In this document: positions 1 through 27,700 of the stretch, piece by piece
Position numbering within the stretch: the stretch's first letter is position 1
How the letters are laid out: each line of letters starts with the position of its first letter
Assembly: GCA_013153915.1 (NCBI GenBank)
Contig: JAADDL010000046.1
Location: forward strand, 1-27,700
Direction: 5' to 3'
DNA: 27,700 nucleotides
DNA from: Campylobacterota bacterium
Lineage (GTDB): Bacteria > Campylobacterota > Campylobacteria > Campylobacterales > JALSKU01
The notes under the pieces: model-generated
Seen by the model: only the letters and a program-made list of their open reading frames with translations
Told to the model about the DNA's origin: nothing
Database searches by the model: none
Position numbers and translations under genes: made by a program

Positions 1-2
1 AC

Positions 3-113
3 TCTTTGGGGCTCGGGCTCAATATCGTTTCGAATATTTTAGAGTTACACGGGTTTGGACTTGAGATAGTAAGCGAAAAGGATAAAGGGAGTAGATTTTG
101 TATAGTTTTTTAG
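3..113 (+). CDS. C-terminal fragment of a sensor histidine kinase (HATPase_c domain), truncated by the window start
   Basis: Frame 3 reads SLGLGLNIVSNILELHGFGLEIVSEKDKGSRFCIVF*. This matches the G2 box (GLGL.IV..I...H) and terminal G..F strand of HATPase_c. Stop TAG at 111-113. Confidence 0.8.
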   Translation, partial: SLGLGLNIVSNILELHGFGLEIVSEKDKGSRFCIVF

Positions 114-134
114 CCCGAGAAGTCTCGGGCTAAA
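109..134. terminator. Hairpin between convergent genes, probable bidirectional intrinsic terminator
   Basis: Perfect 12-bp inverted repeat TTTAGCCCGAGA-ag-TCTCGGGCTAAA between the kinase stop (113) and the rhodanese stop (138). Confidence 0.75.
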
Positions 135-137
135 GTT

Positions 138-620
138 CTATTTTGTTAAAGTTATTTTTACATTTCCTAAGTGTAAACCGTTTTGAACCGGATTTCCGTC
201 TTGTATCCAAGCTTTGATACCGCCTTTTAATACATATACATTTTTAAAATTGTAATATTTTGCTAAAACAGCTGCTGCAAGTAAAGCTCTATGTCCTGTT
301 CTACAAACCATAATATAAGTATTGTTTGGTTTTAAAACACCTTTTTTAACTGCACCGTAAAGAACGCCTCTTGGAATGTTTAGAGTTCTTTTACAAGGTA
401 TCTGTCCGGCATATCTTTCGCTTGCTTCTCTAACATCAACAATATTGAATTTTTTACCGTCTTTCATCCAAGTTTTTAACTGCTGTACCGTTACATACTT
501 GTTTGCATATTTCAAAGCTTCTTGCTTTTGAGCCTTTACTCCGTCAAGCGGGTTGTAAGAACCTCCAAATAGCGCCGCCGCTAAAAAAGCCGCTAAAACG
601 ATCTTTCCCAATATTTTCAT
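138..620 (-). CDS. Exported single-domain rhodanese/sulfurtransferase
   Basis: Signal peptide MKILGKIVLAAFLAAALFG, then IVDVRE..E...G.IP, active-site loop CRTGHR and C-terminal LKGGIKAW. ATG at 620 is preferred over GTG at 623 because AGGAG (630-626) is 5 nt from the ATG. Confidence 0.85.
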   Translation of the reverse strand: MKILGKIVLAAFLAAALFGGSYNPLDGVKAQKQEALKYANKYVTVQQLKTWMKDGKKFNIVDVREASERYAGQIPCKRTLNIPRGVLYGAVKKGVLKPNNTYIMVCRTGHRALLAAAVLAKYYNFKNVYVLKGGIKAWIQDGNPVQNGLHLGNVKITLTK

Positions 621-647
621 CACTGCTCCTTATAATAAAATTAAGAA

Positions 648-656
648 ATTCTATCA
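648..656 (-). promoter_or_regulatory. Extended -10 element (TGnTAGAAT) for the rhodanese gene
   Basis: Minus strand reads TGATAGAAT, 28 nt upstream of the start codon. Confidence 0.5.
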
Positions 657-749
657 AATCAAAACTTAATCGGACATTTAAAAGTATTTTTTATATTAAA
701 AAAATTAACAATTTTTTTACACTTAAAGAGGGCTTATATAGTTTATATG

Positions 750-768
750 ATTGCTATAAATGAGCAAT
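750..768. promoter_or_regulatory. Candidate operator palindrome ATTGCT-N7-AGCAAT in the divergent promoter region
   Basis: 6-7-6 inverted repeat seen directly between the rhodanese and tetR promoters. Function is inferred. Confidence 0.3.
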
Positions 769-800
769 ATCGGTTAATAAAAATAATATATTTTTTGTAA

Positions 801-806
801 TATAAT
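801..806 (+). promoter_or_regulatory. sigma70 -10 box for the tetR-hydrogenase operon
   Basis: Perfect TATAAT preceded by a T-tract, 33 nt upstream of GTG 840. Confidence 0.55.
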
Positions 807-839
807 ATGACACTTATATATCTTTTTAAAGGATCAGGG

Positions 840-1430
840 GTGGCTATTTTTAAAAAAGAGGAAAAAAAGATCGGTATCATAGAGACTTCTTTAAAGCTGT
901 TCTCTAAAAAGGGATTTTACAACACGACTATACCCGATATCGCAAAAACACTAAATATGAGCGTAGGCAATATGTATAACTACTTCTCTTCAAAAGAGGA
1001 GTTGGCTATGGCTATCATGCGCTATACTTCGGATATACTCGGAGAGAAGATAAGAAAGATAAACAATATGAAAATCACCACTAAAGAGAAGATAAGAAAG
1101 ATAGTGGCGATGTATTTTGAAATAGCGAACAAAAGACCGGAGATGATAGAGTATTTTTTAAGGGTTTATCTATCCAACAGAGATATATTTAAAAACGGTT
1201 GTGAGGGTATGATATGCGTGTCGGCTTTCGTGACTGAGATTATGATATTTTTTGAAGAGGGTGTTAGGTGCGGTGAGCTTAGAGACCAAGACTTCTTTAG
1301 CGCTTTTGGACTTTTTATGGGTTATTTAGGCGGAATGGTCTTTTTAAACGGCGAGGGTGTTTTGGAAAAAAGCTTAAACGACTATATAGACGATATTAGC
1401 GAAAATATCTATTTTGCACTGAAAGCTTGA
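840..1430 (+). CDS. TetR/AcrR-family transcriptional regulator
   Basis: N-terminal HTH IIETSLKLFSKKGFYNTTIPDIAKTLNMSVGNMYNYFSSKEEL. Start placed at GTG 840 (AAAGGA at 828-833), because the ORF-track ATG 807 directly abuts the TATAAT box. Confidence 0.92.
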   Translation: MAIFKKEEKKIGIIETSLKLFSKKGFYNTTIPDIAKTLNMSVGNMYNYFSSKEELAMAIMRYTSDILGEKIRKINNMKITTKEKIRKIVAMYFEIANKRPEMIEYFLRVYLSNRDIFKNGCEGMICVSAFVTEIMIFFEEGVRCGELRDQDFFSAFGLFMGYLGGMVFLNGEGVLEKSLNDYIDDISENIYFALKA

Positions 1431-1433
1431 TGC

Positions 1434-2303
1434 GTGAAGAGTAAAGTTTTATGGATACAGGGTATAACTTGCAACGGCAATACTCAATCCTTTTTAAACT
1501 ATCCCAATATGGAGTATCTTTTAGATAGATACGACTTTTTATACCATCCGTTTTTAGATAGCTCTTTAAGCGTCAATGAGGCGTTAAGATACGATAAAAA
1601 GTTTGATTTTTTGATTGTCGAGGGAGCTGTCTCAAAAGAGTTTATAAGAGCCGGAGAAAACTTTTATCAATCCGTTAAAAAACTTGCGAAAAATGCCAAA
1701 TATATCTTGGCTTTAGGGACTTGTGCGGTATATGGGGGTATCTTTAAAGAGAAAGACCCCAAAAATATAACCGGAGTTTTGTATGACAAAGATGAAGAAA
1801 AAGGGCTTTTAAAAGAGTTTAAAGATAAAGTTGTCAATATCCCCGGTTGTCCGGCGCACCCGGAATGGATTGTGTTTGTTTTGGATTCTCTAAAGGATAG
1901 AGGAGCCGTTATAACGGATGAGTTAAAAAGACCAAAAGAGATATACGGCTATCTAACTCATCATGGATGCACCAGAAATGAGTATTTTGAGTGGAAAGTG
2001 GATAGTAAGGATTTTGGCACCAAAGAGGGGTGTCTTTTTTATCTACAAGGGTGCAGGGCTCCTACGACTCACGGAAGTTGCAACAGAATATTGTGGAATG
2101 AGGTAAACTCCAAAACAAGATCGGGAAGTCCGTGCTTTGGGTGTACCGAGAGTAGTTTTCCAAGAAGCAATATGTTTGAAACAAAAACATTTATGTCCAT
2201 CCCCGCCGATTTGCCCGTAGGTGTATCGAAAAGGGCTTATTTGACGGTTACGGGTATCGCAAAAACCTTCCATATAAAGAGATTGAAAGATAGATTGATA
2301 TGA
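1434..2303 (+). CDS. Cytoplasmic [NiFe]-hydrogenase small subunit, group 2 type (2d-like, HupS/HuaS-like)
   Basis: No Tat signal. Proximal motif WIQGITCNGNT has Asn at the second Cys position, as in group 2a/2d. Also GTCAVYGG, PGCPAHP, HHGCTRNEYF, GCLFYLQGCRAP and PCFGCTE. Confidence 0.88.
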   Translation: MKSKVLWIQGITCNGNTQSFLNYPNMEYLLDRYDFLYHPFLDSSLSVNEALRYDKKFDFLIVEGAVSKEFIRAGENFYQSVKKLAKNAKYILALGTCAVYGGIFKEKDPKNITGVLYDKDEEKGLLKEFKDKVVNIPGCPAHPEWIVFVLDSLKDRGAVITDELKRPKEIYGYLTHHGCTRNEYFEWKVDSKDFGTKEGCLFYLQGCRAPTTHGSCNRILWNEVNSKTRSGSPCFGCTESSFPRSNMFETKTFMSIPADLPVGVSKRAYLTVTGIAKTFHIKRLKDRLI

Positions 2304-3601
2304 AGATAACAAAAGAGATTATTGAAAAGATTGAAGGCGAAGCGAAGCTTGAACTTGAGTGGAAAAAAGGCAAAGTAGTCTCTTCTAAGGTGAAATTTTT
2401 TAGCTATAGAGGTTTAGAAGAGATTATAGAGGGCAGACACCCTATGGACGCTCTTGTGCTTACCCCGAGAGTCTGCGGTATTTGCGGTCATGCCCAGTTG
2501 ATGGCTTGTGTTCATACTTTGGAAAATCTTTATGAAAATTGCGGCGTAAAACTTCATCTAAGCGATAAAGCCAAAAATATCAGAGATATCACTCTTGATG
2601 CCGAAATCATACAAAACCATATAAAATGGCTCTACTTTATCATTTTGCCTATACTATATAGGATAGACGGCAAAGAGTTTGAAAAGCAAAAGATATTTAA
2701 AGCTTTAAACGTAGCCGTTACGGCAACCAAACTCATAGCCGTATTTGCGGGACAGTGGCCTCACAACTCATATATGATACCCGGGGGCGTAGTTTGCGAC
2801 CCTACTTATGTGGAGATTCATCAAGCCAAATCTCTTATAAAAGGTATAATATCCTTTTTTGAAAAAGAGATAGTCAAAACAAAGCTCGGAAATTGTACCG
2901 AGGTAGATAATTTTAAAGAGATACTTGATTGTGGCGGAGTTATGAGCGAAGTTTACGATATCTTGGATAGAAACGATATAAGCGAGGTCGGAAAAGCACA
3001 CGATAGATTTATAGCTTTTGGGGAAAATTCCATCTTCAAATCGGCAAAAGCCATAAGAACTATCACAAGGGCGGTGCACTCAAGATATATCCAAGAGGAG
3101 AGCTTGGACTTTACATATGCTAAAAATGTAAAATATAACGGCAAGTTTTACGAAGTGGGACCTTTGGCAAGGGCTATGGTGGCAAAAAATCCGCTTGCAA
3201 AGAGTATCCATAGAGTATATAAAGATTCGCTTTTAAGCAGAATAGTTTTGAAAATAATGGAGATAGCCTACCTTAGCAAGCATATTGAAAAAAAGCTTAA
3301 CGAGATAGACTTAAACGAAGAGTCTTACATAAAACCTAAAGTCAAGATAGAGTCCCTTGAGGGGAAAGGAGAAGGGTTTGCCGAAGCCGCAAGGGGTTCT
3401 TTATATCATAGTATTGAGGTTGAAAACGGAAAGATAAAAAGCTACGATATCATCACCCCGACACAGTGGAATTTGGGAAATAGCGTCGATAAAGGTGAGT
3501 TATCTACCATCCAGCAAGCGCTTTTGGGACTTGATAACGAAGATGTGGTATCTTTGGTCTTTAGAAGTTTTGACGAGTGTTCCGTTTGCACCACTCATTG
3601 A
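2300..3601 (+). CDS. Cytoplasmic [NiFe]-hydrogenase large subunit, group 2 type (2d-like, HupL/HuaL-like)
   Basis: L1 motif PRVCGICGHAQ and L2 motif SFDECSVCTTH followed directly by the stop. ATGA overlap with the small subunit. Confidence 0.9.
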   Translation: MKITKEIIEKIEGEAKLELEWKKGKVVSSKVKFFSYRGLEEIIEGRHPMDALVLTPRVCGICGHAQLMACVHTLENLYENCGVKLHLSDKAKNIRDITLDAEIIQNHIKWLYFIILPILYRIDGKEFEKQKIFKALNVAVTATKLIAVFAGQWPHNSYMIPGGVVCDPTYVEIHQAKSLIKGIISFFEKEIVKTKLGNCTEVDNFKEILDCGGVMSEVYDILDRNDISEVGKAHDRFIAFGENSIFKSAKAIRTITRAVHSRYIQEESLDFTYAKNVKYNGKFYEVGPLARAMVAKNPLAKSIHRVYKDSLLSRIVLKIMEIAYLSKHIEKKLNEIDLNEESYIKPKVKIESLEGKGEGFAEAARGSLYHSIEVENGKIKSYDIITPTQWNLGNSVDKGELSTIQQALLGLDNEDVVSLVFRSFDECSVCTTH

Positions 3602-3684
3602 TAATCCCCGCAAATAACAATCATAACTTAATAAGTTGAGATAAATTTTACTTAAATTCATTTTTTTAATCATATTTAAAGGTT

Positions 3685-3719
3685 GAATGAATTATCATTC
3701 TATAAATGAATATTCGTAC
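3685..3719. promoter_or_regulatory. Tandem palindromic operator-like sites upstream of hydA
   Basis: GAATGA-atta-TCATTC (3685-3700, perfect 6-bp arms) and a degenerate AAATGA-atat-TCGTAC (3704-3719), ending at the AGGAGG RBS (3720-3725). Confidence 0.5.
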
Positions 3720-3731
3720 AGGAGGTCTTAT

Positions 3732-4889
3732 ATGAACAGAGGTGAAGAGTCGCTAAAGAGAACTTTTAGCAAAAGACTTAAAGAGTTGGCGAAACTTCCT
3801 AAAATCGATGAAAATAAATCGATCTCGTCGATTATGGAAGAAGAAGGAATAAGCAGAAGAGATTTTATGAAGTGGGCGGGCGCTATGACCGCATTTCTCG
3901 GACTCTCCTCTACTTTTACCCCGACAGTTGCGAAAGCGGCAAAACTTGCGGATAGATTGCCGGTTATTTGGCTACATATGGCGGAGTGTACGGGATGTAG
4001 CGAGAGTCTTATAAGGACGGCTACCCCTACGATAGATAGTTTGATATTTGATTATATCTCCTTGGATTATCATGAGACATTGATGGCGGCTGCGGGGTGG
4101 CAAGCCGAAGAAAATCTTGAAAACTCCATCAAGAAGTATAAAGGCAGATATATATTGATGGTCGAGGGAGGTATTCCTACCGGTGATGCCGGTAATTTTC
4201 TTACTATAGGCGGTCACGGTAAAAAAGGAAAAGACATAGCAAAAGACGCGGCAAGCGATGCGGCGGCGATATTTGCCATAGGTACATGTTCTAGTTTCGG
4301 AGGAGTGCAAGCGGCGGCTCCAAACCCTACAAGTGCGGTACCGTTGAGTAAAGTGACAAATAAACCGGTTATCAATGTGCCGGGTTGTCCTCCAAGCGCA
4401 AAGAATATAGTAGGCACTTTACTTCACTTTATACTTTTTGGCACTCTTCCCGCACTTGACGCTTTCAATAGACCTAAGTGGGCTTACGGACATAGGATAC
4501 ATGACCTTTGTGAAAGAAGAGGACATTTTGATGCGGGTGAATTTGTAGAACAGTTCGGCGACGAGGGGGCGAAAAACGGATATTGTCTATATAAAGTCGG
4601 CTGTAAAGGTCCTTATACTTTCAATAACTGTTCAAGAGAGAGATTTAACCAGCACACATCTTGGCCCGTTCAAGCGGGACACGGCTGTATAGGTTGTAGC
4701 GAACCTGACTTTTGGGATAGCATGGGACCGTACGAAGAGCCTGTGGCGGATCATCTTTATAAAACCGTTTTCGGCGGACTCGGTGCGGATGCTACGGCGG
4801 ATAAGATAGGCTTGGGACTTTTGACGGTAACGGCCGTAGGTATAGCCGCTCATGCCGCCATATCGGTAGTTAAAAAACCAAAAGAATAA
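3732..4889 (+). CDS. hydA: Group 1b membrane-bound uptake [NiFe]-hydrogenase small subunit
   Basis: Tat motif SRRDFMK, AECTGCSES, GTCSSFGG, PGCPP, HDLCERRGHF, CLYKVGCKGP, GHGCIGCSE and a C-terminal membrane anchor. Start at ATG 3732 with AGGAGG 6 nt upstream. Confidence 0.96.
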   Translation: MNRGEESLKRTFSKRLKELAKLPKIDENKSISSIMEEEGISRRDFMKWAGAMTAFLGLSSTFTPTVAKAAKLADRLPVIWLHMAECTGCSESLIRTATPTIDSLIFDYISLDYHETLMAAAGWQAEENLENSIKKYKGRYILMVEGGIPTGDAGNFLTIGGHGKKGKDIAKDAASDAAAIFAIGTCSSFGGVQAAAPNPTSAVPLSKVTNKPVINVPGCPPSAKNIVGTLLHFILFGTLPALDAFNRPKWAYGHRIHDLCERRGHFDAGEFVEQFGDEGAKNGYCLYKVGCKGPYTFNNCSRERFNQHTSWPVQAGHGCIGCSEPDFWDSMGPYEEPVADHLYKTVFGGLGADATADKIGLGLLTVTAVGIAAHAAISVVKKPKE

Positions 4890-4905
4890 CCTAAGGAGAA
4901 TATAA

Positions 4906-6642
4906 ATGGCAACAAAAAGAGTAGTAGTAGACCCGATTACTAGAATAGAAGGACACTTAAGAGCCGAAGTGGTCGTTGATGAAAACAATGTGGTAAAAGA
5001 GGCGTATGTCGGCTCGACGCTTTGGAGAGGTTTGGAGGTGATAGCAAAAGGTAGAGACCCAAGGGATGTGCCTTTTATCATGCAAAGAATATGCGGTGTT
5101 TGTACATATTCGCACTATCTAAAAAGCACTATGGCGGTAGAGGACGCTCTTGGTATCAAGCCTCCTTTAAATGCGGAGCTTACTAGGACGCTTATGAATG
5201 CCGCTTTGTTTTTGCATGATCACCCCGTACACTTTTATCAACTTCACGGAGTTGACTGGGTGGATGTAGTTTCGGCTTTGAGTGCCGATCCTAAAAAAGC
5301 GAGCGAGCTTGCTTTTAAATATAGCGACAATCCTATCGGTACGGGAGAGAACGAATTAAAAGCGGTACAAGAAAGAGTGGCTAAATTTGCCAAATCTCCT
5401 ATGGGGCTTGGACCGTTCGCTAACGCTTACTGGGGACATAAAACTTACCACTTCACGCCCGAGCAAAACTTGATAGCTCTTTCACACTATCTAAAGACGC
5501 TTGAGATGCAAAGAACGGCGGCTCAAATGTTGGCGATATTCGGCGGAAAGATGCCTCATCCTCAAAGTTTAACCGTAGGCGGCGTAACTTGTGTTATGGA
5601 TCTTTTGGATCCTGCCAGACTTGGAGAGTATATGGTAAAATTCCAAGAGATGGCTAACTTTGTCAATAACGCTTATTATGCCGATTTATTGATGGCTGCC
5701 GAAGCTTATAAAGCAGAGCCGTCCGTAACGATGCCTTCGGGAGTGAAGGATTTTATGGCATACAAAGAGTTCTTGGTGGGAAGAGACGATTATCTGTTTG
5801 AGAGCGGATATATCACCGATAGAGATTTAAGCAAAGTGTATGAGATAGACACCAAACTCATAACCGAAGAGGCGACACACTCATGGTATAAGGATAATGA
5901 AGCCTTGCATCCGTACGACGGCAAAACAAATCCTAACTATACGGGATTTGTAGAGGGTAAAAGCGTCGGAAGCAACGGAGAGATGATAGATAGCAAACTC
6001 TTTAACGAAAAAGAGAAATACTCTTGGATAAAAGCTCCAAGATACGATAAAAAACCTATGGAGGTAGGACCTCTTGCCTGCTTGGTGGTAAACTACGCAA
6101 AAGGAAACAAGAGAGTTACGAAAGCGGTAAATGAATTTTTACAAAAGACGGGATTGCCTCCTGCGGCTTTATTTACTACGCTCGGTAGAACGGCGGCTAG
6201 AATGTTGCAAACTAAGATAATAGCCGACAACGCTTTGACGGCGTTTAATAGCTTGGTGGAAAATCTAAAGGTTGACCAAAGCACTTGCGCTCCGTATGTG
6301 ATAGATAAAAATAAAGAGTACAAAGGTCTTGGTATCGGAGATGTTCCAAGGGGTATGCTAAGTCACTGGATAAGGATCAAAAACGGAGTTGTGGAGAATT
6401 ATCAAGCCGTAGTGCCTAGTACTTGGAACGCAAGTCCGATGGACGCAAACGGCGTTCACGGACCTTATGAGGCAAATTTGTTGGGTCTAAAGATAGACGA
6501 TCTTTCAAAACCTTTGGAAATAATTAGGATAATCCACTCATTTGATCCTTGTATAGCTTGTGCCGTTCATGTTATGGACACCAAAGGTAATGAGTTGGGT
6601 AGCTATAAGGTAGATCCGTTGTACGGCGGATGCAGTCTATAA
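4906..6642 (+). CDS. hydB: Group 1b [NiFe]-hydrogenase large subunit
   Basis: DPITRIEGHL, QRICGVCTYSH and FDPCIACAVH, followed by a cleavable C-terminal extension. RBS AAGGAG. Confidence 0.97.
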   Translation: MATKRVVVDPITRIEGHLRAEVVVDENNVVKEAYVGSTLWRGLEVIAKGRDPRDVPFIMQRICGVCTYSHYLKSTMAVEDALGIKPPLNAELTRTLMNAALFLHDHPVHFYQLHGVDWVDVVSALSADPKKASELAFKYSDNPIGTGENELKAVQERVAKFAKSPMGLGPFANAYWGHKTYHFTPEQNLIALSHYLKTLEMQRTAAQMLAIFGGKMPHPQSLTVGGVTCVMDLLDPARLGEYMVKFQEMANFVNNAYYADLLMAAEAYKAEPSVTMPSGVKDFMAYKEFLVGRDDYLFESGYITDRDLSKVYEIDTKLITEEATHSWYKDNEALHPYDGKTNPNYTGFVEGKSVGSNGEMIDSKLFNEKEKYSWIKAPRYDKKPMEVGPLACLVVNYAKGNKRVTKAVNEFLQKTGLPPAALFTTLGRTAARMLQTKIIADNALTAFNSLVENLKVDQSTCAPYVIDKNKEYKGLGIGDVPRGMLSHWIRIKNGVVENYQAVVPSTWNASPMDANGVHGPYEANLLGLKIDDLSKPLEIIRIIHSFDPCIACAVHVMDTKGNELGSYKVDPLYGGCSL

Positions 6643-6653
6643 AGGAGTAGATA

Positions 6654-7337
6654 ATGGCGGAAATACATACACAGTGTTTAGAGAGAGAAGAGGAGTTTAC
6701 GCCTTCTTATAGATGGCAACACTGGATAAGGGCTTTATCTATAGTTGTTTTGGTGGCGACGGGATTTTATATAGCCGTTCCTTTTATAACCCCTGCGCCA
6801 AATCCTGAGCCGACGGGAGCTTTGCAGAGCTATTTTAGAGCTTTTCATCTCTTTTTCGGCTTTTTATTGATAGCGGTAGTCATTTTTAAAAGCTACATCT
6901 TCCTTTTTGTTAAAGACAGTACGGGAGAGAGAAAGTCCTTGGCGGATCTTTTTTCTCCCTCTGTTTGGGCAAAGCAGATAGGATACTATCTGTTTATAAC
7001 AAGACATCCGAAGCTAAGAGGGACATACAATCCCGTACAGTTTGCGGCTTATATAGGATTTTATCTGATGATATTCGGTATCATTTTGACGGGACTTATG
7101 CTTTATGTGCAAGTTTATCACGACGGACTTGCGGGTGCGCTTTATGCGCCTATGATGAAATTGACCGCTATGATGGGCGGGCTTGCCGTAGTAAGAGAAG
7201 TGCATCATATACTCACTTGGGGTATTATACTTTTCGTAACGGTGCATATCTATATGGCGACATTTAACGCAATTTACGGAAAAGACGGCTCTATGGACGC
7301 TATCTTTAGCGGTCTAAAGTGGCATAGCAAACACTAA
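6654..7337 (+). CDS. hydC: Hydrogenase cytochrome b subunit (quinone-reactive)
   Basis: Four hydrophobic segments with heme-ligand His residues (WQHWIRA, FHLFFG, VHHILTW, VHIYMA) and the YNPVQ motif. Confidence 0.93.
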   Translation: MAEIHTQCLEREEEFTPSYRWQHWIRALSIVVLVATGFYIAVPFITPAPNPEPTGALQSYFRAFHLFFGFLLIAVVIFKSYIFLFVKDSTGERKSLADLFSPSVWAKQIGYYLFITRHPKLRGTYNPVQFAAYIGFYLMIFGIILTGLMLYVQVYHDGLAGALYAPMMKLTAMMGGLAVVREVHHILTWGIILFVTVHIYMATFNAIYGKDGSMDAIFSGLKWHSKH

Positions 7338-7342
7338 TATCT

Positions 7343-7370
7343 TACAAAGGTCGAATTTTCGACCTTTGTA
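7343..7370 (+). terminator. Stem-loop after hydC (terminator or mRNA stabiliser)
   Basis: Perfect 13-bp inverted repeat TACAAAGGTCGAA-tt-TTCGACCTTTGTA followed by CCTCTTTATTTG. Confidence 0.7.
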
Positions 7371-7385
7371 CCTCTTTATTTGTAG

Positions 7386-7391
7386 TATAAT
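7386..7391 (+). promoter_or_regulatory. Internal -10 box for the hydD-hydE-hypF maturation genes
   Basis: Perfect TATAAT just downstream of the hairpin, 27 nt before GTG 7419. Confidence 0.5.
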
Positions 7392-7418
7392 AACACTTCC
7401 GACTTGAAAGGATATTTT

Positions 7419-7964
7419 GTGAAGATTTTAATACTCGGTATCGGCAATGTGCTTTTCGGAGATGAGGGTATAGGTGCGTATATGGCGCACTATCTCAATA
7501 AAAATTACGCTTTTATCTCCGATGAGCATAGTGTGGATGTGGTTGACGGCGGAACTTTGGCTCAAAGACTTATACCTATCATAGTCGAGTACGATATGGT
7601 CTATATAGTTGATTGCGTGGATGTCAAAGACGCAAAAGTGGGGGATGTGTTCTTTTTTGATTATGAAAAGATGCCTCCATATATAACTTGGCAGGGGAGT
7701 GCTCATGAAGTTGAGATGCTTCAGACCTTGCAAATGATAGATATGTACGGAGATAGACCGCCTACGAAGATAGTAGGGGTTGTGCCTTATGTGATAGGAG
7801 AGGATTCCACTTTTAGCTTGACGGACGATATGAAAAAATCGGCGGGAACAATACTAAAAATCATACTTGACGAACTTGAAAAACTGGGAGTCAAATCCGT
7901 AAAAAAGGCAAACTATACGCTTGATGAGGTGATAGAGGGGGTTTGTTTGGAGGGTGTTAGATGA
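7419..7964 (+). CDS. hydD: Hydrogenase maturation endopeptidase
   Basis: ILGIGNVLFGDEGIG, VDGGT, IVDCV and SAHE motifs. Start placed at GTG 7419 (AAAGGA at 7407-7412). Confidence 0.94.
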   Translation: MKILILGIGNVLFGDEGIGAYMAHYLNKNYAFISDEHSVDVVDGGTLAQRLIPIIVEYDMVYIVDCVDVKDAKVGDVFFFDYEKMPPYITWQGSAHEVEMLQTLQMIDMYGDRPPTKIVGVVPYVIGEDSTFSLTDDMKKSAGTILKIILDELEKLGVKSVKKANYTLDEVIEGVCLEGVR

Positions 7965-9790
7965 TTCTTAGATTTGATTTTGAATATGTCTCGACTTCGG
8001 GATTTTTATATGCCCTTCTTGAAAAAAAGCTCAAAGAGTCGTCTTTAAAAGGCGTTATTGCAAATGACGGCGATAAGATATCTTTGTATGTTGAGGCGGA
8101 TGAAGAGAGTTTGAAAAGTTTTGCCGACGATTTGTCGCTATCGATACCTTACTCTATATTTTTAAAAGATACGGATGTGACGGCGGTATCGAAGATGCCT
8201 ACGATATCCAAGCAGACAAAGATAAAACATAAAAGAGCTTTGCCGTTTTGTCCCGAGTGCTATAAAAAAGCCCTTAAATCGTATGACCCTTTTGTTGAGT
8301 GTGAAGCTTGCGGATACGGTGTAAAAAAGTCCGATTTGGTATATAAAAACTTTGCAAAAACCGTTACCAAAGATAATAAAGAGATATTTTCCAATCTCGC
8401 AAAAGCCGTATCAAACGGCGGTGTAGCCAAGATAAAGACATTTAACGGTATAAGATCGGTAGGTTTGGTGCAAGAGAAATATTTAGGCACAGGGGATGAT
8501 TTTGAGATAGTATGCGCCGACCTTGACGAGGTACATGAATATTTCCAACTCGATAAGGCTCAAATGCTAGCTTTGGGAAGTTTTGAAAAACCCGTTATCG
8601 CTTTGAAACCTAAAAACGGTTTTTTTCTAAAATATCCGTTTTTGGAGAGTTTGGCAAAGGTAAAGGTTAGATTGAGCGATGATTTGATACTTGAGATATT
8701 GATAAATGAGTTAAAAAGTTTTTCGCTAAAGCATATTTTTATCAAAAAAGTAAAAGCAAAGGACAGTTTCAATCTTGAGCTAGGTTTTGAGAGTGATATT
8801 CAAGATAGAGACTCTCTTGAAGCGGTGGTTTTAAAAAACGCTCAAATCGTTTTAAAAAGAGGCATAAGGACTCTTTTGCCGAAAGTGGATAAGGGCTACC
8901 AAAAAGAGGTTTGTGCTAAAAGTGAAAAATTTTTATCGAAAAATAGCAACGGATATATCGTAACAAATATCGCAAAAGAGCCTTTTGAGTGTGATAGAGT
9001 GTTTAGTCTCGCTAAAGGCGAACTATCTTACAAAGCTTCGCACGGCGCGTTTTATGCCTCTTTGAGCGAACACGGCTTGTATGATAAGACGATAGTCGGG
9101 GTGTATATGAGTAAAGAGCATGAGAGTAGCGTTATGATATACTCCGACAAGTTTGGTCTGGTGGAGCATATGAAATTTGAATTTTCATTTCCAAATAGCG
9201 TTGAAAAGCTGATGGAGTCGCTATCTAAAGAGGGTAAAACCTCTTTGAAACTGGTATCAAACTATATGTCAAAGTTTTCTAAACTAAAAGATAAAAAACT
9301 CTCTTTTTCAAAAGCGGCGGATATATTTGAACTATGGGGAGTTGCGGGTATAGTGCTTGGTCTTTATGAGGGAGAGGATGTAAAAGAGTCGGCAAAAAGA
9401 GTGCTGGAGTTAGCCGAGTCGTTTAACGGCAAAAAAGGTCCAAGGATTGATTATAAACTAAAAAGATACCAAGATAAACCCGTTCTTGACGCCTCGAAAG
9501 TGATAAAAACATCTATGAGTTATAAGCTGGCGTCCATGGATGCGTTCACTTTATGCTACGGTATAGTGGAGAGTTTTGCGGAGTTTGTAAACGACCTTAT
9601 AGATGAGATGGCAAAGGATTATAGTGTTGAAGGGGTCTGTTTTGGCGGTTCGCTGTTTGAGTCCGAAAAACTGCTTGAAAAGTTTTATACTATAACCGAT
9701 AAAAATTACAAAGTCTATCCATATAAAGAGTTTATACTTGATGATATGAATCTAGGATACGGAATCATCAATGCGGCACTTAGAGATTGA
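7961..9790 (+). CDS. hydE: Campylobacterota HydE-type hydrogenase accessory protein (degenerate HypF-like architecture)
   Basis: Sits between hydD and hypF. Has one CPEC..CEAC pair, and its C-terminal VCFGGSLFESEKLL parallels HypF VVLSGGVFQNKTLL. Confidence 0.7.
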   Translation: MILRFDFEYVSTSGFLYALLEKKLKESSLKGVIANDGDKISLYVEADEESLKSFADDLSLSIPYSIFLKDTDVTAVSKMPTISKQTKIKHKRALPFCPECYKKALKSYDPFVECEACGYGVKKSDLVYKNFAKTVTKDNKEIFSNLAKAVSNGGVAKIKTFNGIRSVGLVQEKYLGTGDDFEIVCADLDEVHEYFQLDKAQMLALGSFEKPVIALKPKNGFFLKYPFLESLAKVKVRLSDDLILEILINELKSFSLKHIFIKKVKAKDSFNLELGFESDIQDRDSLEAVVLKNAQIVLKRGIRTLLPKVDKGYQKEVCAKSEKFLSKNSNGYIVTNIAKEPFECDRVFSLAKGELSYKASHGAFYASLSEHGLYDKTIVGVYMSKEHESSVMIYSDKFGLVEHMKFEFSFPNSVEKLMESLSKEGKTSLKLVSNYMSKFSKLKDKKLSFSKAADIFELWGVAGIVLGLYEGEDVKESAKRVLELAESFNGKKGPRIDYKLKRYQDKPVLDASKVIKTSMSYKLASMDAFTLCYGIVESFAEFVNDLIDEMAKDYSVEGVCFGGSLFESEKLLEKFYTITDKNYKVYPYKEFILDDMNLGYGIINAALRD

Positions 9791-12089
9791 GAGATACAAG
9801 ATAAAGATTGAGGGCGTAGTCCAAGGTGTGGGATTTCGTCCTTTTGTGTATAGTATCGCTAAAAAGCACGATATAAAAGGTTTTGTAAAAAACTCTTCGG
9901 AGGGTGTTTTTATAGAAGCGGAAGGGACAAAAGAGAGTTTGCAAAAGTTTTTACTGGAGTTTAAAACCTCTTTGCCTCCTCTTGCCAAGATAGATAAAAT
10001 CTCTTTGGAAAATATAGAGATAAAAGGAAGTTGCGATTTTAAGATAGAAAAAAGCACACACTCCGATACCAAATATGCCTCAATCTCTCCCGATATCGCT
10101 ATATGCGAGGATTGTCTTAGAGAGTTAAGAGATAAAAATGATAGAAGATACGGCTATTATTTGATAAATTGCACAAATTGCGGTCCTAGATATACTATCG
10201 TAGAGAGAGTGCCTTACGATAGGAAAAATACCTCAATGAAGAGGTTTAGGATGTGTAACGAGTGCGAAAAAGAGTATGAAGACCCAAGCGATAGACGCTA
10301 TCATGCTCAGCCTATCTCTTGCCATAAGTGCGGACCTTTGGTGAAATTTTACAAGACTTACAAAAAAGAGATATTAGCTAGCAATGAAGAGGCTATAAAA
10401 CTTTGCGCAAAAAGCATAAAAAGAGGCAATATCGTAGCCGTAAAGGGGCTTGGAGGTTTTCATATAGTGTGTAGTGCCACTTCTCCAAAGTCGGTTAAAC
10501 TGCTTAGAAAAAGAAAAAACAGACCCACAAAACCGTTTGCTGTGATGTTTAAAAGTATAGAGGAGATAAAAAAGGTAGCGATACTCACCGAAAAAGACGA
10601 GGAGTTGATACTCTCCAAAGAGAAACCTATCGTAATCGTCAAGAAAAAAGAGCCTCACAAATTTAGAAAAAGAGAGTTGCCTATCACCTCTTTTGTGGCT
10701 CCCGCTATCGATAGGATAGGGGTCTTTTTACCCTATACCCCTTTACATCATCTGCTTTTTGAATATATTGAGTGTCCTATCGTAGCTACAAGCGCAAATC
10801 TTAGTAATGAACCTATCATAAGAGATATAGACGAGTTGTGTCAAAAGCTTGATAATGTAGCGGATTATGTTTTGGATTTCAATAGAGATATCATCAATGC
10901 TTGCGATGATAGCGTGGTGCAAGCGGTAAATAACAAAAAAGAGACTCTTAGGCTCGCAAGAGGTTATGCCCCAAGATATCAAAAACTCCCCTTTAAGCTA
11001 AAAGATAAAGTACTTTGCGTGGGGGCAAACCAAAAAGCCACTATCACTTTGGCTTATGAAGATATTTTGGTGACAAGTCCTCACATCGGAGATCTTGGCA
11101 GTATAGAGTCTATGGAGTATTTTGAAAGGACTATAGAGAGCTTTAAGAGGTTTTACGATTTTGAGCCAAATATTATCGTTTGTGATAAACATCCAAGTTA
11201 CGAAACGACTAAGTGGGCAAAAGAGTACCAAAATAGCCATAGTGAAACAAAACTCTTTCAAGTCCAACACCACTACGCTCATATCCTATCTTGTATGGCG
11301 GAGTTTGATATCAATGAAAAAGTTTTGGGATTTAGCTTTGACGGTACGGGATACGGCGATGACGGAACTATATGGGGCGGAGAAGTCTTTGAATGCGATA
11401 CTAAGAGTTATGAGAGAATTTATCATTTTAAAGATATAAAGCTCATAGGAGCTAATAGGGCTATAAAAGAGCCAAAAAGAGTGGCTTTGGCTATGCTTTT
11501 TGAAGAGTACGGTTTGAAAGATACGCTAAAACTAAGCAATCCTACCGTAAAAAGCTTTACGAAAATCCAGATAAAAAATCTCTACACGATATGGAAAAAC
11601 ACAACGCTAAAAACCAGCTCTTTGGGTAGAGTTTTTGACGGAGTCGCCAGTCTTTGCGATATTTTGCAAGTGAGTAACTATGAGGGTGAAAGTGGGCTTA
11701 TTTTGGAGTCTTTTTATGACGGAAGCATAAAAGATAGTTTTGAATTTGATATCAAAGATAAAGAGATAGCTTTTAAGGATTTGGTGCAAAAAAGTTTAGC
11801 TATCATGAAAGAAAATCTAAATATAAAAGATAAAAAAAGAGCGGTTTCTACGATGTTTTTAAATACTCTTACAAAGATAATCCTTCGTATCTCTAAAGAA
11901 TCAAAGCTCGATACGGTAGTTTTAAGCGGAGGTGTTTTTCAAAACAAGACTCTTTTGGAGATGGCTACAAACGAACTTGAAAAGGCTGGTAAAAAGGTCT
12001 ATTTTCAGCAAAATACCCCTATAAATGACGGCGGTATCTCTTTGGGACAAGCTTGGTGGGCGGTAAAAAACTTAGACTCTCTATCCTAA
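9771..12089 (+). CDS. hypF: Carbamoyltransferase HypF
   Basis: Acylphosphatase GVVQGVGFRPF, Zn fingers CEDC/NCTNCGPRY/MCNECEKEY/CHKCGP, KGLGGFH, RPTKPFAVM, QHHYAH, FDGTGYGDDGTIWGGE and NDGGISLGQ. Confidence 0.97.
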   Translation: MRHLEIERYKIKIEGVVQGVGFRPFVYSIAKKHDIKGFVKNSSEGVFIEAEGTKESLQKFLLEFKTSLPPLAKIDKISLENIEIKGSCDFKIEKSTHSDTKYASISPDIAICEDCLRELRDKNDRRYGYYLINCTNCGPRYTIVERVPYDRKNTSMKRFRMCNECEKEYEDPSDRRYHAQPISCHKCGPLVKFYKTYKKEILASNEEAIKLCAKSIKRGNIVAVKGLGGFHIVCSATSPKSVKLLRKRKNRPTKPFAVMFKSIEEIKKVAILTEKDEELILSKEKPIVIVKKKEPHKFRKRELPITSFVAPAIDRIGVFLPYTPLHHLLFEYIECPIVATSANLSNEPIIRDIDELCQKLDNVADYVLDFNRDIINACDDSVVQAVNNKKETLRLARGYAPRYQKLPFKLKDKVLCVGANQKATITLAYEDILVTSPHIGDLGSIESMEYFERTIESFKRFYDFEPNIIVCDKHPSYETTKWAKEYQNSHSETKLFQVQHHYAHILSCMAEFDINEKVLGFSFDGTGYGDDGTIWGGEVFECDTKSYERIYHFKDIKLIGANRAIKEPKRVALAMLFEEYGLKDTLKLSNPTVKSFTKIQIKNLYTIWKNTTLKTSSLGRVFDGVASLCDILQVSNYEGESGLILESFYDGSIKDSFEFDIKDKEIAFKDLVQKSLAIMKENLNIKDKKRAVSTMFLNTLTKIILRISKESKLDTVVLSGGVFQNKTLLEMATNELEKAGKKVYFQQNTPINDGGISLGQAWWAVKNLDSLS

Positions 12090-14359
12090 TATAAATAACA
12101 TTTTTTAGCTCTTTTTGCTTTATTATATATCCTGTCTATGATTTTGGCGCTGTTTATCTTTTTCATAAGTTTTATAGCCAATTTGGATGTTTTGGGAGTA
12201 TTGCAAAGCATAGCTCTAAAAGTATAGTAAAGCGCTTTTTGGGGAGCCTTGTTGAGTATATTTTGGGCTTTTGCAAGAAGAAGATATCCGTAGTCCGTGT
12301 AGTTTGTGCCGAGATATTTAGCTTTGCCCGTTATGATATACAAAAGGTATCGGGCTTTCGAATTTGTGTTATAGCCTTTTATGGTGTAAATCGTACGCAG
12401 TGCTTTTTGTTTATCTTTTTTGTTGAGGTAGAATTTTGCCAATTTTATCTTTGCATCTTTTAAACCCAAAGAGGCGGCTTGTTTGTATAGTTGGATGATT
12501 TGTTTGTCATATTCGCCTTTTAGGTTTATTTTTCTTAGAAGGGTGGCTTTTTTGTAAATGGCATTATGGTATCCTTGGCTTATAGCTTTATCGTAGTAAA
12601 AGACGGCTTTTTGAGGGTTTAAATCGACACCATATCCGTTTGCATAGGCATCCGCTATGGTGAGGATTGAGCGTATGTCATCTTTTTCTTTTAGATAGTT
12701 TAAAGCTTTTTTAAAATCCCCTTCGACATATCTTGAGACGATAAGAGAGTAATATATGTCTTTTGCGTCGATATCGGACTCATCCAATAACTCTTTTAGC
12801 CATCTATCCATCTTTTTATAATCACAATTTTTTTTGTGAAAATCAACAAGATAGCGTTGGGCTTGCCTATTTTTCATTTGTGCGTAGTAGTAGTATATTC
12901 CCAAGGCTTTGTTTTCATCTTTTAGGATATTGTTATAGTAGTTTGCTATCTTCAAATCCTCGCTCGGGATATAAAAAGGCTTTTTCTCCAGCTTGCACGC
13001 TTTTTTGTAGTAAGAAAAACTCTTTTGCTTATCGGGATATATTTTGTTGGCATACAAGCTTCCAAGATAGTTTAGCGCCAAAATATTGTCTTGATTTGCA
13101 AAATACTCCAATGTTTTTCTATTTTTTTCTATATTTTTATATACCAAGGCTTCTTGGTAGGCTTTTTCTATAACGGCAGGGGTAAATTTGATATTTGTTA
13201 AATAGTTAAGATATTCATAATCCACCCTTTTTTCAAACCTCTTTTCATATTGATATAGATGCCAGTATGCTTGGGGTTTGTTTATGTGTTCGTACCATTT
13301 ATATATCTCTTTTGCCGATTTGCGGGAGTTTAGATATAGATATTTTTCGTATATTTTTGCCAAGATAAGCTTTGACTTGACATCTTGTTGAGAGTTTAAG
13401 AAGCTAACCGTGGAGTTCAAATCAAATCCGCTATAAGTTTTGTCGGAAAGCTCATAAGTGTTATCTTCGATATCAAGATCTATCAATCTATAAATAGCTT
13501 TTTTGTTGCCTAATCTATAAGATGACTTGTAAGCTTTTTGGATATTTTTTCTTGTAAAAATATCATTGTATTTGTAGATATAAAGTTTATCGTCAAATAG
13601 TTTTTTAGTCGTTTTAGAGTTGCTTGAGATGCACTTTTTGTTGTAAAGTTTTTCGTTTTCAACCATTTTGTCATATAGGTAATTTCCGACATAATATGCG
13701 GCTTTGGCATCTTTATACACCATCTCTTTTAACAAAGTGTAACCCTCTTTTTTATCCTCATTGTTTATAAGATAAACTCCAAGTATCACTTTTGCTTTAT
13801 CGTACCCTTGTCGTATCGCATTTTTGAGTAGTTTTTTAGCTCTTGTCGGGTTATAAAGAGGAGATTTTTTTAGGTAATATTTTCCAAGTTCCGTTTGAAA
13901 CTTTTTAAGGTCGGATTTGAGTGTAAAAGTGTAAAGTTTATCTAACAACTCTATCTTTTTATCAATGTTGTTTAGTCGGTCGAGTGCCGTTAGATAGTTT
14001 TTGAAATCTTTAGCCTTATAATCTTTGAAATCAACTTTTTCATACCATTTTAACGCATTTTGATACTCTTTTTCTCTAAAATATGAATCCGCTACATAGA
14101 TATTTGCTTTATCATATCCGTTTTCAAGGGCAAAAAGTGCGTATTTTCTCTCCGTAAAGGGCGGCTTTTTCACTCTATCAAGATAGATAAGTCTTGCGAT
14201 TTTTTCCGAAGCGTCAGGGAAGCCTCTTTTGGCATATTCGTAGTACTCCTCGTAGGCTTTTGCGTAATTTTTACTTCTATAATAATTTGCCGCCGCTCTT
14301 TTGTTGGCACACCCCGTAAATAAAAGCGATAAAACAAAAACTAAACTAAACAATCTCAT
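12086..14359 (-). CDS. algK: AlgK-like Sel1/TPR-repeat lipoprotein scaffold for polysaccharide export
   Basis: Lipobox LFTGC after MRLFSLVFVLSL, with AGGA 6 nt upstream of ATG 14359. Repeated Sel1-like units such as ALNYLGSLY and IADAYANGYGVDLNPQKAVFYYDKA. Last gene of the alg operon. Confidence 0.75.
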   Translation of the reverse strand: MRLFSLVFVLSLLFTGCANKRAAANYYRSKNYAKAYEEYYEYAKRGFPDASEKIARLIYLDRVKKPPFTERKYALFALENGYDKANIYVADSYFREKEYQNALKWYEKVDFKDYKAKDFKNYLTALDRLNNIDKKIELLDKLYTFTLKSDLKKFQTELGKYYLKKSPLYNPTRAKKLLKNAIRQGYDKAKVILGVYLINNEDKKEGYTLLKEMVYKDAKAAYYVGNYLYDKMVENEKLYNKKCISSNSKTTKKLFDDKLYIYKYNDIFTRKNIQKAYKSSYRLGNKKAIYRLIDLDIEDNTYELSDKTYSGFDLNSTVSFLNSQQDVKSKLILAKIYEKYLYLNSRKSAKEIYKWYEHINKPQAYWHLYQYEKRFEKRVDYEYLNYLTNIKFTPAVIEKAYQEALVYKNIEKNRKTLEYFANQDNILALNYLGSLYANKIYPDKQKSFSYYKKACKLEKKPFYIPSEDLKIANYYNNILKDENKALGIYYYYAQMKNRQAQRYLVDFHKKNCDYKKMDRWLKELLDESDIDAKDIYYSLIVSRYVEGDFKKALNYLKEKDDIRSILTIADAYANGYGVDLNPQKAVFYYDKAISQGYHNAIYKKATLLRKINLKGEYDKQIIQLYKQAASLGLKDAKIKLAKFYLNKKDKQKALRTIYTIKGYNTNSKARYLLYIITGKAKYLGTNYTDYGYLLLAKAQNILNKAPQKALYYTFRAMLCNTPKTSKLAIKLMKKINSAKIIDRIYNKAKRAKKCYLY

Positions 14360-14367
14360 ACCGTTTC

Positions 14368-16068
14368 CTAATGCCAATAGTATCTATAGTTTAAAAACAG
14401 TCTATAGATATCTTTATCTTCTAGGTACTCATACGCTTTTGAGCCCGCAAAGTACCCTATTCCTATTTTCAATTTTTGCGATTTGTTTTGGAGATATTGA
14501 TATACCAAATCAAATTCATTGCCTATCTCTTTGTCTTTCCCGTTTGTATAAAAGAAGTACTTATCGTTGAAGTTGGTCTTTGTCGGCGTATTTTGCCTAT
14601 AGTTGTGCAAAGAGGCTACTATACTTTTTTTCTCGTCCAAATCGTAGATGGCGTAAAGTGAGATGATTTGTAGATTTTCCAAAGCGGGGTCTATGATATT
14701 GCCGTAATATTTTATCTTTAGATTTTTACTCAAATAGTCCGAATCGTTACTTGCGATATACGGCTGGGTAAAGAGATCTTTCCCGCTTCCGTAAGCATAA
14801 TCAAAGGCGAAAGAGAGATTATCTTTGTAAGATAGTTTCGCCCCTATGTCAAATCCGTATCCGTCGGCTTTTTGGGTTGAATCGTATCTTGTGATATCCC
14901 CGTTGCTTATCCCCGCGTTTGCCCAATAAAAAAGGCTGTTTTTGTGTCCGTAAAGTTCCACGCCTACAAAAGATATGTCCCTTTTTTGCGTCTCTTCGTC
15001 ATTTGGTTTTGAATTTTCGTAAATATAGTATATGCCTATGTTATTTCGGTATCTATACTCATAGTTTGCGTGCAGTATCACGAAAAACGAATCTTTTAGT
15101 TTATAGTATCTGTCGTTATCGTCTATATTGACATTATCGTTAAATCTTGTAGCCAAAATAGCCTCATAATTTAAAAGATAATTTTCGCTAAAGAGTCTTA
15201 TTTGGTCTAAAGGAGCGTCATACCACCAAGATCTCAAATCCCTCGTCTTTTTTCTTCCAAGCAGTATGTTTGTCAAATCGTCATTTAAACAGTAGCTTCT
15301 TATATAAAGTTCGTTAATGTCAAGATCGATTCCGTTAGAGATATCGCCGTTGATATCTCTTCTTGAAAATATAAGCCTATCATCGGTATAAAATCTCCAA
15401 ATATCCCAAAAATATCTATCATAGATAAATCCGAGTTTTATATTTTCGTTATTGCCTCTTAACTTGGAGAGATATTTTTGACCTTCGTAGATATTTGCGT
15501 AAATATCCAGATAGAAAAAGTGGCGAGAGATAGAGGGGTGTTTGCAAGTTTGGTTTGACGGTGCAACTTGCGCAACCTCTTTGGCGGATATTTTTTCCCT
15601 GTCGTCTCTTTTTTGTTCGTTTTTCGATAGGTACTCTTTTACTTTTATCTCTATTTGCGCCAAACTCTTTTTGATATCTATCTCCCAAGGATAATCTTTC
15701 TCTTTTTTACATCCGCATTCGTTCCTGCAATAGCTTATATTTCGTTTTTTTCCTATTTTGCTATTTTGCCTTTTTGGCTTGATATCTATCACTTTTCCCA
15801 AGGAGGGGTTGTACTTTACGATAAGCGGATGTTTGTAGTATCTTTTTACTCTCTTTAAAAATTTTTTTGCGGATTTATAGTTTGCAAAAGGCTCTATTTT
15901 GTATTCGATAAATCTACTGTATCTTTTTATAATGCCGTTTGGAAATCTTTTTAAAAATTTGTAGGCGGCTTTTTGGTTTAATGTTTTTGAACTAAAGGCT
16001 ATGATGGCGTACTCTTTGGCAAGTAGCGGACTTATTAGCAAAAAGATAATAACAATCACTCTTTTCAT
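14368..16068 (-). CDS. algE: AlgE-like alginate export outer-membrane beta-barrel with N-terminal SPOR-like domain
   Basis: Signal peptide, INELY, LLGRKKTRDLRSWWYDAPLDQIR, many alternating aromatic strands, EIGNEFDL and terminal RLFLNYRYYWH. Operon context supports the call. Confidence 0.82.
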   Translation of the reverse strand: MKRVIVIIFLLISPLLAKEYAIIAFSSKTLNQKAAYKFLKRFPNGIIKRYSRFIEYKIEPFANYKSAKKFLKRVKRYYKHPLIVKYNPSLGKVIDIKPKRQNSKIGKKRNISYCRNECGCKKEKDYPWEIDIKKSLAQIEIKVKEYLSKNEQKRDDREKISAKEVAQVAPSNQTCKHPSISRHFFYLDIYANIYEGQKYLSKLRGNNENIKLGFIYDRYFWDIWRFYTDDRLIFSRRDINGDISNGIDLDINELYIRSYCLNDDLTNILLGRKKTRDLRSWWYDAPLDQIRLFSENYLLNYEAILATRFNDNVNIDDNDRYYKLKDSFFVILHANYEYRYRNNIGIYYIYENSKPNDEETQKRDISFVGVELYGHKNSLFYWANAGISNGDITRYDSTQKADGYGFDIGAKLSYKDNLSFAFDYAYGSGKDLFTQPYIASNDSDYLSKNLKIKYYGNIIDPALENLQIISLYAIYDLDEKKSIVASLHNYRQNTPTKTNFNDKYFFYTNGKDKEIGNEFDLVYQYLQNKSQKLKIGIGYFAGSKAYEYLEDKDIYRLFLNYRYYWH

Positions 16069-18683
16069 GGAGTGTCCTTTAAAAGTTCGTATATCTTTTG
16101 CTTTTTTATCTTGTCGAGTCTAAAGCGGTTGATTTTATTTAGATATGTCGGTATATAAGGCTCGATGGTTCTAATGATATTTTTTTTATCTTCATTGTAG
16201 TATTGCAGTAAGCTTTGGTTGATGTGTTTTAGTCTTATGGACACTTGCTTGCATCCAGGGTCGTCTTTGATGAGTTCGTTGTCTTTTAAGAGTTTTTTAT
16301 AATAAAGCTTTTTCGGTCTGTTGGTCTCTTTGAAAAGTTTTATAATTTTTTTGATGACACTCGGGGTAAAGATAGTAAAATTTTTCTCCTCTATTTTGCA
16401 ATATTCAAGGTAGTTTTTTGCTTTTGAATGTTTAAAATTGTATTCAAATAGTTTCCATGCCGACTCAATCTTTGCCTTTTTTCTTATATCGATACGGCAC
16501 TTTGCGGATAGTTCCTCATCCGTCATTTTATATGACTTGACTCTATCTAACGCTATTTTAAAAGCTTTTGTGATATCTTTTTTCGATATCGGTACGGCAT
16601 AGATAAGTTGATATATGTCTATTTTGGCGTTACTATTTCCAAATATGACACTTTGGGCTATATAGCTTAGAGCTTTTATATACTCTTTTTTGCTTTTTGC
16701 TTTGGGTAGCAAAAAGTATCCGTATGAGAGCATATCGTTGGGGTGCAGTTGCGATATGCCTCTTATGTACTCTCTTTTGGCGCTTTGGTAATCATTTTGA
16801 GCCGAAAAGCGAATCTTGGCTAAAATCTCTTGATTGTAGTCGTTATAACATGATGAGTCTATATATATCTTTACGGCTTCTTGTACAGTTTGTTTGTTTA
16901 GTCTTATTAGGTCTATACTTTTACCTCGAAAAGGGTTGCCAAGACCGTAAAGTTTAAATTTACCGCCGTTTTTTTCTATTTGACTTGTAAATATATTTAA
17001 TTCGCTTCCGAAATTTGGATAGTATCTGTTTTTTAGAGCATTATCTTGCAAATATAGTGCGGCGTTGTTTTTTGCCGTTAAGTTATTTAAAATATTGTTT
17101 GCTATTTTATTGTCTTTGATATATGCGGAGGTTGCTTTATGGTACGGGTCTCTTGCGAAATCTCTATATATCATGCCGTCAATATTTTTACTCATCACCT
17201 CTATACCGTTTTTGGCGTTATAGATGACGCTATTTTTTAAGATACTGTTTCTTAGGGAGTTTCTTATGATGATGCCGTCTATTTTATTTCCGATGATTTT
17301 GTTTTTATATATTAGTTCGTTATCGCTCTCTTGGACGGATATCCCCATATAGCCGTTTAGTGCCGAAAGATTGTCGTATATGAGGTTATTGTTGGATAAT
17401 CTATCGAGCATTATGCCTGCAGAGTGGTTGTTGAAAGTCAAGTTTTGAGCTATTATCGTATTGTTTACCTGTCTTGATATGACTATGCCGTGAGCGTGTT
17501 TCGCTCTTGCCGTTATGTTTCTTGCTATTATAAGGTTGTTTGAGTAGTCGTGAGGGTCAATGTTGTATATGAGATTATCGTGCATTAGATTTCCGATAAG
17601 TGCGCTATTTTTTGATTCGGAGCAGTAAAATCCCATCATATTATCTACCATAGTATTGCCGACATAGTAGCCTTGCGGCATACCGAAGCTATTTAGATAA
17701 GAGAACAAAGAAAATCTTTTGACTATTAAATCTTTTGGAAAATGTAGCAATGAGATACCGAATGTTGCGGAGGTCGAGTGAAAGCCGAGACCTTTAAACG
17801 TGTTGCCGATATAGTAATTTTTTGAGCCCGTAAGCCCTATGATGCATGGACGAGGTTTTTGAAGCCCTATGAGTAAAAGTTCATTTTCGGGTATCTTTTC
17901 TCTTTTATCGTAACTGTTTGTGTTTGAGTTCCAAGTGATAAATTTTGTATTTTTTGCGTAGATATCTCCGTGATTCATGATAAAGACGGGTTTTGGAGTG
18001 GTTTGTAGCAATACGGTCGCATCTTCAAATATCAGCTTTGCCGTAGGCGAAACATATATGGGAGTTTTTAAAATATATCTATTTTTTCCTAATTTGTCGA
18101 TGATTTTTCGATTTGAGATTTTTTTGTATAGATATCTTAAAGAGTATGTTCCGTTGTATAGCACCATAACTTTCGTCGCAAAACGGTGTCTTTTGTAATA
18201 TTTATAAAAACTATATAGGTTTATGGTAGGCATAAATGTTATCTTAGACATATCCACAAAGTCTATGCCGTTGCCGTAGAATCTCTTTGGAAATTTTAAA
18301 AGCAGTTTTTCGGGCGTATATCTTGAGAGGATTTTTTCTATATTTTTAGGTTTTACGCTTGATGGACGGGGAAATATGACATATTGGTCTTTGAAAGATG
18401 CTTTGTGTTTTATTATTTTTGGATTTTTAAAGTTAAAATCCAAACGGTGCAGTGAATCGTTTGCGTCTTGAAATGTTTTGTAGCATCCTACAAAAGATAT
18501 GTTCGAGTCTCTTGATATCTTTTCGTTCAATAGCGGGCATTGGGGTTGTGTATAGTTTAAATTGTCTTTGAAATTAAACGGATAAACGGGGGTAAACAGT
18601 CCCGTTTCGCTCCTTATTGAGTAGCAATAACCGCCAAAAAGCTCTATCGCTAAAAAAAGATACAAAAGACTCTTTTTAAGCAT
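16065..18683 (-). CDS. algG: AlgG-like mannuronan C5-epimerase (beta-helix) with extra N- and C-terminal domains
   Basis: Catalytic segment NLIYNIDPHDYS (DPHD at 17547-17558) followed by HGIVISRQVNN and GIMLDR, as in AlgG. Asn-rich parallel beta-helix repeats. Confidence 0.9.
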   Translation of the reverse strand: MLKKSLLYLFLAIELFGGYCYSIRSETGLFTPVYPFNFKDNLNYTQPQCPLLNEKISRDSNISFVGCYKTFQDANDSLHRLDFNFKNPKIIKHKASFKDQYVIFPRPSSVKPKNIEKILSRYTPEKLLLKFPKRFYGNGIDFVDMSKITFMPTINLYSFYKYYKRHRFATKVMVLYNGTYSLRYLYKKISNRKIIDKLGKNRYILKTPIYVSPTAKLIFEDATVLLQTTPKPVFIMNHGDIYAKNTKFITWNSNTNSYDKREKIPENELLLIGLQKPRPCIIGLTGSKNYYIGNTFKGLGFHSTSATFGISLLHFPKDLIVKRFSLFSYLNSFGMPQGYYVGNTMVDNMMGFYCSESKNSALIGNLMHDNLIYNIDPHDYSNNLIIARNITARAKHAHGIVISRQVNNTIIAQNLTFNNHSAGIMLDRLSNNNLIYDNLSALNGYMGISVQESDNELIYKNKIIGNKIDGIIIRNSLRNSILKNSVIYNAKNGIEVMSKNIDGMIYRDFARDPYHKATSAYIKDNKIANNILNNLTAKNNAALYLQDNALKNRYYPNFGSELNIFTSQIEKNGGKFKLYGLGNPFRGKSIDLIRLNKQTVQEAVKIYIDSSCYNDYNQEILAKIRFSAQNDYQSAKREYIRGISQLHPNDMLSYGYFLLPKAKSKKEYIKALSYIAQSVIFGNSNAKIDIYQLIYAVPISKKDITKAFKIALDRVKSYKMTDEELSAKCRIDIRKKAKIESAWKLFEYNFKHSKAKNYLEYCKIEEKNFTIFTPSVIKKIIKLFKETNRPKKLYYKKLLKDNELIKDDPGCKQVSIRLKHINQSLLQYYNEDKKNIIRTIEPYIPTYLNKINRFRLDKIKKQKIYELLKDTP

Positions 18684-19801
18684 TATCTTTTTCCGGACTC
18701 TTTGTCTATCTGATACCAGTCGTACTTATTTAGTAGCGTATCTATAGTGATGACCGCACTTGTTCCTATAAACTCCTTGGGAGGTTGAAAATCTATCGGT
18801 TTTAAGAGTATTTTGTCATAATTTCTAGCTTGATTATATATATTTTCCAAAGGTCTTGTATGCTCTTCTATCGGCTTGTACGGAAATTCGGCTTTTACCA
18901 CTTTTGCGTAAAATTTCTCTCCGTTTAAAAGTTGAACTACGGCGATATCCCCCTCTTTTATCTTAAAAAGGTCTTTATGCAGGATATTTGCCGTCAAGTA
19001 TATCTCGTAGTTTTTTTCCAATATCACAAAAACAGGTTCCCCCACATTTCTAAAGTCGCCGTTGTGAATCATAATTTTGTAAAGTATTCCGTCAAGCGGG
19101 GATTTGACGGCTTTTATGCCTCCATACATCAAGTGAGCGTACATTAGCGCTTGAGTGGTGTTTATCTCTTCGTTCGGTTTAAAATCTTTTGCAAATTCTA
19201 TATATGAAGGGGAGGGCGCTCGTATGATAGTCATATTCGTATCGAAAAAGGCGTTTTCACTCTTTACGATATATGTTCTTTGGTACATAACAAATAGCAA
19301 AAACAGAAGTAAAAAGATGATGAAAGACCATAGTATCAACAGCACCAAGATAGACTTTTTTTTATCAATTTTTGTCTTTTTCTCTTTTTTGTGCATAAAA
19401 TTGGCTCTTGTGACCGCATGGATAATGTCATCTTCGGTGATTATATCTCCCGAGAGATACGATGAAATGATTTGGTTTAGTATGGAGATTTGCTGAGGTG
19501 TCAAATCCGTAAATCTAACGCCTACTATATTGTCCGACCTTTTAGATACGAATTCTAGTTTTAGATTGTCTATAACCGTTTCAAAGTCGTCAAACCTAAA
19601 TATCATTTTTGCGGTTAAACTCTTTTTTTTGAAGAGTTCTTCGGATAAACCCTCTATGCCGGCGCCCGAAACGGACCAGTCATAAACTCTATATTTTTGC
19701 CCCTCTATCTCTATGGTTGCGGGTATTTTGTACCTAGCGTGCTGTCTTGTAAGTTCCGCCTCATGTACGATTTGACCCTCTTTGTGACTATCTTTACCCA
19801 T
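18683..19801 (-). CDS. alg44: Alg44 c-di-GMP-binding co-polymerase (PilZ + TM + membrane-fusion-like domain)
   Basis: IVHEAELTRQHAR (RxxxR) and DWSVSG (DxSxxG), a single TM helix and a periplasmic MFP-like region. TAATG overlap with algG. Confidence 0.92.
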   Translation of the reverse strand: MGKDSHKEGQIVHEAELTRQHARYKIPATIEIEGQKYRVYDWSVSGAGIEGLSEELFKKKSLTAKMIFRFDDFETVIDNLKLEFVSKRSDNIVGVRFTDLTPQQISILNQIISSYLSGDIITEDDIIHAVTRANFMHKKEKKTKIDKKKSILVLLILWSFIIFLLLFLLFVMYQRTYIVKSENAFFDTNMTIIRAPSPSYIEFAKDFKPNEEINTTQALMYAHLMYGGIKAVKSPLDGILYKIMIHNGDFRNVGEPVFVILEKNYEIYLTANILHKDLFKIKEGDIAVVQLLNGEKFYAKVVKAEFPYKPIEEHTRPLENIYNQARNYDKILLKPIDFQPPKEFIGTSAVITIDTLLNKYDWYQIDKESGKR

Positions 19802-19810
19802 TATTTTCTC

Positions 19811-21328
19811 CTATATCCAATCGAAATATGCCCATAAATCATCGAAATTTATATTTTGAACTAAAAAGTTCACGATTATCAAGAAAAATAGAAATTGCGC
19901 CAAAAGCATACTATTTGAGCTAAATATCTGATACCAGGCGCTAAATCTATCTCCCGCACTCAATTTTGTCTTTTGCCTTGTCCATGACTGTTTGTATAGA
20001 TGATTCCAGATATATATCTTGACAAACGAGCCTACTATCTGGTTGTAGTACAAAAAAAACGGCCAGCTTGGCAAGATATCCTCCCTGGATGTTCTATAAG
20101 CGAATGTCATCAAAAGCCTACTTAGTAAAACCCACCAAAGATATGCTCCAAATACATACGCTCCCCAGTGAATAGCGCCGAAAAACGCTATAAATAGACC
20201 GTATGGAGATGTCCACATGGTAAATCTTTGGTCCCACAGAGCGTACCAAGCGTATGAGCCAAGCACCTCTTTTGGTACGTCAAGCGCTCTTTTGTTTGTT
20301 CGGTATTGGTTTCCAAACCATCTTTGCATAAGCATAAGCGAGCCGATAAAATAGTTTTTGTGAGGTATCTCCTCTATAGTGTAGACCATCACATCGGGAA
20401 CATATAGCATATCCCATCCGTTTTTTATCACATAGTACCAGCTTGATTTGTCGTCTCCGGTTAAAAATCTAAACCTTCCAAGCCTCCAGTGTTCTATAAA
20501 ATCGTTTTGTACGGTATCGACAAATTCTCTATCGGCGACTATGTTGGCTCTTATCATGGACATTCTGCCGGTGAGCGTAAGAACTCTGTTTGATAACGCC
20601 AAAGAGGACATATTGACATTTCTTTGGGCAAATCTTAGTCTATACCATCTTCTGTATATATTTGTGACAAAATCTTTTCCGTCGAGTCTGGCGTCCTCAT
20701 CCGTCGTCAACGCTCCTAATTTTTCGTTGAGTCCGAAAAGTCTTGCCGATTTTCTTAAAGTTCCCGTAGATAGTATCGAATCACCGTCCACAACGGCGAC
20801 TACGGACCTAAAAAGATTGACCGGAGAGTTCGCTATCACTCTAAAGCCGACGGATAGTCCGTCTCTTTTGCCCGTACCGGCTATCTTGGAGATGATAAGT
20901 TTTACTCTTTTTGGAGGGTTTAACTCCAAAAATATTTTTCTAACAAGCCTCTCTTCGCTCATCTCCACTATAGAAGCTATAAGGGTGACATCATATCCGC
21001 ACTCTATAGCCTCTTTGATAGCGGCTCTGTAGACTTCGGCGGAAACGCTTGTACCTATCCTAAAAGTGGTTATCAAGATAAATATATGCTCGGGGTCGAT
21101 ATCGTCATTTGAGTTTTGCTCCATTTCTCTTATCTTTTTAAATCTAATCTTTTTATATATCAAAGACCTGGCGATATTCAAAGAGAACCAAGTGTATCTC
21201 CATATACCGACAAGTCCCAAGAAAAATATCAATTTTCTTGCATATGGGTCAAACTCTTGATACGGTATCAAAAAGCCTATGATAAGGATAAACAAGATGT
21301 AGATAAGAAAATATAGAGCCGTTTTCAC
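19811..21328 (-). CDS. alg8: Alg8 mannuronan polymerase (GT2)
   Basis: GTGKRDGL, VVDGDS, VLTLTGRMS, FRFLTGDDKSSWY and LMQRWFGN (LxxRW), with N- and C-terminal TM helices. GTG start. Confidence 0.94.
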   Translation of the reverse strand: MKTALYFLIYILFILIIGFLIPYQEFDPYARKLIFFLGLVGIWRYTWFSLNIARSLIYKKIRFKKIREMEQNSNDDIDPEHIFILITTFRIGTSVSAEVYRAAIKEAIECGYDVTLIASIVEMSEERLVRKIFLELNPPKRVKLIISKIAGTGKRDGLSVGFRVIANSPVNLFRSVVAVVDGDSILSTGTLRKSARLFGLNEKLGALTTDEDARLDGKDFVTNIYRRWYRLRFAQRNVNMSSLALSNRVLTLTGRMSMIRANIVADREFVDTVQNDFIEHWRLGRFRFLTGDDKSSWYYVIKNGWDMLYVPDVMVYTIEEIPHKNYFIGSLMLMQRWFGNQYRTNKRALDVPKEVLGSYAWYALWDQRFTMWTSPYGLFIAFFGAIHWGAYVFGAYLWWVLLSRLLMTFAYRTSREDILPSWPFFLYYNQIVGSFVKIYIWNHLYKQSWTRQKTKLSAGDRFSAWYQIFSSNSMLLAQFLFFLIIVNFLVQNINFDDLWAYFDWI

Positions 21329-21341
21329 CTGTTTTTATCTC

Positions 21342-22658
21342 CTAAACTATCCTAAAGTAGTTATCTTGTGAGATTATGTCCTCAACAGCCGCCACGTCTA
21401 TCACTATTTTATCTTTATATTTTTTATAAAGCCCTTTAAATCTATCCTCTTTGTTGCCTATTATCAAAACTTCGGAGTTTGCTATAACATTTTGCAAATC
21501 ATCGCTCAATCTTTCGTTGATATGACTTAGTTCTCCCTCCAAAAGAGATTTTGCCGAAGCGTCATTTTTTGCTTTAACTACGGTATCGTCATAAATCGCC
21601 ACACTATATCCTTTGCCTATAAGCATCTCCGCTAGTTCAAGCATGGGAGATTCTCTCAAGTCATCGGTTCCGGGTTTGAAACTAATCTTTAATATACCTA
21701 TTTTTCTCTTTTTTAGGGGTTTGATGTAGCTATTGAAAACTCTTTTTATCTGATATTCGTTGCTCTGCATCAATGAATTTAGCAAAGGGGTATTTTCGTC
21801 TATCTCTTTTGCCTTGTAGGTAATGGCTCTGACATCTTTAGGCAAGCAACTACCCCCAAAGGCAAAGCCCGGTTTTAGATAGTAGCTTGATATGTTTAGC
21901 TTTCTATCCGCACAAAATATATCCATAACTTTGTGAGAGTCTATTTTAAGCTTGGAGCAGATTAAGCCTATTTCGTTTCCGAATGTTACTTTGGTGGCAT
22001 GCCAAGAGTTGTCGGCATATTTTACCATTTCCGAAGTCTCTATCTCGGTTTTAAACAAAGGCGACTCTTTCGTGTCTATAAATGAGTAAAGCTCTTCAAG
22101 TATATCGGCGGTTTTTTCGTCGCTTGCCCCTATGACCGTTTTTGGCGGATGGTAAAAATCCCAAATAGCCGTGCTTTCTCTTAGAAATTCGGAGTTTGAA
22201 GCGTATCCGAAATCAACTCCGACTTTTTTGCCGGAATATTGTTCGACTATAGGTATCACCACCTCTTTTCCAGTGCCCGGAAGCACCGTACTTCTCATGG
22301 CTATCACATGAAATTCGTTTTTATCCTTTAGCGACAATCCTATCTCTTTTGAAACCTCTTTGATATATCTTAAATCTATGCTACCGTTTTCTCTTGAGGG
22401 TGTGCCGACGGCTATAAAAGTTATTTGAGTTTTCTTAACGGCACTTTTCAAATCCGTAGATGCCTTCAATCTTCCGTCTTTTACATTTTTTTCGATAAGT
22501 TTATCCAAATCCTTTTCTATGATGGGAGTTTTGCCTCTGTTTATAAGCTCTACCTTAGTATCGTCTATATCTACGCCTATAACATTGTGTCCTTCATTGG
22601 CGAGTGCGGCACTGCATACCGCTCCGACATATCCCAATCCCACTATCGAAATATCCAT
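21342..22658 (-). CDS. algD: GDP-mannose 6-dehydrogenase
   Basis: GLGYVG, EFLRESTAI, EMVKYADNSWHATKVTFGNE, YYLKPGFAFGGSCLPKD (catalytic Cys) and SFKPGTDDLRESP. Confidence 0.93.
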   Translation of the reverse strand: MDISIVGLGYVGAVCSAALANEGHNVIGVDIDDTKVELINRGKTPIIEKDLDKLIEKNVKDGRLKASTDLKSAVKKTQITFIAVGTPSRENGSIDLRYIKEVSKEIGLSLKDKNEFHVIAMRSTVLPGTGKEVVIPIVEQYSGKKVGVDFGYASNSEFLRESTAIWDFYHPPKTVIGASDEKTADILEELYSFIDTKESPLFKTEIETSEMVKYADNSWHATKVTFGNEIGLICSKLKIDSHKVMDIFCADRKLNISSYYLKPGFAFGGSCLPKDVRAITYKAKEIDENTPLLNSLMQSNEYQIKRVFNSYIKPLKKRKIGILKISFKPGTDDLRESPMLELAEMLIGKGYSVAIYDDTVVKAKNDASAKSLLEGELSHINERLSDDLQNVIANSEVLIIGNKEDRFKGLYKKYKDKIVIDVAAVEDIISQDNYFRIV

Positions 22659-22659
22659 T

Positions 22660-23376
22660 TCAATCCTTTATAATCAATTTATCAAATAGTACTTTAGCGC
22701 AACCGATATCTTGCATATATACGCCCGCTTTAAAGTAGTTGTAGTATTGTTTCCAATATCCTACATACATATCAACCTTTTTTGTATTGTTTATGTAGAT
22801 TTTTAGCATATTGTTCGCTACCGTAATCTTGACGTCAAAAAATGTTTTTGGCATCTTTCCCAAATCTATCTTTTTATAGTGGCTAAATTTGCTCCAATTT
22901 AACCTAACTATAGCCCAAATATGCCCCTTTTTGCCTTTTAGCTTCTTATACCAAACAACCCTAAGCAGAGGTTTGTTTATCGTCGGTCTATCTTTTAGGG
23001 TGCTATCGGCGTGTATTTGTAAAAATGTAAACTCCCTTTTGGAATTTAGAGGAAATAGCTTTACTCTTGCTTGGAGGATTTTTTCGTTTTCGTCGCTAAC
23101 TTTCCATATATTTTTCGCTCTTAGTTCACTTCTGTTACGCTCTCCGCACATTTTAAAGACCATATATCTTCTATCTTGCAAATAAAAAAATTTATTTGAA
23201 TACGCTTCAAAATCCCCGTATTTTCTGCCGAACATCGGATCATAAGGGCTTGAGGGCGCTTGTAGTTTGGATTTGTTTAGTATATCTTTAAACTTATCCA
23301 AAGAGTACGGCGAGTCGTGCGCAAAAGATAAAACGGCTATGATAAAAAGCGATAAAAATGCTTTAAACCCTATCAT
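22660..23376 (-). CDS. Exported PL7-family alginate lyase
   Basis: All three PL7 motifs are present: RSELR, QIH and YFKAGVYMQ. Signal peptide present. Start placed at the second ATG (23376) because GAGG abuts ATG 23382. Confidence 0.92.
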   Translation of the reverse strand: MIGFKAFLSLFIIAVLSFAHDSPYSLDKFKDILNKSKLQAPSSPYDPMFGRKYGDFEAYSNKFFYLQDRRYMVFKMCGERNRSELRAKNIWKVSDENEKILQARVKLFPLNSKREFTFLQIHADSTLKDRPTINKPLLRVVWYKKLKGKKGHIWAIVRLNWSKFSHYKKIDLGKMPKTFFDVKITVANNMLKIYINNTKKVDMYVGYWKQYYNYFKAGVYMQDIGCAKVLFDKLIIKD

Positions 23377-24751
23377 ATTCATCCTCGTATCTTATGATAT
23401 CGTCTTCTCCAAGATACTCTCCCACTTGTATCTCTACGATTTTCAACGGCACTTGCCCGGGGTTGGATAGCCTATGTTTTTGCCCTATTGAGATATATGA
23501 GGATTCGTTAGGTCGTAAAAGAAAAGTATCGTCCTCTTTTGTGACTTCGGCTATACCTTTTACGACAACCCAATGTTCGCTACGGTGCATATGCTTTTGT
23601 AAAGATAGTTTTTTGCCCGGGTTTACCGTGATGATTTTTACCTTAAAGTTAGGATACTCTTTTAGTACGGTATATTTCCCCCAAGGTCTATAGACGCTTC
23701 TTCCGAACTTTATCACTTCGGGGTTGGTTTTTTTAAGCTTTTGAACTATCTCTTTGATGCTTTGAGAATCTCCCCTTTTTGTTACCAGTAAAGCGGTAGG
23801 GGTATCTATAACGATAGTGTCGTCTATATCTTTTAGCACGATTTGTTGTTTGTATCTTCCGAAGACAAGGTTTTTTTTCGAATCTATAGCCAAAAGTTTT
23901 TCGTTTTGCGTGTTTAGATTTTCATCTTTAGGTAACACTTCATAAAGCGAGTCAAAATCCCCGACATCTTTCCAGTCTATATCGGAAACGACCGTCTTTA
24001 TCTTTTTGCTATGCTCCATAACCGCATAGTCAATGCTTTGGTCTTTTATCTGAGACATATCTTCTTTGTTTATCCTGATATAATCTCTCTTTTTCGAATT
24101 TTCGTAAGCCTTTTTAGAGGCTTCGTAGATATCGGGCGCATAGTTTTTTAACTCTTGAAGATAGGTTTTGGCTTGAAACATAAACATCCCGCTATTCCAA
24201 AAATAGTCGCCTTCTTGTAGATATCTTTTTGCGGTAGCGATATCGGGCTTTTCAGTAAAAGAGGCTACCTCACAAACCCTATCTTCGCAATTTTTCGTTT
24301 TGATGTATCCGTATCCCGTATTGGGTGTTGTCGGCGTTATCCCAAAGGTCACCAAATACCCCCTTTGGGCTTCTTTTTTAGCTTTTGATACGGCGTTTTT
24401 ATAATTGTCGTCGCTTTTTATCAAATGGTCGGAAGGTGTGACGAAGAGTATCTCGTCCTCATCTACGCAAAAAGCGCTAAAAGCTATCGACGCGGCGGTA
24501 TTTCTACCCATAGGTTCAATAACGGACGTATAGTTTTCGATACCCGTCTCATCAAGTTGGTCGGTAGCTAAAAAGTATTGATTTTCGTTTGAGACGATGA
24601 TAAAGTTGTCGCAAAAAGCGCTATTTCTTTTGATAGTCATTTGAAAAAGAGAGTCATCCTCAAACATCTTTAAAAACTGTTTCGGTAAATTTTCTCTACT
24701 GATAGGCCAAAGCCTTGTTCCGCTTCCGCCGCACAATATAGCGTTTGTCAT
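23363..24751 (-). CDS. algA: Bifunctional mannose-1-phosphate guanylyltransferase / mannose-6-phosphate isomerase (AlgA/ManC)
   Basis: ILCGGSGTRLWPISR, PKQF, EPMGRNTA, FTEKPD, WNSGMF, SIDYAVME, WKDVG, and a cupin with RPWG and LSLQKHMHRSEHWVVV. Confidence 0.95.
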   Translation of the reverse strand: MTNAILCGGSGTRLWPISRENLPKQFLKMFEDDSLFQMTIKRNSAFCDNFIIVSNENQYFLATDQLDETGIENYTSVIEPMGRNTAASIAFSAFCVDEDEILFVTPSDHLIKSDDNYKNAVSKAKKEAQRGYLVTFGITPTTPNTGYGYIKTKNCEDRVCEVASFTEKPDIATAKRYLQEGDYFWNSGMFMFQAKTYLQELKNYAPDIYEASKKAYENSKKRDYIRINKEDMSQIKDQSIDYAVMEHSKKIKTVVSDIDWKDVGDFDSLYEVLPKDENLNTQNEKLLAIDSKKNLVFGRYKQQIVLKDIDDTIVIDTPTALLVTKRGDSQSIKEIVQKLKKTNPEVIKFGRSVYRPWGKYTVLKEYPNFKVKIITVNPGKKLSLQKHMHRSEHWVVVKGIAEVTKEDDTFLLRPNESSYISIGQKHRLSNPGQVPLKIVEIQVGEYLGEDDIIRYEDEYDRV

Positions 24752-24776
24752 ATATACCCTTATATAATTTTTCTTT

Positions 24777-24807
24777 ATTATATCTTTTTTTCTTAAATAA
24801 AAAGATA
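24777..24807 (-). promoter_or_regulatory. alg operon -10 box with overlapping 9-9-9 inverted repeat
   Basis: Minus-strand TATAAT at 24782-24777. Inverted repeat TATCTTTTT (24781-24789) / AAAAAGATA (24799-24807). Confidence 0.4.
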
Positions 24808-24826
24808 AAACGGCTTCAAAATAGGC

Positions 24827-25480
24827 TTAAATTAGCCCTTTAATAATCTCAAATCTACTTTTTTCGTCATAATTAAATCTAAATTCACACTCTTTTAAAT
24901 AGTAAAAAAAGTTTTCCCTTTTTACACCTTTATATTTGACTATCTCATTTTCAAAGAAATTCCAAAATTTGACTATCAAATTTTCCCTTTTTTGGAGTTT
25001 TGATATCTTGTTAAACATCATAAAGTTGGAAAACTCTTTGTAGTAAGCTTGGTCTATCCCGTCGCTTAAAAGTTCATTTTTGTACTTATTAAGACTTGGC
25101 AGTAAAAGGTTGTATATCTTATTTTCATAATGAAAGGTCAAGAAATCCACCGCATCGAAAATCTTGCTCTGTTCTTTCTTTTTGGATTTTTCCAGGTAGA
25201 TATATTCGTCATACTCTATCACCTCTTTGCCTTGAAAATTCTCTTCGCAAAATAGGGCTATTTTTTTTCGAAACAAATCGTATCTTTTTTTTACGGTTAG
25301 GTAATTTAGGGAAGTTTTATTAGAACACTCAAGAGCGTTTAAACCTTTGCAAAAGCATTCGAGTATATTTAACTCTTTTTCTATCTTTTTGGGGCTGAAT
25401 TTTCTTTTGCATACTTTGCATTTTAGGTAGCCGTTTTTAAGGGTGTAAAAAGTTTCGTTTTCGCAATATTTACACTTCAT
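24827..25480 (-). CDS. IS1595-family (ISXO2/IS1016-like) transposase-derived protein, apparently catalytically degenerate
   Basis: Zn ribbon C3/C6/C21/C24, an HTH-like segment, IEYDEY, and FW...KYKGV...YLKECEFRFN C-terminus. The NxIExFW glutamate is replaced (NLIVKFW). No terminal inverted repeats found by eye. Confidence 0.75.
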   Translation of the reverse strand: MKCKYCENETFYTLKNGYLKCKVCKRKFSPKKIEKELNILECFCKGLNALECSNKTSLNYLTVKKRYDLFRKKIALFCEENFQGKEVIEYDEYIYLEKSKKKEQSKIFDAVDFLTFHYENKIYNLLLPSLNKYKNELLSDGIDQAYYKEFSNFMMFNKISKLQKRENLIVKFWNFFENEIVKYKGVKRENFFYYLKECEFRFNYDEKSRFEIIKGLI

Positions 25481-25486
25481 ACTAAA

Positions 25487-25495
25487 ATTATATCA
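25487..25495 (-). promoter_or_regulatory. Extended -10 promoter (TGATATAAT) predicting a leaderless mRNA
   Basis: Minus strand reads TGATATAAT-TTTAGT-ATG, with only 6 nt between the -10 box and the start codon and no Shine-Dalgarno. Confidence 0.6.
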
Positions 25496-25557
25496 AAATT
25501 AGTCCCAAAAATATATAAGAAAAAGGAAAATTAATATCGGTAAAATATTAAAATCTA

Positions 25558-25587
25558 TATAATTACGAATGATTATTCATATAGGAG
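25558..25587 (+). promoter_or_regulatory. nik operon promoter: -10 box, operator-like palindrome and RBS
   Basis: TATAAT at 25558-25563, GAATGA-ttat-TCATAT at 25567-25582, AGGAG at 25583-25587. Confidence 0.55.
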
Positions 25588-25594
25588 TTAAAAG

Positions 25595-26233
25595 ATGCAT
25601 ATACCTGACGGATATCTTTCGCCCGAAACCTGTATAGCGACCTATGCGGTAGCGGTTCCATTGTGGGTTTACGGATTTAAAAAGTTAAAATCGACTTTAA
25701 ATGAAGAGACTTTGCCGCTTATAGGGGCTTTGAGCGCCGTTAGTTTTGTTATCATGATGTTTAACATCCCGATACCCGGAGGCACTAGCGGACACGCCGT
25801 AGGGGCGGTGCTTATAGCGATGCTTTTTGGTCCTTGGATCGGCTTTGTATCGGTATCTTTGGTGCTACTTATCCAAGCTTTGGTCTTTGGCGACGGTGGA
25901 GTATCGACTCTTGCGGCAAACGCATTGTCGATGGCTTTTGTGGGCTCTTTTGCTGGATATTACGCTTTTGAAGCTTTAAAGAGATTTAGATTTGCACCGT
26001 TTTTTGCGGGATGGGTAGGTATAGTCGCCTCTTCCGCACTCACGGCTTTGCTTCTTGGTATCCAGCCTCTTTTTTGGACAAAAGGCGGACACCCTTTGTA
26101 TTTTCCGTTTGATTTGAAGACCGCTTTTGTAGCGCTTGTGGGTTCTCATATGCTGTTTTTCGGAGTAGCGGAGGGCATCTTTACCGCCATAGCTTACTCA
26201 TATCTTAGAAAAAAAGAGAGGAGTTTGGCATGA
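25595..26233 (+). CDS. nikM: ECF nickel/cobalt transporter S component (NikM/CbiM type; nickel favoured)
   Basis: N-terminal metal-binding MHIPDGYL (NikM-type, versus MHIMEG in CbiM), GTSGHAVG and FGDGG, with multiple TM helices. Confidence 0.88.
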   Translation: MHIPDGYLSPETCIATYAVAVPLWVYGFKKLKSTLNEETLPLIGALSAVSFVIMMFNIPIPGGTSGHAVGAVLIAMLFGPWIGFVSVSLVLLIQALVFGDGGVSTLAANALSMAFVGSFAGYYAFEALKRFRFAPFFAGWVGIVASSALTALLLGIQPLFWTKGGHPLYFPFDLKTAFVALVGSHMLFFGVAEGIFTAIAYSYLRKKERSLA

Positions 26234-26529
26234 AACGAAAGGCTTTTTATATTTTGGGGGTTTTGATAGTTCTTTCTCCTCTTGGTCTTATCAGCGATGC
26301 GGACGCTTGGGGAGAGTGGGGCAATGAGTACTACCAAAAGATACTCGGATTTATCCCCGAGGGGATAAAGAACGCAAAAGGTATAAAGGCTTTGATGAGT
26401 GATTATTCTCTTAGCGGTACAAATGATGTAGTCGGCTACTACGCTTCCGCAATCGTAGGGATAGCTATACTTTTTGGGATATATTTTATCCTTGCAAAAA
26501 CGCTAAAAGATGAAAAAAGTATTCTTTAA
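26230..26529 (+). CDS. ECF Ni/Co transporter auxiliary membrane subunit (NikN/PDGLE-like)
   Basis: Two TM segments around SPLGL...AWGEW. Overlaps both neighbouring genes. Confidence 0.7.
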   Translation: MKRKAFYILGVLIVLSPLGLISDADAWGEWGNEYYQKILGFIPEGIKNAKGIKALMSDYSLSGTNDVVGYYASAIVGIAILFGIYFILAKTLKDEKSIL

Positions 26530-27091
26530 AAAACACCGCTTTTTTCAAACGGTTTTAAATCTATATAGAGTATCTTTTATCGTAACTCTCTTGGCGCTTT
26601 TGTGGCTAAGAGATGTACGAGTGATATTTGTCGTGACGGTTTTGCTGTGGATAGTCTCATATAGAGATGTTGTAAAATTAAATAAAAGAGTGCTAAAGTC
26701 CATTTTTTTATTTAATGCGGGGATAAGTTTGGGATATGTGGCACTCTCTTTTTTTAAAGATGTGGATGTTTTGAGCTTTTTGGTATATATCAACCTAAAA
26801 GTCTATCTTTTGACATATTTTGTGTTTTGGTTTTTCAAAAGAGTCGATATGATAGAGTTTTTCTCCTTTTCAAAGGAGTTAAGCTACCTTTTGAGTATAT
26901 CTTTGTCTCAGATAGTTTCGTATAAAAAAACTTATGAGGATTTTAGGCTTGCCTATAAAGCCAGAGTGATAAAGAGATTGAGAGATAGAGAAAAAGGGTT
27001 TATCGGTAGAGTGTTTGACTTTTTCTTGCAAAAGGCGCTAAAAGATGCCAAAGAGAGAAGTTTGGCGATGAAAGCGAGGGGATTTTTTTGA
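26510..27091 (+). CDS. ECF transporter T component (NikQ/CbiQ-like)
   Basis: Hydrophobic N-terminal half, with C-terminal AYKAR and AMKARGF (the ARG motif of T components). Confidence 0.8.
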   Translation: MKKVFFKKHRFFQTVLNLYRVSFIVTLLALLWLRDVRVIFVVTVLLWIVSYRDVVKLNKRVLKSIFLFNAGISLGYVALSFFKDVDVLSFLVYINLKVYLLTYFVFWFFKRVDMIEFFSFSKELSYLLSISLSQIVSYKKTYEDFRLAYKARVIKRLRDREKGFIGRVFDFFLQKALKDAKERSLAMKARGFF

Positions 27092-27700
27092 TAAGTTTGA
27101 GAGATATATCTTACTTTTACGATGACAAGATAGCGTTAAACGATATAAGTCTTGATATAAACAGCAAAGAAAAGGTTGTTTTGCTTGGAAGCAACGGATG
27201 TGGCAAATCAACCCTTCTTAGAGTTTTGGCGGGTCTTTACTTTGCAAAAAGCGGAGAGTATCTGCTTGAGGGCAAAAAGATAACCAAAAAGAGTGTCGAT
27301 AAAGAGTTTAGAAAAAGAGTCGGCATACTTTTTCAAAATCCTGAAAGTATGATATTTAATCCCACGGTAAGAGATGAGATAGCCTTTTCGCTTAGAGAGT
27401 TTGAAGAGAGCGATATAGAAAAAAGGGTGGAGGATATATCTAAAAAGTTCGGTTTGACTCACCTTTTAGATAAAAATCCTCTTTATCTAAGCGGTGGGGA
27501 GAAGCAAAAGGTGATGTTGGCGTCGATGTTGGTATATGAGCCCGATATACTTCTGCTAGACGAACCGACGGCGGCAATGGATCCGAGAACTACGGGGTGG
27601 TTTATAGATATGCTTTTGGAGTTGCAAAAGAGTGTTGTGGTGGCTACGCATGATCTCTCGCTGGCTTATGAAATGAGCGATAGAGCGATAGTCTTGGATG
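27088..27700 (+). CDS. ECF transporter ATPase (NikO/CbiO-like), truncated by the window end; not in the ORF track
   Basis: TTG start overlapping the previous TGA. Reads MISLRDISYFY, Walker A GSNGCGKST, Q-loop LFQNP, LSGGEKQK, Walker B ILLLDEPT and VATHD. Confidence 0.9.
   Translation, partial: MISLRDISYFYDDKIALNDISLDINSKEKVVLLGSNGCGKSTLLRVLAGLYFAKSGEYLLEGKKITKKSVDKEFRKRVGILFQNPESMIFNPTVRDEIAFSLREFEESDIEKRVEDISKKFGLTHLLDKNPLYLSGGEKQKVMLASMLVYEPDILLLDEPTAAMDPRTTGWFIDMLLELQKSVVVATHDLSLAYEMSDRAIVLD

Follow-up and report, generated by a model that had tools for sequence, protein, structure and literature searches.

The regulatory relays of group 2b hydrogenases are HoxBC-HoxJ-HoxA in Cupriavidus necator and HupUV-HupT-HupR in Rhodobacter. 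The locus described here resembles these systems in that a small cytoplasmic, Tat-less [NiFe] hydrogenase (HupSL) is encoded beside the uptake hydrogenase that would be controlled, and in that HupL is without a C-terminal extension and, in the genome under study, also has Gln at the L1 position. However, no histidine kinase/response regulator pair accompanies it and a one-component TetR-family regulator is found in their place. Kinase and receiver domains were absent from the 20 ORFs scanned in the window (the whole stretch of DNA that was analysed, 27.7 kb), three long minus-strand ORFs at 12086–18683 being outside the scan, and 12 related loci were compared only with the proteins of the window.

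E. coli NikR recognises the operator GTATGA-N16-TCATAC. The NikR systems of E. coli (nikABCDE) and Helicobacter pylori are similar to the arrangement proposed here in that import and a nickel enzyme are placed under one repressor with an operator that overlaps the promoter. They differ in that NikR is a ribbon-helix-helix protein rather than a TetR protein, in the spacer between the half-sites, which is only 4 nt here, and in distribution, as searches of this genus gave no NikR.

A nearly identical operator has been described for the Bacillus regulator FadR. In B. subtilis, the FadR (YsiA) box is WTGAATGAMTANTCATTCAN, to which the protein binds as a dimer of dimers (PMC5397183). In a crystal structure with the fadR operator of B. 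halodurans, GATGAATGAATACTCATTCAT, two TetR dimers occupy a pair of 16-bp inverted repeats that are shifted by 4 bp relative to each other, and each monomer reads ATGA(A/G)T (PMC5397183).

In Sulfurospirillum multivorans, a TetR-like gene upstream of hupSL has been suggested to encode a repressor of hupSL itself (PMC5357620; Goris 2014, Kruse 2017). This gene is in the orthologous position to the regulator gene described here, but that work described neither an operator nor a connection with hydABC or nickel transport. A search of the literature on Campylobacterota found no operator, no TetR control of hydABC and no nickel link, the only passing mention being that in PMC5357620. What is new here is the recurrent link to nikM, the identity of the box with that of FadR together with its two-dimer geometry, the co-occurrence of box and regulator at the level of families, and the exclusion of NikR, Fur and a transposase-derived protein as the binding protein.

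Gene content of the window

The window is an entire contig of a metagenome-assembled genome (MAG) that is 65% complete, with a size of 1.25 Mb and 37% G+C. Pfam searches gave the gene order in the 5′ part as rhodanese, tetR, hupS, hupL, hydABC, the gene for the HyaD protease, a gene for a 609-aa HypF-C-like protein, and hypF. An alginate-type operon follows hypF on the opposite strand, and at the far end of the contig a gene for a zinc-ribbon protein with no Pfam match is divergent from nikM and the genes for a PDGLE-domain protein, a NikQ-like protein and NikO (Table 1). The nikO gene is incomplete, as the contig end cuts this ABC ATPase gene. No terminator was predicted between positions 3560 and 3760, at the tetR-hupSL/hydA junction, in scans of the E. 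coli type, which are uninformative for promoters and terminators on the AT-rich promoters here. The maturation genes are probably co-transcribed with hydABC. The 609-aa protein (7961–9790) matches HypF only faintly, in the second Kae1-like subdomain, and its gene overlaps the start of the true hypF (9771); its position is kept in several families at 21–49% identity.

Table 1. Genes and putative operator sites in the 27.7 kb window
Feature	Coordinates	Strand	Remarks
TetR-family regulator, FadR-like clade	807..1430	+	Proposed binder of the box; PF00440, E 1.7e-14
hupS	1434..2303	+	Cytoplasmic [NiFe] hydrogenase small subunit, Tat-less; start 4 nt past tetR stop
hupL	2300..3601	+	Large subunit, without C-terminal extension; Gln replacing L1 histidine
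Putative operator S1	3685..3700	+	GAATGAATTATCATTC; perfect 6-4-6 palindrome just 5′ of likely -10 TATAAA (3701-3706)
Putative operator S2	3701..3721 (core 3704-3719)	+	Core AAATGAATATTCGTAC; matrix score 21.9
hydABC	3732..7337	+	Periplasmic membrane-bound uptake hydrogenase; proposed target
hydA	3732-4889	+	
hydB	4906-6642	+	
hydC	6654-7337	+	
Maturation genes	7404..12089	+	HyaD protease, 609-aa HypF-C-like protein, hypF
IS1595-derived zinc-ribbon protein	24827-25480		Divergent from nikM
Putative operator S3	25564..25584 (core 25567-25582)	+	Core GAATGATTATTCATAT; matrix score 24.9, best in the genome
nikM (CbiM), PDGLE-domain protein (nikN-like), nikQ-like, nikO (ABC ATPase)	25595..27699	+	Proposed second target

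Palindromic sites upstream of hydA and nikM

The three palindromes from which the original prediction had set out, two upstream of hydA and one upstream of nikM, were located exactly where it had placed them when the sequence was checked. S1 and S2 lie on opposite sides of the likely hydA -10 element TATAAA. S2 overlaps this element and the likely transcription start, abuts the ribosome site, and is followed by AGGAGG (3720–3725) and the hydA ATG at 3732. S3 is located between TATAAT (25558–25563) and the ribosome site of nikM, the ATG of which is at 25595. S2 had been described as a degenerate tandem copy of S1. While all three sites are present, the best fits to the conserved box were found to be S2, which is the counterpart of the single conserved hydA box in other families, and the nikM site, and S1 is an additional upstream site restricted to this genus. 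S1 is kept in the same-genus genomes G003, G010 and G006, with variants in G009, G005 and G004, and its fit to the cross-family matrix is weak (8.6 to 14.0).

A scan of the 1.25 Mb genome for RAATGA-N4-TCRTWY identified 6 positions, 3 of which are these sites. When up to two mismatches from GAATGA-N4-TCATTC were allowed, 15 sites were found, and among these only the hydA and nikM sites combine an all-A/T spacer with a promoter position. As the argument from rarity in the genome is partly circular, conservation is the test that counts. A weight matrix trained mostly on the sites of other families ranked the nikM site first in the genome (24.9) and S2 second (21.9), a ranking that is also partly circular because both sites were in the training set; in simulated genomes (n=3), no matrix score reached 20. 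Independent support for the sites thus comes from conservation at orthologous promoters, and on this evidence from sequence the palindrome at hydA and nikM is real, widely conserved and not due to chance.

Conservation of the box in related genomes

Loci from 80 species (GTDB) were retrieved with the TetR protein and 52 of these contain a hydA start, with a site scoring at least 13 found within 250 nt upstream of hydA in 49 of the 52. The loci span Sulfurimonas, Sulfurospirillum, Arcobacteraceae, Nitratiruptor, Nautiliaceae and many MAGs. The consensus of the box is TGAATGA-wT-ATTCATTy, and its usual place is between the hydA -10 element and the ribosome site, starting ~3 nt past the former and ending at the latter. 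When 55 distinct promoters were anchored on the site, 16 of the 17 positions of TGAATGA.TATTCATTT were found to carry 1.1–2.5 bits, the exception being the central spacer position with zero information. Outside the box the information content is ~0–0.5 bits, except for a -10-like element that ends immediately before it and the ribosome site, which follows after a few bases. The spacer is constant at 4 nt across all sites.

Footprinting across relatives bore out the conservation expected of a regulatory site, as ten hydA promoters, from the same genus and from other families, carry the box. The hydA promoters of the same genus keep the tandem S1 and S2 sites and those of seven other families have a single site. 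In each of 5 complete relatives, GAATGA-W4-TCATT is matched exactly at just one place in the genome, namely at hydA, and the other near matches examined in those relatives (7 loci) are mostly within ORFs. A regulon this small and local is what would be expected for a dedicated TetR-type repressor.

The position of the box varies in some lineages. In the Nautiliaceae loci L193, L214 and L191, and in L101 (genome G022), the box is just upstream of tetR and not between hupL and hydA, and one operator may control the whole tetR-hupSL-hydABC unit in these organisms. In the Sulfurimonas loci L149, L155 and L160, two hydABC clusters flank tetR-hupSL, with boxes at approximately -31 and -100 upstream of hydA.

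Co-occurrence of the box with a TetR regulator

In 40 relatives, the matrix score upstream of hydA was 12.3 to 28.4 when an orthologue of the TetR regulator was encoded and -6.2 to 7.3 when it was not. The box was present in 9 of 9 families with the regulator and in 0 of 8 hydA-bearing families without it, and the scores never overlap, with the matrix partly trained on genomes that are counted in this comparison. The gene order tetR-hupS-hupL-box-hydABC is kept across families and the tetR-hupS-hupL trio in almost every locus. The regulator is 65–72% identical across families, compared with 42–56% for HupSL. No consistent box was found upstream of tetR in 17 loci, the exceptions being the Nautiliaceae loci, G022 and G001, and autoregulation was rejected on this ground. 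From these genomic comparisons, it is most likely that the box belongs to the TetR regulator encoded next to hupSL.

Resemblance of the regulator and its box to FadR

The FadR box of B. subtilis and the sequence TGAATGAwTATTCATTyA found here are nearly identical. The geometry is also alike, as the box contains overlapping ATGAAT repeats, which are those read by two dimers in the B. halodurans crystal, and in both cases a protein of the TetR fold would overlap the promoter as a repressor does. This two-dimer geometry explains why the site can be read in two registers, the 6-4-6 register of the original prediction and a 5-4-5 register, TGAAT-N4-ATTCA.

An AlphaFold2 model of the regulator (pLDDT 86.8) was compared with known structures, and all of the top PDB matches were TetR proteins. 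The highest TM-scores were obtained with B. subtilis FadR (3whc/3whb; 0.78/0.84, rmsd 2.5 Å), and those with B. halodurans FadR (5gp9) were 0.76/0.83. With a sequence profile FadR was not the top match, the similarity was mainly in the N-terminal ~95 residues, and the C-terminal domain of the regulator aligned poorly to FadR. This C-terminal domain has invariant motifs of its own, including CEGMxC. The recognition-helix pattern G-x-x-Y-x-Y is common in the TetR family, and thus the recognition helix alone is no proof of specificity.

The regulator further differs from FadR in that its gene is in an operon with hupSL. While FadR of Bacillus responds to long-chain acyl-CoA and its targets are genes for fatty-acid degradation, the targets here are a hydrogenase and a nickel importer. 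No fad genes were found at the top-scoring sites with annotated neighbours, and the boxes are at hydA, nikM and a gene for a DUF3373 protein. From its sequence and model, the regulator would seem to combine a DNA-reading head of the FadR type with a sensory domain of another kind.

The box upstream of nikM

The sequence GAATGAAAATTCATT was found at the same place in four other nikM orthologues of the genus, directly after a TAAAAT -10 element, and TGAATGACCATTCA is at the same place upstream of nikM in G038, which belongs to another family. A search of the order for the box followed after 8–40 nt by a nikM start found this arrangement in 8 of 401 genomes, 401 being the number of genomes covered and not of nikM genes. 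The boxed genomes, namely five of the same genus, G038 and two of genus g4, represent three genera in three families, and the reversed pattern used as a control was found in none. G038 encodes a single member of this TetR clade, yet boxes are present at both hydA and nikM, which favours a single protein acting at both.

The original prediction that one regulator links hydrogenase expression with nickel uptake, for which the local TetR was among the candidates listed, is supported by these findings, since hydABC and nikMNQO share an operator. The name Ni regulon was an overstatement, as hydA is the universal target and nikM is boxed in only three genera. Judging from the sites upstream of them, the synthesis of the hydrogenase and the supply of nickel seem to be under a common switch.

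Other possible targets and paralogues

On contig C72 (locus L137), a perfect TGAATG-AG-CATTCA repeat is present at ~4195–4215, about 75–115 nt upstream of a minus-strand gene (2628–4124) for a secreted DUF3373 protein of 498 aa. A repeat of the form (G/A)TGAAT-N4-ATTCAT with a variable spacer is found at this gene in four genomes of the genus, including G002, G003 and G007, with a variant in G005, and it is possible that the DUF3373 gene is a third member of the regulon. A weak box, AATGAATGAAATTTCA, with a score of 13.3, was found at ~2585–2605 on contig C161 (L139), ~84 nt upstream of a MrpF/MnhG/MbhD/MnhB-like operon that may encode a membrane-bound hydrogenase or an antiporter module. In L137, two GAACATATGTTC palindromes (4300–4375) flank the likely -10 element of a gene (4359–4673) for a DUF134 protein, which is sigma-70 region 4-like, and these look like a separate autoregulatory operator.

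Paralogues of the regulator were also found. On contig C20 (L138), the gene at 398–985 encodes a TetR paralogue with ~50% identity and an identical recognition helix, and is located directly upstream of pstS-pstC-pstA-pstB-phoU (1049–5368). It is possible that this pst-linked paralogue binds the nikM or DUF3373 sites in this genus. In G036 (L083 / L108), two more TetR paralogues (51% and 49%) are encoded in tandem behind the hydrogenase cluster, with a box, TTTGAATGGGCATTCATTT, just downstream of them.

Alternative explanations

If the pst-linked paralogue or some other protein were to bind the nikM box in this genus, and that of the DUF3373 gene, with the hydA box left to the TetR encoded with hupSL, there would be no true co-regulation. 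The paralogue shares the recognition helix MSVGNxYNYF and is found in most genomes of the genus, and in the order as a whole only 3 genera have a box at nikM. However, both promoters are boxed in G038 with its one clade member, the nikM box is the best match in the genome to the cross-family hydA matrix, and no box was found near the pst operon of the paralogue in 9 loci, except for one locus in G036, making this division of targets unlikely. An element that acts in the RNA, as a hairpin in the 5′-UTR or as the target of a small RNA, is extremely improbable. Given its place between -10 element and ribosome site, the box is probably transcribed in part, and S1 folds at -4.8 kcal/mol. However, folding of S2 and of the nikM site yields no more than -0.6 and -1.7 kcal/mol, the half-sites keep their sequence instead of covarying, most of the sites can be scored on either strand, and in Nautiliaceae the box is upstream of tetR instead.

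The remaining candidates of the original prediction were a metal regulator and the transposase-derived protein. The genome has two Fur-family genes, and AATGA resembles part of the Fur box as well as part of the NikR half-site GTATGA, yet a site for NikR or for a Fur-family protein (Fur, Zur or a nickel-specific paralogue) is very unlikely. The spacing is always 4 nt, compared with the 3 nt of the AATGA-N3-TCATT core in the 7-1-7 or 19-bp geometry of a Fur box and the 16 nt, about two helical turns between half-sites, of NikR sites in E. coli, so that neither the NikR resemblance nor the Fur-like half-site that had been noted was upheld. The presence of the box follows the TetR gene and not a ubiquitous family, which argues that it is not Fur-type, and no genes for iron or zinc uptake were found at the top-scoring sites with annotated neighbours. 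NikR was rejected as the binder, as a search for NikR_C (PF08753) gave no match in this 65%-complete genome or in 10 genomes of the same genus, several of which are 100% complete; in the control, PF08753 was found in 5 reference genomes. A search of the 40 relatives found NikR_C mostly where the box is absent, in 6 genomes with hydA but no box and in only one with the box. Many hydrogenase clusters encode the IS1595-derived zinc-ribbon protein, the gene for which is syntenic with nikM or hypF in G038, G013, G024, G026, G036 and G032. This protein did not follow the box, as it is present in the box-less genomes G019 and G040 and no match to it was obtained in the complete, boxed genomes G028 and G033, and the box is nearly identical to a known operator of the TetR type. 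It was rejected, and the chance that it binds the box is again very small. In G015, only a partial match to it was found.

NikR and the TetR linked to hupSL are almost mutually exclusive among the hydA-bearing genomes, with both found only in G032 and neither in five, and this may reflect shared ancestry or functional replacement.

Proposed mechanism

The preferred explanation is that the palindromes are operators of the TetR repressor encoded upstream of hupSL, to which we assign a probability of roughly 75%, with binding and repression inferred from sequence and by analogy with FadR. Two TetR dimers would bind the overlapping ATGAAT-N4-ATTCAT repeats as in the FadR–DNA crystal of B. halodurans. 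As the box runs from ~3 nt past the -10 element to the ribosome site, the bound repressor would block the initiation of transcription of hydABC and of the maturation genes behind it. In this genus the box has the same position at nikMNQO, and the nickel importer would thus be released together with the nickel enzyme that it supplies.

Because both promoters would respond in the same direction, nickel makes poor sense as the signal, since either the hydrogenase would be shut down at times of abundant nickel or the importer would be induced by the very metal that it takes up. A signal with the meaning that hydrogenase should now be made would fit better. Tentatively, the releasing signal might be H2 or redox state, passed from HupSL to the regulator, a suggestion based on the regulator being co-transcribed with HupSL in almost every species, being more conserved than HupSL, and having the invariant cysteine pair of CEGMxC. 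The two invariant cysteines are C132 and C137, and the C-terminal domain is unusually invariant. In such a scheme, HupSL would oxidise H2, electrons would reach Cys132/Cys137, or the two proteins would be in direct contact, and the repressor would leave its FadR-type operators. It is conceivable, though doubtful, that TetR and HupSL together form a hydrogen sensor of the one-component style, through which the uptake hydrogenase would be turned on, along with nickel import in certain lineages.

HupL ends in ...CSVCTTH, and 58 of 61 orthologues have no C-terminal extension. A missing C-terminal extension is a feature of regulatory hydrogenases (PMC8159394). The L1 motif of HupL is RVCGICGHAQ, and Gln in place of the conserved L1 histidine is a feature of the sensor type (PMC5665086). 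The orthologues have Gln in 3 of 61 cases and His in 58, and the sensor-type Gln was rejected as a feature of the clade. In S. multivorans, the membrane-bound hydrogenase (hydB) was reported to be constitutive and hupL to be barely transcribed (PMC5357620). This pattern of expression argues against a simple H2 switch in that organism.

Biological implications

At vents and in sulfidic sediments and aquifers, Campylobacterota owe much of their primary production to hydrogen oxidation, and we know of no regulator of an uptake hydrogenase in Campylobacterota outside Helicobacter. The outcome of this analysis is a putative operator of 17 bp, a named candidate repressor, and a tiny predicted regulon that comprises hydABC and, in some genera, nikMNQO. 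The resemblance to the FadR box suggests that the same type of TetR head for reading DNA was combined with another sensory domain and put to use in an unrelated pathway. If correct, the control of a nickel importer and its client enzyme by a regulator outside the metal-responsive families would be an uncommon way of allocating a metal, and the co-control of the importer may be the reason that searches of these lineages gave no NikR.

To our knowledge, no function has been demonstrated for the cytoplasmic HupSL, and the scheme above, if true, would provide a role for a hydrogenase group that has lacked one ever since Sulfurimonas and Sulfurospirillum genomes were first sequenced. HupSL and TetR would then represent a third and much simpler way in which bacteria sense H2, beside the sensor hydrogenases linked to kinases and to cyclases.

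Follow-up and report, generated by a model that had tools for sequence, protein, structure and literature searches.

In the 27,700-nt stretch of DNA analysed here (the window), from a vent-dwelling, hydrogen-oxidising member of the Campylobacterota, eight co-oriented open reading frames on the minus strand, running from 24751 to 12086, make up an alginate-type operon with exactly the span that had been noted earlier. We consider it probable that the operon is functional, was horizontally acquired and belongs to a 'vent' architecture of synthase-dependent systems for alginate-type exopolysaccharide. The gene order is algA, PL7 lyase, algD, alg8, alg44, algG, algE, algK (A-lyase-D-8-44-G-E-K), as the original prediction had it, and the encoded proteins comprise 462, 240, 438, 505, 372, 872, 566 and 763 residues, respectively. 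Together with the coordinates, the junction gaps of -20, +1, +13, +9, -1, -4 and -10 nt bear out the predicted overlapping or near-adjacent arrangement, and they are typical of a translationally coupled operon. All eight reading frames are full length relative to their orthologues in at least 10 other loci, and every catalytic or ligand motif that we checked across the eight proteins is intact, as had also been claimed. The same eight genes, all intact, are found in at least 10 loci from three Campylobacterota families and the Desulfurobacteriaceae, which points to purifying selection. The 75 nt upstream of algA (24752..24826, minus strand) are a possible operon promoter: read directly from the sequence, they contain a TATAAT hexamer (24782-24777) and an AAGGG ribosome-binding site (24761-24757), while a consensus promoter scan of the same region gave a score not above chance. 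A single vent-metatranscriptome contig of 267 nt, from a library that may contain DNA, matches alg8 with 2 mismatches.

The original assignments of the eight genes are upheld by profile, PDB and fold matches. The algA gene (23363..24751; this and all further features lie on the minus strand) is predicted to encode a bifunctional mannose-6-phosphate isomerase/GDP-mannose pyrophosphorylase, with a score of 559.7 bits against the TIGR01479 equivalog (cut-off 373) and the Pfam domains NTP_transferase and MannoseP_isomer. The product of algD (21342..22658) appears to be a GDP-mannose 6-dehydrogenase and not a UDP-sugar dehydrogenase: its best match is the GDP-mannose 6-dehydrogenase 1MFZ/1MV8 (E = 7e-144, 483 bits), whereas the best UDP-glucose dehydrogenase reaches 249 bits. 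It contains the catalytic motif GGSCLPKD and is 50-53% identical to those AlgD proteins of Pseudomonas and Azotobacter that are encoded beside alg8.

The alg8 gene (19811..21328) encodes a putative GT2 polymannuronate synthase that shares 42-43% identity with the Pseudomonas and Azotobacter proteins over residues 8-490. Its acidic and KS/RW motifs (K154-R-D156, D181-G-D183, TGDDKS at 290-295 and RW at 336-337) are strictly conserved from the window protein through to that of Pseudomonas, and the grouping check proposed in the original prediction places the protein inside the Alg8 tree; motifs and tree both argue for orthology. Its neighbour alg44 (18683..19801) would supply the co-polymerase, with a PilZ domain predicted to bind c-di-GMP, one transmembrane helix and a periplasmic membrane-fusion domain. 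The best PDB match of the PilZ domain is that of Alg44 itself (4RT1), R19xxxR23 and D41xSxxG46 are conserved in 11/11 orthologues, a hydrophobic helix lies at residues ~147-175, and HlyD_3 is matched at residues 232-296. The metagenome-assembled genome (MAG) from which the window derives encodes two PGM/PMM proteins and 6 GGDEF cyclases, of which complete cluster-bearing genomes have 22-35.

The algG gene (16065..18683) encodes a long form of the mannuronan C5-epimerase, in which we distinguish an N-terminal module (residues ~19-103), the C5-epimerase β-helix (~140-583) and an all-helical tail of ~270 residues (597-868) with weak Sel1/TPR signals. The protein is predicted to adopt the right-handed β-helix of a C5-epimerase with its DPHD motif: DPHD at residues 376-379 is aligned with that of 4NK6 (E = 2e-40), and the window retains both this motif and the other residues shared by all of 18 AlgG sequences. 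The AF2 model (pLDDT 89.5, pTM 0.90) matches AlgG in Foldseek at 5.5e-24 (TMt 0.91) and in VIA with a Z of 36.2 and a root mean square deviation of 1.9 Å, for model residues 109-552.

In the product of algE (14368..16068, 566 residues), residues 181-566 (14368..15528) are predicted to form an outer-membrane alginate export barrel of the 18-stranded AlgE type. The sequence matches PF13372 (the Alginate_exp family) at 3e-17; the top 17 Foldseek matches of the model are all P. aeruginosa AlgE (E = 3e-23), followed by porins at 2e-12, and VIA gives a Z of 37.8 to 4XNK, with the next match at 28.3. The N-terminus of the same protein (residues 20-85, 15814..16011) would form a SPOR domain, predicted to bind peptidoglycan. 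Its AF2 model is a β-α-β-β-α-β arrangement (pLDDT 82-88), consistent with an RNP-like fold of ~70 residues, and its family membership comes via the orthologues: a profile of the orthologous AlgE modules found 597 proteins, Pfam SPOR lies at the matched place in 9 of 10 that were sampled, and a Desulfurobacteriaceae AlgE orthologue scores 31.3 bits against Pfam SPOR (PF05036; cut-off 21), while the window copy alone stays below the Pfam threshold. The N-terminal module of AlgG may be a partial relative of this domain. It scores 85% against the AlgE module in hhalign, over only 32 columns, and its AF2 model shows a β-strand followed by β-α-β-β, with the stretch 30-60 poorly modelled; a Pfam SPOR match was not found at the AlgG N-terminus in 10 orthologues.

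The last gene, algK (12086..14377), overlaps algE by 10 nt and encodes a long-form outer-membrane lipoprotein built of Sel1/TPR repeats, with a G-C-A lipobox that does not vary among 10 orthologues. Its profile matches Sel1 proteins at 2e-29 and AlgK at 1.4e-14 (7ULA_B) and 1.7e-12 (3E4B); since generic Sel1 proteins outscore AlgK, its orthology rests on context. As the start codon, the ATG of residue 7 is more likely than the TTG at 14377.

The lyase gene (22660..23382) encodes a protein with a signal peptide that matches the PL7 family Alginate_lyase2 (PF08787) at 2.4e-30 and PDB alginate lyases at 5e-26, the best being 7W13 and AlyC3. The three PL7 blocks R(S/T)ELR, QIH and YFKAG(V/I)Y.Q are represented by RSELR 83-87, QIH 122-124 and YFKAGVYMQ 216-224, which are conserved in 9/9 orthologues together with Cys79 and Cys228, and a β-jelly-roll PL7 enzyme is accordingly predicted. 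The lyase of Nitratiruptor (the L096 protein), which directly adjoins AlgK in that organism, is 51% identical and has Cys80 and Cys232. From its sequence, the window enzyme appears to be an orthologue of NitAly, a thermophilic PL7 alginate lyase cited in reviews as characterised, and to stand in for the PL5 lyase AlgL. A PL7 lyase and alg homologues in Nitratiruptor sp. SB155-2, which the original prediction had mentioned as reported, do exist and are orthologous to those of the window.

The description of the operon as 'complete' holds for the eight genes, all of them intact, but not for AlgX, AlgL, AlgI, AlgJ and AlgF, which are missing. Searching four cluster-bearing genomes that are 99-100% complete, with Pseudomonas as a positive control, we found no AlgX (PF16822; likewise absent from the MAG itself, with 2 matches in the control), no AlgI (MBOAT), AlgJ or AlgF (PF03062, PF16822 and PF11182; control positive) and no PL5 lyase AlgL (PF05426; control positive). 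The MAG is only 65% complete, in 177 contigs, and absences in the source genome itself are therefore not proven. In Pseudomonas, AlgX is required for polymer, and loss of AlgX, AlgK or AlgG leads to degraded uronic acid oligomers. Because AlgX is needed in Pseudomonas yet absent from complete cluster-bearing genomes, the Pseudomonas model cannot apply unchanged. Among the loci examined, only those without AlgX-type genes combine the extra AlgG tail with the longer AlgK, a co-occurrence that fits compensation for the absence of AlgX.

We hypothesize that AlgA and AlgD, together with a phosphomannomutase from elsewhere in the genome, would provide GDP-mannuronate, which Alg8 would polymerise at the inner membrane upon binding of c-di-GMP to the PilZ domain of Alg44, and that periplasmic AlgG would turn some of the mannuronate into guluronate. 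The conduit would consist of AlgG, including the helical tail, together with the long AlgK lipoprotein and its Sel1 repeats, and AlgE would carry the chain across the outer membrane; the SPOR domain of AlgE and the related partial module of AlgG would probably pin the machine to peptidoglycan. Stray polymer would be removed by the secreted PL7 lyase, in the role that AlgL has in Pseudomonas. Since neither an O-acetylation machinery nor AlgX is present, we expect a non-acetylated alginate as the product. A bolder proposal, which we advance only tentatively, is that of a distinct AlgX-free machine, in which SPOR modules on AlgE, AlgG and the Alg44 of Caminibacter act as peptidoglycan anchors, a Sel1-like AlgG tail and a double-length AlgK take over from the AlgX/AlgK scaffold, AlgL gives way to a heat-stable PL7 enzyme, and non-acetylated alginate is made from CO2 and H2 in thermophilic chemolithoautotrophs. 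To our knowledge, experimental proof of bacterial alginate is confined to Pseudomonas and Azotobacter, and such a vent machine would, if true, be the first demonstrated outside Pseudomonadota. A literature search aimed at a demonstration of the polymer found no polymer chemistry for any member of the Campylobacterota or Aquificota, in agreement with what had been stated for the phylum.

The cluster is patchily distributed, being present in 3/11, 8/30 and 2/22 genomes of three families of the phylum. All eight proteins are 55-84% identical to those of a Caminibacter-type genome (G055) versus 33-68% to those of a genome from the same genus as the MAG (G010); for the flanking HypF, the corresponding values are 56% and 75%. 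A concatenated tree places the window inside the Caminibacter clade with an SH-aLRT support of 100, and a same-genus origin is rejected in an AU test (p = 1e-43). The cluster sits between hypF and a Zn-ribbon gene, a junction at which G055 has nothing inserted and G010 has nnrS. These comparisons answer the question of the donor raised by the original prediction: they indicate that the operon was acquired from a Caminibacter-like Nautiliaceae lineage.

A closest relative in another family, found in a MAG as incomplete (65%) and as fragmented (177 contigs) as this one, could also mean that assembly or binning joined a Caminibacter-like alg cluster to the hydrogenase and cbi flanks of another organism, and the hypF/algK junction is spanned by none of the contig pieces listed from public DNA runs. 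We give very little credence to such an artefact, given that both flanks show affinity to the MAG's own genus and that an identical AlgG is encoded by another public contig (28,166 nt). Moreover, the stop codons of hypF and algK overlap by 4 nt, leaving no intergenic seam, and with identities of no more than 55-84% to the nearest Caminibacter proteins, the cluster does not come from a known Caminibacter that was co-assembled.

The product might also be a related but different polyuronate, either pure polymannuronate, with AlgG serving mainly as a scaffold, or a polymer carrying a modification unseen in Pseudomonas. The deep split between the vent and Pseudomonas clades in the Alg8 tree, the two extra domains on AlgG, the absence of acetylation genes and the preference for polyM that NitAly reportedly displays would all suit this reading; however, an inactive scaffold needs neither an intact DPHD motif with its accompanying invariant residues nor a β-helix within 1.9 Å of AlgG, and we judge it unlikely. 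It is conceivable, too, that no high-molecular-weight polymer is made, because the lyase, in a cell without AlgX, cuts the chain to periplasmic oligouronides or because the operon is silent. Degraded oligomers are indeed what loss of AlgX, AlgK or AlgG produces in Pseudomonas, and proteins of the ALGX family are absent from the four complete genomes. Yet eight genes have stayed intact while the identity between proteins of cluster-bearing lineages fell to as little as 21-48% and at least one horizontal transfer took place, which would be difficult to explain if the product were useless, and the restriction of the AlgG tail and longer AlgK to examined loci without AlgX-type genes is compatible with compensation; we regard this reading as quite improbable.

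An alginate-type, synthase-dependent system is the reading supported by sequence, profile and fold evidence. That dominant primary producers at vents carry a conserved and mobile alg operon suggests a contribution of alginate-like gels to the building of vent biofilms, and such gels might bind the divalent metals abundant at vents. Caminibacter pacificus and Nitratiruptor sp. SB155-2 are cultured organisms suitable for tests. The operon would offer a natural experiment, that is, a secretion complex working without AlgX and acetylation, and autotrophically made non-acetylated alginate and thermostable enzymes are a prospect for biotechnology.

Comparison with the operons of Pseudomonas aeruginosa and Azotobacter vinelandii, ordered algD-8-44-K-E-G-X-L-I-J-F-A versus A-lyase-D-8-44-G-E-K in the window, reveals a common synthase-dependent logic and an orthologous core of AlgA, AlgD (53% identity) and Alg8 (43%). 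Alg44 is 23% identical and has the PilZ motifs in common, AlgG is 28% identical and shares fold and DPHD, and both systems have the AlgE barrel and an AlgK-type lipoprotein. Unlike these operons, those of the vent clade lack AlgX, AlgL, AlgI, AlgJ and AlgF, and the window has a PL7 lyase instead of a PL5 enzyme. Its AlgG has 872 residues versus ~540, with extra N- and C-terminal domains, its AlgK 763 versus ~470, and its AlgE has an added N-terminal SPOR domain and disordered linker. The hosts of the vent type are thermophilic or mesophilic vent chemolithoautotrophs.

The nearest relatives of all eight proteins are in the Caminibacter pacificus-type cluster (G055, G015; 55-84% identity to G055), which has the gene order of the window and whose C. 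pacificus protein QCI27760.1, the nearest homologue in culture, is named 'Glycosyltransferase Alg8' in UniRef. It differs in its chromosomal site, in a GGDEF gene close upstream of algA and in an Alg44 with ~160 additional C-terminal residues that end in a SPOR module, which the window Alg44 lacks. Nitratiruptor sp. SB155-2 (table S3 of PMC7112194; for NitAly, Inoue et al. 2016 J Biol Chem 291:15551) belongs to the same clade and shares the long AlgG (886 residues), the long AlgK (762 residues), a SPOR-bearing AlgE and a PL7 lyase encoded alongside, at 28-62% identity to the window proteins. However, its order is D-8-44-G-E-K-lyase, its algA lies 5.5 kb upstream, behind PP2C, Ser/Thr-kinase-WD40 and AAA genes, and its AlgE, of 758 residues, has two SPOR copies. 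Thermovibrio ammonificans HB-1 and other Desulfurobacteriaceae (PMC7112194), of the phylum Aquificota, are sister to the Campylobacterota clade in the Alg8 phylogeny (SH-aLRT 98). Their AlgG is likewise long (830 residues in L014), the SPOR domain of their AlgE is significant in Pfam, and an AlgK-like lipoprotein is present, whereas algA is on the opposite strand; a PL7 lyase was not found in their alg locus. The orthologous operons of Nitratiruptor sp. SB155-2 and T. ammonificans were tabulated in the supplementary tables of a 2020 survey, which speaks of 'atypical alginate operons ... in deep sea dwelling bacteria' (PMC7112194). The operon type is thus already catalogued and is not new as a kind; what we add is its patchy distribution, the Caminibacter-like donor and the insertion site, the component absences, the PL7 in place of a PL5 lyase, and the architecture of AlgE SPOR domain, partial SPOR-like AlgG module, AlgG tail and long AlgK that marks the vent clade.

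The window is one entire contig of a metagenome-assembled genome of 1.25 Mb in 177 contigs that is 65% complete. The plus strand holds genes for a [NiFe] hydrogenase, its maturation factors and HypF, with hypF ending at 12089, and a cbiM-type metal transporter gene that starts at 25595; between hypF and cbiM, eight minus-strand open reading frames occupy 24751 to 12086, with junctions of -20, +1, +13, +9, -1, -4 and -10 nucleotides. These positions and junctions confirm the original prediction of eight co-oriented alg genes at 12086-24751, and its reading of the operon as alginate-type is upheld by the motif, profile and fold matches of the encoded proteins.

AlgA scores 560 bits against the TIGR01479 equivalog model of the bifunctional PMI/GMP enzyme (cut-off 373), and AlgD scores 483 bits to the P. 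aeruginosa GDP-mannose 6-dehydrogenase versus 249 to the best UDP-glucose dehydrogenase; the alg8-adjacent AlgD proteins of Pseudomonas and Azotobacter are 50-53% identical to it. Residues 8-490 of Alg8 share 42-43% identity with Pseudomonas and Azotobacter Alg8, and the KRD, DGD, TGDDKS and RW motifs are invariant from the window to Pseudomonas. The closest solved relative of Alg44 is the Alg44 PilZ domain, which in the window protein is followed by a membrane helix and a HlyD-type domain; RxxxR and DxSxxG are kept in all 11 orthologues examined. AlgG matches P. syringae AlgG at 2e-40 and keeps DPHD at residues 376-379, while AlgE matches the Alginate_exp family and P. aeruginosa AlgE. The last gene of the operon encodes AlgK, a lipoprotein of Sel1 repeats with a G-C-A lipobox that does not vary among 10 orthologues; its profile matches AlgK at 1.4e-14, but generic Sel1 proteins rank higher. 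A locus for alginate catabolism was rejected, because the window contains neither uptake nor DEH-pathway genes and the lyase sits among biosynthesis genes. Promoter and terminator scans of the operon gave no result above chance, and no terminator hairpin was found 3' of algK.

The lyase itself (240 residues) matches Pfam Alginate_lyase2 (PF08787) at 2.4e-30, has alginate lyases as its closest solved structures and, besides a signal peptide, contains all three PL7 blocks (RSELR, QIH and YFKAGVYMQ). In Nitratiruptor sp. SB155-2 the PL7 gene lies directly downstream of algK, and its product has cysteines exactly at positions 80 and 232, the two residues that Inoue and colleagues reportedly described in 2016 as stabilising the lyase NitAly (NIS_0185). 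The window lyase shares 51% identity with the Nitratiruptor protein and retains both cysteines, at 79 and 228. In reviews, NitAly is listed among PL7 alginate lyases, with an optimum of 70 °C. We found no published description of the putative role of NitAly-type PL7 enzymes as the lyase of this operon.

Searches for the ALGX family (AlgX, AlgJ), MBOAT proteins (AlgI), AlgF and PL5 AlgL found none of them in four cluster-bearing genomes that are 99-100% complete; the same searches on a Pseudomonas genome, used as a control, were positive for each. ALGX and MBOAT proteins were likewise not found in the 65% complete source genome. We found no published description of this consistent absence of AlgX, AlgL, AlgI, AlgJ and AlgF. 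Precursor and signal supply look adequate: two PGM/PMM genes occur in the source genome, together with six GGDEF genes against 22-35 in the complete genomes. In the Caminibacter-type genome G055, algA is preceded at a distance of about 600 nt by a co-oriented gene for a membrane-bound GGDEF diguanylate cyclase (L094:16842-17822; G055:C2, ~284.8-285.8 kb), which is a candidate for a dedicated source of c-di-GMP for Alg44. In Nitratiruptor sp. SB155-2 the interval between algA and algD (L096:13936-19478) holds three co-oriented genes, encoding a PP2C phosphatase, a 1020-residue WD40-repeat Ser/Thr kinase and an AAA protein, which may serve the cluster as a phospho-signalling module.

The distribution of the operon is patchy. 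The window's family has Alg8 in 3 of 11 genomes, Nautiliaceae in 8 of 30 (with a further, distant GT2), Nitratiruptoraceae in 2 of 22, and a set of genomes sampled evenly across the phylum in 5 of 401. One Caminibacter-genus genome has in Alg8's place only a 34%-identical GT2 (G412:C71:18503-19960), which may belong to a different synthase family. All eight window proteins are more similar to those of G055 (55-84% identity) than to those of the same-genus genome G010 (33-68%), and the gene order is the same as in G055. For the flanking HypF the relation is reversed, with 56% identity to G055 versus 75% to G010. A tree of seven concatenated proteins places the window inside the Caminibacter pair with an SH-aLRT support of 100, and the hypothesis that the window cluster shares its origin with those of the same genus is rejected by an AU test (p = 1e-43; Alg8 alone, p = 0.026), p-values that are descriptive because the group was named after the identities had been seen. 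The search for a donor lineage by phylogeny that the original prediction had proposed thus points to a Caminibacter-like donor; we found no published description of such a transfer, which these sequence comparisons support.

An assignment of the contig to the wrong genome was tested with both flanks and is not supported. On the hypF side, identity is 71-75% to the window's own genus versus 55-56% to Caminibacter-type genomes. The cbiM side gives no clear genus signal, but a gene for a 217-residue Zn-ribbon (CxxC...CxxC) protein, upstream of algA at 24827-25480 on the minus strand, lies beside hypF in G010 as in the window. This protein has a faint likeness to an IS1595 transposase tail (E 0.056), and we considered whether it is cargo of a mobile island; this was rejected, because the gene is also kept beside hypF in another family (G055 and a second Caminibacter-type genome, G015). 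No convincing direct or inverted repeats were found at the operon borders. The insertion site is variable: hypF and the Zn-ribbon gene abut in G055, are separated by an nnrS gene in G010, and in the window enclose the 12.7-kb operon, with the stop codons of hypF and algK overlapping.

Several features are peculiar to the vent clade, among them the size of AlgG and AlgK. AlgG has 830-886 residues and AlgK 757-791 in every vent-clade Campylobacterota locus with a complete gene; in the Desulfurobacteriaceae locus AlgG has 830 residues and an AlgK-like protein 660. The latter is a TPR/Sel1 lipoprotein with a VGCA lipobox, encoded directly after AlgE (L014:10457-12439), and a gene of this kind is missing from the Thermovibrio entry of the 2020 HMM survey. 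AlgG is of ordinary size in two neighbouring branches, a Methylomarinum genome and another Campylobacterales genome. In the AlgG model (pLDDT 89.5, pTM 0.90), residues 109-552 superpose on AlgG with a Z-score of 36.2 and an rmsd of 1.9 Å, and the next-ranked folds are the Azotobacter AlgE4 epimerase module and an alginate epimerase/lyase. The tail (597-868) is modelled confidently as all-helical, seven short helices preceding long ones, and appears weakly Sel1-like from faint Sel1/TPR signals (6DEH at 1e-3; hhalign to AlgK, 32%; Atlas feature scores near 0.81). A word-indexed search with the tail found only 8 close relatives, and Pfam gave no significant match for the tail, the AlgG N-terminus or the N-terminal half of AlgK. 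For neither the helical tail nor the long AlgK did we find a published description.

The AlgE model (pLDDT 74.8) contains a barrel at 181-565 that superposes on AlgE with a Z-score of 37.8, versus 28.3 for the next porin, and the top 17 Foldseek matches are all AlgE. The model folds residues 20-85 as beta-alpha-beta-beta-alpha-beta (pLDDT 82-88). A profile built from 11 orthologous modules retrieved 597 proteins among 1.84 billion representatives, and 9 of 10 sampled matches outside AlgE have Pfam SPOR at the matched place; the Desulfurobacteriaceae module passes the Pfam SPOR cut-off by itself, and the window copy falls below it. We found no published description of this SPOR domain on AlgE. 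Neither this module nor the AlgG tail was isolated in whole-model fold searches, because the large barrel or beta-helix dominates the matches. The AlgG N-terminus, a possible SPOR-like module, shares with the AlgE module a 32-column beta-alpha-beta stretch (hhalign 85%), with no Pfam SPOR match. A 34-nt direct repeat in the SPOR-coding part of algE (15850-15883 and 15946-15979; 79% identity, 96 nt apart) corresponds to KAAYKFLKRF and KSAKKFLKRV, the two alpha-helix halves, and is therefore a trace of the duplication within the SPOR fold; Nitratiruptor AlgE has two SPOR copies. The linker that follows the SPOR domain in the window's AlgE is disordered in the model and contains CRNECGC (residues 114-120; 15709-15729, minus strand) before the barrel, with a conserved WE after it; its cysteines are present in most Campylobacterota orthologues. 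Caminibacter-type Alg44 proteins, of about 530 residues with a low-complexity linker (L094:9642-11237 in G055; L095:9198-10790 in G015), end in an extra SPOR module, which hhalign matches to that of AlgE at 98.8%. The window Alg44 (372 residues) is without it and probably lost it by deletion after transfer.

Near-identical DNA occurs in one hydrothermal-vent metagenome and one epibiont metagenome (run X2). A 267-nt contig from a vent metatranscriptome (run X5) matches alg8 at 20576-20842 with two mismatches, a weak sign of expression that may be DNA carry-over.

The same alg genes are found in two Nautiliaceae genera, Nitratiruptoraceae, the window's genus and Desulfurobacteriaceae. A contig labelled 'Candidatus Gracilibacteria bacterium' (L003, JALUWO010000225.1) carries a cluster almost identical to that of G010 and probably comes from Campylobacterota, misbinned in a public genome. 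No paper demonstrating the polymer in Campylobacterota or Aquificota came up in our literature search, in agreement with the original prediction, which knew of no demonstration in the phylum; a Nitratiruptor Cd/Cu transcriptome paper does not mention these alg genes. The nearest Alg8 cluster, at 85% identity, holds Caminibacter pacificus proteins under the UniRef name 'Glycosyltransferase Alg8'. The prediction had also mentioned a PL7 lyase and alg homologues in Nitratiruptor sp. SB155-2, and this was borne out, both by the PL7 gene beside algK and by cluster coordinates identical to those of the 'Alginate' operon listed for that strain (NC_009662) in supplementary table S3 of Bundalovic-Torma et al. 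2020 (PMC7112194). The same survey lists an 'Alginate' operon for Thermovibrio ammonificans and speaks of alginate operons of atypical form among deep-sea bacteria; the operon in the window is a further example of this already catalogued type.

Follow-up and report, generated by a model that had tools for sequence, protein, structure and literature searches.

Gene T, in the 27,700-nucleotide stretch of Campylobacterota DNA examined here (the window), encodes a domesticated derivative of an IS1595-family transposase. The domestication is very strongly supported. For the role of the protein, the most economical mechanism, as judged from the sequence and a predicted structure, is that of a DNA-binding, autoregulated factor acting in the control region that T shares with the divergent nik/hyp operon, and we give this mechanism close to an even chance of being right.

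Domain structure of the T protein

The gene and the parts of its protein lie at the following positions of the window.

24827..25480 (stop codon included), minus strand: gene T, a 217-aa domesticated IS1595-family transposase derivative (uninterrupted ORF, homologs, profile and fold)
25409..25474, minus strand: zinc ribbon, residues 3-24, CxxC-x14-CxxC (four invariant Cys; weak PF12760 Zn_ribbon_IS1595 matches in 17 of 38 family members)
25238..25393, minus strand: three-helix HTH-like region, residues 30-81 (AlphaFold2 model and structural alignment)
24830..25222, minus strand: decayed RNase-H-like transposase core, residues 87-217 (MAFFT alignment and AlphaFold2 model)
24872..24979, minus strand: conserved C-terminal IS1595 tail, residues 168-203, N..FW...G...FFYYLKExEFxFN (sub-threshold PF12762 and NF033547 matches; invariant residues)

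The initial annotation, made from the DNA letters, had described an uninterrupted 217-aa ORF with zinc-ribbon cysteines. The ORF was indeed intact, and C3, C6, C21, and C24 were invariant in an alignment of 38 members of the T family. The ribbon opens the protein directly at its N-terminus. Invariant in the same alignment were also F43, Y60, R71, Y95, F172, G185, F191, L195, K196, E197, E199, and F200. The residues D91/E92 and the YLKECEFRFN tail pointed out earlier were both present, and L195, K196, E197, E199, and F200 of the tail are among the invariant positions. The most conserved block of the 38-member alignment was the C-terminal helical tail, and the HTH region was less conserved. Outside the zinc ribbon, the alignment contained no conserved Cys or His, and no conserved ligand- or metal-sensing residues. 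Given this lack of conserved Cys/His beyond the ribbon, the suggestion that T is metal-responsive is not supported.

The AlphaFold2 model of T had a pLDDT of 85 and a pTM of 0.81. An HTH-like segment had been proposed for this protein, and residues 30-81 were modelled as three confident helices (30-44, 49-56, and 60-81, all at pLDDT >90), while their matches to HTH DNA-binding domains, which include the DNA-binding domains of SETMAR and the P-element transposase, reached only middling Z scores of 5-6. The top full-length match among solved structures was the ISCth4 transposase, also with a middling score (Z 6.1 over 158 residues).

Relationship of T to IS1595 transposases

A word-indexed search with T returned 277 homologs of near-equal length and 55-78% identity; those with names were called 'transposase' or 'hypothetical' and came from Sulfurimonas, Sulfurospirillum, and Nitrosophilus. 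A profile of the T family, built from the 38-member alignment, was searched against 1.8 billion representatives. It recovered 38 family representatives at E <1e-30 and, past the T family, a continuum of proteins of 250-345 aa with E values from 1e-33 to 1e-13. Of ten continuum proteins tested, eight passed the Pfam DDE_Tnp_IS1595 threshold and the other two were near or just below it. T itself scored under the thresholds of both databases, with 13.9 bits against a cut-off of 27 for Pfam DDE_Tnp_IS1595 (PF12762) and 29 bits against a cut-off of 75 for NCBIfam transpos_IS1595 (NF033547), and both matches fell within its last 40 residues.

The MAFFT alignment showed that T aligns over its full length with proteins that pass the DDE_Tnp_IS1595 threshold. 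When the T model was compared with the AFDB clusters by Foldseek, the best non-self matches were IS1595, ISXO2, and IS1016 transposases (E 1e-6 to 1e-4), and the probability was 1.0 for IS1595 and ISXO2 entries; against the PDB, Foldseek gave no match at E 0.001 or better. In an unrooted maximum-likelihood tree, 26 representatives of the T family were separated from 35 IS1595-like proteins by one branch with 100/100 support and a length of about 1.4, a topology that fits a single domestication origin of the family. Taken with the predicted fold, the alignments indicate that T is homologous to the IS1595 transposases. With the IS1595-family (ISXO2-like) DDE transposases, which carry PF12760 and PF12762, T shares the N-terminal CxxC...CxxC ribbon, the HTH region, the 'DE' strand, and the C-terminal N..FW...G....YLKExEFRxN tail.

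Loss of catalytic residues

However, T is about 40-80 residues shorter than these transposases and has neither their KRGRG loop, nor the strand bearing the second Asp, nor the catalytic Glu. The corresponding motifs compare as follows.

ELDEsyfGG..KGKRGRG in IS1595-type proteins, EYDEYIYLEKSKKK in T: T keeps the first acidic residue (D91, which is Glu in some members) and has lost the glycine/arginine loop
vYYTDsfksY...H.vNH in IS1595-type proteins, deleted in T (about 25 residues): this is the strand with the second Asp
NGIEGFWsyaK in IS1595-type proteins, NLIVKFW (V171) in T: the catalytic position is V, T, Q, S, I, or E across the T family

In the MAFFT alignment, a K-rich stretch of T replaces the GG..KRGRG loop. 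The column of the catalytic Glu is variable in the T family because NLIVKFW stands where NGIEGFW was. The AlphaFold2 model contained only three core strands, which were followed by helices. The loss of the third catalytic residue and of the KRGRG core, both claimed in the initial annotation, was thus seen again in the alignment, which additionally revealed the deletion of the second-Asp strand. The intact DD(E/N/H) triad of functional IS1595 transposases was not found in T. The right end of the element, the KRGRG loop, the catalytic Glu, and the second Asp along with its strand are all lost, and T therefore cannot transpose.

Copy number, mobility, and selection

The genome from which the window comes (65% complete) contains one copy of T. 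We searched 300 Campylobacterales genomes of at least 90% completeness and counted a match of at least 190 bits as full-length T. Such matches were present in 57 of the 300 genomes, with exactly one copy in 55 of them and two copies in the other 2, and none of the 59 full-length matches had an internal stop. True multicopy IS1595 elements scored below 52 bits in this search and occurred in two other families (f11 and f26), both without T; the T-bearing genomes were mostly without true IS1595 copies. A scan of one genome per GTDB species showed that 240 species encode a relative of T, with identity down to 35-40%. The locus counts given below (54/58, 41/57, and those out of 76 loci) were drawn from the best 80 of these 240 species, which belong to Sulfurimonas, Sulfuricurvum, Arcobacteraceae, Sulfurospirillum, Nitratiruptor, Nitratifractor, and Hydrogenimonas.

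The dN/dS of T in the closest pairs was 0.07-0.10 (about 0.08), similar to that of hypF (0.09), although the ratios for T are only rough because dS was saturated. The identity of T to the window copy rose with that of hypF (Spearman 0.70, n=39), a correlation that is descriptive only, since the genomes are related.

No inverted repeats above the AT-rich background were found flanking T, in agreement with the absence of terminal inverted repeats noted at the outset. In the two nearest relatives (L032 and L033), the 3' ends of T and hypF overlap, which leaves no space for a right end. A 13-nt inverted repeat around T (24759-24771 with 25507-25519) was rejected, since it equals many AT-rich chance pairs and falls within the lineage-specific alg junction. 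Among the relatives that we found with the catalytic motifs preserved, the nearest was P0154, a very small insertion sequence of 827 bp with GGTGATT... inverted ends (L035:2959-3785, and L036) and only about 40 nt before its ATG; the same protein occurs in two unrelated contexts, in freshwater-sediment-type metagenomes.

If T were a plain insertion sequence, or the remains of one that decayed recently, and had no host function, this would agree with the name 'transposase' that it bears in databases and with its weak matches to the IS1595 models. However, such an element is hard to reconcile with an intact ORF whose relatives are spread over 240 species-level genomes and yet keep a fixed locus, with the single copy and the low dN/dS, or with the loss of catalytic residues and the lack of detectable inverted repeats, and the true insertion sequence P0154 differs from T in its length, its ends, and its two contexts. 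We consider this explanation extremely improbable. Functional IS1595 elements are set apart from T by the same properties: T is single-copy, shows fixed synteny and purifying selection, and has no inverted repeats that we could find. The view put forward in the initial annotation, that T is not mobile and is a co-opted IS1595 derivative, was borne out by the single copy (in the own genome and in 55 of 57 carriers), by a linkage to hyp and nickel-transport genes that is kept across families, by purifying selection at a hypF-like dN/dS, and by the decayed triad.

Three side observations were made during these searches. A 246-aa IS1595 derivative without catalytic motifs, P0160, was present in a different organism (L077:4927-5667), where it sits amid histidine kinases and response regulators and may be an independent domestication. 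In several metagenome-assembled genomes, T lies at or across a contig end (G009:C99 and C201, G001:C30, G005:C71, G006:C236, and G015:C46). In the public vent/epibiont runs X1 and X2 (window 24600-25500), contigs break repeatedly in T and its 3' flank but not in cbiM; breaks at T could reflect strain-level variation at the junction.

Gene neighbourhood of T

The genes around T in the window are listed below.

807-1430: TetR-family gene
1434-3601: group-2 hydrogenase small and large subunits
3687-9790: hydA, hydB, hydC, hydD, and a hydE-like gene
9771..12089, plus strand: hypF, the ancestral convergent neighbour of T (Pfam)
12086-24751, minus strand: eight-gene alginate-type (alg) operon
25595..27699, plus strand: cbiM-cbiN(PDGLE)-cbiQ-like-cbiO, ECF-type Ni/Co uptake genes, divergent from T (Pfam)

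The gap between the ATG of T and that of cbiM/nikM (25595) is 114 bp, which confirmed the head-to-head arrangement with nikM that had been described. No family was found when the entire window was searched with Rfam, and hence no sign of a riboswitch before cbiM.

The linkage of T to hydrogenase maturation genes was found in many species. A divergent hypB lies upstream of T in 54 of the 58 species loci with enough flank, a convergent hypF lies downstream within 7 kb in 41 of 57, and hypD is located 1.2-4 kb from T on the opposite strand in most genomes. The first gene upstream of T varied: it was a putative permease of the c16 type in 27 loci, cbiM in 11, hypB in 6, and NicO in 2. The c16-type protein has no family match, and its assignment as a nickel transporter comes from a HAFGPDH-type signature and its context; one NicO-type upstream gene was confirmed by Pfam. 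In the two relatives mentioned above, L032 and L033 (72-76% identity), cbiMNQO continues into hypB-hypC-hypD-hypE-hypA. Clusters of the same build without T were found in G028 and G033, and no remnant of T was present in the gap between hypF and the transporter genes of G028. These clusters work without T, and the cluster in itself thus does not require T.

We also considered an accessory role for T in the maturation of [NiFe]-hydrogenase or in nickel delivery, exerted by binding to partner proteins such as HypF, HypB, or the transporter. The transposase fold would then be a scaffold and DNA binding irrelevant. The tight and ancient linkage of T to hypF and hypB with no single promoter type, its persistence while the first upstream neighbour changes, and the higher conservation of the C-terminal helical tail than of the HTH region are consistent with such a role. 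However, the retained zinc ribbon and HTH region are the DNA-recognition module of the transposase family, no conserved metal-binding motif was found outside the ribbon, and clusters of the same type exist without T. We regard the protein-contact role as unlikely, though it deserves more credit than the other rivals discussed in this paper.

In the lineage of the window, the alg genes form a 12.7-kb block between hypF and T. Since T and hypF overlap in the nearest relatives, the alg operon represents a lineage-specific insertion at the T/hypF junction. The regulation of the downstream alg operon by T had been offered as one possibility; because the insertion is local, such regulation is not supported as an ancestral role of T. 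No terminator-like site was found between T and algA/manC, so read-through is possible. In other species, the T/hypF junction holds 0 to 6.6 kb of other DNA, with unrelated inserts of 0.7-6.6 kb in some of them, and a gap that ranges from overlap to 6.6 kb, and 12.7 kb here, marks the junction as a recurrent insertion site.

This recurrent invasion could be taken to mean that T is a DNA-binding relic with a non-transcription role, either marking or shaping the hypF/T junction or silencing incoming related elements, and there are known cases of shortened transposases acting as inhibitors of their own family, such as the Tn5 inhibitor and IS1 InsA. However, convergent gene ends are commonly neutral landing sites, no repeat or attachment-site structure was seen at the junction, and most T-bearing genomes have no true IS1595 copies to silence. 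We judge such a role to be improbable.

The promoter of T and motif M1

Three sequence features were located between T and cbiM.

25487..25495, minus strand: extended -10 box TGATATAAT, 6 nt before the ATG of T, with no Shine-Dalgarno (sequence reading)
25499..25521, minus strand: motif M1 (TTCTTATATATTTTTGGGACTAA), 23 nt, just upstream of the -10 box of T; candidate operator or relic of the left end of the element
25566..25579, no strand assigned: palindrome M2 (TGAAT-N4-ATTCA type), between a -10-like box and the cbiM RBS; probably not the site of T

An extended -10 box 6 nt before the ATG, with a leaderless-type layout, had been read from the window, and we found it again there. In 43 of the 76 species loci, a TGnTAnAAT-type box ended 5-6 nt before the ATG of T; only two of these 43 had a Shine-Dalgarno sequence. 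The mRNA of T is predicted from this layout to be leaderless or near-leaderless. The one RNA run with sequence from part of the window covered only 25588-25727, in cbiM, and gave no transcript coverage of T.

In most species, motif M1 ends 17-19 nt before the ATG of T. Of the 76 species loci, 59 had it with a score of at least 14 bits, and there its distance from T was fixed. In its own genome M1 is unique, with a score of 36 bits against 18 for the next best site, and it was absent from the 14-kb hyp cluster of the T-less genome G028, where the best score was 3.9. Because M1 lacks symmetry and is present as a single copy, it could be no more than a part of the promoter architecture. The 3' half of M1 resembles a stretch of about 8 nt (GGACCAAA) within the left end of P0154, the true IS relative; over 8 nt the likeness could be due to chance, and it is no more than a lead. 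In one subclade, the DNA equivalent to M1 falls inside an N-terminal extension of the T ORF.

Two further readings of M1 were rejected. As a sigma-54 promoter it fails, because several genera do not keep the GG and the TG of the extended -10 box occupies the '-12' position. An apparent inverted copy of M1 in the coding region of T (25376-25402) was discarded because the FSPKK codons vary freely among the 76 species.

Palindrome M2, the TetR-family gene, and NikR

The palindrome M2 was present before cbiM, NicO, or the c16-type transporter gene, which are three non-orthologous genes, in 8 of 13 loci, and it also occurs before hydA (window 3688-3701). In 30 genomes, the M2 site before hydA did not track T; it tracked the group-2 hydrogenase operon together with the TetR-family gene, whose orthologs are 62-87% identical. 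It was present in G028 and G033, where TetR is present and T is absent. In G019 and G040, complete genomes in which T is present and TetR is absent, M2 was found neither before hydA nor in the T-hypB intergenic region. M2 was absent, too, from every one of the six genomes in which NikR is present and T is not. This distribution is evidence, not proof, that T does not read M2, since just a few lineages, two in either direction, tell the alternatives apart. The proposal that the GAATGA-N4-TCAT palindrome is the operator of T did not survive this comparison, in which the palindrome was kept in two T-less genomes and missing from two regions in two T-bearing complete genomes. Two exact M2 sites elsewhere in the own genome, one before a molybdopterin oxidoreductase gene and the other between DUF3373 and DUF134, were set aside, as they showed no clear nickel regulon.

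Two observations concern M2 and hydA themselves. The combination of M2 with a TetR gene heading the group-2 (sensor-like) hydrogenase operon (loci L046-L075) suggests, at the sequence level, a TetR-based hydrogen/nickel regulon in chemolithoautotrophic Campylobacterales. The longest ORF of hydA (window 3687-4889) has 400 aa with a twin-arginine signal at residues 55-73, and its relatives have 385 aa; the true start of hydA is probably 3' of 3687, which would put the palindrome at 3688-3701 in the leader.

NikR, a nickel-responsive ribbon-helix-helix repressor, is often found beside nickel uptake or hydrogenase genes, and in a sample of 41 genomes its distribution was largely complementary to that of T: NikR_C was absent in 17 of 18 T-bearing genomes, and T was absent in 8 of 9 NikR-bearing genomes. 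The sole genome of the 41 with both was G032, in which NikR lies between hypF and T/hypB, convergent with T (L025, G032:C1:1211555-1212472). The complementarity cannot be read as functional replacement, because the pattern follows phylogeny and the genomes are not independent observations. Unlike NikR, T has an unrelated, transposase-like fold and no conserved His/Cys nickel site, and no Pfam match to an RHH or NikR_C domain was found in T even at E up to 1.

These data bear on the idea that T is a nickel- or hydrogen-responsive repressor that reads TGAAT-N4-ATTCA and stands in for NikR. In its favour, T is divergent from the transporter genes with the palindrome in the shared intergenic region, and T and NikR seldom occur in the same genome. 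However, the palindrome precedes hydA where T is missing, is not found where T is present in G019 and G040, and matches the distribution of the TetR-family gene and the group-2 hydrogenase operon; NikR and T also stand side by side in G032, and the pattern of the two is phylogenetic. It is unlikely that T is a nickel sensor of the NikR kind, and likewise unlikely that it is the reader of the palindrome; the combined idea seems to us about as improbable as a role of T at the hypF junction.

Proposed origin and function of T

We propose that T began as the transposase of a small insertion sequence of the IS1595 family, which inserted itself between hypF and the genes for nickel transport and HypBCDE in an ancestor of the non-Campylobacter, non-Helicobacter Campylobacterales. 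With the losses described above, of the right end of the element and of the catalytic parts, transposition ended. The zinc ribbon, the HTH region, and the C-terminal helical tail were retained under purifying selection, and T has been passed on as a single-copy gene together with the hydrogenase cluster. The protein may still bind DNA, as its ancestor presumably bound its own left end. Its most likely target would be M1, which abuts the leaderless-type promoter of T itself in the control region shared with the divergent nik/hyp operon, and T would act there as an autoregulated transcription factor of the genes for hydrogenase maturation and nickel supply.

The DNA-binding, autoregulated factor is the most economical reading because the DNA-recognition module and the helical tail are retained and M1 is the only cis-element that travels with T. 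That T is a DNA-binding regulator in general is plausible; the invariant zinc ribbon, the modelled HTH helices, and a motif M1 that is conserved, unique, and absent without T all point to it. The fullest form of the proposal, in which a transposase-born transcription factor binds M1 as a relic of the left end, controls its own leaderless transcript and the divergent nickel-uptake/hyp operon, and so serves as a dedicated hydrogenase-maturation regulator of chemolithoautotrophic Campylobacterales, is more speculative, and we hold it to be possible but rather doubtful.

Transposase domestication is a known kind of event. In SETMAR, IS1 InsA, the Tn5 inhibitor, and the TnpB-derived TldR, the DNA-recognition part was kept after catalysis was lost and was reused, by the host or by the element, as a DNA-binding factor. 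InsA-type proteins bind an element end that overlaps their own promoter, and this layout is the one that, by analogy, may apply to T at M1. In contrast to these proteins, the binding of DNA by T is putative. To our knowledge, none of them is of bacterial IS1595 origin or tied to a hydrogenase/nickel cluster, and the conversion of DDE transposases into conserved host genes, common in eukaryotes, has rarely been documented by clear cases in bacteria. The papers found in our search to pair IS1595 with domestication concern ciliates and other eukaryotes. Our literature search found no description of the T gene, and no IS1595-derived, catalytically dead, locus-fixed gene in the [NiFe]-hydrogenase maturation cluster of a bacterial order.

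The species-level genomes that encode the T family, at least 240 in number, come from bacteria that oxidise hydrogen and sulfur and are dominant at vents and in sulfidic waters. The annotation of T as 'transposase' or 'hypothetical' can distort mobile-element counts in these bacteria and falsely suggest that their hydrogenase cluster is mobile. If T is a regulator, it would offer a concrete handle on the control of hydrogenase maturation and nickel supply in these organisms, and, if this is true, T would fill a regulator role in chemolithoautotrophic Campylobacterales, which are mostly without NikR.
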